Below, in pieces: positions 1-64,000 of a DNA stretch of 64,000 nucleotides. The number at the start of each line of letters is the position of its first letter. Position 1 is the first letter of the stretch. The stretch is from contig CAVPPB010000002.1 of NCBI GenBank assembly GCA_963707215.1, forward strand, positions 320,001 through 384,000, in the 5' to 3' direction. A program made the translations under genes and the position numbers. The notes under the pieces were generated by a model. The model ran no database searches and was not told the origin of the DNA. It saw nothing but the letters and a program-made list of their open reading frames with translations. The stretch comes from an uncultured Chloroflexia bacterium (GTDB lineage Bacteria; Chloroflexota; Limnocylindria; Limnocylindrales; CSP1-4).

Positions 1-1065
1 CCCGACATCCTGTGGGACCTGGCCGACCCGGCCTACGGCGGCTCGACCGCCACGGGCGATCGGCGCGTCTACTTCCAATGGGGTGATGGCGCGGGTGCCT
101 GGTCGTCCGTCCAGAGTGCCGTGATCCGCTACGCGGGCCCGCCGGCCGTCATCCGCATCTACGGAGCCGACCGCTATGCGACCGCGGCGGCCGTCGCACG
201 AACGAACTACGCCCCTGGCGTCCCGGCCGTCTACGTCGCCACGGGTCTCAACTTCCCCGACGCCCTGGCAGGTGCCGGGGCAGCCGGCTTCGAGGGCGCC
301 CCGGTCCTGCTCGTCACCGCCGATCGAATCCCGGCCGCGACGGCCCAGGCGCTCACCTCTCTCAAGCCTGAGCGGATCGTGATCCTGGGCGGCACCGGCG
401 TCGTGTCAAACCCCGTCCGGACCGCGCTGGCCGCCTACGTTCCCGGTGGGGCGGCCTCGGTGTCGCGGCTGGCTGGACCGGACCGCTACGCGACGGCCGC
501 GGCGATCTCGGCCGCGACGTATGAGCCCGGCGTCAACGAGGTGCTGATCGCGACCGGGCTCAACTTCCCGGATGCCCTGGCGGGCACCGCCATCGCGGCT
601 CGAGATGGTGCGCCGTTGCTGCTCGTCACCCGCACGACCGTCCCCAGCGCGACCGCCGCCGAGTTGGCTCGTCTGAAGCCGCACAGGATCGTGATCCTGG
701 GCGGGGAGGGGGTCGTCGGCCCGGCGTTGGTCAGCGCCCTTCGGAAGTACACCGACGGGGGGATCTTCCGGGTGTCCGGAGCTGACCGATACGAGACGGC
801 CGCAGCGATCTCGTGGGTGTGGTTCGGCGAGCACCCGGCGGTCGGCTTCGTGGCCACCGGCCTCAATTTCCCGGATGCGCTCGCCGGAGGAGCGCTCGCT
901 GGGCGACTTGGGAGTCCGCTCGTCCTCGTGCCCGGTATCTCGATCCCGGCTCCGATCGATGAGGTGCTCGAGTTCCTGGCTCCGCCCGAGTTCGACGTCC
1001 TCGGTGGCCCGAGCGTCGTCTCGAACGGGGTCATGACCTCGCTGGCGAGCTACCTCGGGCCCTAG
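1..1065 (+). CDS. Cell wall-binding repeat 2 (CW_binding_2) protein, 5'-partial
   Basis: Frame is open from base 1. Three repeats of G(A/P)DRYxTAAA...ATGLNFPDALAG...P(V/L)(L/V)LV. Confidence 0.9.
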   Translation, partial: PDILWDLADPAYGGSTATGDRRVYFQWGDGAGAWSSVQSAVIRYAGPPAVIRIYGADRYATAAAVARTNYAPGVPAVYVATGLNFPDALAGAGAAGFEGAPVLLVTADRIPAATAQALTSLKPERIVILGGTGVVSNPVRTALAAYVPGGAASVSRLAGPDRYATAAAISAATYEPGVNEVLIATGLNFPDALAGTAIAARDGAPLLLVTRTTVPSATAAELARLKPHRIVILGGEGVVGPALVSALRKYTDGGIFRVSGADRYETAAAISWVWFGEHPAVGFVATGLNFPDALAGGALAGRLGSPLVLVPGISIPAPIDEVLEFLAPPEFDVLGGPSVVSNGVMTSLASYLGP

Positions 1066-1119
1066 GGTCCGAGTAGCGAGGAAACCGGCAGTCCCCGGGA
1101 GGTCGGCCGTCCACCGCGC

Positions 1120-1863
1120 CTACTCCCAGCGGAAGGTCCGGGCCGTCAGGAGGGTCGCGCCGACGGCCCAGGCCGCCAGCACGATGAGCGGCTGGGCGGC
1201 ATCGCCGCCGTCCAGCCCGGCCCGCAGCGCCTCGGTGAGGGCCGCGGGTGGCAGCAGCTCCGCGAGGACGGGCACCGCGGCCGGGAGCCGGTCGAGCGGG
1301 ACGATGATCCCGCCGACCAGGAGGCAGGCCAGGAAGAGGCCGTTCGCGGCCGCCATCGTGGCTTCCGGGCGGAGCCGACCGGCCATCGCCAGGCCCAGGG
1401 CCGAGAAGGCGAGGGCGCCCAGGACGAGTGCCGAGAGGACGACGATCGGCGACGTCTCCGGCCCGGGCCGCCAGCCCAGCCCGACCGCCACGGCGACGAG
1501 CAGCGCCGCTTGCAGGGTGACCGTGACGGCGACCGCGATCGCCTTCGCCGTGACGATGCCGCCCCGGGGGAGCGGCGAACCGGCCAGCCGCTTGAGGACC
1601 CCGTAGCCGCGCTCGTACCCGGTCGAGATGGCCAGGCTCACGAGCCCGGTCGCGATGACGGCGAGCGAGATCGTCCCCGGCAGGAGCAGCGCGACCGGAT
1701 CCTCGGCGCCGAGATCGATGACCGGGACCGCGGTGAAGAAGACCAGGATCGCGACCGGGATGATGAGGGTCACGAGGAGGTTCTCGGGCCGGCGCGCGGT
1801 CACCCGCAGCTCCCACGAGGCGAGGGCGCTCACGGCCCCTGGGACCGACGCCGGCCGGCTCAC
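1120..1863 (-). CDS. ABC-2 type transporter permease
   Basis: About 6 hydrophobic segments and a YERGYGVLKRL motif. GTG start overlaps the ATPase stop (GTGA). Confidence 0.85.
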   Translation of the reverse strand: MSRPASVPGAVSALASWELRVTARRPENLLVTLIIPVAILVFFTAVPVIDLGAEDPVALLLPGTISLAVIATGLVSLAISTGYERGYGVLKRLAGSPLPRGGIVTAKAIAVAVTVTLQAALLVAVAVGLGWRPGPETSPIVVLSALVLGALAFSALGLAMAGRLRPEATMAAANGLFLACLLVGGIIVPLDRLPAAVPVLAELLPPAALTEALRAGLDGGDAAQPLIVLAAWAVGATLLTARTFRWE

Positions 1864-2882
1864 GGCGTCCACTCCGGCTCGGCCGGGTCGGTGGCCCCGG
1901 GCTCTCCGACCTCGCCGGCGGTCTCGCCACCATCGTTCGCATCAGGACCGACGAGCTCCAGGTAGCGCTCCTCCAGCGATGGGCCGATCGCCCGCAGCTC
2001 GAGGGCGTGGACGTCCTGCTCTGCCAGCCACGTCGCGACCGCAGCCGTGAGGGCCGGGGACGGCTCCACGTCCTCGACGACGAGCGAGCGCGGTTCGTCC
2101 AGGACCGCCACGCGGCTTGCCCCGACCGGTGCGATGGCCGCCTCCAGGGATCCCCGCTCGTCGGCGGAGAGCGGGCGCTCCAGGCGCAGGCGGAGCCGCG
2201 GGCCCGCTCCCGCCAGGAGCTCGGCCGGCGTGCCCGACGCCACCAGCCGACCGTGATCGATGATGGCGATGCGGTCGGCCAGCCGCTCCACGTCGGGTAG
2301 CTCGTGGGACGTCAGGAGGACCGTCGCTCCGGCGTCGCGCAGCGCCCGGAGCCGCTCCCGCGCGGCGACCTTGGCAGCCGGATCCATCCCCGCGGTCGGT
2401 TCGTCGAGGATCAGGAGCTCTGGTCGGCCGACCAGAGCGAGCCCCAGGGACAGGCGCTGGCGCTCGCCGCCCGAGAGGCGTCGCCAGGGGGTCGTGGCGA
2501 CCGCTTCCAGGCCCAGCTCGCTGAGCAGCTGGTCCGGGTCGAGTGGATCGACCCAGAAGCGGGCGTACAGGCGGAGCAGCTCCCGGGGCCTGGCCAGCGG
2601 CTGGACGCCGCCCTCCTGGAGCATCAGACCAAGGCGCTCGCGAAGCGCCCGGCCCTGACCCCACGGGTCGAGGCCCAGGACCATGGCGCTGCCTCCATCG
2701 GCCCGTCGGTAGCCTTCGACGATCTCGACCGTCGTCGTCTTGCCCGCGCCGTTCGGCCCGAGGAGTGCCGTGATCGAGCTCCGCGCCACGGTGAGGTCGA
2801 GGCCGTCGACGACGGCTCGTCCGTCGTACCGCTTGACCAGGCCCTCGATCCGGACAGCCGGCCCCGCGGCCGAGGTCGTCAC
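1860..2882 (-). CDS. ABC transporter ATP-binding protein
   Basis: Walker A GPNGAGKTT, signature LSGGE, Walker B LILDEP. GTGA overlap with the upstream gene. Confidence 0.92.
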   Translation of the reverse strand: MTTSAAGPAVRIEGLVKRYDGRAVVDGLDLTVARSSITALLGPNGAGKTTTVEIVEGYRRADGGSAMVLGLDPWGQGRALRERLGLMLQEGGVQPLARPRELLRLYARFWVDPLDPDQLLSELGLEAVATTPWRRLSGGERQRLSLGLALVGRPELLILDEPTAGMDPAAKVAARERLRALRDAGATVLLTSHELPDVERLADRIAIIDHGRLVASGTPAELLAGAGPRLRLRLERPLSADERGSLEAAIAPVGASRVAVLDEPRSLVVEDVEPSPALTAAVATWLAEQDVHALELRAIGPSLEERYLELVGPDANDGGETAGEVGEPGATDPAEPEWTP

Positions 2883-3424
2883 GGGGCGATCTTCGCCCAC
2901 TGCTGGTCGAAGTCCTCCGGCAGCAGCTCGCCGATGTGGATCCCCTGGACGATCCCGGCGGCATCGATGAAGTAGGTCTGCGGCGGGGCGACGACCCGGT
3001 ACGCTTCGGCGAAGGCATCGTCCGGGTCGTCGACGGTCGGCCAGGTCGCCCCGAACTCGGTCACGAACGCCTGGGCCGGTGCCGGGTCGTCCTTGAACAG
3101 GACCCCGACCAGGGCCATCCCGTCGGCCTCGTGGGCGTCCAGCGCCTCGTCCAGGACCGGGAACTCGTTGCGGCACGGCGTGCACCAGGACGCCCAGAAG
3201 TTGACGACGACGGGTCGTCCGCGCAGGTCCGCCAGGTCGAACGCGGCCCCATCGAGCGTCGAGCCGGCGATGGCGGGGGCCGAGGAGCCGATCGAGCCGC
3301 CCTGGCTCCCGTCGGAGCCGCAGCCGGCAACGACCAGGAGCGACGCCAGGATCGCGGCGAGCAAGCGGGGTCGCGTCACAGCTCGGGAACGAGGAGGGGC
3401 CGCCCGGCCTGGATCGCTGGTCAT
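2879..3424 (-). CDS. TlpA/ResA-like thiol-disulfide oxidoreductase lipoprotein
   Basis: NFWASWCTPC (CxxC) motif and lipobox VVAGC. Confidence 0.9.
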   Translation of the reverse strand: MTSDPGRAAPPRSRAVTRPRLLAAILASLLVVAGCGSDGSQGGSIGSSAPAIAGSTLDGAAFDLADLRGRPVVVNFWASWCTPCRNEFPVLDEALDAHEADGMALVGVLFKDDPAPAQAFVTEFGATWPTVDDPDDAFAEAYRVVAPPQTYFIDAAGIVQGIHIGELLPEDFDQQWAKIAP

Positions 3425-3484
3425 CGGTCCATCCTCGTCGCTGGGCCCCGTCGAGGCAACGGCGACGCTGGCAGGTCCGTCGTC

Positions 3485-4621
3485 CTAGCCGCCCGCCGTC
3501 ATCGTCCCGACCATGTTCGGATGGACGGTACAGATGAACGGGTAGGTCCCGGCGGGCAGGGCCGGGACCTCGTAGACCCGGGTCTCGACGCCGTTGAAGA
3601 TGTCGCCGAGGAAGACGGTCGCACCACTCTCGTCCCTGATCTCGACGTTGTGGGGCACGCCGGCGTCGAGATTGACGAAGGCGATGGTGAAGGGCCGGTC
3701 CGCGGGGATCGCCACGTCGGTCTCGAGGAACGCGATGCCCTGGGCCGTGATCGTCACGTCGGCCTGGGGGATCTCGGGGGCGGCGGAGGCTCCCGGTTCG
3801 GCCGAGGCGCCGGGCGCACCCGAGGCGCCGGGCGACGGCGATGCCCCGCCGCCGCCGTCGCCGGCGCTGGCGGGCGGCAGGACGCCGGCGTTGATGGCGA
3901 CGGCGACCACCACCAGCACCGCCGCGGCCGCGAACGAGCCGGTCGGGAACCGTGGGTCGGGACCGTTGTCGAGGTGGCCGGTCCGGTCGGCCTCCACGGT
4001 CGCGTTGTACTCCCGGCGGGCGTCGCGCAGCCACCCCAGCAGCGCCCAGACGACGACGATGAGGCCGGCGACGAGTAGCGCGCCGCCGAAGACGACCCCC
4101 AGGAAGAGGACCGCGGCGGACAGGGCGACGAGGAACGGCCGGTACGACGGCCCGGGGACGTGGACGCCGGGCGGCGGGCCGGACGGCACCACAGCCGGCA
4201 GCTGGGCTGCGCTCGCCTCGTGCTCGTCGGGCGCCGCGTGCTCGTAGTCGGTCATGGCTTCGCGGAGCCAGTACAGGAGCGTCAGGGCCAGCACGCTCAG
4301 GCCGACGATGAGGACCCAGCCGCCCAGGACGAGACCGGCGAACGCGAGGAACGCCCCGAACGCGGCCAGGAACGGCGCCAGCGAGGGCCCGGGCATGTGG
4401 ATCCCCGGCGGCGGCGCCGATGGTCTTCGCTGGTAGCCGCGCCGGGTGGGACCGGCCGACATCCAGCGCCGGGCGAACCAGGCCAGGAAGGCGACGACCA
4501 GGACGAGCAGGATGACCGGGATGAGCGACACCAGCTCGCCCCAGTCGGGCATCACGAAGACCTGGGTCAGCTCGAGGATCGACTCCCAGATCCCCTGGAT
4601 GAACTCCCAGACAGGCTCCAC
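3485..4621 (-). CDS. Membrane protein with duplicated CtaF-like segments and a C-terminal cupredoxin domain
   Basis: Two PPPG(I/V)H(M/V)PGPS + TM-pair modules. C-terminal PHNV...CTVHPNM type-1 copper ligands. Lies within the cox operon. Confidence 0.7.
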   Translation of the reverse strand: MEPVWEFIQGIWESILELTQVFVMPDWGELVSLIPVILLVLVVAFLAWFARRWMSAGPTRRGYQRRPSAPPPGIHMPGPSLAPFLAAFGAFLAFAGLVLGGWVLIVGLSVLALTLLYWLREAMTDYEHAAPDEHEASAAQLPAVVPSGPPPGVHVPGPSYRPFLVALSAAVLFLGVVFGGALLVAGLIVVVWALLGWLRDARREYNATVEADRTGHLDNGPDPRFPTGSFAAAAVLVVVAVAINAGVLPPASAGDGGGGASPSPGASGAPGASAEPGASAAPEIPQADVTITAQGIAFLETDVAIPADRPFTIAFVNLDAGVPHNVEIRDESGATVFLGDIFNGVETRVYEVPALPAGTYPFICTVHPNMVGTMTAGG

Positions 4622-4640
4622 GTCGGGTCCGGCCCTGGAC

Positions 4641-4838
4641 TCAGTCGCCGCGCGGGGAGCCGGCCGCGAGGACGTAGGCCATCAGGCTCATGGCGAGGCC
4701 GAGGGCGAGCAGCATCGTGAAGCCGGCGACGTCGACGACGCCCCCGAAGATGATGGGCACCGCCACGTAGACGACGGCGATGACGGCGAACACGACCCCC
4801 ACGAGGAGCGCGTTCCGAGGGTGGCGCAGGATGTGCAT
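4641..4838 (-). CDS. Small 2-TM protein, resembling the N-terminal half of cytochrome c oxidase subunit 4 (CtaF)
   Basis: MHILRHPRNALLVGVVFAVIAVVY...DVAGFTMLLALGLAMSLMAYVL. Start overlaps the ctaE stop (TGATG). Confidence 0.65.
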   Translation of the reverse strand: MHILRHPRNALLVGVVFAVIAVVYVAVPIIFGGVVDVAGFTMLLALGLAMSLMAYVLAAGSPRGD

Positions 4839-5488
4839 CAGGCGCCTCCGCTCGTGCCGGGCAGGATGTAGAGGATCGTGAACAGGGCGATCCAGACGAC
4901 GTCGACGAAGTGCCAGTAGAGGGACGTCGCCTCGACGGCATCGTGGTGGCGGGCTGAGAACTGGCCGGCCATGCCGCGGTAGAGCACGACGCTCAGCATG
5001 ACGACCCCGCCCAGGACGTGGGCGCCGTGGAAGCCGGTCAGCGTGTAGAAGGTGCTGCCGAACGCTCCCGAGTCGAGGGTCACGCCGTCGCTCCAGAGGA
5101 CGATGTAGTCGGTGAACTGGATGACGAGGAAGACGATGCCGAGGGCCAGCGTCACCGCGATGTTGCGGACGAACCCGGTCCGGTCGCCCTTGCGGATCGC
5201 CCAGACCGCGAACTGGCAGGTGAACGAGCTCAGGACCAGCAGGATCGTCGCCGGCCCGGCGAAGGGCAGGACGTGGAGGACGTCGGCGAACTCCGCCGGG
5301 GGCCACTCGGGGGCCGCCGTCCGGACGTTGAAGTAGGCCGCGAACAGGCCCGCGAAGAACATCACCTCGGAGGCGATGAACAGGATCATCCCCAGGATCG
5401 GGTTGCTGATCCCGCCGCGGGTGTCGTGGGCCAGGCCGCCGACCGGGCTGTGCTCGGTCGTGGTCAGGGCCTGCGGTTCGGCGGTCAC
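4838..5488 (-). CDS. ctaE: Cytochrome c oxidase subunit III
   Basis: FIASEVMFF, TGFHGAHV and YWHFVDVVW motifs. Confidence 0.95.
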   Translation of the reverse strand: MTAEPQALTTTEHSPVGGLAHDTRGGISNPILGMILFIASEVMFFAGLFAAYFNVRTAAPEWPPAEFADVLHVLPFAGPATILLVLSSFTCQFAVWAIRKGDRTGFVRNIAVTLALGIVFLVIQFTDYIVLWSDGVTLDSGAFGSTFYTLTGFHGAHVLGGVVMLSVVLYRGMAGQFSARHHDAVEATSLYWHFVDVVWIALFTILYILPGTSGGA

Positions 5489-5521
5489 GTCAGATGCTCC
5501 TCCGTCGGTCGTTCGCGCGGG

Positions 5522-7144
5522 TCAGTGGCCGGCGGCCTGGCCGTGCCGGGCATCGAAGACGGGCCGCTCCGAGCGGATCTCCGGCAGGTGGTCGAAGTTG
5601 TAGGCAGGCGGCGGCGAGGCGGTCGCCCACTCGAGGGTGTTGCCCTCCCACGGGTCATCGCCGGCGTGCTTGCCGCCGCGCAGCGAGACGAAGACGTTGA
5701 ACAGGAAGGGCAGGATCCCGAGGGCGATGACGAAGCCGCCGATCGTGGCCACGAGGTTCAGGTCGTTCCAGCCGGCGCTCGCGCTGTAGTCGGCGATGCG
5801 CCGGGGCATCCCGGCCAGGCCCAGCTGGTGCATCGGGAAGAAGGTCAGGTTGAAGCCGATGAACAGCAGGACGAACTGGAACTTGCCCATTGTCTCGTTG
5901 AGCATCCGGCCGGTCATCTTGGGGAACCAGTAGAAGATCCCGGCGAAGACCGCGAAGACGGACCCGCCGAAGAGCACGTAGTGGATGTGGGCCACGACGT
6001 AGTACGTGTCGTGGAGGGCGAAGTCCACCGGCACCGAGGCGTGGAAGGCGCCGTTGATCCCGCCGATGAGGAACATCGTCAGGAAGCCCAGGGCGTAGAG
6101 CATCGGCGTGGTGAAGCTCAGCTGGCCGCGGAACATCGTGGCGATCCAGTTGAACATCTTGACGCCGGTGGGGATGGCGATCAGGAAGGTCATGAACGAG
6201 AAGAACGGCAGGAAGACCGAACCGGTCGTGAACATGTGGTGGGCCCAGACCGAGAAGCCCAGGGCCCCGATGCCCGCGGTCGCGAAGACGAAGGCCTTGT
6301 AGCCGAAGAGGGGTTTGCGGCTGAAGACCGGCAGGACCTCGCTGATGATCCCCATCGCCGGCAGGATCATGATGTAGACGGCCGGGTGCGAGTAGAACCA
6401 GAACACGTTCTGCCACAGCACCGCGCTGCCGCCCAGGGCCGGGTCGAAGAAGTGACCGCCGTAGTTGCGGTCGATGAAGAGCATGATCAGGCCGCTCGTC
6501 AGGACCGGCGTGGCCATGAGGACCAGGACGCTGGTCACCAGGACCGTCCAGACCATGATCGGCATCCGGAAGAGGGTCATGCCCGGCGCCCGCATCTTGA
6601 AGATCGTCACCAGGAAGTTGACGGCGCCCAGGATGGAGCTCGTCCCGATGAGGGTCACGGCCATCAGCCAGAGGTCGACGCCGGTGCCGGAGAAGGCCGC
6701 CCCCGAGAGCGGCGGGTAGGAGGTCCACCCAGCGGCCGCGGCGCCGCCGTCGACGAAGAAGCCGGCGCACATGAGGATGCCGGCCAGCGGCAGCATCCAG
6801 AAGCTCAGGGCGTTGATCCGCGGGAAGGCCATGTCCGGGGCGCCGATCATCAGCGGCACGGCGTAGTTGCCGAAGCCGGCCAGCATCGGGATCACGAACA
6901 GGAAGAGCATCAGGCTCGCGTGCATCGTGAAGGCCTGGTTGTAGGCCTCTTCGCCGAGGATCTGCAGCCCCGGCTGGGCCAGCTCGGCCCGCACCCCCAG
7001 GGCGAGCAGGCCGCCCAGGAAGAAGAAGATGAACGAGTTGATGACGTAGAGGATCCCGATCTTCTTGTGATCGGTCGTCGTCACCCACTCGTAGATGGCG
7101 CTCCGGCGGGCGGGGATGGCGGGATTCAGGGCGGTGGTGGCCAT
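5522..7144 (-). CDS. ctaD: Cytochrome c oxidase subunit I (type A2)
   Basis: TTDHKKIG, WFYSHPAVY, VWAHHM, AHIHY and GMPRR motifs. Confidence 0.97.
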   Translation of the reverse strand: MATTALNPAIPARRSAIYEWVTTTDHKKIGILYVINSFIFFFLGGLLALGVRAELAQPGLQILGEEAYNQAFTMHASLMLFLFVIPMLAGFGNYAVPLMIGAPDMAFPRINALSFWMLPLAGILMCAGFFVDGGAAAAGWTSYPPLSGAAFSGTGVDLWLMAVTLIGTSSILGAVNFLVTIFKMRAPGMTLFRMPIMVWTVLVTSVLVLMATPVLTSGLIMLFIDRNYGGHFFDPALGGSAVLWQNVFWFYSHPAVYIMILPAMGIISEVLPVFSRKPLFGYKAFVFATAGIGALGFSVWAHHMFTTGSVFLPFFSFMTFLIAIPTGVKMFNWIATMFRGQLSFTTPMLYALGFLTMFLIGGINGAFHASVPVDFALHDTYYVVAHIHYVLFGGSVFAVFAGIFYWFPKMTGRMLNETMGKFQFVLLFIGFNLTFFPMHQLGLAGMPRRIADYSASAGWNDLNLVATIGGFVIALGILPFLFNVFVSLRGGKHAGDDPWEGNTLEWATASPPPAYNFDHLPEIRSERPVFDARHGQAAGH

Positions 7145-7157
7145 CGCGGAGACTCCC

Positions 7158-8342
7158 TTACTCGACCGTCAGGGTGCCGGTCATGTTCGGGTGGACCGTG
7201 CAGACGAAGGTGTAGGTCCCGGCCGGCAGCGCCGGCACGGCGTAGTCGCGGGTGTCGACGCCGTTGAAGATCTCGCCCAGGAAGACCGTCGCACCGGATC
7301 CGTCCTTGATCTCGACGTTGTGGGGGACCCCGGCGTCGTTGTTGGCGAAGCGGATCGTGAACGGCTGGTCGGCGGAGGCCGTCAGCTGGGCGGTGTCGTA
7401 CTCGATGTTCTGGGCCGAGATCTCCAGTACGGCGCCGGAGGGGGCCTGGCTCGGCTGGGGCTCGCCGCTCGGCTGGGGCTGCGCGCTCGGCGCCGGCTCA
7501 CCGCTGGGCTGGGGCTCGGCGCTCGGCTGCGGCGGCGGGGCGTTGGCGATCTGGTCGGCCAGCCAGGCGTCGAACTCGGCCGGGGCGAGCGCCTTGACGG
7601 TGAACTGCATCGCCCAGTGCTGGGCGCCGCAGAGCTCGGCGCACTGGCCGCGGAACGTCTGGCCCGCGAAGTCGGCCGGGATGTCGAACTCGAAGGCGTT
7701 CTCCTTGCCGGGGATCACGTCGCGCTTGAAGAGGAACTGCGGGACGTAGAAGGCGTGGATCACGTCGGGGCTTCGGAGGGTCAGGTGGACCGTCTCGCCG
7801 GCCGGCACGACCATCTCCGGGGCGAACTGGGTGAACTCGACGGTCGAGCCGTCGGCGGTCAGGTACTCGAAGGTCCACTGGTAGCGGGCGCCGATGGCCC
7901 GGATCCGGACCTCGCCCTCATCTGCGGTGGCGGCGTTGACCGAGTTGAGGGTCTGCCAGCTGATGACGAAGAGCGCCGCCACGACGATCGTCGGGATGAC
8001 CGTCCAGATCACCTCCAGCAGGTTGTTCCCGTGGATCTGCGGCGGAAGCTCGCTGTCACCGGGCTTTCGCCGGTAGCGCACGACCGCCCAGATGATCGCC
8101 CCCTCGACCAGGAGGAAGACGATCGCGGCGATGATGAAGATGATCGTGTAGAGATCGTGGATGGCCTTGCCCTGCTCGGTCGTCGGCACCGGCGGGAAGA
8201 AGGACGCCCAGACGACCCCGAGCTGGGCCACGATGTCGTTGCCGCGAAGGGCCAGGATCCCCAGGAAGACCGCGACGGTGGCCACGGCCGCGACCGTCAG
8301 GATGACGGCGGGGGAGAGGCCAGGTCTGCGGGGCGATGTCAT
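7158..8342 (-). CDS. ctaC: Cytochrome c oxidase subunit II with an extra C-terminal cupredoxin domain
   Basis: DVIHAF and CAELCGAQHWAM CuA motif, a PQPSGE linker, then PHNV...CTVHPNM. Confidence 0.93.
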   Translation of the reverse strand: MTSPRRPGLSPAVILTVAAVATVAVFLGILALRGNDIVAQLGVVWASFFPPVPTTEQGKAIHDLYTIIFIIAAIVFLLVEGAIIWAVVRYRRKPGDSELPPQIHGNNLLEVIWTVIPTIVVAALFVISWQTLNSVNAATADEGEVRIRAIGARYQWTFEYLTADGSTVEFTQFAPEMVVPAGETVHLTLRSPDVIHAFYVPQFLFKRDVIPGKENAFEFDIPADFAGQTFRGQCAELCGAQHWAMQFTVKALAPAEFDAWLADQIANAPPPQPSAEPQPSGEPAPSAQPQPSGEPQPSQAPSGAVLEISAQNIEYDTAQLTASADQPFTIRFANNDAGVPHNVEIKDGSGATVFLGEIFNGVDTRDYAVPALPAGTYTFVCTVHPNMTGTLTVE

Positions 8343-8531
8343 CGACGATCCTCGAGCTGTCGGAGGGTGTCGACCAGCGCCCACGTGGAGGGGCCGCGGC
8401 CGACGGCGTACCTTGAGCCCGTCCGGGACGCGGGGCGGACCCGGCGCATGATAGCCGAACCGGTGGCGGTTTCGTCTACCGAGCAGGTAAGCATTCGATG
8501 GATGCTCCCGTTCCGTGGGACGATTGACGCC

Positions 8532-9677
8532 GTGAGCACCCGGGCCTCCCGATGGCCAGCCGCTCGGCCGCCCGCTTTCACCCGAGGACTGATCGAGCTC
8601 GTGCTCGCCTCGGCAGGCGTGCTGGCGTTCGTTCCGCCTGCGCTTGCCCACGGTGGGCCCAACCCCGACGAGCCGGGTCCGTTCTTCGTCCTGACCGACT
8701 GGTCGTTCGACCCGCTGACCCAGGGTCTGCTGCTCGGGCTCGCCGTCCTCTACCTCCTGGCGGTCCGGGCGGTCGACCGGGCCCATCCCGGCAACCCGGT
8801 CCCCCGCTCCCGGACGCTGGCCTGGCTGGGCGGCATCGTCGCCCTCGAGCTGGCCCTGGCCTCCGGGATCGAGCGCTACGACACGACGCTCTTCTCCGTG
8901 CACATGGTCCAGCACATCCTGCTGACCCTCGTGGCGGCCCCGCTGCTGGTCCTGGGGGCGCCGCTCACCCTCGTCCTGCGGGTCGCCTCACCCGCCGTCC
9001 GGCGACGCTGGATCCTGCCGATCCTCCACAGCCGGCTGGTCCGGTTCCTCGGCCACCCACTCGTGGCCTGGATCCTGTTCACGGCCGTCATGTGGGGGAG
9101 CCACCTGACGCCGCTCTTCGACGCAGCCCTCGAGAGCGAGCCGCTCCATCGGCTCGAGCACGCCCTCTACCTGTCGACGGCGATGCTCTTCTGGTGGCCG
9201 GTCGTCGGCATCGACCCGAGCCCGTACCGGATGTCGTACCCGGCCCGGATCCTCTACCTGCTGCTCCAGATGCCGACCAACACCTTCCTGGCCGTCCTCG
9301 TCTACTCGGCGACCTCGCCCTGGTACCCGCACTACGTCACGAGCGGGCGGACCTGGGGCCCGAGCCCGCTGCTCGACCAGCAGGCCGCCGGGGCGATCAT
9401 GTGGGTATTCGGCGACCTGGTCTTCCTCGTGGCCGGGCTTCTGATGGTCGCCGCCTGGTGGCGCGACGAGGAGCGGCGAGCGGCCAGGACCGAGGGCCGG
9501 CCGGACCCGGCCCTCCAGGCGATCCGGGAGCGCGAGGTCGCCCTGGCCGCTCGGCTGGCGGCGGAGCGGGAGGCCGCGACGAGCGGGACGCCCGATGGGC
9601 GCGATGCGGCCCCCGCTGGTGCCGCCGCCTCCGGGGCCGTTGCAGGTCAGGCCGAGGGGAGCGGGGCTCCGAGGTAG
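8532..9677 (+). CDS. ctaG: Cytochrome c oxidase assembly protein (caa3-type CtaG)
   Basis: LFSVHMVQH, LEHALY...FWW and DQQAAGAIMW motifs. Divergent from ctaC. Start is approximate. Confidence 0.88.
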   Translation: MSTRASRWPAARPPAFTRGLIELVLASAGVLAFVPPALAHGGPNPDEPGPFFVLTDWSFDPLTQGLLLGLAVLYLLAVRAVDRAHPGNPVPRSRTLAWLGGIVALELALASGIERYDTTLFSVHMVQHILLTLVAAPLLVLGAPLTLVLRVASPAVRRRWILPILHSRLVRFLGHPLVAWILFTAVMWGSHLTPLFDAALESEPLHRLEHALYLSTAMLFWWPVVGIDPSPYRMSYPARILYLLLQMPTNTFLAVLVYSATSPWYPHYVTSGRTWGPSPLLDQQAAGAIMWVFGDLVFLVAGLLMVAAWWRDEERRAARTEGRPDPALQAIREREVALAARLAAEREAATSGTPDGRDAAPAGAAASGAVAGQAEGSGAPR

Positions 9678-10652
9678 GCCCGGTAGCGATCAGGGTCCAC
9701 GTTCCCGCCGCTGACCACGGCGACGATCGGTCCGTCGAGGCCGTCCAGTCCGGCCTCAGCGGAGCGGAATCGCAGGGCCGCCACCGTCAGGGCGCCCGAC
9801 GGCTCCACCACGAGCCGGCTCTCCTCCGCTGCGAGCCGCACGCCGGCGGCGATCTCCGCCTCGCTGACCGTGACGACCGTGTCGAGCAGGGCCGAGAGGT
9901 GGGCGAAGGTCCGTCGACCCAGCGATTGGGTCCGGGTCCCGTCGGCGATCGTCCGGGAGACGAGCTCGGCCGGCCACTCGACGATGCGACCGGTCTCCAG
10001 TGACTCCCGGGCATCGGCCGCCAGCTCCGGTTCGACCCCGACGATCCGGGCTCGCGGATGGAGTGCCCGCACGGCGGCCGCCACGCCGCTGGCCAGGCCG
10101 CCGCCGCCGATCGGGACCAGGACGGCGGCGAGGTCCGGCACCGCCTCGCCGATCTCCAGCCCACAGGTTCCCTGGCCGGCGATGATCCGGTCGTCGTCGT
10201 ACGGCGGCACGACGGCCAGGCCGCGCTCGGCGGCGAGCCGTTCGGCGACCATGCGTCGCTCCTCGCTGGCCGGCCCCACGGTGACGATCTCAGCACCGTC
10301 CGCGGCGACCCGAGCCCGCTTGATCGGCGGGTGCGTCGTCGGGCATGACGACCACGCCGGGCACGCCCAGGAGCCGGGCCGCCCGGGCGACGCCCTGAGC
10401 GTGGTTGCCGGACGAGTAGGTGATCAATCCGCGAGCTCGCGCGTCCGGGGGCAGCGTCGCGGCGAGATGGTAGGCCCCACGGATCTTGAAGGCGCCGATC
10501 GGCTGCAGCGACTCGGCCTTCAGGAGCTGCCGTGCCTCGGGTCGCCCGAAGGGCACCAGGGGAGTGACCGCGGCGACGCCGTCGAGGATGCGGCCAGCGG
10601 CCCGGATCGCCTCGAGCCCGACCAGCGGCTCCACCTCGGTGGGCGCGGTCAA
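9647..10652 (-). CDS. Threonine/serine dehydratase (PLP), frameshifted near 10330
   Basis: [15 protein letters not shown] and SSGNHAQG in one frame; PIGGGGL and SGGNVD in another. Probably a sequencing indel. Confidence 0.85.
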
Positions 10653-10990
10653 CGCCCCGGGCCCAGCCGCCGCTGGCAGTCGATGCAGTGGGCGGCCCAC
10701 GGGAGCGCCTCCAGGCGCTCCTCGGCGATCGGCTGGCCGCACTCGGTGCACGTTCCATAGACCCCGGCGTCGATCCGTTCGAGCGCGGCCCGGATGTCGG
10801 CCAGGTGGTGCTCGGCCTTCTCGCGCAGTGCCAGGTCGCGCTGCTGCTCGAAGACGTGGGTCGCCGCCGCCGCCTGCGAGCCGTAGGTCATCTGACCCGG
10901 CGACTCGATCTCCTCGCTCAGCTCGGCGAGCACCCGGTCCCGCTCGGCCTCGAGAGCGGCGCGGGCGGTGGCCAGGGTCGAGTCGTCCAT
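10649..10990 (-). CDS. TraR/DksA C4-type zinc finger protein
   Basis: YGTCTECG...[15 protein letters not shown]. Start inferred from TAGCAT-N7-ATG. Confidence 0.88.
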
Positions 10991-11085
10991 GGCGGCCATG
11001 CTAGCGTGCCCGGCGACCTGCTGGAAGCGTCGTCGGTATCCTTGGGCCCACTACGACCTGGATCGAGCACCGAGAGGGAGGCGCC

Positions 11086-11256
11086 ATGGCCATCGAGAAG
11101 GACCCCGTCTGCGGGATGGACGTCGACACTGCCACGTCCCAGCTTTCCTACGAGTACGAGGGCACGACGTACTGGTTCTGCGGCAAGGGCTGCCTGCTGG
11201 AGTTCAAGGACGATCCCGAGAAGTACCTCGATCCCGACTACGTCCCGTCGATGTGA
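11086..11256 (+). CDS. YHS domain protein (56 aa, absent from the ORF track)
   Basis: MAIEKDPVCGMDV...YEGTTYWFCGKGCLLEFKDDPEKY, with RBS GGGAGG. Confidence 0.9.
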   Translation: MAIEKDPVCGMDVDTATSQLSYEYEGTTYWFCGKGCLLEFKDDPEKYLDPDYVPSM

Positions 11257-11470
11257 TCCGTCCGGTCGGCGAGGCCGCGGCCCGCGCTGCGACTCCGCGC
11301 GTCGGCCCGCTCGCATCTCGTCTCGCGTAAGCGAGCCATAAGCGGAGAAGAACCGATCGACAAGCGCCGGTCGATCAGGGGCGCCTACGGTGGCCCCACG
11401 GCGACGTCGACCGGGGCTCCCGCCGCTCCGAGTCGGTCGCCGACAGGTCGGCGGACGCCGACGGGAGGCG

Positions 11471-11575
11471 ATGATGGACAGGTCCCGACGCTGGCTTCCG
11501 ATCCGGACGGCCCTGACCCTGGTGGCACTCACGGCGATCGCCCTGTCCCTGCAGGCGGGGATGCGCTGGCACTGA
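11471..11575 (+). CDS. Small hydrophobic peptide (34 aa) ending AGMRWH
   Basis: RBS GGGAGG. MMDRSRRWLPIRTALTLVALTAIALSLQAGMRWH. Paralogous to the 22649-22747 peptide. Confidence 0.7.
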   Translation: MMDRSRRWLPIRTALTLVALTAIALSLQAGMRWH

Positions 11576-11582
11576 GCTCCGG

Positions 11583-12401
11583 CTAGCCGCGCGCCCCGGC
11601 GACCGCGCCCGAGTCGGCGGTCAGGCGGGTGGCCAGGTACACCGGGATCACCGAGAGCAGGATGGCGATGACGCCGGCCACGTTGACCAGGGGGACCTGG
11701 TTCGCCAGCCGGAAGCTCTGGAAGATCCAGATCGGCAGCGTCTTGACGCCGCCTGCCGTGAAGATCGTCACGATGATCTCGTCGAACGAGAGGGCGAAGG
11801 CCAGGAGGGCTCCGGCCAGCATCGCCGAGCGGAGCGCTGGGAAGGTGATCCGCCGGAAGGTCTGGACAGGTGTGCGCCCCCAGGTCGGCCGAAGCCTCCT
11901 CGAACGAGCGTCGACGTCCGACGCAGGCGGGCGATCGCGTTGTTGTAGACGAGCACGACGCAGAAGGTCGCGTGGCCGACGACGATCGTGAACCAGCCCG
12001 AGGGGGAAGCCGATCGTGGGCGAACGTGGCGCTGAGGGCCATGCCGGTGACGATGCCCGGCAGGGCGATCGGGAAGATGACCACGAACGAGATCGTCTCG
12101 CGACCGAAGAAGCGGTAGCGGGCGACCGCCAGCGCCGCCAGCGATCCGAGCAGGAGGGCGACCAGGGTCGCCCCCAGCGCGACCGTCGAGCGAAGTCAGG
12201 AAGGCCTGCTGGAGGCCGGTGTTGCGCAGCGCGTCTCGGCGAACCAGTCGCAGGGTGAAGCCGGACGGCGGCCAGGCGGCCGTGCCGCCGGGTTGAAGGC
12301 GTAGATGACCAGATCAGGGCGATCGGGAAGTAGATGAACATGAGGATCAGCCCGGTCGCCATCGCGGAGGCGCGATCCGGGTCCCGCGGCTGGCCGTCCA
12401 T
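11583..12401 (-). CDS. Polyamine ABC transporter permease (PotC-like), frameshifted
   Basis: [13 protein letters not shown] loop and LAFALSFDE. Pieces lie in several frames. Confidence 0.8.
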
Positions 12402-13312
12402 CAGAGGGCCTCGAACGCGCCGAGCCGCCGCGCGAGCAGCAGGTAGAGCGAGCATGATCGCCAGGGGCACCAGCGACGTAGGCGGCCGCCAGCGGGAAGT
12501 TCCGGCGCCGAAGTTGACGTAGATGAGTTGCCGATGAACTGATCGTCGTCGACACGGTGGTCGGCACGATGTAGTCACCGAGCGTCAGCGAGAAGGTGAA
12601 GATCGATCCGGCGACGACGAGCCGGGAAGGTCAGCGGCAGGATGACCCGCCGGAAGGTGATCCAGGACTGCCCACCGAGGTCGGCCGACGCCTCGAGCAG
12701 CGAGCCGGGGATGCGCTCGAGGCCGGCGATAGACCGGCAGGATCATGTACGGCAGCCAGAGGTAGACGAAGACGAGCCAGACGGCGACGTCGCCGAAGCC
12801 GGGACCGCTCAGGCCGAGCGGCTCGAGGACCCAGTTGAGGACGCCGTCCTCGGCCAGGATCAGCCGCCACGAGTAGACCTTGATGAGGTAGCTCGCCCAG
12901 AGCGGCATCGATGACCGCGACCACCAGGATCGCGTTGCGCATCCGCGGCGAGGCGACCCTGGCCATGTAGTAGGCGATCGGCAGGGCCAGGATCGCGCAG
13001 GTCAGCGGTGACGCGCGATCGGCCATGAGCACGCGTCCGGAGGGTGATCGACGGGGTAGCGGCCGTCTGATCAGCGCGACGAAGTTGTCGAGGGTGAGCT
13101 CGTAGACGATCAGGCCGGTGAAGGGTCCCGCGTCCAGAAGGCGTTGAGGAACAGGATCAGCGAGCGAGCCCGAGGTAGACGATGACGAGCCAACCCATCG
13201 GCAGGCGCCAGCAAGGCTGCCAGCCGGACCGAGGCGTGCCGGTGGAGCCAGCTCGCAAGCCGTCGAGCCGGCGTCGGCCGGGGGCCTGGATCCGGCTCAC
13301 CTGGGTCGTCAT
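12401..13312 (-). CDS. Polyamine ABC transporter permease (PotB-like), frameshifted
   Basis: PLWASYLIKVYSWR, YLWLPYMILPVY and LALPIAYY segments in different frames. Confidence 0.8.
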
Positions 13313-13395
13313 CGTCTCCGTGACTCTAGAAGCGTCGGCCCGGGACCCACGGTGCGGGGGCCCCGGCCGACGGCTCTGCTGTGGTCGGGAGGCCG

Positions 13396-14592
13396 TCAGC
13401 CAGCCCTGATCTCGTGCCAGGCTTCTGGATCCAATCGTCGAAGCCCTTGCACTTCACGTCCGTCCGCCCGTCGACGCACTCCGCCACCGGCGTCTGCCAG
13501 TACCAGACGTCCGGTCCAGAACGCGTCTCGCCGCGTGGAAGATGTCGCAGTGGTCGGGGTCGGCGGTGAGCTCGCAGGACTTCGAGTTGCCCGGCGCCTC
13601 GCCGAACCACTCGGCGATCGGACGTTGATCGCGGGCGAGGTCATGTGGTTGACGAAGGCGTAGGCGCAGTTCGGGTTCTTGGTCTTCGAGTTGATCATCC
13701 AGGTGTCGGACCAGCCCGTCGCGCCCTCCTTGGGCTTGACGACCTCGACCGGCACCGTCGGATCCTCGCCCTGGAGGAGGTTCGTGATGACCTGCCAGGT
13801 CGTCCCGAGGATCGTGTTGCCGCTCCGGAACGACGTCCATCTGCTTGGGTAGTCGCGCCCAGTACTCACCGACCGCCGGCTTCTGCTGCTTGAGCAGGTC
13901 GACCGCGGCCGCGAACTGCGTGTCGTCGAGCGCGTACGGGTTCTCGATGCCGAGGTCGGGCTTCGTCGTCATCAGGACGACGGCTGCGTCGGCGATGTAG
14001 ATCGGGGCGTCATAGACGGAGAACTTGCCGTTGTACGGCGAGCCGGGTCGAACATCTCGGACCCAGCTTCGTCGGTGCCGGGCGTGACCTCGTCGGTCCG
14101 CCACATCAGGAGGTTCGAGCTCCGCGGCCGTGCGGGACGCCGTAGTGGACGCCGTCGACCGTGTTGTACGGCTTGTTCTTGAGGTCGCTCGAAGATCTCG
14201 GCGTAGTTCGGGATGAGGTCGACGTTGACCGGCTGGACGAAGCCCGCCGGCGACCGAGCCGAAGGCTGGCGTCGCCCGAGGCGGAGATGACGTCGAACTG
14301 CTCCGGATTGGTCGGGAACAGGCGTGTACGCCTCGTCGGAGGTCCCGAAGATCTGGACGGTGATCGTCGCAGCCGGTCTCCTCTCGAAGGGGGTCACCCA
14401 GTCGACGGCCGGGTCGGTCGAGCCGTCCTCGACGTAGCCCGGCCAGGCCAGCACGTTGATCGCCTGACCCTCGTCCTCGCCGAGCTCGGTGGGCAGGCTC
14501 CGGCGCCGGCGACGGGCTGTGCTTCCGCTGCTGCACGCCGCGACGACGAACGCCGCCGTGGCAGCGATCGTCAGGATCCTGCGGATCGTCAT
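13396..14592 (-). CDS. Polyamine ABC transporter substrate-binding lipoprotein (PotD/YdcS-like), frameshifted
   Basis: Lipobox [13 protein letters not shown]...DWVTPFE and [12 protein letters not shown]. Strong RBS. Confidence 0.8.
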
Positions 14593-15692
14593 GCCGTTGA
14601 TCTCCTCCTCCGCGTGCTCTGCCCCATCCACGATGGGGAGGCAGTGCTGTCGCTTCCAGATGAGCCGGACCGCCCGGCCCTGCGCGGCGAGCGCCTCGGT
14701 CGAGGACGTGTGCAGGTTCTGCTGGGTCACGACGAGCTCGCCGCCCGCGTCGAGCGCGACGATGTAGCGCGTGTCGGGCCCGACGTAGACGACATCCCGG
14801 ATCCGCCCCGGGCGCCGACGTCGTCCGGCCCCGGCACGCTGTCCTGGATCGCGCCAGGTGGATCTTCTCCGGCCGGACGGTGAACGTCCCGTCGCCGGCC
14901 GACGATCGCTCCCGCGACGTCGCCGATGAGCAGGTTCGACGTCCCGACGAAGCCCGCGACGAACCGCGGTCGCGGCCGCTCGTAGACCTCGGCGGGGCGC
15001 CGACCTGCTCGATCCGGCCCTTGTTGAAGACGGCCAGGCGGTCGCTCATCGTGAGCGCCTCCTCCTGGTCGTGGGTCACGTAGATGAAGGTGATCCCGAC
15101 CTCCTGCTGGATCCGCTTCAGCTCGATCTGCATCTCCTCGCGGAGCTTCAGGTCGAGCGCGCCCAGCGGCTCGTCGAGGAGCAGGACGCGCGGTCGGTTC
15201 ACGAGCGCGCGCGCGAGCGCGACCCGCTGGCGCTGGCCGCCGGACAGCTGCCCTGGCTTGCGGTCCTCGTAGCCCTCCAGCCGGACCATCTCGGAGGGCG
15301 TCGGTCACGCGCGCTGCCGCTCCGGCCTCGGGCACCTTGCGGACCATCAGGCCGTAGCCGACGTTGTCGCCGACGGTCATGTGCGGGAACAGGGCGTAGT
15401 CCTGGAAGACCGTGTTCACGTCGCGGTCGAACGGCGGCACGCTGGTGACGTCCTGGCCGTGGAGCTCGATGCGGCCCTCCGTCGGCAGCTCGAAGCCGGC
15501 GATCATCCGCAGCGTCGTCGTCTTGCCCGATCCCGACGGGCCGAGCATCGAGAAGAACTCGCCGTCGGCGATGTCGAGGTCGATCCCGGCGACCGCCTCG
15601 ACATCGCCGAAGCGCTTCGTGACCGCGATGAGCCGGACCGCCGGCTCGGTCCGGGCGGTCCTCTCGACTGGATCGGCTGCGGTGATCGTCAC
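14589..15692 (-). CDS. Polyamine ABC transporter ATP-binding protein (PotA-like), frameshifted
   Basis: [40 protein letters not shown] and THDQEEA. Confidence 0.85.
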
Positions 15693-15865
15693 ACAGGTCC
15701 TCGGATCGGGCGGCGGCGCGTTCGGGGGCGGACGGCTCCGCGGTCGGGGACCCGCGCCTCGCGGGCCGCGGGCCGCGGGATGGCGCGCACTGTGACGCTC
15801 CGCGGCCCGCGATGTCAAGGTGGCCGACCCCACCCGGTTCGGTCTCTGCCCGTAGACTCCCGGCC

Positions 15866-16382
15866 GTGCACGTGTCGTCCGCCCGGTCCATCCGTCCCGC
15901 TCATCGCCCTCGTCCTGTTCGGCGCCCTGGTCGCCGGCTGCGAGGCGGGCGAGCCTACGACGACCCCGCGACCGGAGCCGGGCACCACCGAGCGGCCGCG
16001 CGAGGTCAACATCGTCATGCGCGACTACCTGTTCGCGCCCGACCCCGTCGATCTGGTCCCGGGCGAGACGGTCCGCCTCCAGGTGGTGAACGGCGGACTC
16101 GACTGGCACGAGGTCGTCATCGGCGACCAGGCCGTCCAGGACGCCTGGGAGGTCGCCGAGGCGGCAACCGTCGGGGCCCCGCCCGGTCCGACCCCCGCCG
16201 TGAGTGTCCCGCCGGGCACCGGTGGGCTCCGCGTCGTCGTCTCGTCCGGTGGGCGAGCGGACGTCGTCTGGAACGTGCCCAGCGATCCGGCGGAGGTGGC
16301 CCGGCTGATCGTCGGCTGCCACATCCCCGGTCACTACGCCCGCGGGATGAAGGCCGAGGTCCGGGTCGTCTCGGCCCCCTGA
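15866..16382 (+). CDS. Cupredoxin (type-1 copper) lipoprotein; 5' end probably frameshifted
   Basis: Lipobox LVAGC and WHEVVIG...[18 protein letters not shown]7-GTG at 15866 is out of frame with the body. Confidence 0.75.
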
Positions 16383-16518
16383 GCCCGGTCGCATGGCCCC
16401 CGACCGCGGTCGGGACGGACCTCGCGCCCGGCATCCGATTTGCTACGCTGGCGATGGGTTCACCGCTGGGTCCCGGTGACGCCGACGAGACCATCAAGTT
16501 CGCAGGAGAGCAGAAGAC

Positions 16519-16809
<291 letters not shown>

Positions 16810-16952
16810 CGCCGGGCGGCGAGGCTGCCCCGATCTCCCGTCCACGACTCCCGCACCGAGCCCGCGCACCAGGGCGCCGGTCCGGCCCACCCCCGTCGTC
16901 CGTCCGTCGCCTGGATACGGGCGCGTGCAGTCGCACGGCCTAGACTCGCCCC

Positions 16953-17874
16953 ATGCGCATCGTGTCGCTCACGCCGACGGCGACCGAGATCGCGCGCGCC
17001 CTGGGCCTGGGTCCGCGCATCGTCGGGGTGGGTCATCCCGACAGCGCGCCGGCCGCCCGCCCGGTGCGACGCATCGCGAAGCCGGAGCGGCGGCTCGACG
17101 GTCGCCGGAGCCGGACGATCCATCGAGCCTCGACGGCAGCCGTGGCCGCCGGCCGGTCGCTCGTCCGGGTCGACATCCCCGGCCTGGTGGCCCTCCGGCC
17201 CGATCTGATCGTCGGCACCGAGCCGGGGGACCCGCTGGGGCCTGACGTCGACGAGGTCCGGGCCGCGGTCCACCGGGCGGACCGTCGGCCGACGCTGCTC
17301 CAGCTCGATCCCGACCAGCGTCGAGGGCATCCTCCACGCGATCACGACGGTCGGGGCGCATGCCGAGGTGGAGCCGGCGGCGCTGCGCGTCGTCGCCCGG
17401 CTCCGCGGTCGTCTGGGCAGGATCGAGCGCCGGGTCCTGCGGCGCCGCGAGGCCGGCCACCGCCCTCCCCGGGTCGTGATCCTGGAGTGGCTCGATCCGC
17501 TGCGGGCTTCGGGTCGCTGGGTCCCCGAGCTGGTCCGCCGGGCCGGTGGATGGGAGGTGCTCGGGCGGGAGGGCGAGCCGTCCGTCGCGACGACCTGGCG
17601 GGCGGTCGCCGAGGTCGATCCCGAGCTGCTCTTCCTGGCCCCGCGCGGCTTCGACACCCGGGGGGCGGCGGCGGAGTGGGCTCGCATCCGGCGACCGGCG
17701 GCCTGGGGTCGGCTGGAGGCGGTGCGGCGAGGCCAGGTCATGGTCCTCGACTCGCGCCTGCTGGCCCATCCCGGACCGGCGGTCCTCGACGGGATCGAGC
17801 TGCTGGCCGAGATCCTGGACCCGGAGGCCTTCGTCGACGTCGCGTCGCCGGCCGCCTGGGTCCCGGTGGACTAG
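16953..17874 (+). CDS. BtuF/TroA-like ABC substrate-binding protein, frameshifted near 17310
   Basis: MRIVSLTPTATEI, LRPDLI, LEWLDP...GRWVPEL and HPGP motifs. Confidence 0.75.
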
Positions 17875-17884
17875 GCTCGCCGCG

Positions 17885-18838
17885 ATGCCGTTTCGGGAGA
17901 CCTTCGACTGCCTCTGGTGCGGTGCGCCGCATGCGGTCCGCGGACCCGGGGATCTGGAGGGCTGGGCGCAGCTCTGCCCGACCTGCCTGGGGCGCGTGGG
18001 CGACAACCCCTTCCTGCGTTTCCGCCTGCGGACCGCCATCGACGAGCGGGCGGCATCGCGGGCCGCCGACCGACCGGTCGCGGCGCCGAGCCGCGAGGAG
18101 CACGAGGCGTCCGACCTCGCCGCCTACTACGAGGCCCGCGCCGCCGAGTACGACGACTGGTACCTGCGGCGCGGCCGCTACGATCGCGGGCCCATCGCCA
18201 CCGTGGCCTGGCAGGCCGACCTCGACGAAGCGACTCGCTGGCTCGACGGACTCCCGTGGGGCGGGCGGATCGTCGAATTGGCCGCCGGGACCGGCTGGTG
18301 GTCGCCGATCCTCGCCTCCCGAGGTGAGCTGTGGTGCTTCGATGCCGCCGCGGCGCCCCTGGATCGCGCCCGCGACCGACTCCTGGCCCACGGCCTCCGA
18401 GCCCATCTCCACGTCCGCGACGCCTGGGCGGAGCCGGACGAGCCGGCCGACGGCCTGTTCACCGGGTTCTGGCTGAGCCATGTCAGGCCCGACCGCCTGC
18501 CGGCGTTCCTGGCCCTTGCCCGGCGTTGGCTGCGGCCTGGTGGCAGGTACGCCTTCATCGACTCACGGCCGGACCCGGAGTCCGGTGCGCCCGACCAGTC
18601 GCCGCCGGACGCGACCGGGATCTCCACCCGGCGTCTTGCCGACGGGCGGACCTTCCGCATCCCGAAGCTCTACCACGACCCGGAGACCCTGGCCGGGGAG
18701 CTGCGACGGGCCGGTTTCGAGGACGTCGACGTGCGGACGACGAGCCGTTTCTTCGTCCTGGGACGGGCCGGATCGGGCGAGGCCGGCCCGGGCAAGGTCG
18801 AAGCATCCGACGACCGCCGGGATCCTCCCGGGCCGTAG
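17885..18838 (+). CDS. Class I SAM-dependent methyltransferase with an N-terminal CxxC..CxxC
   Basis: YYEARAAEYDDWY, VELAAGTG and FWLSHV; CLWC and CPTC at the N-terminus. Confidence 0.85.
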   Translation: MPFRETFDCLWCGAPHAVRGPGDLEGWAQLCPTCLGRVGDNPFLRFRLRTAIDERAASRAADRPVAAPSREEHEASDLAAYYEARAAEYDDWYLRRGRYDRGPIATVAWQADLDEATRWLDGLPWGGRIVELAAGTGWWSPILASRGELWCFDAAAAPLDRARDRLLAHGLRAHLHVRDAWAEPDEPADGLFTGFWLSHVRPDRLPAFLALARRWLRPGGRYAFIDSRPDPESGAPDQSPPDATGISTRRLADGRTFRIPKLYHDPETLAGELRRAGFEDVDVRTTSRFFVLGRAGSGEAGPGKVEASDDRRDPPGP

Positions 18839-18944
18839 CCCGCAGGAGCACGTGGGCCCGGGTCCAGGTGGCCGCCGTCCCGCGTGCCGGGCCCCCGGGC
18901 CGTGGGTCGCGCCCGGGCCGGGGCCCGCCCGTATACTCCCGGCG

Positions 18945-19826
18945 ATGTCGCCCCTCCAGGACCGGACCATCGCGACGGTCGGCACCGGGGTGATGGCCGA
19001 GGCCATCATCGCGGGGCTCCTGCGCGCCGGCCTCGTCGAGCCGCCGCAGGTGGTCGCCAGCCACGCACGACCCGAGCGGCGCGAGCACCTCGAGCGCGAG
19101 TACGGCATCCGTGCCGTCGGCACCAACGTCGAGGCCGTCGAGGGGGCCGACATCGTCCTCCTCGCCATCAAGCCCCAGATGCTCGTCCGGGTCGGCCGCG
19201 AGATCGGACCGCACCTCCGACGCGGCCAGCTCGTCCTGTCGGTGCTGGCCGGGGCCACGACGGCGGCCATGACCGCGGTCCTGGGTCACGACCAGGTCGT
19301 CCGGAGCATGCCCAACACGCCGGCCCGTCTGGGGCACGGCATGACCGTCTGGTACGCCACGCCGGCGACGACCGCTGAGCAGCGGGCCCAGGCCGCCGCG
19401 TTGCTGCGAGCCTTGGGCGCCGAGCTGGAGGTCGACGACGAGAAGTTCGTGGCGATGGCGACGGCGGTGTCGGGGACCGGCCCGACCTATGTCTTCCTCG
19501 TCATGGAAGCCCTCATCGACGCGGCGGTCCACCTCGGGTTCCCGCGCCACATCGCCCACGACCTGGTCATCGAGACGCTCGAGGGCAGCACGCTCTTCGC
19601 GAAGCAGAGCGGGATGCATCCGGCCGAGCTCCGGAACATGGTCACCTCGCCGGGCGGGACGAGCGCGGCCGCCCTGCACGAGTTGGAGTCCGGCCGCCTT
19701 CGCACGGTCCTCTCCGAGGCCGTCTGGGCCGCCTTCCACCGAACCGTCGAGCTGGGTGACCAGCTCGAGCGCTCGGCCCTTCCGTCGGACGACGAGGCGC
19801 GCGACCCGACGAACCGATCGCGATGA
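18945..19826 (+). CDS. proC: Pyrroline-5-carboxylate reductase
   Basis: GTGVMA, AIKPQ, RSMPNTP and VTSPGGTS motifs. Confidence 0.95.
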   Translation: MSPLQDRTIATVGTGVMAEAIIAGLLRAGLVEPPQVVASHARPERREHLEREYGIRAVGTNVEAVEGADIVLLAIKPQMLVRVGREIGPHLRRGQLVLSVLAGATTAAMTAVLGHDQVVRSMPNTPARLGHGMTVWYATPATTAEQRAQAAALLRALGAELEVDDEKFVAMATAVSGTGPTYVFLVMEALIDAAVHLGFPRHIAHDLVIETLEGSTLFAKQSGMHPAELRNMVTSPGGTSAAALHELESGRLRTVLSEAVWAAFHRTVELGDQLERSALPSDDEARDPTNRSR

Positions 19827-20902
19827 CGACCTCCGGCTCGAGCCCTGGGATCGACCTCCGGCGAGCCCCGCTGCAGGTCATCAGGAGCCTCGACCTGCGC
19901 TCTCCCGACCGGGATCTGTGGGCCGACGAGCGAGCCATCTGGGATCGCTTCGCGGCCTCGTGGGCAGGTCTCGACGACGCAGCCTGGCGGCTGGCCGGGG
20001 CGGCCCCGTCGGACGCCGGCGGGCCGGATTGGTCGCTCCTCGATCACGTCGCTCACACGGCGCACTGGCAGGAGGTCGCCATCGGCTACGTCGCCGAGGC
20101 CGAGCGGACCGGTCGGTGGCCATCCGACGAGGACTTCGACGGCGGCGATTTCGACCGCTACAACGAGCGGATGCGGACGCCCTGGGAGGGCCTGTCCCCG
20201 GGCGAGGTCCGGACGCGGCTGATCGCCGGGCACGATCGCCTCCTCGAGGCGGTGCGGCGGCTCGACCCGACGGTGGTCCGCTCCGACGAGGCCTGGGGCT
20301 GGATCTTCATGACCCTCCACGGTCACCAGCTCGACCATCTCGGCATCATCGAGCCGTGGGCGGAGCGCCTCCGCGAGCGACAGGCTGGCCACGACCCCTT
20401 CGTGGCCGACCCGCGGCCCGGCCCCGGCGAGGACCCGCTGGCCGGGTTCCTGGCGGCCGAGGCCTCGGCGATGGCCCTATGGCAGGACCTGCTCGCTGAT
20501 ATCCCGACCGAGCGCTGGACCGAGTCGCCGGTCACGCCGGGCTGGACGCTCCGGGATCACGTCGCCCACCTGGCCGACTGGTTCGCCGAGGGTGCGGCGG
20601 CCATCGAGGACCATCTCCGTGGGAGCCCCTGGCGCGACGGACCCGAGGAGGGCTTCGACGCCTGGAACGAGCGGGCGCTCGAGCGGCACCGGGATGAGAC
20701 GCCGACGGCCGTCCTCGAGCGGTTCTCCGCCTCGCGCCAACGCCTGCTGGAGCTGGTCGCCGCACTACCGACGGAGACCCTGCTGAGCGAGGATGGCTGG
20801 TCCTGGTCCTACGAGTGCCTGCACGGTCATGTCCGATCCCACCTCGCCATGATCGGCCCGTGGTGTGCGCGCATCGACTGGCCACCGGCCGATCCGGCAT
20901 GA
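19823..20902 (+). CDS. Tandem DinB/MDMPI-like four-helix-bundle protein
   Basis: Two copies of W(S/T)LxDHVAH...H..xH. Confidence 0.75.
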   Translation: MTTSGSSPGIDLRRAPLQVIRSLDLRSPDRDLWADERAIWDRFAASWAGLDDAAWRLAGAAPSDAGGPDWSLLDHVAHTAHWQEVAIGYVAEAERTGRWPSDEDFDGGDFDRYNERMRTPWEGLSPGEVRTRLIAGHDRLLEAVRRLDPTVVRSDEAWGWIFMTLHGHQLDHLGIIEPWAERLRERQAGHDPFVADPRPGPGEDPLAGFLAAEASAMALWQDLLADIPTERWTESPVTPGWTLRDHVAHLADWFAEGAAAIEDHLRGSPWRDGPEEGFDAWNERALERHRDETPTAVLERFSASRQRLLELVAALPTETLLSEDGWSWSYECLHGHVRSHLAMIGPWCARIDWPPADPA

Positions 20903-21558
20903 CGACGCCCGATCCCGAGCCCGGAGCCAGCGTGCCGGACCCGCGCCTGGAGCTGGACCTGCTGGCCGCCCAGCTCGAGCGGATGCGGGCGATGCTCTTC
21001 GGCTACTCGTCGATGTTCTTCGCCCGGATCCGCGACTGGACGATCGTGTCGATCGCGCTCCTGGTCCTGGGCGGAAGCGGGCTGGTCCCGGCCGCGATCG
21101 CCCCGGTGCCGTTCATCGTGCCGTTCGCCTTCCTCGAGACCGGCTATCTCTTCTACTACACGGTCTTCGCCCGGCGACACGCGGAGCGTCTCGAGCAGGC
21201 CATCAACGATCGGGCCGGCCGCGAGGTCCTCGCTGCCCATCGACTCGAGGCGGCCTACTTCTACGAGCCCGACGCCCCGAAGGTCGCCGCCCTCAGCCTC
21301 CGCCGCCCGTTCGGCTACACGTCGGCGATGACCGTCGGCTACTCGGTCGGCGCGCTACTGCTGTGGGTCGCCGGGATCGTCGGCCTGGCCGACCTCGTCG
21401 GGTCGCTGGTGGAGCCTGGCTTGATGGCCTTCGCCGTGCCGGTGGCCCTCGTCTGGACCGGCGCGATCGTGGCCTACCTCCTCTGGACCTTCCTCCGGCG
21501 GCCCGATGAGCGGCGACTCCTCGACGCCCTCGAGACCAGCTACCGCCTCAAGGCCTGA
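20899..21558 (+). CDS. Hypothetical membrane protein
   Basis: ATGA overlap, about 4 hydrophobic segments, coding-like GC3. Confidence 0.7.
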   Translation: MTTPDPEPGASVPDPRLELDLLAAQLERMRAMLFGYSSMFFARIRDWTIVSIALLVLGGSGLVPAAIAPVPFIVPFAFLETGYLFYYTVFARRHAERLEQAINDRAGREVLAAHRLEAAYFYEPDAPKVAALSLRRPFGYTSAMTVGYSVGALLLWVAGIVGLADLVGSLVEPGLMAFAVPVALVWTGAIVAYLLWTFLRRPDERRLLDALETSYRLKA

Positions 21559-21599
21559 GCGTGCCGTCGAACGGGCTGCCGGCCCTGGCCGAGCGAGGC

Positions 21600-22538
21600 A
21601 TGCGATCGGCGTTGCTGTCGCTCTCGCGGCGGCGCTCCCTCGGGCGCCTGGCGACGCGGCTGCCGGTGACCCGCGAGATGGTCCGACGTTTCGTGTCGGG
21701 CGAGCGCCTCGAGGAGGCGCTCCCGGCGCTCGAGCGGATCGCCGCCGGTGGCCTCGCCACGACGGTCGACGTGCTCGGTGAATCCGTCGACTCGGCCGAG
21801 GCGGCCGATGCCGCGGCGGACCGGTACATCGTCCTGCTCGAGGCGATCGCCGAGCGCGGGATCGACCCGAACGTGTCGCTGAAGCTGACCCAGATGGGCC
21901 TCGACGTGGACCTGACCGTCTGTCGGGCCAACGTCGAACGGATCTTCCGCCGGGCCGCCGAGCTCGGGGCCTTCGTCCGGATCGACATGGAGGATCACAC
22001 CAGGACCGACGCCACGCTGGCTCTGTGGCGCGATCTGAGGGCGGTAAACCCCGCCAGCGGCGTCGTCGTCCAGTCGGCCCTTCGACGGAGCGCCGACGAT
22101 GTCGACCGGCTCATCGGCGAGGGGGCCCGCGTCCGGCTCTGCAAGGGGGCCTACAAGGAGCCGGCCGCCGTGGCGTTCCAGGAGAAGGCCGAGGTGGACC
22201 GAGCGTACGTCGACCTTATGGACCGCCTCCTCGTCGAGGGGACCTACCCCGCCGTCGCCACCCATGACCCGCGGATCATCCGGCGGGCCATCGCCCTCGC
22301 CGGGCGGGAGGGCATCGGCCCGGAGCGGTTCGAGTTCCAGATGCTCTACGGCGTCCGCCGCGACCTCCAGGAGCGCCTGGTGGCCGACGGCTGGACCGTC
22401 CGCGTGTACGTGCCGTTCGGCCGCGAGTGGTACCCGTACTTCATGCGCCGCCTGGCCGAGCGCCCGGCCAACGTGGCCTTCCTGCTGCGGAGCGTCCTCC
22501 GCGAGGGTCGCGGCGGAGAGGTGGGTCGGCCTGACTGA
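21600..22538 (+). CDS. Proline dehydrogenase (monofunctional)
   Basis: SLKLTQMG, RIDME, RLCKGAY, EFQMLYG and YFMRRLAERP motifs. Confidence 0.95.
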   Translation: MRSALLSLSRRRSLGRLATRLPVTREMVRRFVSGERLEEALPALERIAAGGLATTVDVLGESVDSAEAADAAADRYIVLLEAIAERGIDPNVSLKLTQMGLDVDLTVCRANVERIFRRAAELGAFVRIDMEDHTRTDATLALWRDLRAVNPASGVVVQSALRRSADDVDRLIGEGARVRLCKGAYKEPAAVAFQEKAEVDRAYVDLMDRLLVEGTYPAVATHDPRIIRRAIALAGREGIGPERFEFQMLYGVRRDLQERLVADGWTVRVYVPFGREWYPYFMRRLAERPANVAFLLRSVLREGRGGEVGRPD

Positions 22539-22648
22539 GCCGACCCATGGCGGTCCGGTCCGGCGGGCAGACGAACGCCGCCGGGGAGGAGGGCCCCAGC
22601 GGCGTTCCGGGTCGGCGAGTGGCGGCCGTCAGGCGGCCACCGGGTGCG

Positions 22649-22747
22649 CTAGAACCAGCGCCGGCCGGCCTCGAGCGCGAGCGCCATCGACGCCAGCGCC
22701 GAGAGGACCAGGACCACCCGGACGGTCTCGAGCTTGATCCGCTTCAT
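22649..22747 (-). CDS. Small hydrophobic peptide (32 aa) ending AGRRWF (absent from the ORF track)
   Basis: RBS GAAGGGAG. MKRIKLETVRVVLVLSALASMALALEAGRRWF. Directly downstream of DUF5317. Confidence 0.75.
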   Translation of the reverse strand: MKRIKLETVRVVLVLSALASMALALEAGRRWF

Positions 22748-22905
22748 CGTCGCTCCCTTCGGCGCCTCCGTGAGTGGGCACGGTCGGAGGCGCTAGGGGG
22801 ACAACGTACGAGGCGATACGGCATCTGCCCATGGCCCGGAGGTACCGGTACCCCCCAGGACGCAGGTCCGGTGCAGCCGCGCACCGTGACCCGCGGATGG
22901 TCCTG

Positions 22906-23469
22906 TCAGGCGGCCCCGGGGCCGGCCGTGTCGGCTGATGGCTGCCCGCTGGTCGGCTGCCGCATCCCGGCCACGATGGCGACGGCGATGCCGACCCCGA
23001 TGAGCACGTCGCCGACCGAGAACACGTTGGCCAGCGGCAGCCATGACGGCATCGCGAACACGTCGGTGAGGAACCAGAGGGCCGGATCCGCGACGACGAT
23101 GCTGTTGGCGGCGTCCTCGGCCGGTCTGCCGAGCGCCGCCAGGGCGTCCGGGTCGGCCGGCATCGCCCCGCCGTTGGCCAGGATCGCGGCCAGGTTGAGC
23201 CCCGCGCCGACAGCGACGAGGGCAAGCCCGGGGATGCGGACGTTGACCAGCACGACGACGAGAACGAGCGCTGTCGAGCCGACGTAGAGGATCGACACCA
23301 GGTCTTCGACGAGCGACGCGCCGAGATCGCTGAACAGGACCACCTGACCGCCCAGCCCGAGGAGGGCGAGCGGCAACCAGCGGATCCGAAGATCGGCCAA
23401 CCGGCCCAGGCGGCCGCCGGCGAGGCGGCCGGCGATCAGGCCCGCGAGGACCGCGTAGAGGATGAACAC
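22906..23469 (-). CDS. DUF5317 family membrane protein
   Basis: GGRL..L..L, G..LN..AI.ANGGAMP and L.FLTDVF...NVFSVGDVLI motifs. Confidence 0.85.
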   Translation of the reverse strand: MFILYAVLAGLIAGRLAGGRLGRLADLRIRWLPLALLGLGGQVVLFSDLGASLVEDLVSILYVGSTALVLVVVLVNVRIPGLALVAVGAGLNLAAILANGGAMPADPDALAALGRPAEDAANSIVVADPALWFLTDVFAMPSWLPLANVFSVGDVLIGVGIAVAIVAGMRQPTSGQPSADTAGPGAA

Positions 23470-23546
23470 GGCCGCAGTGTCGCACGGGGCTGCTCCCGTG
23501 GCGCCGGTGGCGCATCATCGACCCGACGCCCAGCCAGGAGGATCCA

Positions 23547-24374
23547 GTGAGCGAGCCGCAAGCGACCATCCACCCATTCGTCGCGGGCCGGAGCCGCATC
23601 CGCCGGCGGGTCCTGGCCGGCGAGACGACCGTCGGAGCCTTCGTCAACCTGGCCGCGCCGATGAGCGCCGAACTGCTGGCCCGGGCGGGCTTCGACTGGC
23701 TGATCGTCGATCTGGAGCACGGCGCCGGGACCGAGGCCGACCTGCTGGGCCAGCTCTACGCGATCGAGTCGACCGGCGACCTGGGCGGGCGTATCACCGC
23801 GGCCCTGGTCCGACCCCAGGAAGGGACCCGCCTGGGCATCGGCCGCGCCCTCGATCTCGGAGCGGAGGGGATCATGGTCCCCCGGCTCGAGACCGTCGAC
23901 GAGGTCCGCCGGGTCGTCTCCTGGCTGCGCTGGCCGCCGGCCGGGGTCCGAGGGCTGGCCCTGGGCACCCGCGGCGCCGAGCAGGGTGAGGTCGCCCACG
24001 GCGGGGTCCGCGACCTGAACGACCGGATCCTCGGTGTCGTCCAGGTGGAGAGCGGCGCCGCCGTCGAGGCGTCCGCCGAGATCGCGGCGATCGACGGGGT
24101 CGACGTCCTCTTCGTGGGACCGACCGACCTGTCCCACGCCCTCGGGGTCCCGGGTCGTTTCGACGACCCGGTCTTCGGCGAGGCGCTGCGGACCGTCGTG
24201 GCCGCCTGCCGGGCCAACGGCAAGGCGCCGGGCATCCTCCTCCGCCGGCTCGGCGATCTCGATCGTTACCTCGCCCTGGGGTTCACCTTCGTGGGGCTCG
24301 GCTCGGACGGCGCCTTCGTCAGCGACGGCGCGGCGACGGCCGTGGCGGCCGCCCGGGAACGCCTGGGCGGCTGA
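23547..24374 (+). CDS. HpcH/HpaI aldolase family protein
   Basis: GFDWLIVDLEHG, ALDLGAEGIMVP and FVGPTDLS motifs. Confidence 0.9.
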   Translation: MSEPQATIHPFVAGRSRIRRRVLAGETTVGAFVNLAAPMSAELLARAGFDWLIVDLEHGAGTEADLLGQLYAIESTGDLGGRITAALVRPQEGTRLGIGRALDLGAEGIMVPRLETVDEVRRVVSWLRWPPAGVRGLALGTRGAEQGEVAHGGVRDLNDRILGVVQVESGAAVEASAEIAAIDGVDVLFVGPTDLSHALGVPGRFDDPVFGEALRTVVAACRANGKAPGILLRRLGDLDRYLALGFTFVGLGSDGAFVSDGAATAVAAARERLGG

Positions 24375-24559
24375 GCCGTGCGACCTCGTCGGCTCCGGTC
24401 AGGTCGGGAAGCCGACCGACCCTGGGTCCCTCCCACGGCCCGCCATTCGGCCCTGTCCACGACCGGCCGAGCGGGCGAAGGTACGCGGGTGTCGCGCTGT
24501 GCCCCGGCCGCTGACCGCCACCGCGTCGTACCACTGCAACCGGCATTCGGAGACGGACC

Positions 24560-25501
24560 ATGACCTCGCACCTGCTGGATTGCCGTGACCTGCGGAAGCG
24601 CTTCGGGGACCGCGTCGCCGTCGACGGGGTGAGCTTCCACATCGACGCCGGTGAGACCTACGGCCTGCTCGGGCCCAACGGGGCGGGCAAGACGACCTCG
24701 ATCTCGATGGTCTGCGGCCTGCTGCGCCGGGACGGCGGCGAGGTCACGGTGGACGGGCGGCCGGTGGACATCGGGGCGACCGCGGTCAAGGCGGTCATCG
24801 GCTACGTGCCCCAGGACCTGGCCCTCTACCCAGACCTGTCGGCCCGCGAGAACCTCCGCTTCTTCGGCCGCCTCCAGCGGCTCTCGGGGAAGGACCTCGC
24901 CGGCCGGGTCGCCGAGGTCCTTGAGCTCATCGGCCTCGCGGACCGGGCCAACGACCGCGTCGATTCATTCTCCGGCGGCATGAAGCGCCGCCTGAACATC
25001 GGCATCGGGCTGCTCCACCGACCCAAGCTGCTGGTCCTCGACGAGCCGACCGTAGGCGTCGACCCGCAGAGCCGGAACGCGATCCTCAGCAGCGTCGACG
25101 AACTGGGCCGCGAGGGCCTGGCGATCCTCTACACGACCCACTACATGGAGGAGGCCGAGCGGCTCTGCGACCGCATCGGGATCATCGACCAGGGCCGGAT
25201 CATCGCCGAGGGGACCCGTCGCGAGCTGGTCGGCCTGATCGGCCAGCGGGACCGCCTCACCCTCGTGGCCGGTGGCCCGCTGGGCCCCGTCGCCGAGGCA
25301 CTGGGACGCCTCGAACGGGTCGACGAAGCGACCGCCTCGGACGGTCGGATCGAGCTCGTCGTCAGCGAGGCACGCAGCCTGCTGCCGCTCGTCCTCGAGG
25401 TCGCCGGGGCGACCGGGGCGGAGGTCCGCAGCGTGGAGATCGTCGAGCCTGATCTCGAGGCGGTCTTCCTCCACCTCACCGGCAAGGCCCTGCGGGACTG
25501 A
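24560..25501 (+). CDS. ABC transporter ATP-binding protein (LnrL/YfiL-like)
   Basis: GPNGAGKTT, FSGGMKRR and LDEPTVGVDPQSR. Confidence 0.93.
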   Translation: MTSHLLDCRDLRKRFGDRVAVDGVSFHIDAGETYGLLGPNGAGKTTSISMVCGLLRRDGGEVTVDGRPVDIGATAVKAVIGYVPQDLALYPDLSARENLRFFGRLQRLSGKDLAGRVAEVLELIGLADRANDRVDSFSGGMKRRLNIGIGLLHRPKLLVLDEPTVGVDPQSRNAILSSVDELGREGLAILYTTHYMEEAERLCDRIGIIDQGRIIAEGTRRELVGLIGQRDRLTLVAGGPLGPVAEALGRLERVDEATASDGRIELVVSEARSLLPLVLEVAGATGAEVRSVEIVEPDLEAVFLHLTGKALRD

Positions 25502-25509
25502 CCGACGCC

Positions 25510-26694
25510 ATGCGAGCTGCCCTGACCATCGCCGCCAAGGACCTCCGCCTTCGCGTCCGCGACCGCTCCGCGCTCATCGTTTCGCTCGGGGCGCCGCTCA
25601 TCCTGGCGACGATGTTCGCGCTCCTCCTGCCCTCGGAGGACGGCGGCTTCCACGCCGATCTCGCCGTCGTCGACCTCGACGGCGGGCCGGTGGCGGTCGG
25701 CCTCGTCGAGGGGCCGCTGGCCGGCCTGGAGGCGGCGGACGTCGCGACGCTGACGACCGCGACGAGCGCGGCACAGGCCGACTCGATGGTGGCCGACGGG
25801 GAGGTCGACGCGGCCATCGTCATCCCGGCTGGCCTGACCGTCGCCGTGACCGCCGGGCAGGGCGCCGAGATCACCGTCATCGGCACGCCCGAGGCGGCCC
25901 TCTCCGCCCAGCTGGCCCGCTCGGTCGTCGAGGGCTACGCTCACCAGGTCGAGGCGATCCAGCTCTCCGTGACGACCACCCTCGCGGTAACCGGGCTGGC
26001 GCCCGATCCGGCCACCCTGGAGCAGCTCGCCACCCAGGCGATCGCCCTCGAAGCCCCGATCGCCATCCGCGACGAGGCCGCGCAGGCGGCTCGCGAGGCG
26101 TCGAGCGCGACCTACTACGCCGCTGCGATGGCGGTGCTGTTCGTCTTCTTCGCGGCCCAATTCGGCGTGGTCAGCATCCTCGGGGAGCGCCGCGAGGGGA
26201 CCCTGGCCCGGATGCTGGCCGCCCCGATCGCCCCGTCGACGGTGCTCCTCGGGAAGGTCCTCGTCAGCATCGTCATGTGCATCGTCTCGATGACGGTCAT
26301 CGTCGTGGTCTCGACGCTGGCCCTGGGCGCCGAGTGGGGCGACCCGCTTCCGCTGGCCGCCCTCATCGTCGCGATCTCGATCGCCGCCAGTGGGATCTCG
26401 ATGCTCGTCGTCGGCTTCGCCAGGACCGAGGATCAGGCCGGCGGCCTGACGGCCATCGTGGCGATGACCCTGGCCGTCCTGGGCGGCTCGTTCTTCCCGA
26501 TCACCCAGGCCCCCGAGATCCTGACGCGGCTCAGCAACCTGACGCCGCACGCCTGGTTCCTGTCCGGCGTGGCAGAACTGTCGGGCGGGGGCGGCTTCAC
26601 CGCGATCGCGCCCGCGCTCGGAGTCCTCCTGGCCATCGGCCTCGTCACCGGCGGGCTCGGCCTGCTCCGGGCCCGCGCCGTGGTCCGCGGCTGA
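25510..26694 (+). CDS. ABC-2 transporter permease
   Basis: KDLR...RDR, a large extracellular loop and ERREGTLARML. Confidence 0.88.
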   Translation: MRAALTIAAKDLRLRVRDRSALIVSLGAPLILATMFALLLPSEDGGFHADLAVVDLDGGPVAVGLVEGPLAGLEAADVATLTTATSAAQADSMVADGEVDAAIVIPAGLTVAVTAGQGAEITVIGTPEAALSAQLARSVVEGYAHQVEAIQLSVTTTLAVTGLAPDPATLEQLATQAIALEAPIAIRDEAAQAAREASSATYYAAAMAVLFVFFAAQFGVVSILGERREGTLARMLAAPIAPSTVLLGKVLVSIVMCIVSMTVIVVVSTLALGAEWGDPLPLAALIVAISIAASGISMLVVGFARTEDQAGGLTAIVAMTLAVLGGSFFPITQAPEILTRLSNLTPHAWFLSGVAELSGGGGFTAIAPALGVLLAIGLVTGGLGLLRARAVVRG

Positions 26695-27857
26695 TGAGCA
26701 CGCTCGAGATCGCCCGCATCGCGGTCGTCCGGCTGACCCGGGATCGCCTCGGCCTGTTCTTCGTGTTCCTCCTGCCGGTCGTCATCATCCTCGTCCTCGG
26801 CCTGATGTACGGCGGACGGACCGCCCCGCGGCTCGGCATCGTCCAGGCCGACGACGGAGCGCTGGCGAGCGATCTCCTCGAGACCATCCGCGCCGGAAGC
26901 CTGGCCCTCGAGGAGCGGTCGTACGAGACACCGGACGAGCTCCGCGACGCCGTCGAGCGCGGCCTCGTCGAGATCGGGCTGGAGATCCCGGCCGACTACA
27001 CCGCGACCGTCGAGCAGAGCGGGACCGCCACCCTGACCGTCCGGGGCCAGGCGACGAGCGTCCTCACCGCCCTGCGCCGGGCCGTCGAGACCGCTGTCGC
27101 CGAGCAGTCCGGGAGGATCCGGGCGGCCCGTCTGGCGCTCGACCACGGGTCCAGCGACTTCGACGAGGCCTATGCCGCTGCCGCGGAAGCCCAGGCCGAA
27201 CTGGCCGGGGTCACGGTCGTCGTCGAGACGGTCGGGGAGGGGATCTTCCCCGAGACGACCGGAGCGTTCTCGATCGGCGCCCAATCGCAGCTCGTCCTCT
27301 TCATGTTCCTGACCTCCATGACCGCAGCGACCCAGCTCATCCTTACCCGCCAGCTGGGCGTCTCGCGGCGGATGCTGGCCGGGCCCACGCCGGTCCGGAC
27401 GATCCTGCTGGGTGAGACCCTGGGCCGGTTCGGCGTGGCCATGGTCCAGGGGCTCTTCATCGTCATCGTCTCGATGGTCGCTTTCGGGGTGGCCTGGGGT
27501 GATCCCCTGGCGGCCAGCCTGCTCGTCGTCGCCTTCGCCCTCGTGGGGACCGGCGCGGCGATGGTCGTCGGGGCGGTGTCGGACAACCCCGACCAGGCCA
27601 GCTCCCTCGGCATCATGGCCGGGATGGCGCTGGGCGCCTTCGGCGGGGCCATGGTCCCGATCGAGATCTTCCCGCCTGTCATGCAGACCCTCGCCCACCT
27701 GTCGCCGCACGCCTGGGCCATCGAGGGCTTCCGCGCGCTCCTCGTTCCGGGCAGCGGGGTCGTCGACGTGCTGCCCCAGATCCTGGTCCTGCTCGCCTTC
27801 GCGGCCGGGCTGCTGACGATCGGGGTCTGGCGGTTCCGGAGCGCCATCACCGCCTGA
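26694..27857 (+). CDS. ABC-2 transporter permease
   Basis: TGATG overlap; RDR..LFF..LP and SPHAWA motifs. Confidence 0.88.
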   Translation: MSTLEIARIAVVRLTRDRLGLFFVFLLPVVIILVLGLMYGGRTAPRLGIVQADDGALASDLLETIRAGSLALEERSYETPDELRDAVERGLVEIGLEIPADYTATVEQSGTATLTVRGQATSVLTALRRAVETAVAEQSGRIRAARLALDHGSSDFDEAYAAAAEAQAELAGVTVVVETVGEGIFPETTGAFSIGAQSQLVLFMFLTSMTAATQLILTRQLGVSRRMLAGPTPVRTILLGETLGRFGVAMVQGLFIVIVSMVAFGVAWGDPLAASLLVVAFALVGTGAAMVVGAVSDNPDQASSLGIMAGMALGAFGGAMVPIEIFPPVMQTLAHLSPHAWAIEGFRALLVPGSGVVDVLPQILVLLAFAAGLLTIGVWRFRSAITA

Positions 27858-27888
27858 GCGTGCGCTCGTGGTGCAGGGCGTGGGGGCG

Positions 27889-28890
27889 CTACTCGTCGGC
27901 GATGCGGATGCGTGTCCGGAGTGCCCTGACGGCGCCTCGCGGAGAGGTCTGGGCGAGGACGACCGCGGCGAGGATCAACGCCCCGCCGGTCAGCTGGATC
28001 GGGGTCAGGCGCTCGCCGAACAGCATCGCTGCCATGACGGCGGTGTAGACCGGCTCGACGGTCGAGATGAGGGACGCCTGGGCAGCGCCGACCCGCTTGG
28101 CCCCGGCGTAGAAGGTCTGGATCGCCAGGAAGGTCGCGACGACCCCGACCCCCACGAGACCGGGCCAGGCCTCGCCCGGGATCGCCGACGGTAGTGACGG
28201 GGTGGCCGTGGCCGCGGCCATGAGCCAGAAGGATCCAGCGGTCGCGGTCATCATGACCGCCGCCGCAGCGTGGGTGGCGGCTCCCTCGCTACGCTCCGGG
28301 GCGGACCGGTCGCCATCCGCAGGTTCGATGGCACCCCGGCCGGACCGCTCGCCGGAGAGCCGCGCCGCCAGGACGATCCAGACGGCGTAGATGAACGGCG
28401 AGGCGAGGACCAGGAGGAGCCCCGACAGCGGCGGGACCTCGGTCTCGGGTATCCCGCCGACCGCGAGGACGACCCCGACGAGGGCCAGGCCCAGGGCGCC
28501 CCAGGCGCGGCGACCCTCCAGGGGCACCCCGATCCACAGCGACAGGACGGCCACCAGGGCCGGGTAGATGTAGACGATGAGGCCGGCCAGCGAGGCTGGG
28601 ACCGTCTCGAGGGCCGCGAAGTAGGTCGCCGAGTTCCCGACGTAGAGCACGCCGAGGGCGAGGGAGACCCCCAGGGCCCGGCGGTCCATCGCTCTGAGCC
28701 CGCCGCGCCGTGACGCCGAGACCAGCAGCCAGCCCCATGAGAGGGCCGCTCCGATGAGGAACCGCCAGGCCAGGAGCGTCAGCCATCCGACGCCGGTCGC
28801 GTAGACGGGTTTGCCGAAGAGGGCGCCCGATCCGAAGCCGCATGCGGAGACCAGGACGAGGATGACTCCCAGGAGCCGGATGCGGTCCAC
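27889..28890 (-). CDS. DMT/EamA family transporter
   Basis: About 10 TMs, IVYIYP and STVEPV...FGERL. Start inferred from TAGCCT-N7-GTG. Confidence 0.88.
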   Translation of the reverse strand: MDRIRLLGVILVLVSACGFGSGALFGKPVYATGVGWLTLLAWRFLIGAALSWGWLLVSASRRGGLRAMDRRALGVSLALGVLYVGNSATYFAALETVPASLAGLIVYIYPALVAVLSLWIGVPLEGRRAWGALGLALVGVVLAVGGIPETEVPPLSGLLLVLASPFIYAVWIVLAARLSGERSGRGAIEPADGDRSAPERSEGAATHAAAAVMMTATAGSFWLMAAATATPSLPSAIPGEAWPGLVGVGVVATFLAIQTFYAGAKRVGAAQASLISTVEPVYTAVMAAMLFGERLTPIQLTGGALILAAVVLAQTSPRGAVRALRTRIRIADE

Positions 28891-29000
28891 GGCCGCGAGG
28901 CTAGCAGCGGGCACGGCCGTCCGCCCGGCTGGTCCGCCCTCGGCCGCGTTCGGGCCGTCCGGTCAGGCCGTCGGGGCGCTTCGGTCGTACACTGGCGGTC

Positions 29001-29497
29001 GTGACCACCACTGAGCAGCGACCCGTCGCCGACCGGATGACGACGGTGCTCGCCACCCCGCTCCGGACCCTCGGTCGTCGTGAACCGCTGACCGTCCCGC
29101 CGGGCACCTCGCTCCGCGAGTGCCTCCGGGTGATCAAGCGCTCCGGCACCGGCGACTCGGTGCTCGTCGTGACCCCCGGGGGCCACCTCGTCGGCGTCCT
29201 CACCGAGCGCGACGTGTTCGGCCGCCTCGTCGGGACCGACGCGGAGCTCGACGCTCCGGTCGAGACGATCCTGACGATCGAGCCCCGGACCCTGCGGGCG
29301 GACCAGACCGTCCGCGATGCCATGCTCCTGATGCAGGACGGCCGCTACCGCAACATCCCCCTCCTCGACGAGGACGGCAAGCTGGCCGGGATCGTCCGCC
29401 AGGCCGACGTCATGCGCATCCTGGCCGAGTCCTTCCCGCAGGAGATCCTCAACCTCCCGCCGCGGCCCCACGAGCCCGCCCGCCGGGCGGAGGGGGC

Positions 29498-29501
<4 letters not shown>
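29001..29501 (+). CDS. CBS domain protein
   Basis: LVGVLTERD and YRNIPLLDEDGKLAGIV. Confidence 0.88.
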
Positions 29502-31359
<1,858 letters not shown>

Positions 31360-31363
<4 letters not shown>

Positions 31364-32397
31364 CCGAGACCACCACGAATCCCGAGGTCCAGCCGATCAA
31401 GCTCACCCGCAAGGACTTCGTCTCCGACCAGGACCCGCGCTGGTGCCCCGGCTGCGGGGACTACTCGATCCTGGCGCAGACGCAGAAGGTGATGCCCGAC
31501 TTCGGGTACCCGCGGGAGAACATCGTCTTCATCTCCGGTATCGGCTGCTCCGGGCGGCTCCCGTACTACATGAACACGTACGGGTTCCACTCGATCCACG
31601 GTCGGGCCGCGACGCTGGCGACGGGTCTCAAGGCAGCTCGGCCGGATCTCATGGTCTGGGTCATCACCGGCGACGGCGATGCTCTCTCCATCGGAGGCAA
31701 CCACCTGCTCCACGCGATGCGGCGGAACGTCGACATCAAGATGATCATGTTCAACAACCGCATCTACGGGCTGACCAAGGGCCAGGTGTCGCCGACGTCC
31801 GAGTTCGGCAAACGGACCAAGTCGACGCCGGTCGGCTCCGTCGACCGCCCGATCTCCCCGCTGACGGTGGCGCTCGCGGCCGAGGCCTCGTTCGTGGCCC
31901 GCTCGGTCGATACGCACACCGAGCACCTCCAGGGGACCCTCGATCGAGCCGGCTTCCACCGAGGTTCCGTGTTCGTCGAGGTCCTCCAGAACTGCAACAT
32001 CTTCAACGACGGGGCGTGGCGCGAGTTCACCGAGCGCGACGTCCGCGAGGACCGCATGCTCGTCCTCGAGGACGGCCAGCCGATGGTCTTCGGCAAGGAC
32101 CGGGACAAGGGCATCCGCCTCAACGGCCTGCAGCCGGAGGTGGTCACCCTCGGCAACGGGATCAGCGAGGACGACCTGCTGGTCCACGACGAGAAGGCCG
32201 AGGACCCCTACCTCGCCCTGATGCTCAGTCGGATGTGGTGGCCGGACTTCCCGGTACCGGTCGGCATCATCCGGTCGGTCGAGCGACCGGCTCACGACCA
32301 GCTGATGGCCGATCAGATCGTCGAGGCCAAGGCCCGCGGCGGTGACGGCGACCTGGCTGCCCAGCTGCGGTCGGGCGACACCTGGACCGTCGAGTAG
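31360..32397 (+). CDS. korB: 2-oxoacid:ferredoxin oxidoreductase subunit beta
   Basis: WCPGCGD, SGIGCS and the GDGD...NN ThDP motif. Confidence 0.95.
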
Positions 32398-32410
32398 GAG
32401 GGAACGATCC

Positions 32411-32974
32411 GTGGACTGCCCATCTTGCGGACACGCCAACCTGCCCGGCGAGGATGAGTGCGCCAACTGCGGCGCCGCCCTGGTCGAGGGCTCGTCGGAC
32501 GAGGCGCCCGGCGGCCCGATCGGGTCGGTCATCGAGCGACGGCTCGGGGACCTCGGCCTCGGCCAGCCGGCCATGATCGAGGGCACCGTGCCGGTCGGCG
32601 GGGCCCTCAACATCATGCGGGATGCCGGGGTCGACTGCCTCCTGGTGATGGCCCGAGGACGCCTGGTCGGGGTCTTCACGGAGCGCGACGCGGTCCTCAA
32701 GCTGACTGACCGACGGCTGACCATCGGGGCGGTCCGCCGCCGGGTCACCCGCGTCCTCCGACACGCCCATCTCGGGACGCGGACGCTCGTCCGCGAGGTG
32801 ATGACGGCGGACCCGGTCGTGCTCCACCCGGAAGAGACGCTCGCCGTTGCGATCCACAAGATGGCGGTCGGCGGCTTCCGGCACATCCCGGTCGTGGAGG
32901 ACGACGTGCCTGTCGGGGTCATCTCGGCCAAGGACGTCTTCCGTCAGGTCCTCGCGATCGTCCCGGAGGTATGA
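32411..32974 (+). CDS. CBS domain protein with an N-terminal zinc ribbon
   Basis: CPSCGHANLPGEDECANCG, LVGVFTERD and GFRHIPVV. RBS AGGAGG. Confidence 0.85.
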   Translation: MDCPSCGHANLPGEDECANCGAALVEGSSDEAPGGPIGSVIERRLGDLGLGQPAMIEGTVPVGGALNIMRDAGVDCLLVMARGRLVGVFTERDAVLKLTDRRLTIGAVRRRVTRVLRHAHLGTRTLVREVMTADPVVLHPEETLAVAIHKMAVGGFRHIPVVEDDVPVGVISAKDVFRQVLAIVPEV

Positions 32975-33420
32975 CCGTTCCGACGGTCGCGGTGGTCGCT
33001 GATGACCTGATCTGGGCCGAGCGGCTGCGCCGCCTGGTGACGGGCGCCGGAGCCCAGGTCTCGCTGTGTCGATCGCTGCCCGAGCTCGAGGCCGCCCTGC
33101 TGCAGGTCGATGCCGTCGTCGTGGACCTGTCGGCTCGGTCGTTCGACCCGCAGGCTGCCATCGGCCGTGCGTCCGAGGCGTCGAGCCCGACGCTCGCCGT
33201 GGGCCCCCACGACGCCGACGCGGTACGCGCGCAGGCTCGCGCCAGCGGAGCCGGCCGCGTCCTCGCCTATCGCGCGCTGGCCGAGGCGGGAGCGGATGCC
33301 ATCGAGCGGTGGCTCGAGTGGGCCGGGGTCTTCGGGGGTCAGACGGGTCGGGACGCCCCCGCCGCGCCGCCGCCCGAGGGCCGTGCTCGTGCCCGTGACG
33401 AGGATCCTGTCGGTGGCTGA
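32971..33420 (+). CDS. Receiver-domain-like hypothetical protein
   Basis: VVADDL...VVVDL...GPHxD...GA pattern; ATGA overlap. Confidence 0.6.
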   Translation: MTVPTVAVVADDLIWAERLRRLVTGAGAQVSLCRSLPELEAALLQVDAVVVDLSARSFDPQAAIGRASEASSPTLAVGPHDADAVRAQARASGAGRVLAYRALAEAGADAIERWLEWAGVFGGQTGRDAPAAPPPEGRARARDEDPVGG

Positions 33421-34585
33421 GCCCCCGCCGGCTCCGTCGGCCGAGACGCTCGCCGAACGGATCGCCGCTGCCCGGAGGCTGGCCGAGGCACAGGGGATCT
33501 CGGGCCTGCTCATCGGGGTCGGGGCCGATCTGCGCTACCTGACCGGCTATACCGCCCTGCCCCTGGAGCGACTGACGCTGCTCGTGCTGCCGGTCACCGG
33601 ACCGGTCCGCCTGGTGGTCCCGCGGCTGGAGGCGCTCCCGGCCGGGACCTGCCCGGCCTCCCTGGCAGGACTCGTCCAGGTCGTTCCCTGGGACGAGACC
33701 GACGATCCGTTCGCCGTCGTGGCCGACCTGGTCAGGCCATCGACCGACCACCCGGCCGAGCTGATCGACCGATTCGCGGTGTCCGATCGGCTCCCGGCGG
33801 CGTTCCTGCTCCGCCTCCAGGATGCGCTCCCGTCGGCACGATTCGGCCTGGCCTCGGCCGTGCTGGGCGAGCTGCGGATCCGGAAGGATCCCTCCGAGGT
33901 GGACCTACTTCGGACCGCCGCAGAGGCAGCTGATCGGGTGGTCCTGGCGATCGCCGCAGGCCCGCTCCTCGGGCGCACCGAGGCCGATGTCGCCCGGGAG
34001 GTCCGGGACCGGCTCATCGCCGAGGGCCACGACAGCGCCGAGTTCGCCATCGTCGCCTCGGGCCCGAACTCGGCCTCGCCCCACCATCACGCCGGTGACC
34101 GGGTCATCGGCCCCGGCGACCCGATCGTCCTCGACATCGGTGGTCCGCTCGGTGGCTACGGCTCCGACATCACCCGGACCCTGTGGGTGACCGGGGGCGA
34201 CCCCGCGCATGGGCCGGACGACGAGTTCGTGGCCATCCACGCCCTGGTCCGAGAGGCCCAGGCTGAAGCCACCCGAGCCGTCCGGCCGGGTGTCGCGGCC
34301 GAGGGGATCGACGGTGTCGCCCGGGCGGTCATCGACCGCGGCGGCTACGGCGACCGGTTCATCCACCGCGTCGGCCATGGCATCGGCCTGGAGGGCCACG
34401 AGGAGCCGTACCTGGTCGACGGGAACGGGACGCTCCTCGAGCCAGGCATGGCCTTCTCGATCGAGCCCGGGATCTACCTCGAGGGCCGCTATGGCTGCCG
34501 CCTCGAGGACATCGTCGTCTGCGGTGATACCGGCCCGATCATCCTCAACCGGGCTCCGCTCGACCTGCTCGTCGTCGACGGCTGA
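33413..34585 (+). CDS. Xaa-Pro aminopeptidase (M24)
   Basis: DLRYLTGY, SDITRT, HRVGHGIGLEGHE and EPGIY...RLED. Confidence 0.93.
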   Translation: MAEPPPAPSAETLAERIAAARRLAEAQGISGLLIGVGADLRYLTGYTALPLERLTLLVLPVTGPVRLVVPRLEALPAGTCPASLAGLVQVVPWDETDDPFAVVADLVRPSTDHPAELIDRFAVSDRLPAAFLLRLQDALPSARFGLASAVLGELRIRKDPSEVDLLRTAAEAADRVVLAIAAGPLLGRTEADVAREVRDRLIAEGHDSAEFAIVASGPNSASPHHHAGDRVIGPGDPIVLDIGGPLGGYGSDITRTLWVTGGDPAHGPDDEFVAIHALVREAQAEATRAVRPGVAAEGIDGVARAVIDRGGYGDRFIHRVGHGIGLEGHEEPYLVDGNGTLLEPGMAFSIEPGIYLEGRYGCRLEDIVVCGDTGPIILNRAPLDLLVVDG

Positions 34586-34657
34586 CGTCACCCGGTCGGC
34601 CGCCGGCCCACCGGAACGCCTGGGGCGATGCCGGCAGACCCGGGGTATCATCGGCCG

Positions 34658-34780
34658 ATGGGCAGCCAGGAGGTTCGCCCGCCTGACGGCCGAGAGATGA
34701 CCTTGATCGAACCGCGACGCCCCGGCGTCGCCCCATTCGCCGCCATGCTCGTCGTCGCCCCTCGGGGGAGGGTCCGATGA
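34658..34780 (+). CDS. Possible leaderless 40-aa uORF coupled to the 34777 gene
   Basis: TATCAT-N6-ATG; stop overlaps the next start (ATGA). Confidence 0.3.
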   Translation: MGSQEVRPPDGREMTLIEPRRPGVAPFAAMLVVAPRGRVR

Positions 34781-35403
34781 GTCGACGCGGCCACCGGGGA
34801 CGTCCCGGACGCCGCTCCTCGGGCCCCGCCAGCAGCGCCGTCCGGGGCCCGGCGCCCGCGCCCGGCCCCAGTGCCCGACCCGAGGACGGCGAGGCGACCT
34901 CGGCGTCGGCTGCGCCCGCCCCAGGCCAGCGTGCGCTGCCTCCATCGGCCGCCCGTGCCGACGGTCCGGCCCGGGTTCCTGCGGACGGGCCGACCGGCAA
35001 CGGCAACCTCCCGCACCTGGAGCGACCCGAGCCGGCGGCCGACCGGGCGCTCGGCACGGCCGTGACCCCTCGACGCGAGCCTGACGGCGAACCCGGCGCC
35101 AACGGTGCGGATGGCCAGGGCCGGAGCGGCGCCACACTCGCCCAGCTCCGCAGGTTCATCAAGAGCCGCCCCTACATGCCGATGCACGAGCTTCGACGCC
35201 GCTTCAGCCTGGACTGCGAGGCTGACGAAGTGCACTCGATCGACATCGGCGGCCGGTACCTCTACGTCGGCCTTCCCGAGCGCGAGGCGGGCTTCGTCGG
35301 CGAGCTGATCCGGACCGGCGAGGTGGGCTACGAGCTCCTGTTGGACCCGACCTGCCCGCTCGTCATCGGCGTCTACGCGATGCGCCCCGTGGTGCGGTCC
35401 TGA
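34777..35403 (+). CDS. Hypothetical protein with a disordered N-terminus and a compact C-terminal domain
   Basis: RBS GGGGAGGG. C-terminal ~90 aa (LRRFIKSRPYMPMHELRRRF...GVYAMRP) look globular. Confidence 0.65.
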   Translation: MSRRGHRGRPGRRSSGPASSAVRGPAPAPGPSARPEDGEATSASAAPAPGQRALPPSAARADGPARVPADGPTGNGNLPHLERPEPAADRALGTAVTPRREPDGEPGANGADGQGRSGATLAQLRRFIKSRPYMPMHELRRRFSLDCEADEVHSIDIGGRYLYVGLPEREAGFVGELIRTGEVGYELLLDPTCPLVIGVYAMRPVVRS

Positions 35404-35416
35404 CCGCACCCTTCGC

Positions 35417-35432
35417 TGTCGGCTGGACGACA
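35417..35432. promoter_or_regulatory. Crp/Fnr (CooA-type) palindrome TGTCG-N6-CGACA
   Basis: TGTCG GCTGGA CGACA, 46 bp from the candidate -10 CAAGAT (35478) of the DVEGH peptide gene. Confidence 0.7.
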
Positions 35433-35530
35433 GGAGGGGCGTCGTCAGGGCGGCTGGACGCAGTGGGCGGCTGCCGCCAAGATGGAGCGGACGCGACGAG
35501 CGACCCGTCGCCGCAGTGGGGTTCGAGACC

Positions 35531-35731
35531 ATGACGAAGCAGCAGAAGCCGATCGAACCGGACGACGCGGCCCCCCGCGTCGCCGAGGACGAGGACGACG
35601 TCGAAGGGCACAACATGATGCCGCTCGACCCGTCGTCTGCTCGCCATCTGGCGGGCGCGCGCGAGCGCGAGATCCGCAGCGACCTCGCCCGGCGCCAGCG
35701 CGAGCATGAGGCTCGACCGCACAAGCGCTGA
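35531..35731 (+). CDS. Small DVEGH-motif peptide (66 aa)
   Basis: MTKQQKPIEPDDAAPRVAEDEDDVEGHNMMPLD...; followed by a terminator hairpin. Confidence 0.75.
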   Translation: MTKQQKPIEPDDAAPRVAEDEDDVEGHNMMPLDPSSARHLAGAREREIRSDLARRQREHEARPHKR

Positions 35732-35750
35732 CCGACCGCCGGCCACGACG

Positions 35751-35779
35751 AGCGGCGTCCCCCGGGGCGCCGCTTCTTC
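35751..35779 (+). terminator. Intrinsic terminator-like hairpin
   Basis: Stem AGCGGCGTCC/GGGCGCCGCT followed by TCTTC. Confidence 0.6.
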
Positions 35780-36047
35780 GTGTGCGTCACGCCCGACATG
35801 AGCTTGGTCCCGCCGGACCGGTCCGGGTCCCCGGCACGACTCGGGACCCGTTCGGTCGTGGCGCTCCGTCGGAGTCGCCTGGGCGACAGGACGGAGGGCG
35901 CCGGCGCGACGGCTCGGCGGCCGGCCCGTCGACAGCCCAGACGTCGTCCAGGGGATCGCCCCGGTGGGACGACCGGGGCACCATGAGGGCATCGATTGAA
36001 CGGACCCGAGCAGCACCAGCCGCGAGGGTCAGGAAGGGGACCGACCG

Positions 36048-36272
36048 ATGCTCGACACGAACAGCCGCTACATCGTCGCCAGCCGGACGATCGACGACCG
36101 CCTCGCCGAGGTCCGTCGAGCTCACGTCCTTCGCGAGGCCCGCGCCGGCGAGGACCAGCTCAAGGTCTCGACGCGGGTCCAGCGGGGGCCATCGCTTCTC
36201 GATCGCCTCGTCGCGGCGGTCGGCGCCCTTGGCGCCGGCGACCGGACCGCTCGCCCGGCAGGCGCTCGCTAG
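36048..36272 (+). CDS. Small hypothetical protein (74 aa)
   Basis: RBS AGGAAGGGG; MLDTNSRYIVASRTIDDRLAEVRRAHVLREAR... Confidence 0.6.
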   Translation: MLDTNSRYIVASRTIDDRLAEVRRAHVLREARAGEDQLKVSTRVQRGPSLLDRLVAAVGALGAGDRTARPAGAR

Positions 36273-36402
36273 GATCTCGCCGTCCTCGATCGTTCCCCTC
36301 CCGCCCGGAGTGCCGGGTTGTCACTCCCGGACCGGCCCGCGTAGCATGACTCGCGGGCCGGTCCGTTCGTTTGCCTCGGGCCCGGCGGCAGGAGAGGTTG
36401 GC

Positions 36403-37104
36403 ATGTCGGAGGACGACGGCTTCGCGCTGGAGGCGCTCCGCCGGTGCGCGCTCTTCGCCCAGGCCGACGAGGCGACGCTCCGTTCCTGCGCAGCCCAGCT
36501 GCGGACGAGACGCTTCCGCCGCGGCGAGACCATCTTCCACCAGGGCGATCCGGGAGACTCGCTGTTCATCATCCAGGACGGCTCGGTCAAGATCGTCCTC
36601 CCGTCACCCGAGGGCGAGGAGGCAGCCATCATCGCGACCCTGGGTCGCGGCGACTTCTTCGGTGAGCTGGCGCTCCTCGATGGGGCCTACCGCTCGGCCA
36701 CGGCCGTCGCGGTCGAGGCGTCCGAGACGCTGGTGCTGCGGCGAGAGCCGTTCGCCGCCCTCATCGACAGTGACCCCGGCCTGCGCCACGCGCTCCTGGC
36801 TGGTCTCGCAGCCGAACTGCGGCGCCTGACCGGTCACGTCGAGGAGCTCCACTTCCTGGACCTGCCAGGCCGGCTCGCGAGCCGGCTCGTCCGGATGGCC
36901 CAGGAACAGGACCCGGCTGCCAGCGGCGAGGTCGTGCTCGCCTGGCCGTTCACCCAGTCGGAGCTGGCCGCCATGATCGGGGGGACGCGGCAGACCGTGA
37001 ACCGGCTGCTCGCCGACCTGGTCGCCCAGGACCTCATCCGGTTCGAGCCCGACCGGCTGGTCATCACGGACCTCGAGCGCCTCTCCCGGGCGGCCGAGCG
37101 TTGA
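36403..37104 (+). CDS. Crp/Fnr family transcriptional regulator
   Basis: IFHQGD, FFGELALLDGAYRSATA cNMP motif and HTH TQSELAAMIGGTRQTVNR. Confidence 0.95.
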   Translation: MSEDDGFALEALRRCALFAQADEATLRSCAAQLRTRRFRRGETIFHQGDPGDSLFIIQDGSVKIVLPSPEGEEAAIIATLGRGDFFGELALLDGAYRSATAVAVEASETLVLRREPFAALIDSDPGLRHALLAGLAAELRRLTGHVEELHFLDLPGRLASRLVRMAQEQDPAASGEVVLAWPFTQSELAAMIGGTRQTVNRLLADLVAQDLIRFEPDRLVITDLERLSRAAER

Positions 37105-37132
37105 ACGCCGGTCGCGGGATCCGGCGCGGCCG

Positions 37133-37939
37133 ATGACGAGCCAGGGCCCGCCAGAAGCCTCCGACCTCGAGCGCGCCCTCGAGGCACTCCGGGCGGTGGC
37201 CCTCAGGGCCGAGGCTGCCCGGCGGCTCGAGCTCGGGAGCGGCGAGGCCGTCCTGCGGTCGGTCGTGGAGGCGGCCGTCTCCCTCTTCGACGCCGAGGCC
37301 GCGTCGATCGCGCTCTACGACCCGAGCGCGGATCGGCTGGTGTTCCTGGTCGCCGCCGGCGACCAGGGCCAGGGCGTCGTTGGCCTGTCGATCGGGCCCG
37401 ATCAGGGTCTCGTCGGCTACGTGTTCCAGACCGGTCAGCCGCTGGCCCTGTCGGATGTCCAGCGGGACCCCAGATTCGGGCGCTCCTTCGCCGAGAAGAC
37501 GGCCTACATCCCCCGGTCGATCGTCGCGGTGCCGCTCCTTGACGAGCAGGGCACCGTCGGGGTCCTCGAGGTCCTCGACAAGCGCGACGCGACGGCCTTC
37601 AGCCTGCGCGACATCGAGCTCACCTCGGTCTTCGCCCGCCAGGCGGCCGTCGCCATCCGCTCATCGCGGGTGGAGCGTGAGTCTGCCCTCCTCCTGGAGG
37701 AGGTGCTCCGGGCGACCCTCGGCGACCAGGTCGACGACCGGACCGTCGATGTCCTGGTGGCCGCGGCCGTCGATGATCTCGCCCGCGACGACACGGGAGC
37801 CCTCTGGGCGCTCGTCGAGCAGGTCGCCCGGGTCCGCCGGGCCGATCCGGATCAGCTCGCCCTCGTCACGGACCTGCTCGCCGTGCTGGCCGATCACGCC
37901 GGGCGCGGCCGAGCCGGTCGCCGGGCCCGTCGCGCCTGA
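37133..37939 (+). CDS. Stand-alone GAF domain protein
   Basis: AEAASIALYD...GLVGYVFQTG...DPRF...SIVAVPL...GVLEVLDK...FS..D. Confidence 0.88.
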   Translation: MTSQGPPEASDLERALEALRAVALRAEAARRLELGSGEAVLRSVVEAAVSLFDAEAASIALYDPSADRLVFLVAAGDQGQGVVGLSIGPDQGLVGYVFQTGQPLALSDVQRDPRFGRSFAEKTAYIPRSIVAVPLLDEQGTVGVLEVLDKRDATAFSLRDIELTSVFARQAAVAIRSSRVERESALLLEEVLRATLGDQVDDRTVDVLVAAAVDDLARDDTGALWALVEQVARVRRADPDQLALVTDLLAVLADHAGRGRAGRRARRA

Positions 37940-37945
37940 GCCGCG

Positions 37946-38783
37946 ATGACCGACGAGGCGCTCCTGCCCGCCTGGAGCGAGCCGTTCGCCGGCGAGCGAC
38001 GGACCAGGCTGAGCCACCTGCCGCCATTCGGACGGCTCGGGCGCGACTGGGCCTGGGGAGGGTCCGACGGCAGCGGCTGCACGGTCGCGATCATCGACTC
38101 GGGGATCGAGCCCGATCACCCCGACGTCGGCGGTCGGTTGCTCCGGAGCGTCGTCGTCGAGCTCGACGCGGAGGGCGAGCCGGTCGTCCGCGACGACCCC
38201 GAGGCTCGCGACGTCGTGGGACACGGCACGGCCTGCGCCGGGATCGTCCATGCGCTTGCCCCGGGGGCGGACATCCTGTCCATCCGCGTGCTCGGCCCCG
38301 ACAACCGCGGCAAGGGCGCGGTCTTCGCCGCCGGCCTGGACTGGGCGATCGAGGCCGGTGCCAGCGTCGTCAACCTGAGCCTGTCGTCGAAGAGCGAGGC
38401 CCTGTTCGGGGTCTTCCACGACCTCGCCGATCGGGCCTACTTTGCGAACACTCTGCTGGTCTCGGCCGCCAACAACTACCCGGGTGCGTCGTACCCGTCG
38501 CTCTTCGCCGCGGTGGTCTCGGTCGCCGCCCACGATCTCGCCGATCCGGCCGTCTACCTCTACAACCCGGATCCGCCCGTCGAGTTCGGAGCCCACGGCG
38601 TCGACGTCGAGGTCGCCTGGCGGGGCGGTACGCCGGATGGTCGCCACGGGCAACAGCTTCGCGGCCCCGCACATCGCCGGGTACGCGGCGCTGATCCGTT
38701 CCAAGCACCCGGAGGCGTCCCCGTTCGAGGTGAAGGCGATCCTCGCGGCGACCGCCGACAACGCCCGCGCCCCGGTCGGCTGA
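37946..38783 (+). CDS. S8 (subtilisin) serine peptidase with no signal peptide, frameshifted near 38630
   Basis: IIDSG and HGTACAG in one frame; GNSFAAPH in the shifted frame. Confidence 0.88.
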
Positions 38784-38937
38784 TCAGCACCTGACCGGTC
38801 GGCCGAGGCGGACCCGGGACACGCGTCGCCGCCCGCCGGATCCGACGCTGGGCCGGGGGCGGGCGGCGGTGCTGAGGAACGGGAGCCGGGTCGTGGGAGC
38901 GAGGCCCGGCGGGACCCGTCCGATCAGGTGGTCGGTC

Positions 38938-39423
38938 TCACTCCCCGCTGTTCCGGGCAGTCCGGAAGCCGTGGCCCTCGACGTCGTCGTCCTCGGTGGC
39001 CTTCGGCACTGCGCCCTCGCGCGGGATCCCCGCCTCGCGCGGCACCCCTGCCTCACGGGGCAATCCGGCCTCGCGGGGCTGGCCGAAGCCGTGGCCCTCG
39101 ACGTCGTCTTCGGTCGGGACGGCGCCCTCGCGCGGGATGCCCGCCTCGCGCGGGATGCCCGCCTCGCGCGGGATGCCCGCCTCGCGCGGCACCCCTGCCT
39201 CACGGGGCAATCCGGCCTCGCGGGGCTGGCCGAAGCCGTGGCCCTCGACGTCCTCGTCACCGGTGGCCCGGGGGACGGCGCCTTCGCGCGGGATCCCCGC
39301 CTCGCGCGGCACCCCGGCCTCACGGGGCAATCCGGCCTCGCGGGGCTGGCCGAAGCCGTGGCCCTCGACGTCCTCGTCGTCGGACTCCCGCGTACGCATG
39401 AAGCCCTCGTTCTCGTTGACCAT
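38938..39423 (-). CDS. Multi-cassette DVEGH/PREAG repeat protein (161 aa)
   Basis: RBS GGAGG. Four DVEGHGF motifs separate blocks of 4, 6 and 4 PRE(AG/GA)(L/V/I) hexapeptides. Confidence 0.8.
   Translation of the reverse strand: MVNENEGFMRTRESDDEDVEGHGFGQPREAGLPREAGVPREAGIPREGAVPRATGDEDVEGHGFGQPREAGLPREAGVPREAGIPREAGIPREAGIPREGAVPTEDDVEGHGFGQPREAGLPREAGVPREAGIPREGAVPKATEDDDVEGHGFRTARNSGE
38965..39375. repeat. Nested tandem repeat: 18-bp units inside three ~110-140-bp cassettes
   Basis: Recurring GAAGCCGTGGCCCTCGACGTC (4x) and CCCGCCTCGCGCGG-type units. Confidence 0.9.
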
Positions 39424-39529
39424 GTCGTTCCTCCGCTGGGAGCCGGTCGGCGGGCCGATCGCCCGCGGCTACCAGGGCAGACTACCGTGCGTGTCGAGAC
39501 TCGGCGTAGCGGCGTGGTGACCGCTCCGC

Positions 39530-39545
39530 TGTCGCCGAGCCGACA
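39530..39545. promoter_or_regulatory. Crp/Fnr (CooA-type) palindrome TGTCG-N6-CGACA
   Basis: TGTCG CCGAGC CGACA, 46 bp from the minus-strand -10 TAGTCT (39484-39479). Confidence 0.7.
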
Positions 39546-39565
39546 CCGCAGGCGACGGCACCGAC

Positions 39566-41233
39566 CTAGGGACGGCGGACGCCCGGTCCCCGATACAACT
39601 CCATGAGGCGGACCGACAGGCCAGGTCCGGCACCCACGAGCGCGAGGAAGTCGGAGCCGTCGAGGACGAGGAGTCGGCCCTCGGACAGGGCGGTCACGGT
39701 CGCGGTCCGGGGCGTCTCGCGGAGCAGGCCGAGCTCGCCGAAGACTCGGTCCGGGCCGAGCTCCCGGAGTCGCACCGGCTGCCCGTCGGCGTCCGCCTGG
39801 TCCACGGCGAACCGGCCATCCTCGATGACGTAGAAGCGGTCGGCCGGCTCGCCCTCCCGCACGACGACCTGGCCGGCCGCGACCGTCAGGGGCTCGAGGC
39901 GGGCGACGGCCGCCTCCATGGCCGCCGGGGGCACGCCTGCGAAGAGCGGAAGGCCGGCGACCCGCCGCAGCGTCGCCGACGGCCCATCCGGGGCCATACT
40001 CAGGTCAGGGCCGACGAGCGCGACGGCGACGACCGCGGCGACCACGACCGCCGCACCGGTCGCAGCGAGGACCGGCAGCGGCCCGAGGCTGTCGGCCAGC
40101 ACCGGGACCACCAGCGAGCCCGCGGCGTACGCCAGCGTGGAGACGGTCAGGATCCCGCCGAGGGCCCGTCCGCGGATGGCATCCGGGACGAGCCGTTGGA
40201 AGACGGTCGTCCCGACGACCTCGACGATCAGGCTGCCGGTCGCCGTCGCGGCCATCGCCACGAGGGCGAGCGCGACGATGTCGGCCGCCCCGAGTACGGC
40301 GAGCCCGATGCCCAGCAGCACCGCCCCACCGAGGAGCGGCCCGGCGAGCGACGGACGGAGCACGAGTGCGCCGCTGCCGACCGCGCCGATGAGCCCGCCC
40401 ACCCCGATCGCCGCATTGAGGTAGCCGGTCACCTCCTCGCCGGCCCCGAGCTGGTCGCTCGCCAGCAGGACCGTCAGGACGCCCAGCCCGCCGAACGCGA
40501 ACCCGCCCACGACGTCGAGCGTGCCCAGCCCGATCAAGGGGCGCAGGACGGGCCGGAGCAGCGAGGCAGCGGTCTCGGACGGGGCATCGTTCTTGGCTGG
40601 GGCGTCGCCACCGGGCGCGGGCGTCCCGGCGTCGTCGCGGCTGACCGTGCCCTTCGATGACGGCAGCGTCCAGAGGACGATCGCGACGATCCCGAACGTG
40701 ATCGCGTTGAGGATGAACGCCAGTCCCAGGTCGGCGACCGCCAGCAGCAGCCCGGCCAGGCCCGGTCCGACGATGAAGGCCAGGTTGTCGAGCCCGGCCC
40801 AGGCGCTGTTGGCCGGCCCGAGCTCGCGCTCGTCGCGGACCAGGGTCGGCAGGTAGGACCCGATGGCCGGCCCGAAGAACGCCGAGAAGCAGGTCGCCAC
40901 GATGGCCACGAGGACGATCCCGACGAGGGGACCGTCTGTGAGGACCAGCCAGGCCAGGACCACCATGCAGAGGCCCCGCGCGAGGTCGGTCGTGAAGAGC
41001 ACGAGCCGGCGGTCGAAGCGGTCGGCGGCCAGCCCGGCCGGTAGCGAGAGGACCACGTAGGGCAGCACCCGGGCGGCCCCGACGAGACCGAGAAGGAAGG
41101 CGTCGTTGCTCTCGCGGTAGACGACGACGAGCAGGGCGACGAGGTAGAGCCAGTCGCCGATCGACGAGACGAACTCGCCGGCCAGGAGCCGTGTCACCGG
41201 TCGGTTCGACAGCAGCGCGCGGTAGGTCGCCAT
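39566..41233 (-). CDS. MFS transporter fused to a C-terminal cyclic nucleotide-binding domain
   Basis: GLAADRFDRR motif A, about 12 TMs, then VVREGE...FGELGLLRETPRTATV. Confidence 0.9.
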   Translation of the reverse strand: MATYRALLSNRPVTRLLAGEFVSSIGDWLYLVALLVVVYRESNDAFLLGLVGAARVLPYVVLSLPAGLAADRFDRRLVLFTTDLARGLCMVVLAWLVLTDGPLVGIVLVAIVATCFSAFFGPAIGSYLPTLVRDERELGPANSAWAGLDNLAFIVGPGLAGLLLAVADLGLAFILNAITFGIVAIVLWTLPSSKGTVSRDDAGTPAPGGDAPAKNDAPSETAASLLRPVLRPLIGLGTLDVVGGFAFGGLGVLTVLLASDQLGAGEEVTGYLNAAIGVGGLIGAVGSGALVLRPSLAGPLLGGAVLLGIGLAVLGAADIVALALVAMAATATGSLIVEVVGTTVFQRLVPDAIRGRALGGILTVSTLAYAAGSLVVPVLADSLGPLPVLAATGAAVVVAAVVAVALVGPDLSMAPDGPSATLRRVAGLPLFAGVPPAAMEAAVARLEPLTVAAGQVVVREGEPADRFYVIEDGRFAVDQADADGQPVRLRELGPDRVFGELGLLRETPRTATVTALSEGRLLVLDGSDFLALVGAGPGLSVRLMELYRGPGVRRP

Positions 41234-41433
41234 CGCGCCCATCGCTACGGCGCCCACGTCCGCGTGCTCGACCCCTCCGCCATCGGGGGAGTGTACGGCT
41301 CGTCCCGCCGCTCGCGCCGGTCGTCGGGGTGCGGACAGGACCATCGAAGGGTGGTCTGCGCTCCGGGCGGCGGGCAGGCTAGCGAGGTCGTCGGCGCGAC
41401 CGCGTCTGGGTCAAGGAAAGCGGGAGGCTCCCC

Positions 41434-44050
41434 ATCAACGTTCGCCGAGCGCTGCTCGCAGCGCTGCTCCTCGTCGTCGTGTCCACGGGAGGGACCTCGG
41501 CCGCCGAGCCGGTCCCGTCACCCGCAGCATCCAGCCCACCCGTCGAACCGAGCGTGTCCCCGCTCCCGCCCGACCCTGTCGTCGCCGCTCCCGAGGTCGA
41601 GCAAGTCCCGGCAGCCGCCGGACCCGTCGGCGCGCCCGACGTCGCAGCCGAGCCACTCTCGGCCAGGGGCCGGTACATCGTCCTGCTTCGCGACGGCTCG
41701 ACCTCCGCGCTGGCGAGCTCGCTCGGTCGTCGCTGGGGGTTCCAGCCCGATCGCGTGTTCAGCCGGGCGGTCCGGGGCTTCTCGGCGACGCTGCCGGACG
41801 CGGTCCGCGACCGCCTCGCCCGCGACCCGGACGTCGCAGCGGTGATCCCCGACGAGGTCATCGAGCTCGCCTGGGTGCGCCCGACCGGGATCCGCAGGGT
41901 CAACGCCCCGAGCTCGCCGCTCGCCGACATCGACGCCATCGACGACGCCCGGGTCGATGCCGACATCGCGATCGTGGATACCGGGATCGATCGGACCCAC
42001 CCTGACCTCGACGTCGTCGGCGGCATCAACTGCTCGACGAGCGATCCGAACGCCTGGCGTGACGTGCACGGCCACGGGACCCACGTCGCCGGCACGGCCG
42101 CGGCCATCGACAAGTCGAGCGGGGTCGTCGGCGTCGCCCCCGGCGCCCGGCTGTGGGCGGTCAAGATCCTCAACGACCAGGGCGACGGCCTGCTGTCCTG
42201 GTACGTCTGCGGGCTCGACTGGATCGCCGCCCAGCGCGACCCGTCCGACCCTGACCGGCCGCTCTTCGAAGCGGTCAACATGAGCGTCACCAAATCGGGG
42301 AGCGACGACCAGGCCTGCGGGGACCGCAACGGCGACATCCTCCACCAGGCCATCTGCCGGCTCGTCGGCAGCGGGGTCACCGTCGTCGCGGCGGCCGCCA
42401 ACGACAGCAAGGACGCCGCACTGCGCGTGCCGGCCTCGTACGACGAGGTCATCACGGTCTCGGCGCTGGCCGACATGGACGGGCTCCCCGGCGGGAAGGG
42501 GCCCCAGCTCTGCGGCTCGTACGACGCCGACGACACGTTCGCCGACTTCTCGAACTACGGCGCCGACGTCGACATCATCGCGCCCGGCAAGTGCATCTGG
42601 TCGACCCTCCGGGGGAACCGCTACGGCTACTCGTCGGGGACATCGATGGCGGCACCGCACGTCACCGGCGCCGTCGCCCTGTACAAGGCGTCCCGACCGG
42701 AGGCCACTCCGGCCGAGATCAAGGAGGCCCTGCGGTTCCTGGGGACCTCGGATTGGAAGACCTGGACGGATCCGGATCCCTGGCACGAGCCGCTCCTCGA
42801 CGTGTCACGGCTCGGCCCCCTGGGATCGTTCTCGATGGCTGTCCTGCCCGAGTCCTCCGGCACCGGCGGTGATGACAGCGCCGAGACGACGGTCACCGCC
42901 ACGGTCGCCCTCGTCCGATCGACCACCTTCTTCGAGCCGGTGTCCCTGGCGGCCGAGACGCCCGACGGCATCACCGCGACATTCGACAAGCCGCGCCTCA
43001 TGGGCTTCGGGGTCACCGGGACGACCATGACCCTGACCGCCGCTCCCGGCATCGACCCCGCCGAGATCCCGGTGACGATCCGGGCGACCTACAAGGACAT
43101 CGTCCGGACCACGACCCTGACCCTCGACGTCGAGCCAGCCGCGGTCCGCCTCGCCGGGGCCGACCGCTACGCGACCGCCGCGGCGATCAGCGCGGCCTCC
43201 TTCGGCCCGGGGGTCGCCGTCGCCTACGTGGCCACCGGGGCGAACTTCCCCGACGCCCTCGCCGGCAGCGCCGCCGCCGGCAGCGCCGGGGCCCCGGTCC
43301 TGCTCGTCACGAGGGACACCATCCCGACCGCCACCGCGACCGAGCTCGGCCGCCTCAAGCCGGGTCGGATCGTCGTCCTCGGCGGCGCCTCCGTCGTGAC
43401 CGACGCGGTCAAGGCGGCCCTCGCGCGGTACACCGCCGGCTCGGTCAGCCGCCTCGCCGGGGCCGACCGCTACGCGACCGCCGCGGCGATCAGCGCGGCC
43501 TCCTTCGGCCCGGGGGTCGCCGTCGCCTACGTGGCCACCGGGGCGAACTTCCCCGACGCCCTCGCCGGCAGCGCCGCCGCCGGCAGCGCCGGGGCCCCGG
43601 TCCTGCTCGTCACGAGGGACACCATCCCGACCGCCACCGCGACCGAGCTCGGCCGCCTCAAGCCCGCTCGGATCGTCGTCCTCGGCGGCGCCTCCGTCGT
43701 GACCGACGCGGTCAAGGCGGCCCTCGCGCGGTACACCGCCGGCTCGGTCAGCCGCCTCGCCGGGGCCGACCGCTACGCGACCGCCGCGGCGATCAGCGCG
43801 GCCTCCTTCGGCCCGGGGGTCGCCGTCGCCTACGTGGCCACCGGGGCGAACTTCCCCGACGCCCTCGCCGGCAGCGCCGCCGCCGGCAGCGCCGGGGCCC
43901 CGGTCCTGCTCGTCACGAGGGACACCATCCCGACCGCCACCGCGACCGAGCTCGGCCGCCTCAAGCCCGCTCGGATCGTCGTCCTCGGCGGCGACCGGCG
44001 TCGTGACCGACGCGGTCAAGGCGGCCCTCGCGCGGTACACCAGGCCGTAG
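41434..44050 (+). CDS. Secreted S8 peptidase with an I9 propeptide and 3 CW_binding_2 repeats (probable ATC start; 3' indel near 43995)
   Basis: IVDTG, HGHGTHVAG and SGTSMAAPHV. Signal peptide NVRRALLAALLLVVV follows GGGAGG. Confidence 0.88.
43147..44041 (+). repeat. Three near-identical 303-bp tandem repeats encoding CW_binding_2
   Basis: Units start at 43147, 43450 and 43753 and are almost base-identical. Confidence 0.92.
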
Positions 44051-44065
44051 GCCTGGCTGGACCCC

Positions 44066-44719
44066 TCAGCCGCCCTCCCCGGGCATCGCCAGGGCGGCAG
44101 TCGGCAGGACCGTGCCCTCGAGCGAGAGCAGCTCTCGCTTGAGCTCGAGGAGCTCCTCGCGGGTCCCGAACCAGGACCCGCCGTAGCCACCGAGCGTCCC
44201 ATCGCCGGCGATGACCCGGTGGCAGGGCACGATCAGGCCGATCGGGTTCCGGCCGACGGCCCCGCCGGTCGCCCGGGCGGCCCCGTGTGCACCGATCGCC
44301 GTCGCGACCCGTCCATAGCTGGTCACGCGACCCCACGGGACGCTCCGGACGGCCTCGAGCACCCGGCGGTCCCAGGCGGATAGCCCCCGCAGGTCGATGG
44401 GCAACGACAGCCTCTCGGGCTCCCCTGCCCAGAAGCGGTCCAGGTGTCGCGCGAGCCGGTCGATCAGGGCTCGTCGGGCCGCTCCGGCACGACGGCCTGC
44501 GATCGGATCACGGTGCGTCCGCCGCACCAGGTGAGATGCGAAGGCATCGTCGGTCGATCGGAGCTCGAGCGCCACGACGGCCTGCGTGGTGACGGCCAAC
44601 CGCACGGGGCCCAGGGGACCGTCGAGGACCGCGATCGCGGTCGTCGCCGCCCCGGCGGGCGCTTCCTGCGCACGGTCGACCAGCGCGGCCGTCGGGGGCT
44701 CGGTCTCGTCTCCCGGCAT
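44066..44719 (-). CDS. ogt: Methylated-DNA-protein-cysteine methyltransferase
   Basis: [16 protein letters not shown] and LL..EG motifs. Confidence 0.9.
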
Positions 44720-44754
44720 GTCGCAAGTCTTGCCGTTCAGGACGGCCGACTGCT

Positions 44755-44771
44755 ATACTCGGGGGGAGTAT
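44755..44771. promoter_or_regulatory. CsoR/RcnR-type operator overlapping the copA -10 and RBS
   Basis: ATACT-C-GGGGGG-AGTAT, an inverted repeat flanking a G-tract. Confidence 0.65.
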
Positions 44772-44773
44772 CG

Positions 44774-47497
44774 ATGGACATCACCACCGCGTCCCCGACC
44801 CCGCCAGCCGGCAGCGCACCGCTGGAAGTCCAGCTGCCCGTGGCCGGGATGACCTGCGCCTCGTGCGTCAACCGCATCGAGCGGTTCCTCAACAAGACCC
44901 CGGGGGTCGAGGAGGCGACGGTCAACCTCGCCACCGAGATGGCGACCATCCGGTACCTGCCGAACCTCGCGGGCCGCAGCGACCTCGTCGGCGCGATCGA
45001 GGCGGCTGGCTACGAGGTCAAGCCGTCGGCCCTCGTGGAGCCGGCCGCGGACGACGGGGCATCCGCCGCCGACGCGCTCGAGGCGGCCCAGGCGGCCGAG
45101 GAGGTCGAACGGGCGCGCGAGCTGCGCCTGATGCTGACCCAGTCGATCGTCGCCGTCGCCGTCGCCCTGGTCGCCATGGTCCTCATGTTCTGGCCGCAGA
45201 CGGTCGTCCCGATGGAGGAGCTCAACAAGCTCATCCTCTGGCCCGCCACGATCGTCCAGTTCTGGGCCGGCGGCCGTTTCTACCGGGCGGCCTGGCGAGC
45301 GCTCCGTCACGGCGGAGCCACGATGGACACCCTGGTCGTAGCCGGGACCAGCGCCGCCTGGGTCTACTCGGTCTTCGTCACCATGTGGCCCGAGGTCATC
45401 CACGCGGCGGGCCTGCACCCCGAGACCTACTTCGAGTCCTCGGCGATCATCATCGGCCTCGTCCTGCTGGGTCGCTGGCTCGAGCTGCGCGCCCGAGGCC
45501 AGACGACCGGCGCGATCCGACGCCTGATGGGTCTCCAGGCGACGACCGCCCGGCTCGTCCGCGGCGACGAAGAGGTCGACGTCCCACTCGCCCAGGTCGT
45601 GACCGGCGACCTGCTGCGGGTCCGCCCCGGCGACAAGGTCCCGGTGGACGGGGTGCTCGTCGAGGGCGGGTCGGCCGTCGACGAGTCGATGCTCACGGGC
45701 GAGGCCATCCCGGTGTCCAAGGCCATCGGCGACGAGGTCATCGGGGCGACCATCAACACGACCGGGTCGTTCGTCATGCGGGCGACCCGGGTCGGTCGCG
45801 AGACCGCCCTCGCCCGGATCGTCGAGATGGTCCAGCGTGCGCAGGGCTCCAAGGCCCCCATCCAGCGCCTCGCAGATCGGATCTCGGCCTGGTTCGTCCC
45901 GTTCGTCCTCATCGTCGGCGCCATCACCTTCGCCATCTGGTTCCTGGGTGGGCCGGAGCCCCGCCTGACCCTGGCGCTCACCGCCTTCATCGCGGTCGTC
46001 GTCATCGCCTGTCCGTGTGCCATGGGCCTCGCCACGCCCACCGCGATCATGGTCGGGACCGGCAAGGGGGCCGAGGCCGGCGTCCTGGTCCGTGGGGGCG
46101 AGGCGCTCGAGATCGCGCACAAGGTCGACGCCGTCCTGTTCGACAAGACCGGGACCCTGACCCTGGGCCGCCCGGCCGTGGCCGGGGTCGTCCCGGCCGA
46201 TGGCTGGTCGGCGGGCGAGATCCTGGACCTCGCCGCGTCGGCCGAGAAGGGCAGCGAGCACCCGCTGGCGGAAGCGATCGTCGCCAGAGCGCAGCAGGAT
46301 GAGCTCGGCTTCCGGGCCGTCGACGGGTTCGAGGCCGTTGCCGGTCACGGGGTGGTGGCGACGGTCGACGGCCGGCGCGTCCTGGTCGGCAACGCCCGGC
46401 TGCTTGCCGAGCACGCGGTCGCGATCGAGCGGCTGGAGGATGTCGCGGCGGCCGAGGCCGCGAACGGGCGCACCCCGGTCTTCGTCGCCGTCGACGGCCA
46501 GCCGGCCGGGGTCGTCACGATCGCCGATCCGGTCAAGGCCGAGTCCGCGCAGGCGATCCGGCAGCTCGCCGGCATGGCCGTCGACGCCTGGATGATCACC
46601 GGCGACCGGCGGACGACGGCCGAGGCGGTCGCCCGCCAGGTCGGCATCCCCTCGGACCGGGTGCTCGCGGAGGTCCTGCCCGGCGACAAGGCCGCAGCGG
46701 TCGAGCGTCTCCAGGCCGAGGGCCGGACGGTCGCGATGGTCGGTGACGGGATCAACGACGCGCCCGCGCTCGCGCAGGCCGACCTCGGCATCGCCATCGG
46801 CACCGGGGCGGACGTCGCGATCGAGGCGTCGGATATCACGCTCGTCGGCGGCGATCCCCGTGGGGTCGTCTCGGGCCTGGTCCTCTCCCGGCGGACGATG
46901 CGGGTGATCCGCCAGAACCTCTTCTGGGCGTTCGCCTACAACGTCCTGCTCATCCCGGTGGCGATGGGCGCCCTGTACCCGACCTTCGGGATCACCCTCG
47001 CGCCGGCGATGGCGGCCGGAGCGATGGCCCTCTCGTCGGTGTCGGTGGTCACGAACTCGCTCCGGCTGCGCTCGGTCCGCATCCGCCCGGACGAGGTCCG
47101 CGCGGAGGGGCGGGGCCTGGGCGCGCGGATCGCGGACGCATCCTTCCTGGCGGTCATCGCCCTCCTCGCCGGCGGGCTGGTGGCCGGGGTCATCGCTGCC
47201 GACCGGGCCGTCGCGGCCGGGTCGACCCAGGTCGACCTGGTGGCCCGGGACGTCGCCTTCTCGACCGACGAGATCCGGGTCCGGGCCGGCGAGCTGTTCA
47301 CCGTGACGCTGGTCAACGAGGACCCGGTCCTCCATGACTGGATGGTCGAGGGTGTTGCCAACGTCGAGGTCATCGCCAGGCCCGGCGCCACGGCGAGCGA
47401 CCGGTTCGTCATCGACCAGCCCGGGACCTACGAGTTCATCTGCTCGTACGAGGGCCACGCCGAGGCCGGCATGGTCGGGATGCTCATCGTCGAGTAG
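44774..47497 (+). CDS. copA: Cu(I)-exporting P1B-1 ATPase with a C-terminal cupredoxin domain
   Basis: GMTCASC, TGE, CPC, DKTGT, GDGIND, YN and MALSS. Tail HDW...[11 protein letters not shown]. Confidence 0.93.
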
Positions 47498-47543
47498 GCC
47501 CGACCGGGACGGCTCGCGGGCCAGCCGCTGCAGCGGACATGAA

Positions 47544-47571
47544 GAAGCGGGCGCCCCCCGGCGCCCGCTTC
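47544..47571. terminator. Terminator hairpin between convergent genes
   Basis: GAAGCGGGCGCC-CCCC-GGCGCCCGCTTC, a perfect 12-bp stem. Confidence 0.75.
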
Positions 47572-47586
47572 GTTGGCTGTGTGGCG

Positions 47587-48300
47587 CTACTGGGCCCGAG
47601 GCTCCCCGGGGCGCCCGACCATGTCGTCGGCGGCGTCCTTCGGAGCCAGCGGCCCCGCCGGCCCGCCATCTCGGTCGCGGACGGCGGGGTTGGCCGAGTC
47701 CGGGGCCTGCACGGCCGTCCGGCTGACCGCCTCGTCCGGGGTGGCATCGCGGACCATCGGATCGACCCAGGCCGGAGCCGGCGGTGTCTTCGCCAGGTCG
47801 CCGGCCCGGATCTCCGCGGCCAAGCCCGGCGCCACGGCGGGGGCGGGGATCGCCCGCGACCCCGCGAGGTCTCCGCCCGCGATCTCGGCGGCAAGGCCGG
47901 GTGCCATGTCAGGGACCGGGATGGACGCGGCCTGCGTCTGGCTACCGGCGGTCGGGGCTGTCAGATCAGAGACCAGCATCGAGGTCGTCGCTGCCCCAAC
48001 AACGATGACACCGGCGATCCCCGCCGCCAGGAGCTTGCGCTGCAGGTCGCGGGCCGCCTCGGCGTTCGGCAGCCGCAGCGAGAGGGCGTGGCCCTCGACG
48101 TCGTCCTCATCGAACAGTCGCAGGGTGACGGTCGTGGACAGGCCGTGGCCCTCGACGTCGGCGCTCTCGTCTGCCGCGATCCGCATCTTGTTGCCGGCAT
48201 AACCGGTCGCGAGGAGATCACGGAGCTGCCCGCTGATCGCCCCCTCGATCGCCCCTTCGACCTCTGTCCCGTCCGCGAGCTTCAGTCGCAGCGCGCTCAT
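47587..48300 (-). CDS. DVEGH-motif single-TM protein
   Basis: SADVEGHGL and EDDVEGHAL, hydrophobic LLAAGIAGVIVVGAA, and two APGLAAEIxxGDLA repeats. SD GAGGTGG. Confidence 0.7.
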   Translation of the reverse strand: MSALRLKLADGTEVEGAIEGAISGQLRDLLATGYAGNKMRIAADESADVEGHGLSTTVTLRLFDEDDVEGHALSLRLPNAEAARDLQRKLLAAGIAGVIVVGAATTSMLVSDLTAPTAGSQTQAASIPVPDMAPGLAAEIAGGDLAGSRAIPAPAVAPGLAAEIRAGDLAKTPPAPAWVDPMVRDATPDEAVSRTAVQAPDSANPAVRDRDGGPAGPLAPKDAADDMVGRPGEPRAQ

Positions 48301-48396
48301 CTCCAGCCACCTCATGGTCGGGTCGCCTGTCGTCCCGTGCCCCAGCACTCTAGGCGCGACGCAGGCCTACGACCAGTCCTCCAGCGACATGGCGCC

Positions 48397-48412
48397 TGTC
48401 GTCTGGCTGACA
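48397..48412. promoter_or_regulatory. Crp/Fnr (CooA-type) palindrome TGTCG-N6-TGACA
   Basis: TGTCG TCTGGC TGACA, 45 bp from the minus-strand -10 TAGAGT (48352-48347). Confidence 0.7.
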
Positions 48413-48497
48413 CCTCGACCCGCGACGCGCCCGGGTCGGCGGGCGGGCCGGTGCCGATCGCCCATCCCGCGTCCAGCCGGCGCGCTAGTCTCCGCCC

Positions 48498-49439
48498 ATG
48501 ACCTTCTCCCTGGTCGCTCGCGATCCGGCCACCGGCGACCTCGGCGTGGCGGTCGCGTCGCGCTTCCTCGCGGTCGGCTCGGTCGTGCCCCACGCCCGGG
48601 CCGGCACCGGCGCGGTCGCCACCCAGGCCCTGGCCAACGTCGCCTACGGGCCGGACGGTCTGGCGCTGCTGGCCGACGGCATCGGCGCGACCGACGTCGT
48701 CGCCCGCCTCACGACGCTGGACCAGCATCGCGATCACCGCCAGGTGGGCGTGGTCGACCGCGATGGCGGCGCCGCCTCGTTCACCGGGTCCGCCTGCTCG
48801 GGCTGGGCCGGCGGACGGACCGGCCCGGGCGCCGCGGCCCAGGGCAACATCCTGGCCGGGCCGGAGGTCGCGGAGGCCCTCGTCGACGCCTACGTGGGCG
48901 CCTCGGGTGCGTTCGCCGACCGCCTGCTGGCCGGCTTGCTGGCGGCCGATCGGGGCGGCGGCGACCGCCGTGGTCGCCAATCCGCGGCCCTGCTCGTCGT
49001 CCGCGCGGGTGGTGGCTACATGGGGGGCGACGATCGATGGCTCGACCTGCGGGTCGACGATCACCCGGACCCGGTCGTCGAGCTGATCCGCCTGCGCGGT
49101 CTTCATCGCCTGCTCTGGGAGCCGGTCGACGAGGCGGACCTGGTCCCGCTCGACGTCGCGCTGGCGACGGAGCTGCGCGGGCTCCTAGAGGACGTCAGGG
49201 GCGAGGCCCGGACGAGGACGGAAGTCTACGAGGCGCCCCTCCCCGCCGAGTTGGAGGCGCTCTTCCCGTCGGGTGCGGCCATCGCACCGCGGCCGTACCC
49301 GGCTGGCTGGGACGATGCCTGGCAGGCCAGGCTCATCGCGTGGATGGGGATGGAGAACCTCGAGGGCCGGGTTGTGGCGCCGGGCTGGATCGACCGGGCG
49401 ACGCTCGAGCACCTGCGGGGGGCCGTCGGGACCGCCTGA
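48498..49439 (+). CDS. DUF1028 (Ntn-hydrolase-like) protein
   Basis: MTFSLVARD, AVATQA, QGNILAG, GGDRRGRQSAAL and DLRVDDH. Confidence 0.9.
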   Translation: MTFSLVARDPATGDLGVAVASRFLAVGSVVPHARAGTGAVATQALANVAYGPDGLALLADGIGATDVVARLTTLDQHRDHRQVGVVDRDGGAASFTGSACSGWAGGRTGPGAAAQGNILAGPEVAEALVDAYVGASGAFADRLLAGLLAADRGGGDRRGRQSAALLVVRAGGGYMGGDDRWLDLRVDDHPDPVVELIRLRGLHRLLWEPVDEADLVPLDVALATELRGLLEDVRGEARTRTEVYEAPLPAELEALFPSGAAIAPRPYPAGWDDAWQARLIAWMGMENLEGRVVAPGWIDRATLEHLRGAVGTA

Positions 49440-49446
49440 CGAGCGT

Positions 49447-50718
49447 CTAGTCCTGGTAGCGACGGAGGACGGCGACGGCGTTCTGGCCGCCGAAGCCGAA
49501 CCCATTGACCATGACCGTGTCGACCCTCGCCTCGCGGCCCACGAGCGGGACGTAGTCGAGGTCGCACTCGGGCAGGTCGGGGTTCTCCAGGTTCGCTGTC
49601 GGGCTTATGAACTGGTCGCGGATGCCACCGAGCGCGGCCAGCCCGCTGGCGATCCCGGCCGCGCCGACGAGGTGGCCGACCATCGACTTCGGCGAGCTGA
49701 TGGCGCGCCCGGCGGCGGCCGAACCGAAGGCCGTCTTGATGGCTCGCGTCTCGGTGACGTCGTTGAGCGGCGTCGAGGTGCCGTGGGCGACGATCCAGTC
49801 GATCTCATCGGGCGCCACGCCCGCGTCTCGCAAGGCCGCCTGCATCGAAGCGGCGGCGAAGCGACCGGTCGGTTCGGGCGCGCTGATGTGGAAGGCATCG
49901 GTCGTGAGGCCGCCACCGATGACCTCAGCGATGGGGGTGGCCCCGCGCTCGCGGGCGTGGGCCAGCAATTCGACGACGACCACGCCACCGCCCTCGCCGA
50001 TGACGAAGCCGTCGCGGTCCCGGTCGAACGGCCGAGAGGCGTGCTCCGGGTCGTCGTTCCGCTTCGAGAGGGCGCCCATGTTCGACAGGGCAGCCACGCC
50101 CATCGGCAGCACCGGCGCTTCGGAACCGCCGGTCAGGACGACGTCGGCGGCGCCGGTCTGGATGAGTCGCAGGGCGTCCTGGAAGGCGAGCACGGACGTA
50201 GCGCAGGCCGCGGTCTGGGCCATGACCGGTCCGTGGAGGTCGTACTTCATGGCCAGCATGCAACCGGCCATCGAGCCGGACAGGGCCGGGATGGCGAACG
50301 CCGACACGAAGCGCGCGCCCTTCTGGTCGAAGGCGTGGGTCCCGTCGATGACCTGCTCGAGGCCACCGCCGCCGGTGTTGATGACCACGCCGACGCGGTT
50401 GCGCTGCTCGGGCGTCATCGCCTCGAAGTCGAGTCCCGCAGACGCCAGGGCTTCGGCGCCGGCGGCCATCGCGAAGTGGATGAAGCGGCTCATCCGACGG
50501 GCCATCTTGGGGTCCATGCCGGTGGCCGGGTCGAAGTCCCTGACCTCGGCGGCGATGCGAACCTCCATCCCGTCGGTCGGGAAGCTCTCGATGAGGCGGG
50601 TGCCCGTGACGCCGGCCCGCAGGTTCGACCAGTAGGTCTCGAAGTCGTTGCCGATCGGCATGACCGCACCCATGCCGGTGATCACGGCACGGCGGTCGGG
50701 GTCCTGGCTTGGCGGCAC
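49447..50718 (-). CDS. fabF: Beta-ketoacyl-ACP synthase II
   Basis: AACAT, AHGTST, KSMVGH and NGFGFGGQN. Confidence 0.92.
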   Translation of the reverse strand: MPPSQDPDRRAVITGMGAVMPIGNDFETYWSNLRAGVTGTRLIESFPTDGMEVRIAAEVRDFDPATGMDPKMARRMSRFIHFAMAAGAEALASAGLDFEAMTPEQRNRVGVVINTGGGGLEQVIDGTHAFDQKGARFVSAFAIPALSGSMAGCMLAMKYDLHGPVMAQTAACATSVLAFQDALRLIQTGAADVVLTGGSEAPVLPMGVAALSNMGALSKRNDDPEHASRPFDRDRDGFVIGEGGGVVVVELLAHARERGATPIAEVIGGGLTTDAFHISAPEPTGRFAAASMQAALRDAGVAPDEIDWIVAHGTSTPLNDVTETRAIKTAFGSAAAGRAISSPKSMVGHLVGAAGIASGLAALGGIRDQFISPTANLENPDLPECDLDYVPLVGREARVDTVMVNGFGFGGQNAVAVLRRYQD

Positions 50719-50780
50719 CTGGCTACCTCGCTGACGTGGCGCTGGCTGGGCGCCATTCTAGGGGACGGGTCGCGCGGCCC

Positions 50781-52043
50781 TCAGTCGCCGTCGTAGCGTT
50801 TGAAGATGACCGCGGCGTTGTGCCCGCCGAGGCCGACGTTGCACGACACCGCGTGGCGGACCGGCATCTCGCGCGTCTCTGGCAGCACGAACAGGTCGCA
50901 GTCCGGATCGGGCTCGAGGTAGTTGAGCGTTCCTGGGACCGTCTGCTCGGCGACCGACATCGCGGTCGCGAAGGCCTCGAAGGCGCCGGCCGCGCCCATC
51001 ATGTGGCCGGTCATCGACTTGGTCGCGCTGACGGCGACGGACTTCGTGTGGTCGCCCCAGACCGACCAGAATGCGTCGGCCTCGCGCTTGTCGCCGACCG
51101 GTGTCGAGGTCCCGTGCGGGTTGATCATGTCGATCTCGTCGGCGGCGACCCCTCGTCGCTCGAGCGCCATCCGGATGGCCCGGGCCACGCCGACCCCACC
51201 CTCGATGGGCTGGATCATGTCCCAGCCGTCGGCCGCCGAGCCGTAGCCGACGACCTCCGCGTAGATCCGGGCACCGCGGGCCTTGGCAAGCTCCAGGTCC
51301 TCGAGGATCAGGGCGGCCGCGCCCTCGCCGAGGATGAAGCCGTTGCGGGTCCGGTCGTACGGCCGTGACACATCGGTGATCGGGAAGCCCGGTCGGGGCG
51401 CACCGACGCCGCGCATGTTGGAGAAGCCGGCATGGCCGATCTCCAGCAGCGCGTTCTCCGTGGAGCCGGCGATGATCGTCGTGCAGTCACCGCGGCGGAT
51501 CGTCTCGGCCGCCTCGCCCACGCAGGACGTCCCGGTCGAGCACGCGGTCACGACGCACATGTTGTGGCCGATGGCGCCGGTCTCGATGGCGATCATCCCC
51601 GAGGTCGAGTCCACCAGCGAGTTGGCGATGAAGGTCGGCGAGACCCGGTCGGGCCCGCGCTCCTTGAGCACCAGCAACTGCTCGTTCATCATCTCCTGGC
51701 CGCCGCTGCCGGAGCCGTAGATGACGCCGACATCGGTCCGGTTCTGGTCGCTGATCTCGAGGCCGGAGTCGGCCAGGGCGAGCTTGGCCGAGGCCACGCC
51801 CATCTGGAGCTCGCGGCCGGTCCGGCGGACCGTCTTGGCGTCGAGCCAGTCGGTCGGCACGAAGCCGTCGACCTCGCCGCCGGCTTTGCCCGCGTACGGG
51901 TCCGTGTCGAAGCGGGTGATCTGGCGGATCCCGCTTCGGCCGTTGACGAGGTTGTCCCAGGCCGTCGCCTTGTCGTTGCCGACCGGGCTGATGAGGCCGA
52001 GGCCGGTGATGACGACGCGGCGGTCGTAGTCGGGTCTGCGCAC
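50781..52043 (-). CDS. fabF: Beta-ketoacyl-ACP synthase II paralog
   Basis: TACSTG, NPHGTST, KSMTGH and GLGGHNA. Confidence 0.9.
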   Translation of the reverse strand: MRRPDYDRRVVITGLGLISPVGNDKATAWDNLVNGRSGIRQITRFDTDPYAGKAGGEVDGFVPTDWLDAKTVRRTGRELQMGVASAKLALADSGLEISDQNRTDVGVIYGSGSGGQEMMNEQLLVLKERGPDRVSPTFIANSLVDSTSGMIAIETGAIGHNMCVVTACSTGTSCVGEAAETIRRGDCTTIIAGSTENALLEIGHAGFSNMRGVGAPRPGFPITDVSRPYDRTRNGFILGEGAAALILEDLELAKARGARIYAEVVGYGSAADGWDMIQPIEGGVGVARAIRMALERRGVAADEIDMINPHGTSTPVGDKREADAFWSVWGDHTKSVAVSATKSMTGHMMGAAGAFEAFATAMSVAEQTVPGTLNYLEPDPDCDLFVLPETREMPVRHAVSCNVGLGGHNAAVIFKRYDGD

Positions 52044-52067
52044 GGTCAGGTCTCCTCGGGTCGTGGG

Positions 52068-53033
52068 TCAGCTGGCGGGGGCGGCGAAGGGAACGGCCAG
52101 GCGGTCGGGAGCGGCGGGGTCGTCGGTCGCGAGCGTCTCGGTCCCGGGGGCGATCCGCTTGATGAGTCCGGTCAGGACACGGCCAGGCCCGACCTCGACG
52201 AAGGTCGTGACCCCATCGGCGGTCATCCGCTCGACGGCGGCGACCCAATCGACGCCGGTCGTCAGGTGGTCGACGAGCTCGGCCCGGGCGGCGTCCGCGG
52301 TCTCGATGAGCCGGGCGTCGGCGTTGGCCAGGAGCGGCGGGTGCGGATCGGCGAACTCGATCCCCGCGAGCACGGCGCGCATCCCCTCGGCCGCCTCGGC
52401 CATCAGCGGTGAGTGGGCGGCGACCGAGACCGGCAGCTCGAGCGCCCGCTTGGCCCCGAACCCCCTTGCCAGCCCGATCGCCGCCTCGATCGCCGCGGCC
52501 TCCCCGGAGAGGACGACCTGGCCGGGCGAGTTCCGGTTGGCGACGCCGACGATCCCGTGGACGCGGGCCTCGGCGAGCAGCTCCGGGACGCGCGCGTCGT
52601 CGAGACCGATGACGGCGGCCATCCGCCCGTCGCGACCCGCCCCTGACGCCTGCATCTGGAGCCCCCGCTCGCGGACGAGCCGGACCCCGTCGTCGAGGTC
52701 GAGCGAGCCGGCCGCGATCAGGGCGGTGTACTGGCCCATCGAATGACCGGCCGAGAAGGCCGGCGTCGGAGGATCGATGCCGAGGGCGACCCAGCGCTCG
52801 CGCAGCGCGGCCAGATAGGCGATGGACGTTGCCAGAAGGGCCGGTTGGGCGTTCTCCGTCCGGTTGAGCTCCTCCTCCGGGCCCTCCCAGGCGAGCCGGC
52901 TGATCGGCTCGCCGAGGGCGGCATCGGCGGCGACGAACACGGCGGCGGCCGCCGGCGACGCCTCGGCCAGCGCGCGGCCCATGCCGACGGACTGTGAGCC
53001 CTGGCCGGGGAATACGAAGGCGACGGTGGGCAC
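52068..53033 (-). CDS. fabD: Malonyl-CoA:ACP transacylase
   Basis: FPGQGSQ, GHSMG, VAAHS and EVGPG. RBS GGAGG. Confidence 0.95.
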   Translation of the reverse strand: MPTVAFVFPGQGSQSVGMGRALAEASPAAAAVFVAADAALGEPISRLAWEGPEEELNRTENAQPALLATSIAYLAALRERWVALGIDPPTPAFSAGHSMGQYTALIAAGSLDLDDGVRLVRERGLQMQASGAGRDGRMAAVIGLDDARVPELLAEARVHGIVGVANRNSPGQVVLSGEAAAIEAAIGLARGFGAKRALELPVSVAAHSPLMAEAAEGMRAVLAGIEFADPHPPLLANADARLIETADAARAELVDHLTTGVDWVAAVERMTADGVTTFVEVGPGRVLTGLIKRIAPGTETLATDDPAAPDRLAVPFAAPAS

Positions 53034-53146
53034 GGTACCTCCGTGGAGGGGAGACGGGACCGTCGCAGCGTACGCTACGTCCCCCTCCGGGAGGCACAGG
53101 TCGTTGCACGATTGCATGGATCGGTCGCGCCAGATACGCTGCCGGC

Positions 53147-53746
53147 ATGGACGCGACGTCGAAGACCGAGCCCGTGGCACCGCGACCGCCCCGTCGGCCT
53201 GCCCGCCGGCCGGCCCGGACCCGGACCATCGCCCGTGTCTTCGAGGCGGACCTCTCGGCTCCGGTCCTGGCGGCCAGCGGACGCGTCTCCAACCCCCGCC
53301 AGATCTCCGAGCGGATCGCCATGGGCCGGGCCCTGTGGCGCGAGCTCGTCACAGGGTTCGCGACCCAGCTCGCCGAGCTCCGCCTGGGCTTCACCCAGCT
53401 GGCGGCCCTCTACGTCCTGGCCGAGGGAAGGACGACGACCGTCACCGACCTGGCGGACGCCATCGGACGCTCGCCGTCGGCCACGAGCCGGCTCGTCGAG
53501 GGACTGGTCCAGCGCCGGCTCGTCGAGCGGCGCGGCGAGGCCGAGGACCGGCGCCTGCGAACGCTCCGCCTGACTCCCCGAGGTCAGGCGATCCTGCGGG
53601 TCGTCGACCGAGGGCGGGCCGAGCAGTTCCTGGGCGCGGTCCGGGCGCTCCCGTCGGACGAGCGACGGCTCATCGCGATGGGTGTCGCGGCGCTGGCGAC
53701 GAGCGCCATCTCGGATCGCGGCCGACTCGTCCGAGGTCGGCGCTAG
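53147..53746 (+). CDS. MarR family transcriptional regulator
   Basis: VTDLADAIG...SRLVEGLV..RLVER...DRR...LTPRG. Confidence 0.9.
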   Translation: MDATSKTEPVAPRPPRRPARRPARTRTIARVFEADLSAPVLAASGRVSNPRQISERIAMGRALWRELVTGFATQLAELRLGFTQLAALYVLAEGRTTTVTDLADAIGRSPSATSRLVEGLVQRRLVERRGEAEDRRLRTLRLTPRGQAILRVVDRGRAEQFLGAVRALPSDERRLIAMGVAALATSAISDRGRLVRGRR

Positions 53747-55374
53747 CGGGGCGTCAGGGATCCCCGGATCGCCAGGCCGAAGAGCCCGACGGCGGCCATG
53801 ACGGCGACCAGGCCGACCACGATGGCCGGGAGTGTGGCCGCGCTGATCGTGAAGCCGCCGGCCGCCGCCTCAGCCGGGCTGGCCACGAGACCGGAGCCGC
53901 TACCTCCTCCGCCCCCGCCGCCTCCTTCGGCCTCGCCTGCGCCACCGGCCGGATCCCCGGATCCGGCTCCCGGCTCGGCGGTCGGGGACGCCCCGGGCGT
54001 GCCGGGATCATCCGTCGCTCCGGTCGCGGGCGATCCCGATGCGAACGGAGCGTCCGGCGGCGCCGGCGGCGCTGCTCCGCTTGCGTCCGGCACGACGACG
54101 ACCCCGGTCATCTGGGGATGCAGGGTGCAGAAGTAGCGATAGGTACCGGGCGCGTCGAAGCGGCGCGACCAGCGCCCGCCGGCGGCCACGAAGCCGCTGT
54201 CGAAGCGCCCCGCCTGGTCGGTGACGGTGTGCGGCGCCCGGCCGGCGTTGACCCAGGTGACCGTGGCGCCCGGTCGGACGGTGATCGAGCCCGGCCGGTA
54301 GCCGAAATCGATCATCGTGACACCGCCGGGGCCCGGCGCCGGCGCGCCCGGCGGGGATGGCCGCGGCGATGCCGGCGCAGGGGCCGAGCCGTCGGAGCCG
54401 GTGACCACGAGCGTGGCGGTCATCTCCGGGTGGATCGTGCAGAGGTACGGGAACGTGCCCGGCACCGGGAACGTCCGGCTCCACGAACCGCCGCCGGCCA
54501 GGGTGCCGCTGTCGAACGAGCCATCGGCCGCGGTGGCCGTGTGGGGCGCCCGTCCCGCGTTGACCCAGGTCACCCGGGCGCCGGCCGGGACGGTCAGGGA
54601 CGCGGGCGCGTAGCGGAAGTCAAGGATCGTCACGCCGCCCAGTGGCGGCGTCGGCGCCGGTGGCGGCGTCGGCGCCGGGGTCGGGCTCGGGGCGGGCGGC
54701 GGGGTGGTCCCCGGCGCCGTGACGATGACGGTCCCGGTCATGTCCGGGTGGAGGACGCAGAGATAGCGGAAGGTGCCGGCGGACGGGAAGGAGCGCCGGT
54801 AGGTCGCCCCCGGCGCCATCGTCCCGCTGTCCCAGGCGTCGTCGGCGGCGGTCACCGTGTGGTCGCGCGAGTCGTCGTTGCGCCAGGTCACGGAGCCGCC
54901 GGGCGCGATCGTGACGCTCGTCGGGCGGAACACCCGGCCGGCCATCCCGACCGTCGCCACCGACGGGGGCGGGGTCGGCGTCGCGCCGGGCCCGGGGGCC
55001 GAGCTGGGGGGCGGCGTCGGGTTCGCTGACACGACGACCGAACCCTGGAACGCTGGATCGTCCTTGTTGCGCTCATCCCGGTAGGCGGTCGTGCCGAGCG
55101 CGTCGAAGACCAAGGTGAAGGTCTGGCCGGGCTCGAGGTCACCGGAGTCGAACTCCGTCGGCCCGCTCGTCGACCGGACGCGGTGGCGATTGCCGGACTC
55201 GTTGACCCAGGTCACGGTCGTTCCCGGCGTGATGGCGAGCTCGGCAGGCTCGAGGCGGTCGGTGATCCGGATGGTCGCCGTGGCCGCGTCGGCGACCGGG
55301 ACATCGAGGCCCGACGCGAGGAGGAAACCGACGATGGCGAGGGTGCCTCCGACGCGGAGGGCCCGGGCGATCAA
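53743..55374 (-). CDS. Membrane-anchored protein with four cupredoxin domains (start uncertain)
   Basis: Four 'VTWxN...H' domains, three carrying C-x2-HP-x-M. Pro-rich linkers and a C-terminal TM. Confidence 0.85.
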   Translation of the reverse strand: MIARALRVGGTLAIVGFLLASGLDVPVADAATATIRITDRLEPAELAITPGTTVTWVNESGNRHRVRSTSGPTEFDSGDLEPGQTFTLVFDALGTTAYRDERNKDDPAFQGSVVVSANPTPPPSSAPGPGATPTPPPSVATVGMAGRVFRPTSVTIAPGGSVTWRNDDSRDHTVTAADDAWDSGTMAPGATYRRSFPSAGTFRYLCVLHPDMTGTVIVTAPGTTPPPAPSPTPAPTPPPAPTPPLGGVTILDFRYAPASLTVPAGARVTWVNAGRAPHTATAADGSFDSGTLAGGGSWSRTFPVPGTFPYLCTIHPEMTATLVVTGSDGSAPAPASPRPSPPGAPAPGPGGVTMIDFGYRPGSITVRPGATVTWVNAGRAPHTVTDQAGRFDSGFVAAGGRWSRRFDAPGTYRYFCTLHPQMTGVVVVPDASGAAPPAPPDAPFASGSPATGATDDPGTPGASPTAEPGAGSGDPAGGAGEAEGGGGGGGGSGSGLVASPAEAAAGGFTISAATLPAIVVGLVAVMAAVGLFGLAIRGSLTPR

Positions 55375-55523
55375 GTCGCACCGTCCAGGGTGGTCGAGGG
55401 CATCCGAGGTCCTCCCCTGCCGATCAGCGCCCCGTCGGGGCAGGCGCCGAAGCGGGCCGCATGGCCCGTCGATGGTCATGAGGCGGCCGGAGCCCGAAAG
55501 GTTTCGTGCTTCGCGGCGACGGG

Positions 55524-56954
55524 TCAGCCGCAGTAGCGGCGGACGACGTCGTAGAGGACCGGCAAGCCGAAGCGCAGGGCCTCGAGCGAGACCCGCTCGT
55601 CGGTCCCGTGGAACCGTTCCAGGAAGCGCTCGTCGGGGTCCAGGCGGAGCGGGCTGAAGCCGTAGGTGGGGACGCCCAGCTTGATCGTGTGCTTGGCGTC
55701 GGTCGCGAACGGGGCCATCGCCGGCGCCGGGACCGCCTCGGGGTCGTGGTCGACCAGGGTGTCCGCCATGATCCGGTAGAGCTCGCCCTCGGCCGGGGCC
55801 TCGACCGCCGGTGCCACCAGGTACGGCTCGATCTCGCAGACGGCTGCCAGCTCGTCACCGAGCCTGGCCCGGATCCGCTCGCGCAGCGCCGCCTCGGTGG
55901 TGCCCGGCAGGGTCCTGCAATCGACATGGATCTCGGCGCTGCCCGGGATCACGTTGTACTTCACGCCGGCCGCGACGATGTCGGGGCTGATCGTGTCGCG
56001 CAGGAGAGCGCGCGCCGCGCGGGTCAGGCTCGGATCGCAGGCTCGGTCGAGTGCCGCGTCGGCAGCCGGGTCGCCGTCGGCCAGACCCCGCAGGAGCTCC
56101 GCCGTAGACCCGCCCGTCGCGTCGGCGGCCGTGTGCAGGAACCGGGCCATCACCGGGGTCACCCGGGCCGGCTCCGGGTCGGCGAGCCGGGTCACGATGG
56201 CAGCCGCCCGGACGGCCGCGTTGTCCGGCCGGGGCATCGAGGCGTGCCCCCAGGTTCCCTGGACCGTGATCCGGTAGACGGCGTAGCCCTTCTCGGCCAC
56301 GCCGATCGGGTAGAGGCGTCGCCCGGCGACCGTGACCGAGACACCACCGCACTCGTTGAGGGCGCCGTCCGCGCGCAGCCAGTCCGGCCGGTGCTCCACG
56401 ATCCAGCCGGCCCCGGCGTGACCGCCGGCCTCCTCGTCGGCGGTCGCCGCGAAGAGCACGTCCCGCCGCAGGCCGGGGATGGGATCGCTGGCCGGATCGA
56501 GCCCGGCGGTCCGCGCCTCCCTGGCAAGAGCCAGCATGACGGCGAGCTCCATCGCCACCATGCCCTTCATGTCGACGGCACCGCGGCCCCACACGTAACC
56601 GTCGTCGATGTCCGCGCCGAAGGGGTCGTGGGTCCAGCCGTCGGGGGGCGCGGGGACGACGTCGACGTGGGACAGCAGCAGCAGGGGCCCGCCGCCGGAT
56701 CCGTCGCCGCGGAGCCGGGCGGCGACCGATCCCCGGCCCGGGAACGGCTCGACGACCTCGGGGCGCAGCCCTTCCGCCGCCAGTCGATCGGCGACGAGCC
56801 GGGCGGCCCGGAGCTCACCGTCGCCCGGCGGCTCGGGCGGGTTGACGGAGGGGATCCGGATCAGCTCCCGCAGGAGCTCGACCAGCTCATCGTGGGCCCG
56901 CGCCCAGGCCCCCGGCTCGAGGGCATCGGACGGCCGGCCGGGGCCCGAGCCCAT
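55524..56954 (-). CDS. M20/M25/M40 metallo-hydrolase
   Basis: SHVDVVP, GRGAVDMKG, ADEEAG, GHAS and FHG..E. Confidence 0.92.
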   Translation of the reverse strand: MGSGPGRPSDALEPGAWARAHDELVELLRELIRIPSVNPPEPPGDGELRAARLVADRLAAEGLRPEVVEPFPGRGSVAARLRGDGSGGGPLLLLSHVDVVPAPPDGWTHDPFGADIDDGYVWGRGAVDMKGMVAMELAVMLALAREARTAGLDPASDPIPGLRRDVLFAATADEEAGGHAGAGWIVEHRPDWLRADGALNECGGVSVTVAGRRLYPIGVAEKGYAVYRITVQGTWGHASMPRPDNAAVRAAAIVTRLADPEPARVTPVMARFLHTAADATGGSTAELLRGLADGDPAADAALDRACDPSLTRAARALLRDTISPDIVAAGVKYNVIPGSAEIHVDCRTLPGTTEAALRERIRARLGDELAAVCEIEPYLVAPAVEAPAEGELYRIMADTLVDHDPEAVPAPAMAPFATDAKHTIKLGVPTYGFSPLRLDPDERFLERFHGTDERVSLEALRFGLPVLYDVVRRYCG

Positions 56955-56956
56955 CC

Positions 56957-57303
56957 TCAGACGCCCAGCAGCTCGCCGACGATGACGCCGATGATCCCCA
57001 GGACGAACCCGCCGAGGACGATGCCGACGACCATCGCCACGAGCAGGCGGACGTAGCGTCGCTCGCCCTCGACCGTTCGCTGGAGGTCTGGGTCCTCGCC
57101 ACCGGCGATGTACAGGCCGGGCAGGCCCTTGTCGCGAGCGATCGCGGCGCGGGCCGTGTAGGCCTGTGGCGGGGGCGCCGGCCTGGGCGTTGCGAGCTGC
57201 CCGGGTCCGTCGGTCGGCGGGACCGCGCCCGTCGCGTCGTCGCCCGTGCGCCGTCGGTGCTCGCGTCCTCGTCGGTGGGCGCTGGGGTCCGCTCGTCGCT
57301 CAC
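56957..57303 (-). CDS. Small membrane protein, probable frameshift near 57245
   Basis: C-terminal ARDKGLPGLYIAGGEDPD...ERRYVRLLVAMVVGIVLGGFVLGII; the GTG start lies in another frame. Confidence 0.55.
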
Positions 57304-57353
57304 CGGGTCATCATGCCCCACCATCGGATCGGCCGCCGGCCGCGCCCCCGACG

Positions 57354-58238
57354 TCACCCGAGCGTCTCACGCAGCGGCTCGGCCACCTCGCGGGCGAGGA
57401 CCCGGAGGCCGTCGGGGCCCAGGCTCGAACGCAGCGCCAGGACCAGCTCGGTCGCGCCGGCTCGAGCGAGGGCGGCGCCGATCTCGACCGAGCGCCGGTG
57501 GGCGGCGGCGTCGGTCCCGGTCGCGACCTGGCCGACGAAGGCGAACCGGGACGGATCGCGACCCTCGTCCTCCAGCGCCCCGAGCAGCGCGTCGCGGCGG
57601 TCGACGAAGTACTCGACGTCGTCCGCCCGGTCGCCTGGCAGGATCCAGCCGTCGGCGGAACGTGCCGCAAGGGCGATGCCTCGCCGCTTCTGGCCGCCGA
57701 GGTAGATCGGCGGGCCGCCGGGCCGGGTCGGACCGGGCTCGTTGGTCGCCTCCACCAGCGGGTAGAAGGGGTCGGGTCGGGTGACACCCGGCGGCGCGGC
57801 CGCCTCTGCCGAGAAGAGCGCCCGGAGCACGCCGACGGCGCTCTCGAGCCGGTCGATCCGCTCGCCGATCGGGGGCAGCTCGAGGCCGAACGCCCGGTGC
57901 TCGCCTTCGTGCCAGCCGGCCCCCAGACCGACGACGAAGCGGCCGCCGCTGGCCAGGTCGAGGACGGTGGCGGCCTTGGCCAGGACGGCCGGGTGGCGGA
58001 AGGTGTTCGACAGGACGCCGTGGCCGAGCCACTTGCCCGGGACGTGGTGGGCCAGCGCGGCCATCGCGGTGAGCGCCTCCAGGCTCGGGCCGCTCCGGTC
58101 GGGGGCCATGTCCGTCAGGTGGTCGTTCATCCAGCCGCCGTCGAGGACCGGCAGCTCTCCGGCCGCGACCCAGGTCGCCTCGAGGGTCGCCCAGTCGACC
58201 TGCTGCGGCGAGGTCTTGAACCAGAGCCGGACGCTCAC
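57354..58238 (-). CDS. LLM class flavin-dependent oxidoreductase
   Basis: WMNDH, FRHPAVLAK, SGGR..GLGAGW..EH and PPIYLGG. Confidence 0.9.
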   Translation of the reverse strand: MSVRLWFKTSPQQVDWATLEATWVAAGELPVLDGGWMNDHLTDMAPDRSGPSLEALTAMAALAHHVPGKWLGHGVLSNTFRHPAVLAKAATVLDLASGGRFVVGLGAGWHEGEHRAFGLELPPIGERIDRLESAVGVLRALFSAEAAAPPGVTRPDPFYPLVEATNEPGPTRPGGPPIYLGGQKRRGIALAARSADGWILPGDRADDVEYFVDRRDALLGALEDEGRDPSRFAFVGQVATGTDAAAHRRSVEIGAALARAGATELVLALRSSLGPDGLRVLAREVAEPLRETLG

Positions 58239-59230
58239 CCCGCCGCCTCCGTGGTCGGATGCGTCAGCGGGCCGCGCATGAGATGGCGGTCGGGGAGCGG
58301 CCGGTAGCCGAGCCGGCCGTTGATCGAGCGCATCGGGGCATTCTCGGTGTCGTTGGTCGTCTCGAGGGCGACGAGGCCCGCCCCGATGGCCCAGGCGACG
58401 GTCGCTCGCTTCAGGGCCGAGGCGATCCCCCGGCCTCGTGCCGAGCGGGCGACCGCGGTCATGTCGTGGATGCCCACGTCGGGCCGTTCGTCGGACACGG
58501 TGACGTTGGCGTAGCCCACCACCCGGTCGGCCGCGTCGAGGGCGACGAAGAACGCGTCCGGCCGGTTGCCGGGCGAGTCGACGTCGCGGGCCCGGAACTC
58601 GTCGAGATCGCCCGCGGCCATCGGCTCGGAGCCGGGGATGTCGGGGAACGCCTCGATCGCGACGGCGTGGATCCCGGACAGCAGGTCGGGACGGTCCGCG
58701 AGCGTGACCATCCGGATGCCGGTAGGCAGCGTCACGGCCGGCGCCGTCCGTCCGGCCAGGTCGAGGCGGACCGCCTTCGAGGTCTCGATGACCTCGAAGT
58801 CCCGGTGCCGGAGGAACTCCATGCTCTCCGGCCGATCCGCCCGGACCTGGGTCTCGAGGGCGAGCTTGCCGGCGACCCGGGCCACGGCGGACACGGCCGC
58901 GAGGAGCCGGGAGCCGATGCCCTGCCGCCGCGCGTCCGGGAGGACGGCCACGGACATCCAGTACGCGTCGTACTCGGCCGGCAGGACGAAGATCCGGCCC
59001 ACGTCGGCCATGCCGACGGCACTCCCGGCCCCGTCCTCGGCGAGGAAGAAGGCGCCGCCCGGATAGAGGGCGTAGGCCCAGCGCAGCCAGGCGGCGCCCC
59101 GGGCGTCGTCGGGGTCGACCGCGGCGAGGACCCGGGCGGCCGACTCGAAGTCCGCGTCGGTGCCGTCCGCCCGGCGGATCCGGATGGCGGGCGCCTCACC
59201 GCGCTCGGCCACCCGGGCCGGTCCGGTCAC
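58235..59230 (-). CDS. Tandem GNAT N-acetyltransferase
   Basis: RRQGIG and RGRGIA motif A; TTND..N.PM..IN..LGY. Confidence 0.88.
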
Positions 59231-60966
59231 GATCGGACGAGCTCGGCGGCCAGTCGGGACCCCGTCGTCACCGCCCCCTCCGACGCCGAGCTGACCAGGG
59301 CCGCGTACTTGGCCAGGACGCCCGTCCGGTAGCGAGGCTCGGGTGCCGACCACGCGGCCCGGCGCCGCTCGAGCTCCTCGTCCTCCACGTCGAGGTCGAG
59401 TCGCTTCGCATCGACGTCGATGACGATCCGGTCGCCCTCCGCGACGAGCGCGATCGGCCCTCCGAGCGCCGCTTCCGGCGCGACATGGCCGATCATCAGC
59501 CCATGGGTGCCGCCGGAGAAGCGGCCGTCGGTGAGCAGTGCGACCGAGTTGCCGAGCCCCTCCCCGACGAGCGCCGCGGTGACGCTCAGCATCTCCTGCA
59601 TGCCCGGGCCGCCGACCGGGCCCTCGTTGCGGATGACGACGACGTCGCCCGGGACGATCCGCTGGGCCTTGACCGCCTCGAAGCAGGCCGCCTCCGATTC
59701 GAAGACCCGCGCCGCGCCCTCGTGCCGGCGGCGCTCGTGGCCGGCCAGCTTGACGACGCAGCCGTCCGGCGCCAGCGAGCCACGCAGGATCGTCAGCCCG
59801 CCGACGGGCTTGATGGGGGTCTCGATCGAGACGACGACCTGCTGGCCGGACGCCTCGACGGCCTCGACGGCGATCCGGTCGATCGTCCTGCCGTCGACGG
59901 TCCGGGACCTGCCGTGGAGCAGTCCGCGCTTCAGCAGCTCGCGCACGACGAGGGCGACACCGCCGGCCTCGTACATGTCGGCGGCGGTGTAACGGCCGCC
60001 CGGCTGCATGTCGGCGACGATCGGCGTCCGGTCGGCGATCGCCCCGAACTCGTCGAGCTCGAAGGGGATCCCGAACTCGTGGGCGATGGCCAGCAGATGC
60101 AGGACGCCGTTCGTGCTGCCGCCCGTCGCCGCGACCGACGCGACGGCGTTCTCGAGGGCCTCACGGGTCACGATCGACGACGGCCGGATGTCGTGGCGGA
60201 CGAGCGTCATGGCGAGCTCGCCGGACCGCCGGGCGGCCGTCTCCTTCTCAGGATGCTCGGCCGGGATGCCGTTGAGCCCGGCCGGGCTGAGGCCCAGGAA
60301 CTCGAGCGCGGTCGACATCGTGTTGGCGGTGAACTGGCCGCCGCAGGCGCCCGCACCCGGGCAGGCGGCGTTCTCGACCTCGTAGAGCTCCTCGAGTGAG
60401 ATCTTCCCGGCCCGGTAGGCGCCGACCGCCTCGAAGACGGTGACGATGGTCGCGTCGCGCTTGCCCTTGTAGACCCCCGGGTAGATGGTGCCGTTGTAGA
60501 GGACGAGCCCCGGGATGTCGAGCCGGCCGAGAGCCATGGCGGCGGCCGGGATGGTCTTGTCGCAGCCGACGAGGCAGACCAGCCCGTCGAAGAGGTGGCC
60601 ACGGGCGACGAGCTCGATCGAGTCGGCGATGACCTCGCGGCTGACCAGCGAGGCCTTCATCCCCTCGGTCCCCATCGAGACCCCGTCCGAGACGGCGACG
60701 GTGTTGAACTCCATCGGTGTCCCGCCGGCGGCCCGGATGCCCTCCTTGACCAGCTCGGCGAGCCGGCGCTGGTTGTAGTTGCAGGGCATCGTCTCGATCC
60801 AGGTCGTGGCCACGCCGAGAATGGGCTTGGCCAGGTCGTCGTCGGTGAAGCCGATCGCCTTGAGCATGGCCCGCGCCGGGGCGCGGTCGGGGCCGTCGGT
60901 CAGGGCATGGCTCTTGCGCTTGCCGACGTCGGTGGGGCGGTCGTAGGGCAGCCAGTGGTCGGACAT
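59227..60966 (-). CDS. ilvD: Dihydroxy-acid dehydratase
   Basis: [22 protein letters not shown] and TDGRFSG. Confidence 0.96.
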
Positions 60967-61110
60967 CGGGATCCTCGCGGCAGCGGGGTCGATCGACAGG
61001 CGACGCCTCGCGTGATCGGTCGACCAGAGTCTAGGCCGACACGGGATGCGGCGGCGGGCCTCGGCCGGCTGGCGGTACCCACGGACCGGCGGGCGGTCGG
61101 CGGTCAGCGA

Positions 61111-61128
61111 TGCGTACACTAGTATGCA
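61111..61128. promoter_or_regulatory. Imperfect palindrome, possible GntR-family operator
   Basis: TGCGTACACTAGTATGCA, an AT-rich island in the divergent ilvD/molybdoenzyme intergenic region. Confidence 0.45.
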
Positions 61129-61176
61129 AGCGTCCCGCGGCTGGGCTGCCGGGACATCGAGCCAGGAGGCCATGAC

Positions 61177-63579
61177 GTGACGGTGGGTTGGGCGCACCGG
61201 GGAACCGCCGATCCCGGTCGATGGAGCGGCATGATCGACGCCCGCGACCGGGTGACGGGTCGGATCCCGTACACCATCGATGTCCGCCTGCCGGGGATGC
61301 TCGAGGCGGCCGTCCTGCGCAGTCACCTGCCGCACGCCCGCGTCGTGAGCGTCGACGCGAGCCGGGCCCGTGCGCTCCCGGGAGTCGCCGCGGTCCTGAC
61401 CGGGGCCGACATCCTGGCCCGCGGCGATCTGCGGCCCCGCTTCGGCCCGGTCTTCCGCGATCGCCCGATCCTGGCCTTCGACAAGGTCCGCTACATCGGC
61501 GACCCGGTCGCCGCGGTCGCGGCGGTCGACCGGGACACGGCCCTCGAGGCGATCTCGCTGATCGACGTCGAGTACGAGGAGCTGCCGGCGGTCCTCGACA
61601 TCGACGCTGCCATCGCCGATGGTGCGCCGCTGGTCCATGAGGAGCCGCCCTCCGCCGGCGCGACCTTCGCCGACGTCATCGTCAATGCCTCCGGCGGCAC
61701 CAACATCTGCAATACGTTCCGCCTCCGGCACGGGGACGTCGAGGCCGGCTTCGCCGAGGCCGACGAGGTCTTCGAGGATGTGGTGAGCAGCCCGGCGGTC
61801 CAGCATGTCCCGCTCGAGACACATGCCTGCGTCGCGCGGATCGACGGCGATGGCGTCACGGTCTGGGCCACCAGCCAGATCCCCTTCATGCTGCGGTCGC
61901 AGCTGGCCGAGATCCTGGACCTGCCGGCCTCGAAGGTCCGGGTGATCGTGAACACGCTGGGTGGCGGCTATGGCGCCAAGTGCTACCCCAGCATCGAGCC
62001 GATCGCGGTCGCGTTGGCTCTCGCTTCCCGGCGGCCCGTCCGCCTTCACATCAGCCGCGAGGAGGAGTTCATCACCATCACCAAGCACGGCGTGCAGATC
62101 CGGATGGCGACCGGGGTCATGCGCGACGGGCGGATCGTGGCTCGCAGGGCGACGGGCTGGTTCAACACCGGCGCCTACGCCGACATCGGCCCGCGGCTGA
62201 TCAAGAACGGCGGCTACGGGACCGGCGGCCCGCACCACGTGCCGCATGTCTGGGTCGACTCTCACGCTGTCTACACGAACCTACCCCCGGCCGGAGCCTA
62301 CCGCGGCTACGGGATCAGCCAGGCCGCCTGGGCCTACGAGACCCAGATGGACCTCATCGCCGAGCGGATGGGTTGGGACCCCTACGAGTTCCGGATGCAG
62401 AACCTCCTGCGCAACGGCGAGGCCTTCGCGACCGGTGACGTCATGACCGACGCCCACTTCACCGAGATGCTCGAGGAGGTCGCCGGACGGGTCGGCTGGT
62501 CCTGGCCGGCCGAGGTCGAGCGCGAGGGCAGCAAGGTCCGGGCCAAGGGGCTCTCCTGCATCATCAAGGGCTCGATCACGCCGTCGACCTCGACCGCCGT
62601 GGCGAAGATGAACGACGACGCCACGGTCCAGGTCCTGACCAGCTCGGTCGAGATGGGCCAGGGGCTTCGCTCGGCGATGGCCGTGGTCGCCGCCGAGGCC
62701 CTCGGGATCCGGGTCGAGACCGTGTCGGTCACCACGCCCGACACCGAGTTCACGCCCTACGACCAGCAGACGAGCTCGTCTCGCTCGGCCTTCGCCATGG
62801 GCGGGGCCGTCGAGGCCGCCGCCGGCGAGATCCGCAAGAAGCTGTTGAGACTCGCGGCCGATGAGCTGGAGATCGGTGTCGACGACCTCGAGCTGGCCGA
62901 CGGAGCCGTGGTGGTGAAGGGGTCCCCGGACCGACGGATCGAGTTCGGCGAGCTGATCCGCAGGACGCGCTCCGCCAACCTCGTCGGCGAGGGCCGCCAC
63001 CAGACGTACGGCGGCCTGGACCCGGAGACCGGCCAGGGGATCGCCAGCCCGCATTGGCACCAGGCGGCCGGAGCGGCCGAGGTCGAGGTGGACCTCGAGA
63101 CCGGCAAGGTGGATGTGCTCCGGTACCACGCGGCGGTCTACGCCGGGCGCATCCTCAATCCGGTCCAGTGCGAGCTCCAGACCGAGGGCAACGTCGCCTT
63201 CGGCATCGGCCACGCGCTCCTGGAGGAGATGGTCTTCGACGGCGGGCAGCTGCAGAACGGCAATCTCGGCGACTACATGATCGCGAGTGCCGAGGACATG
63301 CCGCGCGAGCTCACGGTCAGTGTCATGGAGAACCACGAGACGCGCGAGATCCATGGTGTCGGCGAGACGTCGCTCCCGGCCGTGATGCCCGCCATCGCCA
63401 GTGCCGTCGCGAGGGCGACCGGCGTCCGGATCCTGGACCTGCCGATCACCGCGGAGAAGATCCTCCGGGGCATCCGCGAACGGGAGGGGTCGTCCGGCTC
63501 GGGGTCGTCGCAGGGTGGCGAGGTCCGGCCCGGGGACGATCGTCGGCCCGGCGGTGGAATCGGCTCCGAGGCCAGCTGA
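61177..63579 (+). CDS. Xanthine dehydrogenase family molybdopterin-binding subunit
   Basis: [19 protein letters not shown] and GVGE motifs. Start uncertain (61177-61231). Confidence 0.92.
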
Positions 63580-63581
63580 CG

Positions 63582-64000
63582 ATGCCGACGCGTCTGCCCC
63601 TCACGCTCGCCTGCGGGGACTACGACGTCAATCGCGGCCTCATCGACGGCGACGTCATCCCGCAGGGCGTCGACCTGACCGTCCTGACCTATCCGTCACC
63701 CCAGCGCCACTGGCGCATGGCCCGTGACCTGGAGTTCGATGTCTGCGAGTTCTCGCTCGCCTCGTACCTGGTGATCCACGGGCGAGGCGAACCGGCACTG
63801 ACCGCCATCCCGGCCTTCCCGCATCGCCGGTTCCGCCACGGCTACGTCCTGGTCAACGCCGACGCCGGGATCGACCGGCCGAAGGACCTCGAGGGTCGCC
63901 GGATCGGCATCAGGACCTGGCAGACGACGGCGGGCCTCTGGATGCGGGGGATCCTCCAGGACGACCACGACGTCGACCTCCGGTCGATCGAGTGGGTGGC
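63582..64000 (+). CDS. 4,5-dihydroxyphthalate decarboxylase-like / PBP2 substrate-binding protein, 3'-partial
   Basis: LTLACGDYD, EFDVCEFSLASY, AIPAFPHRRFRHG and DLEGRRIG. Confidence 0.8.
   Translation, partial: MPTRLPLTLACGDYDVNRGLIDGDVIPQGVDLTVLTYPSPQRHWRMARDLEFDVCEFSLASYLVIHGRGEPALTAIPAFPHRRFRHGYVLVNADAGIDRPKDLEGRRIGIRTWQTTAGLWMRGILQDDHDVDLRSIEWV

Follow-up and report, generated by a model that had tools for sequence, protein, structure and literature searches.

A conserved, unannotated micropeptide gene linked to DUF5317 in an uncultured Chloroflexia bacterium, and its possible role as a partner of that membrane protein

The window (the whole analysed stretch of 64,000 nucleotides) carries on its minus strand a gene for a DUF5317 protein and, 158 nt 3′ of it on the same strand, a very small gene. 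These two genes, the signals around them and a paralogous small gene elsewhere in the window are located as follows.

22906..23469, minus strand: DUF5317 gene, 187 aa, GTG start (Pfam PF17248; five-helix model).
22870..22885, minus strand: GC-rich, terminator-like hairpin without a U tail, right after the DUF5317 stop codon (sequence and fold; GGTGC..GCAC hairpins aligned in relatives).
22802..22852, minus strand: promoter- or operator-like DNA block of A-only loci, composed of GGTACCGGTACCTCCGGGCCATGGGC, 16 nt and CGTACGTTG (alignment of 25 spacers).
22762..22793, minus strand: stem-loop GCGCCTCC..GGAGGCGC in a putative 5′ leader, just upstream of the ribosome-binding site.
22753..22759, minus strand: ribosome-binding site AAGGGAG, 5 nt before the peptide ATG (sequence).
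22649..22747, minus strand: unannotated micropeptide gene of type A (..LEAGRRWF), 32 aa and a stop codon (open reading frame, profile match, alignment of 39 copies, codon-position test).
22619..22648, minus strand: GC-rich hairpin, probable 3′ end of the unit, abutting the peptide stop codon (stem-loops with differing stems aligned in five relatives; two metatranscriptome contigs terminating at 22621 and 22613).
11471..11575, plus strand: paralogous micropeptide gene, 34 aa (..LSLQAGMRWH), an orphan without a nearby DUF5317 gene (profile matches 2e-4 and 4.8e-5).

A 32-aa reading frame with a strong ribosome-binding site beside the DUF5317 gene had already been pointed out in the earlier note, and both genes are indeed in place, with AAGGGAG at the distance given above. 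The product, MKRIKLETVRVVLVLSALASMALALEAGRRWF, consists of a basic N-terminus, a single hydrophobic helix and a short tail; with fewer than 50 residues, one hydrophobic helix and a gene signature that includes a ribosome-binding site it resembles, judged by sequence features, a small membrane protein. In the alignment of 39 copies, A27 and W31 are invariant and R10, L23, G28 and R30 nearly so, the spacing from R10 to W31 is fixed without a single indel, small residues are conserved inside the helix (L-A-S-x-A-L), and in most copies the Trp is trailed by 0-3 residues. Most copies are also preceded by comparable purine-rich sites. Pairwise differences at codon positions 1/2/3 amount to 0.26/0.20/0.45 for type A (22 codons, 52 distinct DNAs) and 0.31/0.17/0.46 for type B (22 codons, 47 distinct DNAs), the third positions being about twice as variable as the first and second, and purifying selection acts on the peptide codons. 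When the 3.26-Mb genome was translated in all six frames, a profile built on the copies of 24 relatives matched it in only three places with E < 0.01, namely the reading frame at 22649-22747 (6e-17), one after the second DUF5317 gene, and the orphan in the window, which has GGGAGG ahead of its ATG. No NCBIfam family matched the peptide or the DUF5317 protein. On sequence grounds, the 32-codon reading frame is a real gene encoding a predicted tiny membrane peptide, an example of a conserved protein-coding gene missed by standard annotation.

The larger gene encodes a protein matching PF17248 over residues 27-166 (E 1.2e-26, 94 bits against a cut-off of 25), and its AlphaFold2 model (pLDDT 88, pTM 0.82) has five membrane helices. 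The polar motifs N..ANGG.MP and D..S.GD, to which the earlier note had drawn attention, are present as N92..N99-G-G-x-M-P104, T135-D136 and S151-x-G153-D154, and they are invariant in 78 close relatives as well as in 56 relatives at 34-59% identity. Twelve residues are invariant, and half of these are polar (three Asn, two Asp and one Ser); in the 56 diverse proteins N76, N92, N99, G101, P104, D136, P141, S151, G153 and D154 are invariant, and the invariant columns hold only N, D, S, G and P, with no His or Cys. K/R residues abound in loops 17-31 and 76-81, while the conserved acidic loop of the model (residues 99-151) holds 4.4 D/E against 0.8 K/R, and from these loop charges D136 and D154 would lie at the outer face of the membrane. 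In the structural comparison that had been suggested, Foldseek returned no row from the PDB at E ≤ 0.001. A wide structural search had as its best row a designed helical barrel (Z 6.6), with no family standing out, a sequence-profile search of the PDB gave nothing at E ≤ 10, an ESM Atlas search for named clusters besides DUF5317 gave no usable match, and tblastn against plasmids gave none. DUF5317 has no profile match, LspA included, and no clear fold match. The family is large (4,889 clusters at 50% identity, E ≤ 0.001) and has no assigned function or structural relative; the pairing would offer its first concrete partner. Literature searches on the names DUF5317 and PF17248 found no paper, and no description of the pair.

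The association of the two genes extends well beyond the window. Among 30 loci picked by DUF5317 alone, 24 hold a peptide match at E ≤ 1 (21 strong ones, downstream and on the same strand, and 3 weaker ones upstream) and 6 hold none, with at least L021, L028 and L042 overlapping with the training of the profile. In a second set of 80 DUF5317-centred loci, with at least L059, L072 and L082 overlapping in the same way, a peptide was found at domain E ≤ 0.01 in 49 (45 downstream of the query DUF5317, 3 downstream of a second copy and 1 on the opposite strand) and in 31 there was none. Nearly all matches are situated 115-500 nt downstream of DUF5317 on the same strand. The earlier note had staked its proposal on an enrichment of AG-x-[RK]-W peptides beside DUF5317 genes, and it stands on this point because the enrichment is heavy (24/30 and 49/80 loci against 3 matches in 3.26 Mb). 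At the level of whole genomes, for which the two tables were compared by eye, 40 of the 201 genomes of the class sample are peptide-positive, all 40 being DUF5317-positive as well, and the peptide is absent from all 37 genomes that lack DUF5317. The peptide type follows the DUF5317 tree, needing 21 label changes where shuffles average 56.6, on a quick tree whose kin are not independent. The genetic linkage of DUF5317 and the peptide is real, and it lends strong support to the earlier view that DUF5317 and a short Trp-ended peptide probably form a functional pair.

DUF5317 itself does not depend on the peptide, since the 6 and 31 stand-alone loci of the two sets have none nearby. A tail-motif scan of these 31 loci found no different mini-ORF, and the scanning of 22 of them for Trp-ended hydrophobic reading frames yielded none except one upstream frame of the AAPFRW type (L118). 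De novo clustering of small reading frames in 23 DUF5317 loci of family f3 returned only fragments of neighbouring HD-GYP and MFS genes; flanks of 1.5 kb did not extend to the operon start. The peptide in turn lies far from any DUF5317 in 6 of 20 peptide-centred relative loci (L007, L009, L012-L014, L020), as does the orphan of the window, and tandem copies are present in some genomes. DUF5317 occurs in 164 of the 201 genomes of the class and, within the control set, in those of Thermus and Thermotoga; its wider range than that of the peptide family counts against a dedicated pairing. Across pairs, the charge at peptide position 29 co-varies with that at DUF5317 position 116 (19/14/5/51), but kinship confounds this pattern, and the pair in the window (R115, P116) departs from it. 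Prediction of the complex of DUF5317 and peptide from two alignments, run without controls, reached 0.31 and 0.24, the mark being 0.32, and has no bearing either way on binding.

Two types of peptide can be distinguished, A (LEAGRRW, the window copy) and B (LGAGxRW), and these track DUF5317 clades. Of 20 loci with B or a B+A tandem, 18 have a c-di-GMP-I riboswitch in the interval from DUF5317 to the peptide, compared to 3 of 20 A-only loci. The two other DUF5317 genes of the genome under study belong to c-di-GMP riboswitch operons. In one, the second copy, DUF5317 is followed by such a riboswitch, peptide B and a membrane protein of 856 aa, with a multi-helix N-terminus and then GAF, GGDEF and EAL domains. 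The other consists of a c-di-GMP-II riboswitch, a tiny reading frame, an HD-GYP gene and a DUF5317-MFS fusion. For the window pair, there was no Rfam match at E ≤ 1 in positions 22000-24000, no riboswitch at gathering score in the whole window, and neither a GGDEF nor an HD-GYP gene within about 60 kb; the neighbouring genes encode an HpcH-type aldolase, a proline dehydrogenase, a DinB-like protein and a membrane protein with a sub-threshold Cation_efflux match. The window pair is tied to c-di-GMP by family, not by locus. Through the pairing, both partners find a place in the c-di-GMP network, many riboswitches of which have no assigned output.

In the spacer of the A-only loci, the block at 22802-22852 displays invariant GTAC, G and AT columns (25 spacers), and a genome-wide search with its PWM found no other clear site. 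The 158-nt spacer was also considered as RNA, as the whole spacer folds better than its shuffles (z-score -3.4), but this reading was rejected on a positive covariation term in five close relatives and on the consensus fold of the 25 spacers, which has 0 pairs. The block is read as DNA because covariation and consensus pairing fail to back RNA. The leader stem at 22762-22793 is kept in 4 of the 5 closest relatives, with little covariation, and a simple scan for sigma-70 promoters and for terminators between 22450 and 23650 returned 0 and 0. In metatranscriptomes, two runs from two studies gave one 163-nt contig each, covering 22621-22783 and 22613-22769. Both RNA contigs comprise the peptide reading frame, flanked on either side by about 30 nt, with practically no DUF5317 sequence, while DNA contigs extend further, and this is a weak hint of a separate peptide transcript. 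Over the DUF5317 part there was no RNA contig except one 32-nt piece, which does not indicate a silent gene. The sequencing runs contain just 0.05-0.16 of the words sampled from the stretch, too little for a claim on habitat or abundance.

In regard to what the peptide does, the explanation we tentatively prefer, with a probability of about 0.45, is that it is a regulated single-pass membrane partner of DUF5317, acting on this protein at the outer face of the membrane. Its topology, its direct contact with DUF5317 and its effect are inferred as follows. The basic N-terminus up to R10, with 2.7 K/R in 9 residues, would be cytoplasmic, the helix of fixed length would span the membrane, and the invariant A-G-x-[RK]-W tail would be placed at the outer interface. 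There the tail could meet the acidic outward loop and the start of helix 5 of DUF5317 (N99-G-G-x-M-P, T-D136 and S-x-G-D154). The peptide would be the regulated component, with expression signals separate from those of DUF5317: a c-di-GMP-I riboswitch in type B and B+A loci, and the promoter-like block, the leader hairpin and the terminator-like hairpin in the window locus. Once made, it would bind DUF5317 and alter the activity of that protein, and the pair could then represent an output arm of the lineage's c-di-GMP network. The conserved helix of fixed length would fit a membrane-resident partner at least as well as a processing substrate, and so, likewise, would the wider spread of DUF5317 than of the peptide (164 versus 40 of 201 genomes). 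The enzyme- or transporter-like invariant residues of DUF5317 nevertheless leave room for the peptide as its substrate. In any case, the pair is small enough for direct experimental testing.

Such a substrate role is the core of the processing pair that the earlier note had in mind. In a more general form of it, DUF5317 would be a new outward-facing membrane aspartyl peptidase that cuts the peptide at or near Ala-Gly, the outcome being either a 3-6-residue x-R-W-x signal set free outside the cell or destruction of the peptide. We regard it as somewhat unlikely. The idea is kept alive by Ala-Gly (A27 invariant, G28 nearly so) standing right before the R-W tail and by the two invariant outward aspartates, D136 and D154, which are joined at the predicted outer face by three invariant Asn and one Ser. 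The peptide as a whole resembles a signal peptide, with its basic start, hydrophobic core, small residues and short tail, usually with just 0-3 residues beyond the Trp; A-G resembles lipobox positions -2 and -1, RRNPP and ComS signals are likewise the C-terminal residues of short precursors, and fusions of DUF5317 with an MFS exporter are found among its other copies. LspA does appear in the structure search (Z 5.1, rmsd 4.2, 97 residues, rank 15), but this score is within the noise of helical bundles, in a list headed by the designed barrel at Z 6.6, and there is no peptidase homology in Pfam (DUF5317 only), in the PDB profile search (nothing at E ≤ 10), in Foldseek (nothing at E ≤ 0.001) or in hhalign against the LspA of relatives (probability 2.3%). 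Moreover, a fixed helix length with conserved positions is unusual in a plain signal-peptide core, no part of the peptide is better conserved in the class than the one that would be released, in contrast to pheromones that are specific to a strain, many DUF5317 genes lack a peptide of this kind, and the window has no linked receptor gene. The most specific form of the idea, with DUF5317 as founder of outward-facing membrane aspartyl peptidases that free a 3-6-residue x-Arg-Trp extracellular signal at the invariant Ala-Gly, is unlikely, more so than processing in general. If true, it would be a previously unknown bridge from c-di-GMP to cell-to-cell signalling, as the level of the second messenger would gate the peptide signal directly, the precursor being often transcribed behind a c-di-GMP riboswitch.

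Alternatively, the peptide could target the membrane sensor domain of c-di-GMP enzymes, either the multi-pass N-terminus of a GGDEF-EAL protein or an HD-GYP protein, with DUF5317 merely a co-regulated neighbour. Riboswitch control, which sets the peptides within a c-di-GMP circuit, the 856-aa multi-helix GAF-GGDEF-EAL protein behind peptide B and the tiny reading frame ahead of an HD-GYP gene are in line with this, yet the constant neighbour of the peptide is DUF5317 and no enzyme, its type tracks the DUF5317 clade, and the window pair has no GGDEF or HD-GYP gene in about 60 kb, which makes such a target quite improbable. Least of all do we expect a small toxin, similar to type I toxins or bacteriocins, that damages membranes or arrests growth, with DUF5317 as the immunity protein, a role for which there is hardly a chance. 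A short, hydrophobic, separately regulated peptide adjoining a membrane protein and tandemly repeated in some genomes would suit it, but the pair has been conserved in several families of one class, where it follows the DUF5317 tree, the loci read bear no mobile-element mark, DUF5317 has invariant enzyme-like residues and is also found fused to a transporter, and each member of the pair is met on its own, DUF5317 commonly so and the peptide in some loci with no DUF5317 nearby.

Among known systems, the earlier note had likened the pair to AgrB/AgrD of staphylococci, and the likeness is that of a short peptide gene adjoining a gene for a multi-pass membrane protein. The gene order is reversed here, with the peptide after the membrane protein, and the thiolactone Cys and the AgrC/AgrA genes are absent. 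Membership in this system was rejected: Pfam at E ≤ 0.01 gives DUF5317 only and no AgrB domain, the catalytic His/Cys of AgrB are missing from the invariant columns of DUF5317, the 39 peptides have no Cys column and a basic tail in place of the acidic one of AgrD, and the flanking genes include no histidine kinase or response regulator. LspA (PF01252, MEROPS A8, PDB 6RYP) is likewise a small multi-pass protein with two invariant aspartates near the outer face, the position of those of DUF5317 being predicted, and the candidate substrate of DUF5317 would be signal-peptide-like with small A-G at the helix end; it differs in having no Cys after A-G. No Pfam match relates DUF5317 to PF01252, the hhalign alignment spans just helix 1 and loop 1, and the genome has its own canonical LspA (G000:C1:32753-33160).

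Small single-pass regulators of larger membrane proteins are represented by MgrB-PhoQ, AcrZ-AcrB, KdpF-KdpABC and MgtS. The peptide is like them in its roughly 30 residues, one helix, lack of annotation, adjoining or co-regulated membrane partner and separate regulation. It has no sequence relation to them and is set apart by the A-G-x-[RK]-W tail and the helix length fixed class-wide, by a partner of unassigned function, and by expression often set by a c-di-GMP riboswitch. Finally, in comparison with c-di-GMP-I (GEMM-I) units (Rfam RF01051, RF03167), the window copy has a conserved promoter-like block in place of the riboswitch, whereas a gene of this peptide family comes first after the riboswitch in sister loci and at the second DUF5317 gene of the genome.

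Within the 32-codon ORF downstream of the DUF5317 gene, several lines of evidence point to a genuine gene. The ORF lies on the same strand, 158 nt downstream, with the site AAGGGAG 5 nt 5′ of its ATG, and its product has no family in Pfam or NCBIfam. According to Pfam, the pair is flanked by an HpcH-type aldolase (divergent) and a proline dehydrogenase (convergent). The elements of the locus, in window positions, are as follows:

22906-23469, minus strand: DUF5317 gene, 187 aa (Pfam PF17248, E 1.2e-26)
22870-22885, minus strand: terminator-like hairpin of DUF5317 (fold/sequence)
22827-22852 and 22802-22810, minus strand: conserved promoter-like DNA block (alignment A5, 25 related spacers)
22762-22793, minus strand: leader hairpin, 5′ of the ribosome-binding site (RBS) of the micropeptide
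22649-22747, minus strand: micropeptide ORF, 32 codons, MKRIKLETVRVVLVLSALASMALALEAGRRWF
22619-22648, minus strand: terminator-like hairpin after the micropeptide ORF

The unit may be read from its sequence as a DUF5317 terminator-like hairpin, a putative promoter/operator of the peptide, a leader hairpin with RBS, the ORF, and a second terminator-like hairpin.

By tblastn, the micropeptide was found in 22 of 61 related genomes, including 21/36 of the same family and 0/24 of a family of about 1.1-Mb genomes. A profile built from 24 of these matches, cut out of stored loci, gave three matches at E < 0.01 when run against all six reading frames of the complete 3.26-Mb host genome: the ORF at 22649-22747, an ORF after the second DUF5317 gene, and a 34-aa orphan at 11471-11575; upstream of the third DUF5317 locus there is a fourth, weak match (E 0.14). 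The orphan (plus strand, tail ..LSLQAGMRWH, GGGAGG before its ATG) is preceded by the end of a YHS/TRASH-like ORF, with no DUF5317 nearby. Among 39 aligned peptides, A27 and W31 are invariant, R10, L23, G28 and R30 are near-invariant, and no indel occurs between R10 and W31; a purine-rich site precedes the start codon in most copies. Two forms can be distinguished, type A, to which the peptide of the window belongs, with the tail ..L-E-A-G-[RKQ]-R-W, and type B, which starts M-K-A-N-L-A-R-F and ends ..L-G-A-G-x-R-W. Differences at codon positions 1/2/3 amount to 0.26/0.20/0.45 in type A (52 distinct DNAs) and 0.31/0.17/0.46 in type B (47 distinct DNAs), so that in both types third positions vary roughly twice as much as the other two. 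Judging from these alignments, the ORF codes for a protein and is kept by purifying selection, and the small ORF that the earlier note had seen next to DUF5317 is upheld by profile, alignment and codon-position pattern alike.

In regard to linkage, the first set of loci comprised the 30 best Pfam DUF5317 matches in a 201-genome sample of the class, chosen by DUF5317 alone; 24 held a peptide profile match at E <= 1 and six held none. Strong matches, on the same strand and downstream of DUF5317, made up 21 of the 24, and the other three were weaker, upstream, and ended in AAPFRW. The second set consisted of 80 public loci retrieved by means of an alignment of DUF5317, where a match at domain E <= 0.01 was present in 49 and none in 31; 45 matches lay downstream of the DUF5317 that brought the locus in, three downstream of another DUF5317 gene in the locus, and one on the other strand. 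These counts, in which a few loci overlap the profile training set (at least L021, L028 and L042 in the first set and L059, L072 and L082 in the second), bear out the proposed pairing of DUF5317 with a short peptide, and the two together are the constant core of the module. At the genome level, DUF5317 occurs in 164/201 and the peptide in 40/201 (tallies that include eight unpublished genomes, all loci read being from the others), and all 40 peptide-positive genomes of this sample were also DUF5317-positive when the tables were compared by eye.

A tail-motif scan of all 31 profile-negative loci found no peptide except one upstream AAPFRW-type ORF, and, with the same single exception, no hydrophobic ORF ending in Trp turned up in the 22 of these loci that were scanned for such ORFs. 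In one peptide-less locus, L061, DUF5317 has as its next neighbour a convergent ORF of 653 aa, which starts directly at the stop of DUF5317 and, by eye, looks like a prolyl-oligopeptidase-type hydrolase. A DinB-like gene is found a few kb or less from a stand-alone DUF5317 gene both in the window (19823-20902, plus strand) and in at least one locus devoid of the peptide (L061, 2187-2981). All 23 loci read from family f3 were of the HD-GYP, DUF5317(-MFS) type. A separate DUF5317 clade (L027, L032, L049, L118) has a different mini-ORF, upstream and not downstream, with the tail ..AAPFRW. Loci L088, L111, L119, L128 and L135 hold two stand-alone DUF5317 genes in tandem, belonging to different tree clades, with a type B peptide after one.

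Peptide labels (A, B, both, none) required 21 changes on the DUF5317 tree against a shuffle mean of 56.6, in a quick maximum-likelihood tree of 114 proteins (three identical rows dropped) whose kin are not independent; the DUF5317 of the window falls in an A clade. A c-di-GMP-I aptamer (Rfam RF01051 or its GGC variant RF03167) lies between DUF5317 and the peptide in 18/20 loci with B or B+A, but in only 3/20 A-only loci; an earlier sample gave nine matches in 15 loci. In the window, Rfam detected no c-di-GMP riboswitch, either at gathering score over its whole length or at E <= 1 in 22000-24000. Where B-type loci have the riboswitch, 25 A-only spacers share the block GGTACC-GATGGCC-TATGGC, 17 nt, CGTA[GC]GTTG, with no consensus RNA structure among these spacers and no second clear copy elsewhere in the host genome; its CGTA may resemble an ECF-type -10 element. 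One 163-nt metatranscriptome contig from each of two runs in two studies (22621-22783 and 22613-22769; 95-99% identity) covers the peptide gene and about 30 nt per side, while DNA contigs run on; the two RNA contigs hint weakly that a separate, short transcript exists in close relatives, although DNA carried over into the libraries may also account for them. At DUF5317 positions 53 and 115, numbered as in the protein encoded in the window, B-linked proteins mostly have R and R/K, respectively, and A-linked ones hydrophobic residues, and at 116 A-linked proteins often have D/E; the three positions, all in predicted outer loops, offer a lead as candidate contact sites, confounded by kinship.

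The host genome carries three DUF5317 genes, and the other two lie on contig C2 near c-di-GMP elements:

C2:432280-432699: DUF5317 copy 2, MMPL transporter gene upstream
C2:432927-433010, plus strand: c-di-GMP-I riboswitch between DUF5317 copy 2 and peptide B (L021, L053)
C2:20184-20267, minus strand: c-di-GMP-II riboswitch (L139, L054; 59.6 bits, cut-off 53.5)

Peptide B is followed by a protein of 856 aa, which combines a multi-helix N-terminus with GAF, GGDEF and EAL domains. The third copy is a fusion with an MFS transporter, 3′ of an HD-GYP gene, and the C2:20184-20267 riboswitch heads this operon of a tiny ORF, the HD-GYP gene and the fusion. A second c-di-GMP-I riboswitch (C2:474224-474312, minus strand; L055) stands before a small ORF of another kind, which encodes a single hydrophobic segment. 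The window holds no GGDEF or HD-GYP gene, the nearest being about 62 and 91 kb off. The c-di-GMP wiring of the pair is frequent, yet absent at the locus of the window.

The DUF5317 family comprises 4,889 clusters at 50% identity (E <= 0.001). An AlphaFold2 model with 78 relatives (pLDDT 88, pTM 0.82) comprises five long helices together with a loop, 99-151, that is partly structured and acidic; loops 17-31 and 76-81 are K/R-rich. By the positive-inside rule, 17-31 and 76-81 would be inside and 99-151 outside, with the N-terminus out and the C-terminus in. Among 56 members of 34-59% identity, N76, G88, N92, N99, G101, P104, D136, P141, S151, G153, D154 and G160 are invariant.

The reading we favour, at a rough probability of 0.45, is that the peptide is a regulated single-pass partner that would bind DUF5317 and alter its activity. 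Since the N-terminal part of the peptide is more basic than the tail (2.7 K/R in nine residues vs 1.6 in six) and the helix length is fixed, the A-G-x-R-W tail is placed at the outer interface, where it would face the acidic conserved loop of DUF5317. The main competing explanation, in which DUF5317 would be a new aspartyl peptidase cutting the peptide at Ala-Gly, accords with the invariance of the aspartates, with the resemblance of the peptide to a signal peptide and with the DUF5317 fusions to an exporter. However, the peptide helix is conserved and of fixed length, the supposed mature part is invariant class-wide, many DUF5317 genes have no peptide, and no relation of DUF5317 to a peptidase was found by sequence; we consider such cleavage less likely than the partner reading. 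That the peptide acts on c-di-GMP enzymes, through their sensor domains, appears more doubtful still, and a toxin-immunity pair highly improbable.

A full-text literature search for "DUF5317" and "PF17248" found no paper, and the DUF5317-micropeptide module is undescribed in print and without known relative. Foldseek with the DUF5317 model returned no solved structure at E <= 0.001, and a profile search of PDB sequences gave no match. In a wide structure search the top hit was a designed barrel (Z 6.6), with LspA (6ryp_A) below it at Z 5.1, rank 15; a sequence relation to LspA fails, since DUF5317 reached a probability of 2.3% when compared by hhalign with aligned LspA proteins of the relatives. 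The earlier note had interpreted the locus as an AgrB/AgrD-like arrangement, with DUF5317 maturing a short Trp-containing signal peptide; the linkage counts show the pair to be real, but its membership in AgrB/AgrD fails on all features tested. The nearest functional analogy is offered by small membrane-protein regulators; in regulation, the c-di-GMP-I riboswitch unit of the sister loci comes closest.

Follow-up and report, generated by a model that had tools for sequence, protein, structure and literature searches.

A candidate cNMP-Crp regulon of DVEGH-tagged proteins with a GAF-partnered subtilase in Limnocylindria

Introduction

Limnocylindria are abundant, almost uncultured Chloroflexota of soil, sediment and freshwater, and we know of nothing published on their signalling. 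A 64,000-nt stretch of DNA from an uncultured member of this class (hereafter the window) raises the question of why genes with little else in common should carry the same short acidic tag, DVEGH, next to genes for a Crp-like regulator, a GAF-domain protein and a subtilase. Here, we ask whether these genes belong together, what could control them and what the tag could be for.

Results

An earlier note on this DNA had described three dissimilar genes with one, four and two acidic-DVEGH copies, an inventory that was confirmed by the ORF listing and by a six-frame scan of the whole 3.26-Mb genome. Gene A (35531..35731, + strand) encodes a 66-aa protein with a single EDEDDVEGH followed by a conserved basic helical tail, and a terminator-like GC-rich hairpin lies directly 3' of its stop codon (35742..35785, + strand; -33.1 kcal/mol, z -2.2). 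The 161-aa product of gene B (38938..39423, - strand) is a repeat protein in which DVEGH occurs four times, with PREAG spacers and an NSGE end. Gene C (47587..48315 or 48300, - strand) encodes an N-domain, one membrane helix and a Pro/Ala-rich repeat region; its start was placed at ATG 48315 or 48300 because GTG 48348 overlaps a -10-like box. The N-domain of C is predicted to be cytoplasmic and, in the structure model, holds both of its DVEGH motifs in loops of the folded domain (pLDDT 70-87), and inspection of A and B revealed no signal sequence. An A-like paralog located elsewhere in the genome has the tag DTEGN and a palindrome of its own upstream. The six-frame scan also returned 14 further D[VTIL]EGH matches, none preceded by an acidic run, which we read as probable off-frame noise.

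Across related loci, the tag has the form (E/D)DD-V-E-G-H in proteins that are otherwise unrelated, with 1 to 13 or more copies per protein, basic residues 5-8 positions upstream and a small then a hydrophobic residue after His. The spacers are near-identical repeats inside one protein and species-specific between species. Motif codons vary synonymously, indicating that selection acts on the protein. As the earlier note had supposed, profile searches found no fitting Pfam or NCBIfam family for A, B or C, and our literature searches found no description of a DVEGH gene set; the DVEGH proteins are undescribed families. Database clusters of these families number 284 (type A, matched with an HMM in 1.84 billion proteins) and 366.

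The claims that a TGTCG-N6-YGACA palindrome stands upstream of each gene, at a near-identical distance from a -10 box, also held. TGTCRNNNNNNYGACA occurs exactly three times in the window, at 35417, 39530 and 48397, where 0.23 occurrences are expected and 0/100 shuffles reach three. The corresponding operators, TGTCGGCTGGACGACA (35417..35432, + strand), TGTCGGCTCGGCGACA (39530..39545, - strand) and TGTCAGCCAGACGACA (48397..48412, - strand), lie upstream of A, B and C, respectively, and are the only TGTCR-N6-YGACA palindromes in the window. They are followed after 45, 45 and 44 nt by the -10-like hexamers CAAGAT (35478..35483, + strand), whose position is conserved in related promoters, TAGTCT (39479..39484, - strand) and TAGAGT (48347..48352, - strand); -10 and -35 boxes were chosen by eye. 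Seven copies of TGTCRNNNNNNYGACA exist in the 3.26-Mb genome, four of which are in front of DVEGH-type genes, the fourth preceding the DTEGN paralog. When up to one mismatch to TGTCG-N6-CGACA was allowed, the window contained four sites, all inside the locus. The one-mismatch operator, AGTCGCCTGGGCGACA (35873..35888, + strand), is conserved in a related locus (L001) and lies upstream of a conserved 74-aa ORF devoid of DVEGH (36048..36272, + strand). This ORF was seen in the window and L001 only (1/46 loci), with synonymous-type differences between the two, and is possibly a lineage-specific regulon member.

The same arrangement recurs in relatives across the class. We found 46 palindromes in 34 related loci (575 kb), whereas a background of 3 unlinked sites per 3.26 Mb predicts about 0.5, and 36 of them sit 13-135 nt upstream of a DVEGH ORF. 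A GTC (+7), a -35-like box (+21) and a -10-like box (+45) accompany 38/46 of these palindromes, a layout shared by the operator of gene A and by family f3.

What could bind this box? The gene crp (36403..37104, + strand) is preceded by a sigma-70-like promoter, TTGTCA-18-TAGCAT (36318..36347, + strand), that is the sole match in 35300-39700 (0.0 expected) and is conserved in L001. Its product contains cNMP_binding (PF00027, 1.3e-27) and HTH_Crp_2 (PF13545, 8.1e-17) domains, both over cut-off, which identify it by homology as a Crp/Fnr transcription factor. We infer that this Crp recognizes the box from its adjacency, from the fact that the genome has just one other Crp-family gene, and from a rule on the recognition helix, which here reads TRQTVNR. 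The phosphate-binding cassette (FGE...RSA) is intact and the best solved matches are CRPs of mycobacteria and corynebacteria (1e-37), which suggests a cAMP-CRP-type protein rather than a haem CO sensor. No CooA-named molecule figures among the best 60 of 111 solved matches. With 94.9 bits against a cut-off of 266, the protein misses the NCBIfam CRP equivalog model and so does not count as an equivalog of the E. coli regulator. The genome also encodes 25 class III cyclase domains. The earlier designation of the regulator as CooA-like stands for the DNA box, which matches the CooA consensus TGTCGGCnnGCCGACA given in PMC545781, and probably falls for the protein. Likewise, the locus resembles CRP/FNR regulons in its regulator domains and in a 16-bp palindrome with TGTCG half-sites upstream of weak promoters, but it differs from CooA by what is probably another type of sensor and from described Crp regulons by target genes that have no known counterpart there.

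Downstream of crp, a GAF-domain protein (37133..37939, + strand; PF01590, 2.7e-21) bears a helical C-terminal extension. Its nearest solved chains are the cNMP-type GAF domains of PDE2A/5/10 and CyaB2, and it contains a stretch that we take to be NKFDE-like. The next gene (37946..38783, + strand; PF00082, 8.6e-20) encodes a leaderless minimal protein predicted to be a peptidase S8 subtilase. The motifs AI(I/V)DSG, GHGT and G(N/T)SxAAP form an intact triad in 29/34 related loci, and a signal peptide is absent in 29/34. The window copy of this gene is interrupted by a 1-nt frameshift (near 38620-38632), whereas no such defect affects A, B or C; if the frameshift is real, tagged genes can persist without this protease. 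Foldseek gave subtilisin BPN' as the closest fold (1.5e-15), and the solved matches include an intracellular serine protease. The earlier note had likened the S8 to PatA/PatG, an identity that the TIGR03895 score does not bear out (12 bits at E 0.065, with a cut-off of 421). The best NCBIfam matches, QhpE (NF049966, 81.7 bits) and mycosin (TIGR03921, 77.4 bits), were rejected as well, being below their cut-offs of 165 and 278.75. The protein is a compact S8 without signal peptide like QhpE, mycosin and the Bacillus intracellular serine proteases, but it differs from these by a conserved N-terminal segment of its own, LPAWSEPF, and by its constant GAF-protein partner.

The earlier note would have been contradicted by a lack of neighbourhood or operator conservation in related genomes. 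We found both to be conserved: crp adjoins A in 33/34 related loci, and crp, GAF and S8 together do so in 31/34, including 6 loci without any other synteny. In family f3, the gene order is crp-box-DVEGH gene-GAF-S8 in 6/6 loci. Cross-tabulation of the strict DDVEGH pattern against the S8 ortholog gave 33/52 S8-positive vs 8/39 S8-negative genomes in family f1, and 44/77 vs 1/26 in f3. Variant tags beside S8 were found in 7/8 inspected genomes that were S8-positive and pattern-negative, and all 12 loci inspected in S8-negative genomes (11 genomes) proved to be off-frame noise. No S8 ortholog was found in families f2 (0/12) and f4 (0/92). Among the genomes surveyed, genuine DVEGH genes are thus confined to genomes with this S8 ortholog. 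One genome (G447) has kept crp-GAF-S8 with no DVEGH gene within 7 kb.

An anti-phage system of the Pycsar or CBASS type, with a cyclase and a cNMP-activated effector, was considered and rejected, as the only PADLOC matches were to the generic cNMP-binding domain and a generic subtilase model, while neither the GAF protein nor any of A, B and C gave a match.

In one clade, the tag reads DTEGQ instead of DVEGH and the substrate-binding loops of S8 are also changed. Of 118 columns that show conservation across 37 H-type S8s, ten are altered, including the BPN'-equivalent positions 99, 101, 102, 132 and 154, together with an insertion in the 157-166 loop. The three S8s concerned fall in one clade (99/95 support), so this co-change counts as a single evolutionary event, and it may have arisen by lineage drift. 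It constitutes the sole positive hint, drawn from sequence comparison, that DVEGH could be a cleavage tag.

Discussion

Motif, operator, promoter layout, conserved linkage and co-occurrence are the established part of this system. What they add up to is, in our view, somewhat better explained by a cNMP-Crp regulon specific to Limnocylindria, in which a GAF-partnered intracellular subtilase handles DVEGH-tagged proteins, than by anything else. The locus-encoded cAMP-CRP-type regulator would bind TGTCG-N6-CGACA. The -35 regions of these promoters are weak, and the centre of the box, about 53 nt 5' of the -10-like hexamer, lies where a class-I-like activator would sit. Binding of the regulator would switch on the tagged genes, activation being a likelier outcome than repression. 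The targets would be soluble repeat proteins (types A and B) and the membrane-anchored type C, all with tags predicted to face the cytoplasm. The GAF protein, presumably of the cyclic-nucleotide-binding type, and the leaderless subtilase would then act on them, most likely by cutting at the tag, where Val, Glu, Gly and His (or Gln) would occupy P4, P3, P2 and P1, respectively. Such a cut could set free the repeat peptides as well as A's basic tail, and C would lose its N-domain.

A tentative alternative, to which we grant a minor share of the probability, is that DVEGH is a docking motif for the GAF protein, for S8 (as a pseudo-substrate or inhibitor) or for another partner, with the number of repeats determining avidity within a regulatory or scaffolding complex under cNMP control. 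Linkage and co-occurrence fit this reading equally, the location of the type C tags in loops of a folded domain is usual for docking motifs, and G447 has GAF-S8 without tagged genes. On the other hand, the loop changes in the DTEGQ-clade S8 point to the protease cleft. The tag pattern, with Val and Glu followed by a small and a polar residue and then by a small and a hydrophobic one, also suits a subtilase site from P4 to P2'.

In cyanobactin maturation, the subtilases PatA and PatG act on the multi-core precursor PatE, PatA at the site G-(L/V)-E-(A/P)-S. The likeness lies in an S8 encoded beside repeat-unit precursors and in an aliphatic P4 and a Glu at P3 that the PatA site shares with the DVEGH tag. 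It is nevertheless unlikely that exported cyanobactin- or RiPP-like peptides derive from A and B as multi-core precursors, with DVEGH as recognition sequence, the spacers as products and an MFS-cNMP fusion as exporter. Repeats that are alike within a protein, differ between species and vary in number from 1 to 13 or more would suit such precursors, as would the follower-like tail of type A and an MFS of the EntS/MFS_3 type. This fusion with a C-terminal cNMP_binding domain does sit next door in the window (39566..41344, - strand), as the earlier note had observed, but it is no constant partner: it adjoins the module in 21/34 loci and at least 3/6 f3 loci, is absent beside it in 13/34, and has no operator of its own in the palindrome scan. 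It is an accessory rather than a core component. Furthermore, the profile search detected no modifying enzymes in the locus, the S8 scores below the PatA/PatG cut-off, type C sits in the membrane and is no precursor, and A and B lack a recognizable signal sequence. Unlike cyanobactin loci, the present one is without heterocyclase, DUF domain and macrocyclase insert; here the tag is the conserved element, the proteins are cytoplasmic and cNMP sensors are in control.

Kexin-type S8 convertases cut prohormone and pheromone polyproteins, as Kex2 does with yeast alpha-factor and as occurs with fungal dikaritins. The present proteins share with these polyproteins the tandem units, a fixed short site between them, a subtilase partner and a species-variable copy number, but DVEGH is acidic with a His whereas the kexin site is dibasic, and the protease is a minimal leaderless subtilisin and no kexin, in a bacterial system without a secretory pathway. 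We consider it equally doubtful that the system is prohormone-like throughout, with cAMP-Crp-induced polyproteins cut after each DVEGH by a GAF-gated subtilase, C being cut too, and peptides or the tag peptide exported as intercellular signals by the cyclic-nucleotide-gated MFS.

Finally, it is very improbable that the tag is an Asp/Glu/His metal-binding unit of proteins that buffer or chaperone copper or zinc and are thereby linked to the neighbouring copper P-type ATPase. In favour of this reading, the tag has acidic residues and His, a CopA-type ATPase (HMA and cupredoxin domains) is encoded between B and C, and CopA is in the analysed flank of 15/34 loci. However, CopA is not in that flank in 19/34 loci and has no match in the 6 f3 loci, one entire clade has Gln in place of His and the paralog of the window genome has Asn, and the strict Val and Gly and the link to S8-GAF would be left unexplained.

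The regulon of tagged proteins handled by a GAF-partnered subtilase would be a compact, testable circuit with just one of each part, namely regulator, 16-bp box, five-residue tag, small protease and GAF partner, and the gene set looks like a new signal-controlled protein-processing system. If no cleavage occurs, the tag would be a new short linear motif whose partner is to be sought. If cleavage at the tag is true, Limnocylindria would possess a bacterial cyclic-nucleotide-gated polyprotein-processing system and a new minimal subtilase that is specific for an unusual acidic-His sequence, possibly of use as a tag-cleaving tool.

Three tagged genes share a palindrome and a promoter layout

The window corresponds to G000:C2:320001-384000 in a genome (G000) of 3.26 Mb with 72% G+C, assembled in 5 contigs. 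Three of its genes encode a tag composed of an acidic run followed by D-V-E-G-H. Gene A (35531-35731, + strand, 66 aa) carries a single EDEDDVEGH ahead of a basic helical tail, and a strong hairpin lies directly 3' of it. Gene B (38938-39423, - strand, 161 aa) carries 4 tags with PREAG-type repeats between them, whereas gene C (47587-48300/48315, - strand) has 2 tags in a cytoplasmic N-domain, followed by one membrane helix and Pro/Ala-rich repeats. In an AlphaFold model of the C N-domain (residues 1-95, pLDDT 70-87), both tags lie in loops that run into beta strands; the best hit of a fold search with this domain (Z 4.4, PH/PTB-like) was not above background. A contig assembled from a related strain (run X3) skips 271 nt within gene B (38957-39229), which suggests that its repeat number differs among close strains.

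The palindrome TGTCR-N6-YGACA occurs 3 times in the 64-kb window, compared to 0.23 expected, a count reached in 0/100 shuffles. Each copy stands upstream of one of the tagged genes, and -10-like hexamers begin 45, 45 and 44 nt past the three palindromes. DVEGH genes behind a shared palindrome, as described in the earlier note, are a real observation far beyond chance. The whole genome contains 7 copies. One of them, at G000:C1:399247, is the fourth exact operator of this layout in the genome and precedes a small ORF (region to 399600) that reads as a putative A paralog with DTEGN replacing DVEGH. Allowing one mismatch revealed a fourth site in the window (35873-35888), 160 nt upstream of a small ORF (36048-36272, 74 aa) with a good ribosome-binding site. 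This ORF was rejected as a core member as it is present, besides the window, only in the closest relative, L001. crp (36403-37104, + strand) is preceded by the consensus-like promoter TTGTCA-18-TAGCAT, the sole such match in 35300-39700, which is kept in L001. The resulting picture is that crp would be expressed from its own consensus-like promoter and its targets from box-dependent promoters with weak -35 regions.

The same layout was found outside of the window. In 34 related loci, retrieved by a pattern-plus-tblastn scan of species-representative genomes, we counted 46 palindromes in 575 kb; 36 of them sit 13-135 nt upstream of a DVEGH ORF start (starts chosen by script), and 38 are followed by GTC at +7 as well as by -35-like and -10-like boxes near +21 and +45, respectively. 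Loci from f3, one of the families of the class Limnocylindria, share this promoter layout. Exact palindromes devoid of the usual promoter layout were also observed between M24 and a 208-aa gene in four relatives (L003:8297, L027:8223, L031:7371/7822 and L032:8255). The 208-aa protein, encoded upstream of A in the window (34777-35403), has a conserved C-terminal domain of no known family, and a sequence search with this part against solved structures returned nothing (best E 0.53).

The tagged genes are linked to crp, GAF and S8 genes

crp adjoins A in 33/34 loci, and the trio of crp, the GAF gene (37133-37939, + strand) and the subtilase gene S8 (37946-38783, + strand) adjoins A in 31/34, the exceptions being L006, L019 (contig end) and L034. 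This core alone is kept in 6 loci, from which M24, the 208-aa gene, MFS, MGMT and CopA are all gone. The MFS-cNMP gene (39566-41344, - strand) is adjacent in 21/34 loci. Furthermore, all six f3 loci have the one-strand order crp, box, DVEGH repeat gene, GAF, S8, with MFS before crp in at least 3, so that in this family the GAF and S8 genes are probably co-transcribed from the box-dependent promoter. The tie of the regulon to crp-GAF-S8 put forward in the earlier note thus finds good comparative support. L006 also contains an A-like DVEGH paralog (L006:4298-4462) that is flanked on either side by a large cyclase-AAA-TPR-type gene and has no crp-GAF-S8 neighbors.

A second S8 gene of the window (41479-44142) was rejected as part of the module as it is present in 1/34 loci. 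This secreted-type subtilase, common to L001 only, combines an I9 propeptide with three near-identical CWB2 cell-wall-binding repeats, and a further CWB2 protein is encoded at the window start (121-1062). Elsewhere in the window, a copper P-type ATPase (44777-47497) bears a C-terminal cupredoxin domain, and two cytochrome oxidase subunit genes (3488-4621 and 7161-8915) encode extra cupredoxin-like domains.

Crp contains the cassette FGE...RSA together with the helix TRQTVNR; among solved structures, mycobacterial CRPs match it best (1e-37). The second of the two Crp-family genes of the genome lacks the cassette and differs in its helix. E. coli CRP recognizes TGTGA through R180, E181 and R185. 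The position of E181 is, by our reading, occupied by Gln in this Crp, a substitution that would fit the changed fourth base pair of the box. The GAF domain has its nearest solved relatives among cyclic-nucleotide-binding GAFs, and class III adenylate/guanylate cyclase domains are encoded 25 times in the 3.26-Mb genome, many in ORFs of ~1200 aa, with 0 in the window. The likeness to CooA resides in the DNA box, which is identical to the CooA consensus given by Rodionov et al. 2004 (PMC545781).

The tag is conserved as a peptide

The number of tags in A-type genes of the related loci varies from one to over 12. Their spacers are near-identical inside one protein and unrelated across species, and are followed by a conserved tail. 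B-type genes lie ~3 kb off on the opposite strand, and C-type genes are also preceded by the box. Two loci (L010:9489-10136 and L021:12953-13552) encode a single-tag B-type protein that carries an additional C-terminal helical domain (~120 aa), which other B proteins lack. The extended consensus of 193 distinct tag instances reads basic at -8 to -5, Ala, Thr/Asp, Glu/Asp, Asp, D-V-E-G-H, small, hydrophobic. Tag codons vary synonymously among genomes, indicating that selection acts on the peptide.

The relatives retrieved with protein A were, without exception, metagenome-assembled Chloroflexota under the labels Candidatus Limnocylindrales, Limnocylindria or 'uncultured Chloroflexia'. A profile of the A tail matched 284 clusters (E 0.001) among 1.84 billion representatives. 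A profile of the C N-domain matched 366 proteins, of which all the named ones belong to Limnocylindria or Chloroflexota save one labelled Dormibacteraeota; the expectation that C-type 'DTEGHA...FP...F..RL' proteins would be common in Actinomycetota did not hold. ESM Atlas returned unnamed Chloroflexota clusters only (scores 0.80-0.88).

The earlier note recognized no described family here, and our searches agree. A, B and C had no Pfam or NCBIfam match (E 0.01 or 0.1), and Rfam gave no family within 33000-50000 of the window. Pfam, NCBIfam, a full-text literature search and PADLOC, the last with generic domain matches only, yielded no account of the motif, the families of these proteins or the module. 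Full-text hits for 'DVEGH' included nothing relevant by titles and abstract openings, and a Limnocylindria genomics paper (Nat Commun 2026, PMC13212565) has no relevant mention of cAMP, Crp, cyclase, GAF, subtilis- or peptide.

Tag and S8 co-occur within families

A profile search (alignment A3) matched 7 of 401 genomes of the phylum, with 16 candidates scored per genome, and was replaced by a DNA pattern as the measure of distribution. In a sample of 300 genomes of the class, S8 orthologs (E at most 1e-40) were found in 52/91 genomes of f1, 0/12 of f2, 77/103 of f3, 0/92 of f4 and 0/2 of f83. The strict DDVEGH pattern was found in 41/91, 0/12, 45/103, 17/92 and 1/2, respectively, compared to one match in the whole sample for the reversed control pattern. 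Crossing the tables by hand, pattern carriers amounted to 33/52 S8-positive vs 8/39 S8-negative genomes in f1, and 44/77 vs 1/26 in f3. Four unpublished genomes (G604, G651, G478 and G442), counted in the f3 tallies only, are all positive for S8 and pattern; without them, f3 gives S8 in 73/99, pattern in 41/99 and both in 40.

We then looked at the discordant genomes. The pattern occurs in 27 S8-negative genomes; the 12 loci inspected, from 11 of these, are all Arg-rich off-frame readings with no palindrome near, and GC3 is 0.56-0.75 in 8 of them. Conversely, 7 of the 8 genomes inspected among the 19 S8-positive, pattern-negative f1 genomes have variant tags beside S8 (DAEGH, QDVEGH, DDTEGH, DTEGQ). 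In S8-positive G447, no tag was found within 7 kb of S8.

S8 changed along with the tag in one clade

S8 is a leaderless subtilase of 270-290 aa with an invariant N-terminal LPAWSEPF segment, closest by fold and sequence to subtilisin BPN'. Its triad is intact in 29/34 loci, and model confidence is low at the N-terminus and in the 99-102 and S1 loops. In the window copy, a G-run (tgg cgg ggc ggt acg, 38600-38650) contains a one-base frameshift, whereas the gene is intact in L001 and 28 further loci. One contig from a related strain covers the gene with one gap (related-strain DNA only, run shares at most 0.10). The frameshift could reflect either misassembly or a genuine pseudogene.

Going by general subtilase subsite preferences, the tag fits a subtilase site with Val/Thr/Ala at P4, Glu/Ser at P3, Gly at P2, His at P1, a small residue at P1' and a hydrophobic one at P2'. 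In three genomes (L036, L039 and L047), which use DTEGQ, S8 departs from 37 H-type S8s in 10/118 conserved columns. Six of these 10 columns fall in classical substrate-binding segments, namely BPN' positions 99, 101, 102, 132 and 154 and the 157-166 loop, which has gained one residue (HMMER alignment). In comparison, an H-type clade that is more divergent (branch length 0.52) retains the H-type signature of the S1 loop (154-166), and its changes in the 99-104 loop are confined to position 100 or 99-101. As the three Q-type enzymes group in a single clade (support 99/95), the co-change of tag and S8 counts as one event. Complex predictions for S8 (alignment A4) and protein A (alignment A5), run without controls, scored 0.26, 0.34 and 0.25 (mark, 0.32) and speak for neither outcome.

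Peptide export, also part of the earlier note, is weakly supported. Cleavage at the tag would be the most economical candidate mechanism, and the putative DVEGH regulon with its tie to crp-GAF-S8 is well supported by the sequence comparisons.

Follow-up and report, generated by a model that had tools for sequence, protein, structure and literature searches.

Within the 64-kb stretch of DNA analysed here, which we call the window, a gene at 36403-37104 (+ strand) was identified from its translation and from Pfam as that of a Crp-family regulator of 233 amino acids. The protein has both domains of the CRP/FNR superfamily: an N-terminal PF00027 cNMP_binding domain (96 bits for a cut-off of 27.5, residues 36-124) and a C-terminal PF13545 HTH_Crp_2 domain (61.4 bits for a cut-off of 27, residues 156-229). 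With the CRP equivalog of NCBIfam (NF008732) it scored 94.9 bits, below the cut-off of 266. The phosphate-binding cassette (FGEL...RS) is kept, FFGELALLDGAYRSA aligning with MFGELSIFDPGPRTS of M. tuberculosis CRP. The open reading frame contains ...GGTRQTVNRLLADL..., and its recognition helix reads TRQTVNR, as stated in the original prediction. We compared it with 80 loci containing Crp orthologues (60-81% identity, mostly from Limnocylindria metagenome-assembled genomes (MAGs)), taking about 20 kb around each crp gene, 1,181,852 bases in total. A helix of the form [TS]RQ[ST]VN[RK], with its Arg-Gln (R-Q) pair, was found in 77 of the 78 readable orthologues.

Directly after crp lies the gene of a GAF-domain protein (P0016; 37133-37939, + strand; Pfam GAF), whose best solved matches are GAF domains of the cyclic-nucleotide type. 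Next comes the gene of a small subtilase (S8) without signal peptide (37946-38794, + strand; a partial Pfam Peptidase_S8 match). The window copy shifts frame near 38625-38635 and has its Ser motif, GNSFAAPH, in another frame; the orthologues are intact. On the - strand, 39566-41344 encodes an MFS transporter whose C-terminus carries a cyclic-nucleotide-binding domain (Pfam MFS_1, MFS_3 and cNMP_binding). These neighbours are conserved: the GAF gene adjoins crp in 69 of the 80 loci, the S8 subtilase is present in 67 and the MFS transporter with its cNMP domain in 58.

Exact matches to TGTCG-N6-YGACA occur at three places in the window, 35417, 39530 and 48397, all of them intergenic. Operator 1, TGTCGGCTGGACGACA (35417-35432, + strand), lies past the stop of the frame 34777-35403 and points to the gene starting at 35531. 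Operator 2, TGTCGCCGAGCCGACA (39530-39545, - strand), lies between the stop of the MFS gene and the start of a gene at 39423; operator 3, TGTCGTCTGGCTGACA (48397-48412, - strand), matches the Y-variant of the pattern. The three sites thus fall exactly where they had been predicted. They amount to five strand matches against 0.27 expected, and at least five were reached in none of 100 dinucleotide shuffles. With mismatches allowed the excess disappeared (4 matches against 4.35 expected for up to one mismatch, 52 against 55.2 for up to two). Two weaker copies, also listed beforehand as preceding a small gene at 36048, do exist, at 35873-35888 (AGTCGCCTGGGCGACA, one mismatch) and 35919-35934 (GGCCGGCCCGTCGACA, two mismatches), but by these counts they are at chance level. 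In neither orientation do they have the additional GTC or the -10 at fixed distance described below, and in the closest locus (L005) their positional counterpart carries two mismatches.

Each of the three exact sites lies upstream of a gene whose translation contains the motif D-V-E-G-H, seven motifs in total. Target gene 1 (P0003; 35531-35731, + strand) encodes 66 amino acids, among them a single DDVEGH motif and a basic tail that is conserved. Target gene 2 (P0001; 38938-39423, - strand) encodes a repeat protein of 161 amino acids with four motifs; its DNA consists of nested 18-nt and 120-nt tandem repeats, the latter 97% identical. Target gene 3 (P0002; 47587-48315, - strand) encodes 242 amino acids with two motifs; one membrane helix is predicted, and the tail is rich in Pro and Ala. 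All other matches to a D-V-E-G-H regular expression in the window fell on the opposite strand of called genes or in a different frame. The ten relatives of target gene 1 are all unnamed or 'hypothetical', and DDVEGH is invariant in their alignment; both motifs of target gene 3 are likewise kept in its alignment with five relatives. D[VT]EGH proteins have an invariant motif and variable cassettes. A profile search of 1.84 billion proteins yielded 136 representative clusters. P0001 and P0002 matched no Pfam or NCBIfam family, neither collection has a model for the D[VT]EGH proteins as a whole, and a literature search with the D[VT]EGH motif strings gave nothing relevant. By their sequences, the three targets appear to be one undescribed family built around [DE][DE]-D-[VT]-E-G-H, which would define the regulon. 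The original prediction had overlooked that D-[VT]-E-G-H proteins are the common link of the three sites.

Enrichment of the palindrome around crp orthologues

In the 80 loci, TGTCR-N6-YGACA was found 86 times, against 5.0 ± 2.2 (maximum 11) in 30 shuffles, a 17-fold enrichment. It was specific for the spacer, since N4, N5, N7 and N8 gave 2, 4, 5 and 2 sites compared to 86 for N6, and three composition-matched palindromes gave one to three matches each. The patterns TGTGA-N6-TCACA and TGTGR-N6-YCACA and the FNR box had no site in these 1.18 Mb. At least one exact site was present in 59 of the 80 loci.

These sites are associated with D[VT]EGH genes as well as with crp. For 58 of 89, the first [DE][VT]EGH motif of an open reading frame followed within 500 nt downstream. 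Conversely, among the 77 D[VT]EGH frames for which 450 nt or more of upstream sequence was available, 48 were preceded by an exact site, 23 by a site with one mismatch and 6 by a site with two; a site with at most one mismatch was thus found upstream of 71 of the 77, compared to about 5.5% of random 390-nt regions (3% exact, 2.5% with one mismatch). An exact site separated the crp stop from a D[VT]EGH gene in 24 of the 80 loci. Sites with at most one mismatch also occurred within 260 nt upstream of crp itself (19 of 78), exclusively in the subclade with S-V-N-[KR] in the helix; the window's own crp has no upstream site. A crude test placed 7 of the 89 sites inside long high-GC3 frames, and this test over-calls, because window site 3 is among its seven positives.

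The one orthologue with R-P in place of R-Q (locus L042) has, at the standard place (9604-9619), the element AGTAA-N6-TCACA, with GTC and CAATCT at the usual offsets. Neither arm keeps the C of half-site position 4; this covariation is one case, noticed in retrospect, in an element with three mismatches to the pattern.

Elements at fixed distances from the palindrome

The surroundings of the palindrome were analysed on 58 sites, oriented by their genes and taken from the window and the related loci. A core GTC, which we read as a third half-site, lies 9 to 11 nt past the palindrome in 54 of the 58, compared to 10 of 58 in the opposite orientation. In the window it is found at 35441-35443 (+ strand, read from the sequence) for operator 1 and, as gac on the + strand and hence on the - strand, at 39519-39521 for operator 2 (aligned with the other two sites) and at 48386-48388 for operator 3 (by alignment).

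Further downstream, the hexamers CAAGAT, TAGTCT and TAGAGT had been predicted as -10 candidates at distances of 46, 46 and 45 bp, and coordinate differences, taken from the near edge of each site, gave the same values. CAAGAT (35478-35483) belongs to a putative promoter read at 35455-35483 (+ strand), with a weak -35, TGGACG, and a 17-nt spacer. TAGTCT (39479-39484, - strand) precedes target gene 2, and TAGAGT (48347-48352, - strand) target gene 3. The latter overlaps a GTG at 48348, and the ATG at 48315 is therefore the likelier start of that gene. The orientation of the GTC and of the -10 also indicates that operator 3 is aimed at the 48315 gene and not at the DUF1028 gene at 48498. The spacing is fixed well beyond chance: [TC]ANNNT starts 44 to 47 nt past the palindrome in 55 of the 58 sites, against 2 of 58 in the opposite orientation and a background of 3.5%, and the stricter TANNNT starts at 45 to 46 nt in 31 of them (background 0.12%). 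The -35 region is poor, with T at position 38 in 46 of 58 sites and only the TT at 38-39 kept. In 23 one-mismatch sites with the full architecture, the mismatches fall at half-site positions 1 (12 sites) and 5 (8 sites), and rarely at 2-4 (3 sites).

Judged from these -10 and -35 look-alikes, the centre of the palindrome would lie near -65, and the extra conserved half-site abuts the -35. To our knowledge, a centre near -65 is not among the classic class I positions of E. coli. The class-I-like activation originally proposed is too simple, given the oriented third half-site; as this half-site abuts the -35, a tandem arrangement is likelier.

Proposed regulation and its alternatives

The three palindromes are most probably operators of the Crp encoded at 36403-37104, which would activate the D[VT]EGH genes from a fixed promoter module. 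Its helix has Arg-Gln where E. coli CRP has Arg-Glu, and for this reason each subunit is expected to read TGTCG and not TGTGA. The module would comprise the palindrome, centred about 65 bp upstream of the presumed start, a lone third half-site, (t)GTC(g), 7 bp past it and abutting a weak -35, and a [TC]ANNNT -10 that begins 45-46 nt past the palindrome. A dimer bound to its ligand, presumably a cyclic nucleotide, would recruit RNA polymerase from the palindrome and turn the genes on, probably with help from a further dimer or subunit bound weakly at the third half-site. We infer activation from the position of the site and the weakness of the -35, these being the two features that speak for it. 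The idea of a shared operator of the local R-Q Crp is strongly supported by the comparison of loci (17-fold enrichment for N6 only, sites abutting crp, R-Q in 77 of 78); as first formulated, it was incomplete on architecture and targets.

The same operator and regulator might instead mediate repression or a dual action, occupancy of the palindrome and the proximal half-site shutting the promoter and release opening it. A third half-site abutting the -35 could equally serve this end, and according to PMC2844151 the promoter-proximal CRP site (CRP2) of M. tuberculosis whiB1 represses while the distal one activates. In the crp promoters of 13 loci, moreover, a TTGAC box resembling the consensus follows a full palindrome within 30 nt, and at 2 to 6 nt in 8 of the 13; this arrangement suits autorepression better than activation. 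We nevertheless consider repression rather unlikely at the D[VT]EGH promoters, where the strong symmetric site lies entirely on the upstream side of the -35, the proximal element amounts to no more than a half-site, and a -35 reduced to TT at 38-39 is the usual mark of activator dependence.

That a genuine operator is bound by another factor encoded elsewhere, its proximity to crp reflecting shared function only, is very improbable. Our view spans about 20 kb per genome, so a paralogue with the same helix may lie elsewhere, and the window's crp is without a site of its own. On the other hand, the CRP/FNR family has this 5-N6-5 geometry, whose spacer is the only enriched one; Crp alone has a DNA-binding domain among the conserved neighbours (Crp, GAF, S8, MFS); its residue selecting the fourth base is Gln, as in a factor with the same site consensus; the one orthologue without Gln (L042) also lacks that base in its element; and sites adjoin crp in many loci. 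Least credible of all, and close to negligible, is that the element is no operator, being a chance palindrome, a mobile or repeated element, or a hairpin in a transcript, for instance a terminator behind crp. Many sites do lie 12 to 50 bp past the crp stop codon, the arms could form a stem of 5 bp, and the window count is at chance once one or two mismatches are allowed. Exact sites are nonetheless enriched 17-fold with one spacer only, and they keep a strict orientation and distance to the -10. The arms are invariant, the changes in one-mismatch sites are uncompensated, no T-run follows, and no Rfam family matched in the window. Nor is the element a copied repeat, as its flanks are unconserved.

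If the palindromes are operators of Crp, as we favour, they give Limnocylindria a concrete candidate pair of regulator and operator. This class of Chloroflexota is abundant in soil and fresh water but uncultured, and a literature search found no study of its regulation. The palindromes and their Crp would also be a natural case of the rule, otherwise derived from CooA and engineered CRP, that a single residue in the helix of CRP determines a single base of the half-site, here in a protein that still resembles a cyclic-nucleotide sensor. The main output of the signal would be the undescribed D-[VT]-E-G-H family. Because a GAF protein, a small intracellular subtilase and a cNMP-domain transporter accompany it, the function of the whole module is amenable to experiment.

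The operon order D[VT]EGH-GAF-S8-MFS was found in 24 to 29 of the 80 loci, roughly a third, and is headed by the same promoter. One speculative reading, to which we give a small chance, is a self-contained module gated by cyclic nucleotides and so far restricted to Limnocylindria, in which the subtilase cuts D[VT]EGH precursors and the MFS transporter exports the products. Crp, the GAF protein and the exporter with its cNMP domain may be three cyclic-nucleotide sensors, as their domains predict. The D[VT]EGH proteins may be multi-cassette precursors, with hypervariable, tandemly expanding cassettes bounded by the invariant acidic D-[VT]-E-G-H as recognition motif, and the co-transcribed subtilase, devoid of signal peptide and prodomain, may cleave at the motifs. 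Operon order, invariant motif with variable cassettes, 97%-identical repeats and absence of a known family all fit this reading, and there is a formal likeness to cyanobactin precursors with their PatA/PatG sites. If true, this would be a ribosomal peptide or signal system of a new class. Just as conceivably, [DE]x-D-x-E-G-H may be a metal-binding loop resembling DxDxDG, in disordered proteins that buffer metal upon cNMP induction.

Known regulators and promoters

The closest parallel for the operator is CooA, the CO-sensing CRP/FNR activator of Rhodospirillum rubrum and Desulfovibrio, whose consensus, given as TGTCGGCNNGCCGACA in Table 10 of PMC545781, is nearly the same; operators 1 and 2, written on one strand, are TGTCGGCTGGACGACA and TGTCGGCTCGGCGACA. 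In PMC2677863 and PMC545781, Gln at the CRP-181 position goes with TGTCG. The CooA precedent invoked in the original prediction matches the sites and the Gln of the helix. CooA, however, is a haem sensor, whereas the Crp described here keeps the cNMP cassette and aligns best with cAMP-binding CRPs. CooA controls the coo genes (CO dehydrogenase/hydrogenase); the regulon here would consist of D[VT]EGH-motif proteins, and no CO dehydrogenase or coo gene is among the called genes of the window. E. coli CRP7 (Gln181/Thr185), modelled on CooA, activates Om7, in which G,A at positions 7 and 8 are changed to C,G (PMC2677863). CRP7 is a double mutant built by design into the E. coli scaffold, and it was active only when its expression was low. 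The precedent is not exact, because the third contact of the helix, Thr at 185 in this variant, is Arg or Lys in the natural Crp.

In sequence, the closest solved full-length relatives are M. tuberculosis Rv3676 (PDB 3d0s, 3mzh, 3i54) and C. glutamicum GlxR (4byy, 3r6s), with E values of about 1e-37 to 1e-36 and the same domain order. The context of the helix is nearly identical (...SRETVNKALADF against ...TRQTVNRLLADL), but the actinobacterial CRP has Glu in the recognition helix where the Crp here has Gln. The cAMP receptor protein proper combines an Arg-Glu...Arg triad with TGTGA-N6-TCACA; here, R-Q-T-V-N-R goes with none of these sites in the 1.18 Mb around the orthologues. A tandem of a strong distal and a weaker proximal CRP site is known at whiB1 (PMC2844151), 21 bp apart at -58.5 and -37.5; the two centres here would be separated by about 23 bp, one near -65 and the other near -42/-48.

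Exact palindromes in the window and around crp orthologues

The window (G+C 73%) contains three exact copies of the palindrome TGTCG-N6-YGACA, at 35417-35432, 39530-39545 and 48397-48412 (operators 1, 2 and 3). This corresponds to five strand matches against 0.27 expected, and five or more were reached in none of 100 dinucleotide shuffles of the window. All three sites are intergenic when genes are called by third-position G+C. The candidate -10 hexamers of the original prediction are present as well, CAAGAT at 35478-35483 on the forward strand, and TAGTCT (39484 to 39479) and TAGAGT (48352 to 48347) on the reverse strand; their distances to the near edge of the site are indeed 46, 46 and 45 bp. 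Alignment of the three promoters revealed a common GTC, 9 to 11 nt past the palindrome. Two other assignments were discarded. Operator 3 does not serve the DUF1028 gene at 48498, as its GTC and -10 hexamer lie on the opposite side; and the palindromes are neither an RNA family nor a terminator, with no Rfam match in the window and no T-run after them.

To place these sites in a wider context, genome contigs were scanned with the protein sequence of Crp, the Crp-family regulator of the window, and the best 80 of 547 confirmed relatives (60-81% identity) were retained as 'related loci'. They come mostly from Chloroflexota/Limnocylindria/Limnocylindrales MAGs, five being labelled as other taxa (L029, L031, L045, L047, L072). 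The palindrome TGTCR-N6-YGACA was found 86 times in their 1,181,852 bases, compared to 5.0 ± 2.2 (maximum 11) in 30 dinucleotide shuffles, and 59 of the 80 loci had at least one exact site. The same arms separated by N4, N5, N7 or N8 gave 2, 4, 5 and 2 matches in these loci, and three composition-matched palindromes gave 1, 3 and 1. No match in the 80 loci was obtained for TGTGA-N6-TCACA, TGTGR-N6-YCACA or the FNR box.

Two weaker copies, at 35873 and 35919, had also been proposed as sites. They exist, but at chance level: matches with at most one mismatch number 4 in the window, compared to 4.35 expected, and those with at most two mismatches 52, compared to 55.2 expected. Both lack the GTC and the -10 hexamer at the fixed offsets, and their counterpart in one related locus (L005) has two mismatches. 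The downstream gene (36048-36272) encodes P0004, a protein of 74 aa with a tblastn match in 1 of the 80 loci. The copy preceding it, a one-mismatch and hence chance-level site, may be a weak real site, because P0004 resembles small proteins found beside exact sites elsewhere. These proteins, the second recurrent neighbour of exact sites, combine an N-terminal helix (..H..LA....ERL..A......AR) with a C-terminal hydrophobic segment, and their gene is often divergent from crp (L010, L022, L041, L044, L046, L054, L055, L059, L063, L067, L071, L072, L075 and L079).

A protein family behind a fixed composite promoter

The three genes that the operators precede encode proteins sharing the motif D-V-E-G-H: once in P0003 (35531-35731, forward strand, 66 aa), four times in P0001 (38938-39423, reverse strand, 161 aa) and twice in P0002 (47587-48315, reverse strand, 242 aa). 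A six-frame scan of the window returned these seven copies, plus three looser matches that are antisense to called genes or out of frame with them. Since all seven copies lie downstream of operators, the operator marks a protein family, beyond three promoters. Across genomes, 58 of 89 sites (the 86 of the related loci and the three of the window) are followed by a high-GC3 ORF whose first [DE][VT]EGH motif is less than 500 nt away. Conversely, for the 77 motif ORFs with at least 450 nt upstream, a search 60 to 450 nt before the first motif yielded an exact site for 48, a one-mismatch site for 23 and a two-mismatch site for 6, whereas 390-nt regions drawn at random from these loci contained an exact site in 3.0% of cases and a one-mismatch site in 2.5% (the total of motif ORFs varies with the filters used, being 94, 97 or 82). 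By eye, four of the six two-mismatch cases belonged to a subclade with the Crp helix G-S-R-Q-S-V-N-R, in which the element reads TGT(G/A)(C/T)-N6-TGACA; three of these four keep GTC where it normally lies. The palindrome is almost certainly a functional cis-element of the D[VT]EGH regulon.

The promoter architecture was then analyzed on the 58 sites oriented towards their own D[VT]EGH gene. The flanks show no consensus; within the searched pattern, 53 sites have G at position 5 and 40 have C at position 12. GTC occupies positions +9 to +11 in 54 of the 58, compared to 10 in the opposite orientation, and [TC]ANNNT starts 44 to 47 nt past the palindrome in 55, compared to 2 in the opposite orientation (background 3.5%); the stricter TANNNT starts at 45 to 46 nt in 31 (background 0.12%). 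Little is kept in the -35 region except T at position 38 (46 of 58) and at position 39 (35 of 58), and the distance from this TT to the -10 hexamer, 17 to 18 nt, resembles that of a sigma-70-type promoter. If transcription started 6 to 7 nt past the hexamer, the palindrome would be centred at about -65 and GTC would lie at about -48, so placed that a second dimer on this half-site would centre near -42. In the 23 one-mismatch sites with full architecture, the change affects half-site position 1 (12 cases), position 5 (8) or positions 2-4 (3). The rarity of changes at positions 2-4 designates G-T-C as the constrained core, which is also what the third half-site retains.

No Pfam or NCBIfam family was found for any of the three target proteins. 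A homologue search gave 10 relatives for P0003, all unnamed or 'hypothetical', and nothing for P0001 at E ≤ 0.001; the two Atlas look-ups, with matches at 0.81-0.90, returned nothing but unnamed Chloroflexota clusters apart from one of Actinomycetota. For P0002, an AlphaFold2 model from a 6-sequence alignment had a mean pLDDT of 38.7. From 257 instances in 97 ORFs, the motif logo reads [RKA]-A-x-[DGE]-[DE]-[DE]-D-[VT]-E-G-H-[GAS]-[MGFLI]; its [DE]x-D-x-E-G pattern also resembles DxDxDG-type metal loops. The family takes three forms: small proteins that join a single motif to a conserved basic tail (...MLPIDPSSARHLAGARE...RPHKR); repeat proteins carrying 2 to 12 motifs, separated by cassettes that vary widely among genomes; and membrane-anchored proteins with a predicted strand after each motif. 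Run against 1.84 billion proteins, a profile of the small form matched 136 representative clusters (E ≤ 0.001), and in many of them 2 to 5 stretches were matched. The P0001 gene contains nested tandem repeats, with 18-nt units (PREAG-type hexapeptides) within 120-nt units that are 97% identical, which suggests a recent expansion. A full-text literature search for the motif strings gave nothing relevant among the matches listed, and searches combining Limnocylindria with Crp, on the operator strings, or on Chloroflexi with RegPrecise, regulon and Crp returned no description of the regulon.

The local Crp as probable binder and the direction of control

The ORF at 36403-37104 encodes, as predicted, a Crp-family protein (233 aa) with the recognition helix GGTRQTVNRLLADL. 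The form [TS]-R-Q-[ST]-V-N-[RK] is found in 77 of 78 readable orthologues, three split matches being unreadable. The 5-N6-5 geometry is of the CRP/FNR type and was the sole enriched spacing among those tried. Crp shares its conserved neighbourhood with a GAF protein (found in 69 of 80 loci), a small S8 subtilase (67) and an MFS transporter that has a cNMP-binding domain (58), and is the one member with a DNA-binding domain. In 38 of the 80 loci, and in the window too, crp, GAF and S8 genes are tightly packed and flanked by D[VT]EGH genes. In 24, an exact site follows the crp stop and precedes a D[VT]EGH gene running into GAF, S8 and often MFS, and five further loci have the crp-D[VT]EGH-GAF-S8 layout without an exact site.

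There is a single exception to this helix pattern. The L042 orthologue is the only one with R-P (Pro for Gln), and at the standard place before its D[VT]EGH gene (9604-9619) the element is AGTAA-N6-TCACA, where the others have TGTCG-N6-CGACA. GTC at +9 to +11 and CAATCT at +45 (region 9604-9669) are maintained: the module is kept, but the C at half-site position 4 is gone from both arms, in what is a single case, noticed post hoc. In E. coli CRP, the base contacts are described as Arg180, Glu181 and Arg185 (Desai et al., PMC2677863), and the same article reports that a Gln181/Thr185 CRP modelled on CooA activates an operator carrying C,G in place of G,A at positions 7 and 8. The CooA consensus is given as TGTCGGCNNGCCGACA, with TGTCGGCTAGCCGACA as a listed site (Rodionov et al., PMC545781, Table 10). 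It is quite likely that the local Crp binds the palindrome.

The closest solved relatives of this protein are M. tuberculosis CRP (3d0s, 3mzh, 3i54; E about 1e-37), whose helix SRETVNK aligns with TRQTVNR, and C. glutamicum GlxR. The alignment indicates that the cyclic-nucleotide cassette FGEL...R[ST] is retained, and the score against the NCBIfam CRP equivalog, 94.9 bits, is far below the cut-off of 266. The protein is thus predicted to act as a cyclic-nucleotide CRP with CooA-like DNA specificity, and belongs to neither of these two narrow families. A Pfam scan of 41 ORFs of the window detected no adenylate cyclase.

Class-I-like activation had been proposed as the mode of control. In favour of this proposal, the strong site is placed entirely upstream of a poor -35 region, which points to activation. 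A single class I site leaves the conserved, oriented half-site adjacent to the -35 unexplained. A site with at most one mismatch precedes crp by no more than 260 nt in 19 of 78 loci, all in the subclade with an S-V-N-[KR] helix, and TTGAC follows within 30 nt in 13 of these 19. At these crp promoters the full palindrome is just upstream of a near-consensus TTGAC box, a placement that looks more like autorepression. The nearest documented parallel to a palindrome with a -35-adjacent half-site is the tandem pair of M. tuberculosis whiB1, in which, as described in PMC2844151, activation comes from the distal site (-58.5) and repression, at high occupancy, from the proximal one (-37.5). Given the half-site by the -35 and the placement at crp promoters, activation of the D[VT]EGH promoters by Crp is favoured with moderate confidence only, and repression or dual control takes up most of the remaining probability.

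Gene neighbourhood and relation to known systems

The sole sigma-70-like match in 35300-39700, TTGTCA-18-TAGCAT, is directly upstream of crp (36318-36347). Its -10, TAGCAT, falls within the loop of a perfect inverted repeat of 14 bp (36328-36365; dG -34.6 kcal/mol, z -5.05), which is followed by UUCGUUUG; the layout is the same in L005. This element (36318-36378) may terminate transcription of the 36048 gene, serve another factor as operator, or do both. Upstream, a 208-aa protein of no known family (34777-35403) ends 14 bp before operator 1, and its C-terminal 90-160 residues are conserved at the same place in 26 of 80 loci; its true start may be further downstream, because the N-terminal half is rich in Arg, Pro, Gly and Ala.

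Among solved structures, the GAF protein (37133-37939) best matches GAF domains of the cyclic-nucleotide type: 4mcw (9e-20), the cGMP-specific phosphodiesterase 5w10 (2e-18) and the adenylate cyclase 1ykd. Together with Crp and the MFS-cNMP fusion, this makes three candidate cyclic-nucleotide sensors in the cluster. The last 90 residues of the GAF protein had no match. The subtilase gene (37946-38794) has a frame change near 38625-38635, the Ser motif GNSFAAPH continuing in ORF 38442-38783, and is either misassembled or a pseudogene; orthologues in the related loci are intact, with 270-290 aa and without signal peptide or prodomain. It is unrelated to the secreted-type S8 subtilase with an I9 inhibitor prodomain that is fused to one of two proteins with triple CWB2 cell-wall-binding repeats (121-1065 and 41479-44142). 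Elsewhere in the window are a haem-copper oxidase operon (3485-8915), in which both subunit II (7158-8915) and a further protein (3485-4621) have C-terminal cupredoxin-like domains, and a P-type heavy-metal ATPase (44444-47497) whose C-terminal domain is cupredoxin/plastocyanin-like. The ATPase is found near crp in 10 of 80 loci. An anti-phage defence system was rejected, PADLOC giving generic cNMP-domain and subtilase matches only.

The operon order of motif protein, GAF protein, subtilase and transporter, and the invariant motifs bounding variable cassettes, would be compatible with a precursor-protease-exporter system. The finding is confirmed and goes beyond what was first noted: it probably represents a dedicated Crp regulon that spans the class and uses a fixed composite promoter. 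Neither the regulated protein family nor its GAF, subtilase and transporter partners are known to have been described; the regulator-operator logic would be that of a CRP scaffold with CooA-like specificity.

Follow-up and report, generated by a model that had tools for sequence, protein, structure and literature searches.

What is a small, highly repetitive protein made for when it is punctuated four times by the same five residues, and which neighbouring protein would recognize those residues? The question arises from a gene of an uncultured soil bacterium of the Chloroflexia, located in the window (the whole 64,000-nucleotide stretch of DNA analysed here), whose product carries four DVEGH motifs and which neighbours the gene of a small S8-family subtilase. 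A first-pass annotation had taken the product for a polyprotein that releases several near-identical peptides. On comparative and indirect evidence from sequence, that reading is supported by the conservation of the motif, by the linkage to the S8 gene, by orthologs of that gene in RiPP clusters and by variation in copy number, and the protein, designated type A, is best read as a precursor in which a putative cleavage site has been multiplied. The DVEGH motif is also present in two further protein types of the window, designated B and C (Table 1).

Anatomy and reading frame of the type-A gene

The type-A protein is built exactly as the first-pass annotation had written, with a short head, three DVEGH/GFGQ cassettes holding 4, 6 and 4 hexapeptides, and a fourth DVEGH before GFRTARNSGE. 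The last residues of the head (MVNENEGFMRTRESDDEDVEGH) are the first DVEGH. Each cassette (40, 49 and 40 aa) begins with GFGQ, contains its hexapeptides in the form PRE(AG/GA)(L/V/I), and closes with an acidic run and DVEGH; GFRTARNSGE makes up the whole of the 10-aa tail. Here the earlier description needs correction: the hexapeptides are sub-repeats of the spacer rather than demonstrated cores. The repetition extends to the DNA, where Tandem Repeats Finder detects a repeat of 120-bp period, with 97% matches over 1.8 copies (score 415), as well as 18-bp arrays, one of which has 3.6 copies at 100% identity. Three PREAGI units are identical at the DNA level.

Because the window is 72% G+C, all six frames are open at this locus. 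GC by codon position is 0.83/0.55/0.91 (positions 1/2/3) in the type-A frame, the same pattern as in the Pfam-confirmed neighbours, and the pattern is absent from the four overlapping ORFs in other frames. The good ribosome-binding site claimed earlier is the GGAGGA just ahead of the ATG. The absence of a signal peptide, also claimed, agrees with an N-terminus that is acidic and hydrophilic and that, judged by eye, holds no such peptide; there is no hydrophobic stretch, and L, I, V and F together account for 24 residues of the whole protein. The protein contains no Cys and no AYDG. Its stop codon lies 154 bp from the end of the S8 gene at 38783(+), and the two genes converge, as had been stated; the S8 gene is moreover a conserved partner across relatives. 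A promoter and terminator scan returned 0 sites, and a stem-loop between the convergent S8 and type-A genes is no better than in shuffled sequences (z -0.68).

Table 1. Features of the window discussed in the text. Positions are counted from the first letter of the window; the second row gives residues of the type-A protein.
Feature	Position	Strand	Description
Type-A DVEGH protein gene	38938..39423	-	161 aa + stop, ATG start, coding-type ORF
Type-A protein segments	head 1-22; cassettes 23-62, 63-111, 112-151; tail 152-161		
Four DVEGH motifs of type A	39358-39372, 39238-39252, 39091-39105, 38971-38985 (span 38971..39372)	-	candidate S8 recognition/cleavage sites
Ribosome-binding site GGAGGA	39429..39434	-	5 nt upstream of the type-A ATG
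Palindrome TGTCGCCGAGCCGACA (TGTCR-N6-YGACA)	39530..39545		about 107 nt upstream of the type-A ATG; candidate Crp/FNR-type operator
Crp/FNR-family regulator	36403..37104	+	cNMP_binding + HTH_Crp_2; 233 aa from the ATG at 36403
GAF-domain protein	37133..37939	+	always adjoins the S8 gene
Small S8 subtilase	37946..38783	+	candidate processing protease; frame switch at about 38619-38632
MFS_3-type transporter	39566..41344	-	C-terminal cNMP-binding domain; upstream of type A on the same strand; candidate exporter
Second, larger S8 protease	41479-44142		I9 propeptide + three CWB2 cell-wall-binding repeats
CopA-type P-type ATPase	44444-47494		HMA domain + C-terminal cupredoxin-like domain; adjoins type C
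Type-C paralog	47590..48315	-	two DVEGH-type motifs, transmembrane helix, Pro/Ala-rich tail; palindrome at 48397-48412
Type-B paralog	35531..35728	+	66 aa; one DVEGH, then a single long basic helix; palindrome at 35417-35432
Conserved hypothetical protein	34777-35400		between the M24 Xaa-Pro peptidase and type B; no Pfam match

Relatives of the repeat protein

Type A falls well below the thresholds of curated families (best Pfam model 15.4 bits against a cut-off of 27, best NCBIfam model 8.6 against 45, no PADLOC match), and types A, B and C alike have no family in Pfam, NCBIfam or PADLOC. The PADLOC matches consist of a generic subtilase model and cNMP-domain parts only. A word-indexed homolog search with the type-A protein gave no match. 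An exhaustive library search gave 60 proteins at E<=1e-3, the best of which are long, unrelated, low-complexity repeat proteins; among 20 matches that were fetched, 16 are short proteins with DVEGH or DTEGH motifs and 4 are unrelated repeat proteins. One metagenome protein from this search is 77% identical to type A and has two motifs only.

The other relatives were found by six-frame searches of related genomes, and the related loci are those of Chloroflexota ('Candidatus Limnocylindrales') metagenome-assembled genomes. The same-genus ortholog is 83% identical over the first 83 residues, with three DVEGH motifs and cassettes holding 4 + 2 hexapeptides. Of 102 aligned codons, 60 are the same in both genes, 22 have silent differences only and 20 encode a different amino acid, a pattern that fits purifying selection in the frame of the ORF. 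Analogous DVEGH proteins occur in other genera, and the related Chloroflexota together encode proteins with 1-11 [DE]nDVEGH motifs separated by fast-changing spacers (for example ISKPRATEG, GPEGATRKASPEGNLPRATGG, GIGGGPKGR and GFSKSREAGE). The C-terminus of type A ends in ...GE, often ...SPSSRGE. A comparison of orthologs had been proposed earlier as a check, and its outcome is clear: DVEGH is invariant and the spacers differ from genus to genus, and every relative keeps the acidic run and DVEGH, with a small residue next and a hydrophobic one after it. In a profile of 122 distinct instances from 25 loci, in which E-G-H is fixed by the collection procedure, the motif takes the form [DE][DE]DD, V, E-G-H, [GSA..], [FMLI], with D at -2 in 120 instances, V at -1 in 107 (T in 10) and F, M, L or I at +4 in 74.

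A DVEGH protein of a distant family (L054, 9357-9920) has the His-rich spacers KHTHHGAPKH[VI]HHGAP. In a same-family genome (L056, 5838-6206), Crp and the palindrome are followed by another kind of repeat protein, with FHP[ST]PTG heptads and a degenerate EDTEGQ in the position of DVEGH. A fourth type of DVEGH protein, in which DDDVSGH and DVEGH motifs precede a TPR-like, helical domain at the C-terminus, is located in the slot between S8 and MFS in two loci (L030, 12911-13792; L035, 9492-10151).

A whole-genome scan found no DVEGH coding-frame member beyond types A, B and C. The predicted structure of type B is a helix at residues 34-61 (pLDDT 85-94) after a disordered head; its relatives have 1-11 DVEGH cassettes ahead of the same helix, and the ESM Atlas returns only unnamed Chloroflexota clusters for it. 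The N-terminal part of type C is predicted with a mean pLDDT of 41, a quality insufficient for comparing folds. The CopA-type gene that adjoins type C in the window is present in 9 of the 25 related loci, with type C beside it in 4 of those 9. The conserved hypothetical protein encoded ahead of type B is disordered in its N-terminal part and conserved over the C-terminal ~90 aa (QLRRFIKSR..., ...YELLLDP...), and a purpose-built HMM finds it in most related loci. A full-text literature search for DVEGH-type motif strings gave nothing relevant, and the DVEGH protein family appears new; both the family and the gene module described below appear undescribed.

Copy number and assembly quality

Variation in copy number had been expected from the first-pass annotation and is seen among the relatives: DVEGH occurs four times in type A of the window, three times in the protein of the same-genus genome and twice in the 77%-identical metagenome protein. 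Judged from these sequences, the copy number of type A changes quickly. Public short-read contigs break within the type-A array, and the copy number of the source strain is therefore unconfirmed by short reads; among the public read runs, none holds half of the words. In one run (X4), two single low-depth contigs lack 271 and 239 bases of the array, where 7 and 20 other letters stand instead. Both changes are net in frame, a hint of shorter arrays in relatives. The single hint at the RNA level is a 204-nt contig that covers 38887-39090 at ~96% identity; this metatranscriptome contig may represent DNA carry-over or come from a relative.

The small S8 gene switches frame in the source assembly (Table 1). 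Contigs of two public runs (X1 and X2) have one base fewer at 38632, which would restore the frame. There is also a frameshift near 44000, at the end of the third CWB2 repeat of the larger S8 protease, recognized because the repeat continues in another frame. Since the X1 and X2 contigs lack the base and a second frameshift lies near 44000, an assembly indel is likelier than a strain-specific pseudogene. If the frameshift in the small S8 gene is real, the protease is dead in the source strain.

The small S8 protease

The small S8 protein, of about 275 aa, is of the plain subtilisin type. Among solved structures it is matched best by subtilisin BPN' (2e-24) and Savinase, and its PDB matches further include a chain named 'intracellular serine protease'. 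It has no propeptide and, judged by eye, no signal peptide. It has motifs that correspond to the D, H and S regions of the catalytic triad, and LPAWSEPF at its N-terminus does not vary among relatives. Its best NCBIfam models, mycosin (125 bits), QhpE (96.6) and PatA/PatG (27), all fall short of their cut-offs. A complex prediction of S8, GAF and the same-genus type-A protein scored 0.00, which speaks neither for nor against an interaction.

A conserved GAF-S8 module

HMMs built from the Pfam-annotated neighbours were run on the window and 24 related loci, an ascertained set because these loci were fetched through type B. Crp, GAF and S8 stand in a row in 23 of the 25 loci, and 18 of the 25 encode an MFS_3 transporter that ends in a cNMP-binding domain. 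The type-A protein is encoded in 11 of the 25, between S8 and MFS whenever both flanks are there; where the slot between S8 and MFS lacks type A, it holds another DVEGH protein in three loci and no DVEGH protein in four. The five parts (Crp, GAF, S8, MFS and a DVEGH protein) also occur together in other orders, in a family of the same class (f3) and in one of the same phylum only (f17), for example as Crp - palindrome - DVEGHx7 - GAF - S8 - MFS on a single strand. That these genes stay together although their order has changed speaks for a shared function of the module. The GAF domain of the window is similar to GAF domains that bind cNMP in phosphodiesterases and in an adenylate cyclase.

The association was also followed through whole genomes. 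Among same-family genomes without the DDVEGH coding pattern (94-97% complete), none of five matches the S8 profile at E<=1e-40, compared with five of five genomes with arrays, each of which matches once, beside the array. In a sample of 401 genomes of the phylum, S8 is present in 45 at E<=1e-60; these include one genome flagged as unpublished (G182), on which nothing else rests. By hand cross-tabulation, an exact 18-mer for DDVEGH is found in 24 of the 45 S8-positive genomes versus 41 of the 356 S8-negative ones, and in 19 of those 24 a match lies within 5 kb of the S8 gene.

In the window itself, a Pfam scan of the 16 predicted genes between 27892 and 52043 found no modifying enzyme, heterocyclase or macrocyclase, and no LANC_like or kinase gene. 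What the window does hold is an S8 ortholog next to a GAF gene, a nearby ORF with [DE][VTI][EQS]G[HY], and a transporter gene. These are the elements of what is called here the GAF-S8 peptide-maturation module of Chloroflexota, a grouping defined in this analysis and not a published family.

The motif at leader/core junctions of distant loci

The module extends to loci in which the putative recognition motif differs. Twelve loci that are S8-positive but negative for the DDVEGH pattern were compared, and GAF adjoins S8 in all 12. Small ORFs (<=180 aa, stop to stop) with [DE][VTI][EQS]G[HY] are present in 10 of them (12 ORFs), against 0 of 12 in reversed-sequence controls. Plain variants of the motif in these loci include DDTEGHRAKLPGAA (six times) and DDVSGH (twice). 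The S8 orthologs, like the S8 of the window, have an N-terminal P[AE]WS..F and EWAWGG, and those of L067, L058 and L061, described next, match the same profile at E-values of 1e-90 to 1e-105.

Two of these loci, L067 (3293-12529) and L058, belong to a coded family (f9) with 41-45% GC and hold a lanthipeptide-type cluster with a 75-aa precursor. In L067, an 893-aa RamC_N/Pkinase/LANC_like synthetase is followed by GAF, S8, MFS_3 and a cyclase-NB-ARC-TPR protein, so that a nucleotide cyclase (Guanylate_cyc-NB-ARC-TPR) is encoded within the cluster. The precursor of L067 reads ...SSSEVSGY-AHALFTDSWGCVKL, and the two precursors together ...SSSEVSGY-AHALFTDSWGCVK(L/A). In a third locus, L061 (8210-14946), the cluster contains three radical-SAM proteins, MFS_3, S8 and GAF, and the precursor reads ...EAADVQGY-AKGNGNFYY. 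This cluster, which adjoins the GAF-S8 pair, also encodes a Haem_oxygenas_2 protein, and its precursor ends in ...ADVQGYAKGNGNFYY. In L063, L065 and L059, the precursors have EVQGY or DVQGY followed by aromatic-rich cores, and GAF-S8 is again present; L063 and L065 encode an ABC exporter fused to a cNMP-binding domain.

In these single-core precursors, [DE]V[QS]GY stands exactly at the boundary between a leader-like part and a short C-terminal core. Because the motif is located at a leader/core junction beside orthologous proteases, [DE]V[EQS]G[HY] is likely, as far as sequences can indicate, to be the recognition site of this S8 lineage. The Val at P4 and the aromatic residue or His at P1 fit the preferences of subtilisins. 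They also fit the PatA site: as one account describes them, PatA-like subtilisin proteases cut after G(L/V)E(A/P)S, a site with the shape hydrophobic-E-small-x (PMC10885120).

An operator-like palindrome

In the window, the pattern TGTCR-N6-YGACA occurs at 3 sites versus 0.23 expected, a number reached in 0 of 100 shuffles, and the three sites stand before the genes of types B, A and C (Table 1). In the 24 related loci (412,818 bp), 23 of 27 palindromes lie <=450 nt upstream of the first motif in a DVEGH gene. The count over the whole genome is 7, against 9 for an everted control pattern, and it is thus the placement of the palindrome that is informative, not its count. The Crp-type protein of the cluster would be the candidate to bind this site.

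A proposed mechanism and its alternatives

Taken together, these observations lead us, with moderate confidence, to regard DVEGH as the probable recognition and cleavage site of the S8 protease and type A as a probable multi-cassette precursor. Type A would be a cytoplasmic, intrinsically disordered protein, and the adjacent small S8 protease, with its GAF partner, would cut it at each [DE]nDVEGH, with Val at P4 and His at P1. Cuts after each His would split the protein into its head of 22 aa, its tail GFRTARNSGE of 10 aa and, between them, three near-identical peptides that are 40, 49 and 40 aa long. The Crp-type regulator of the cluster would probably control transcription via TGTCR-N6-YGACA, and the neighbouring cNMP-domain MFS transporter would probably export the products. 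Because the cluster is without a modifying enzyme, these products may be unmodified, and the label 'RiPP' is not warranted for type A. We infer cleavage and its exact position, as well as the protein bound at the palindrome, the ligand, the export step and the role of the peptides.

If Crp, GAF-S8 and the cNMP-domain MFS act as proposed, then a cyclic nucleotide would govern every step from synthesis through cutting to export. Such a second-messenger-gated release, in which a cyclic nucleotide switches transcription, GAF-S8 proteolysis and the export of many identical unmodified peptides, is a tentative extension that we consider possible rather than probable. If it is true, soil Chloroflexota would have a bacterial equivalent of the multi-copy pro-hormones, serving competition or signalling between cells, and the same gated GAF-S8 module would have been reused as a leader peptidase by lanthipeptide and radical-SAM pathways.

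Some features count against a precursor, among them the lack of a modifying enzyme in the cluster. The 'cores' of type A are long, of low complexity and internally repetitive, unlike known bioactive cores, and at 40-49 aa the peptides would be bulky cargo for an MFS transporter. In addition, the motif is found in the membrane-anchored type C and before the 40-aa helix of type B, and could thus serve regulation instead of product release. It is conceivable, if rather unlikely, that DVEGH is a pseudo-substrate or multivalent docking site that binds S8 and/or GAF without productive peptide release and so titrates, inhibits or localises the protease. The arrangement would be somewhat like a product-like propeptide, with types A, B and C as regulators or clients of one reader. 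An S8 protease without a propeptide of its own would suit such a role, as would the joining of the motif to unrelated C-terminal modules (helix, TM anchor, TPR-like tail) and a multivalency of 1 to 11 motifs. However, in the lanthipeptide-synthetase and radical-SAM clusters the homologous motif is located at the expected point of leader removal, and exporter genes are conserved beside the GAF-S8 pair.

The proximity of a CopA-type ATPase in 9 of the 25 loci, with type C adjoining, raises a different model, in which a disordered protein would bind or buffer Cu, Ni or Zn through its acidic clusters and His, the repeats would provide capacity, and the link to the protease would be secondary. The invariant His with 3-5 flanking carboxylates is compatible with this, and one relative has the His-rich spacers described above, with GHGHG variants existing as well. 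Nevertheless, a single His serves 15-49 residues in most units, the model does not account for the invariant Val and Gly, and the conserved linkage is to GAF-S8 and not to CopA. The Tyr that replaces His in distant relatives suits the P1 pocket of a protease but not a metal site. Metal binding is given a low probability, lower than that of docking. An ATCUN-type copper site, formed by a cut before EGH, was considered and dropped; the distant relatives have Tyr for His.

Finally, the repeat could be without any sequence-specific function, type A being either a hydrophilic protein of a generic stress or filler kind or a product of faulty assembly, as its low-complexity composition (and hence best library matches to unrelated long repeat proteins), the failure of short-read contigs to span the array and at least two nearby frameshifts in the assembly might suggest, but an ORF that stays in frame through the array with coding-type codon-position GC, a motif kept in orthologs and dozens of relatives, and a conserved operator-like site make this very improbable. 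The earlier concerns that the repeat is an assembly artefact or that DVEGH is unconserved are likewise largely refuted by conservation in relatives.

If the cleavable multi-cassette precursor is confirmed, it would be of use in several fields: the motif would help genome miners to find precursors in an uncultured phylum, peptide engineers could turn to a cytoplasmic protease whose five-residue site is defined, and microbial ecologists would have a candidate signalling system in abundant soil bacteria.

Comparison with known systems

Tandem peptides split by a subtilase site, in numbers that vary, are familiar from the multi-copy pro-peptides processed by kexin-type S8 proteases, such as yeast alpha-factor and the fungal Kex2-processed RiPP precursors. 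Those systems differ in belonging to the eukaryotic secretory pathway, in using dibasic sites and in having no homology to the window protein. QhpE, a subtilisin-like serine protease, is a small enzyme of the cytoplasm and cleaves off a leader peptide. Its model (NCBIfam NF049966) is the second-best NCBIfam match of the window S8, whose 96.6 bits against a cut-off of 165 place it outside the family, and no quinohemoprotein genes were seen.

Of the features of class III/IV lanthipeptides, a LanKC/LanL-type synthetase (LANC_like/kinase gene) is absent from the cluster of the window and Cys from the type-A protein, and both are present in L067. The L067/L058 and L061 clusters nevertheless have in common with the window an orthologous S8, an adjacent GAF, MFS_3 and a homologous junction motif, [DE]V[QS]GY. 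Each of their precursors carries a single motif, a leader-like part that is structured and a short core rich in Cys or aromatic residues, and modifying enzymes are encoded close by. The type-A protein, in contrast, carries four motifs, lacks a leader of this sort and has no modifying enzyme encoded in its neighbourhood. The coupling of a cNMP-binding domain to peptide export is shared with the cyc_nuc_ocin family (TIGR03896; cNMP-binding, bacteriocin-type transport), although the matches are weak and confined to the domain level, with 29.6 and 32.4 bits where the cut-off is 161.

We know of no intracellular subtilisin protease (ISP) with a GAF partner or a dedicated repeat substrate. In other respects the ISPs are similar to the small S8 protein, being cytoplasmic and without a classical propeptide, with a short conserved N-terminus (LIPY, compared with LPAWSEPF here); the ISPs have an inhibitory N-terminal pro-peptide (PMC6220982).

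The cyanobactin PatE/PatA/PatG system likewise combines several cassettes flanked by conserved recognition sequences with processing by the S8 family, and its PatA site, G(L/V)E(A/P)S, and V-E-G-H are alike in their hydrophobic-Glu-small-x shape (PMC10885120). Even so, the window S8 scores 27.2 bits on the PatA/PatG model (TIGR03895, cut-off 421), and its cluster is without a heterocyclase, the AYDG macrocyclase signature or Cys/Ser/Thr-rich cores, and has instead a GAF partner and a cNMP-domain exporter.

Multi-cassette precursors cut by subtilisin-like proteases are thus of an already known kind. The pairing of S8 with GAF, beside cNMP-domain exporters, suggests cyclic-nucleotide control of peptide maturation, which appears new, as does the use of a single junction motif, [DE]V[EQS]G[HY], across clusters that are otherwise unrelated and that involve a lanthipeptide synthetase, radical SAM proteins or unmodified repeats.
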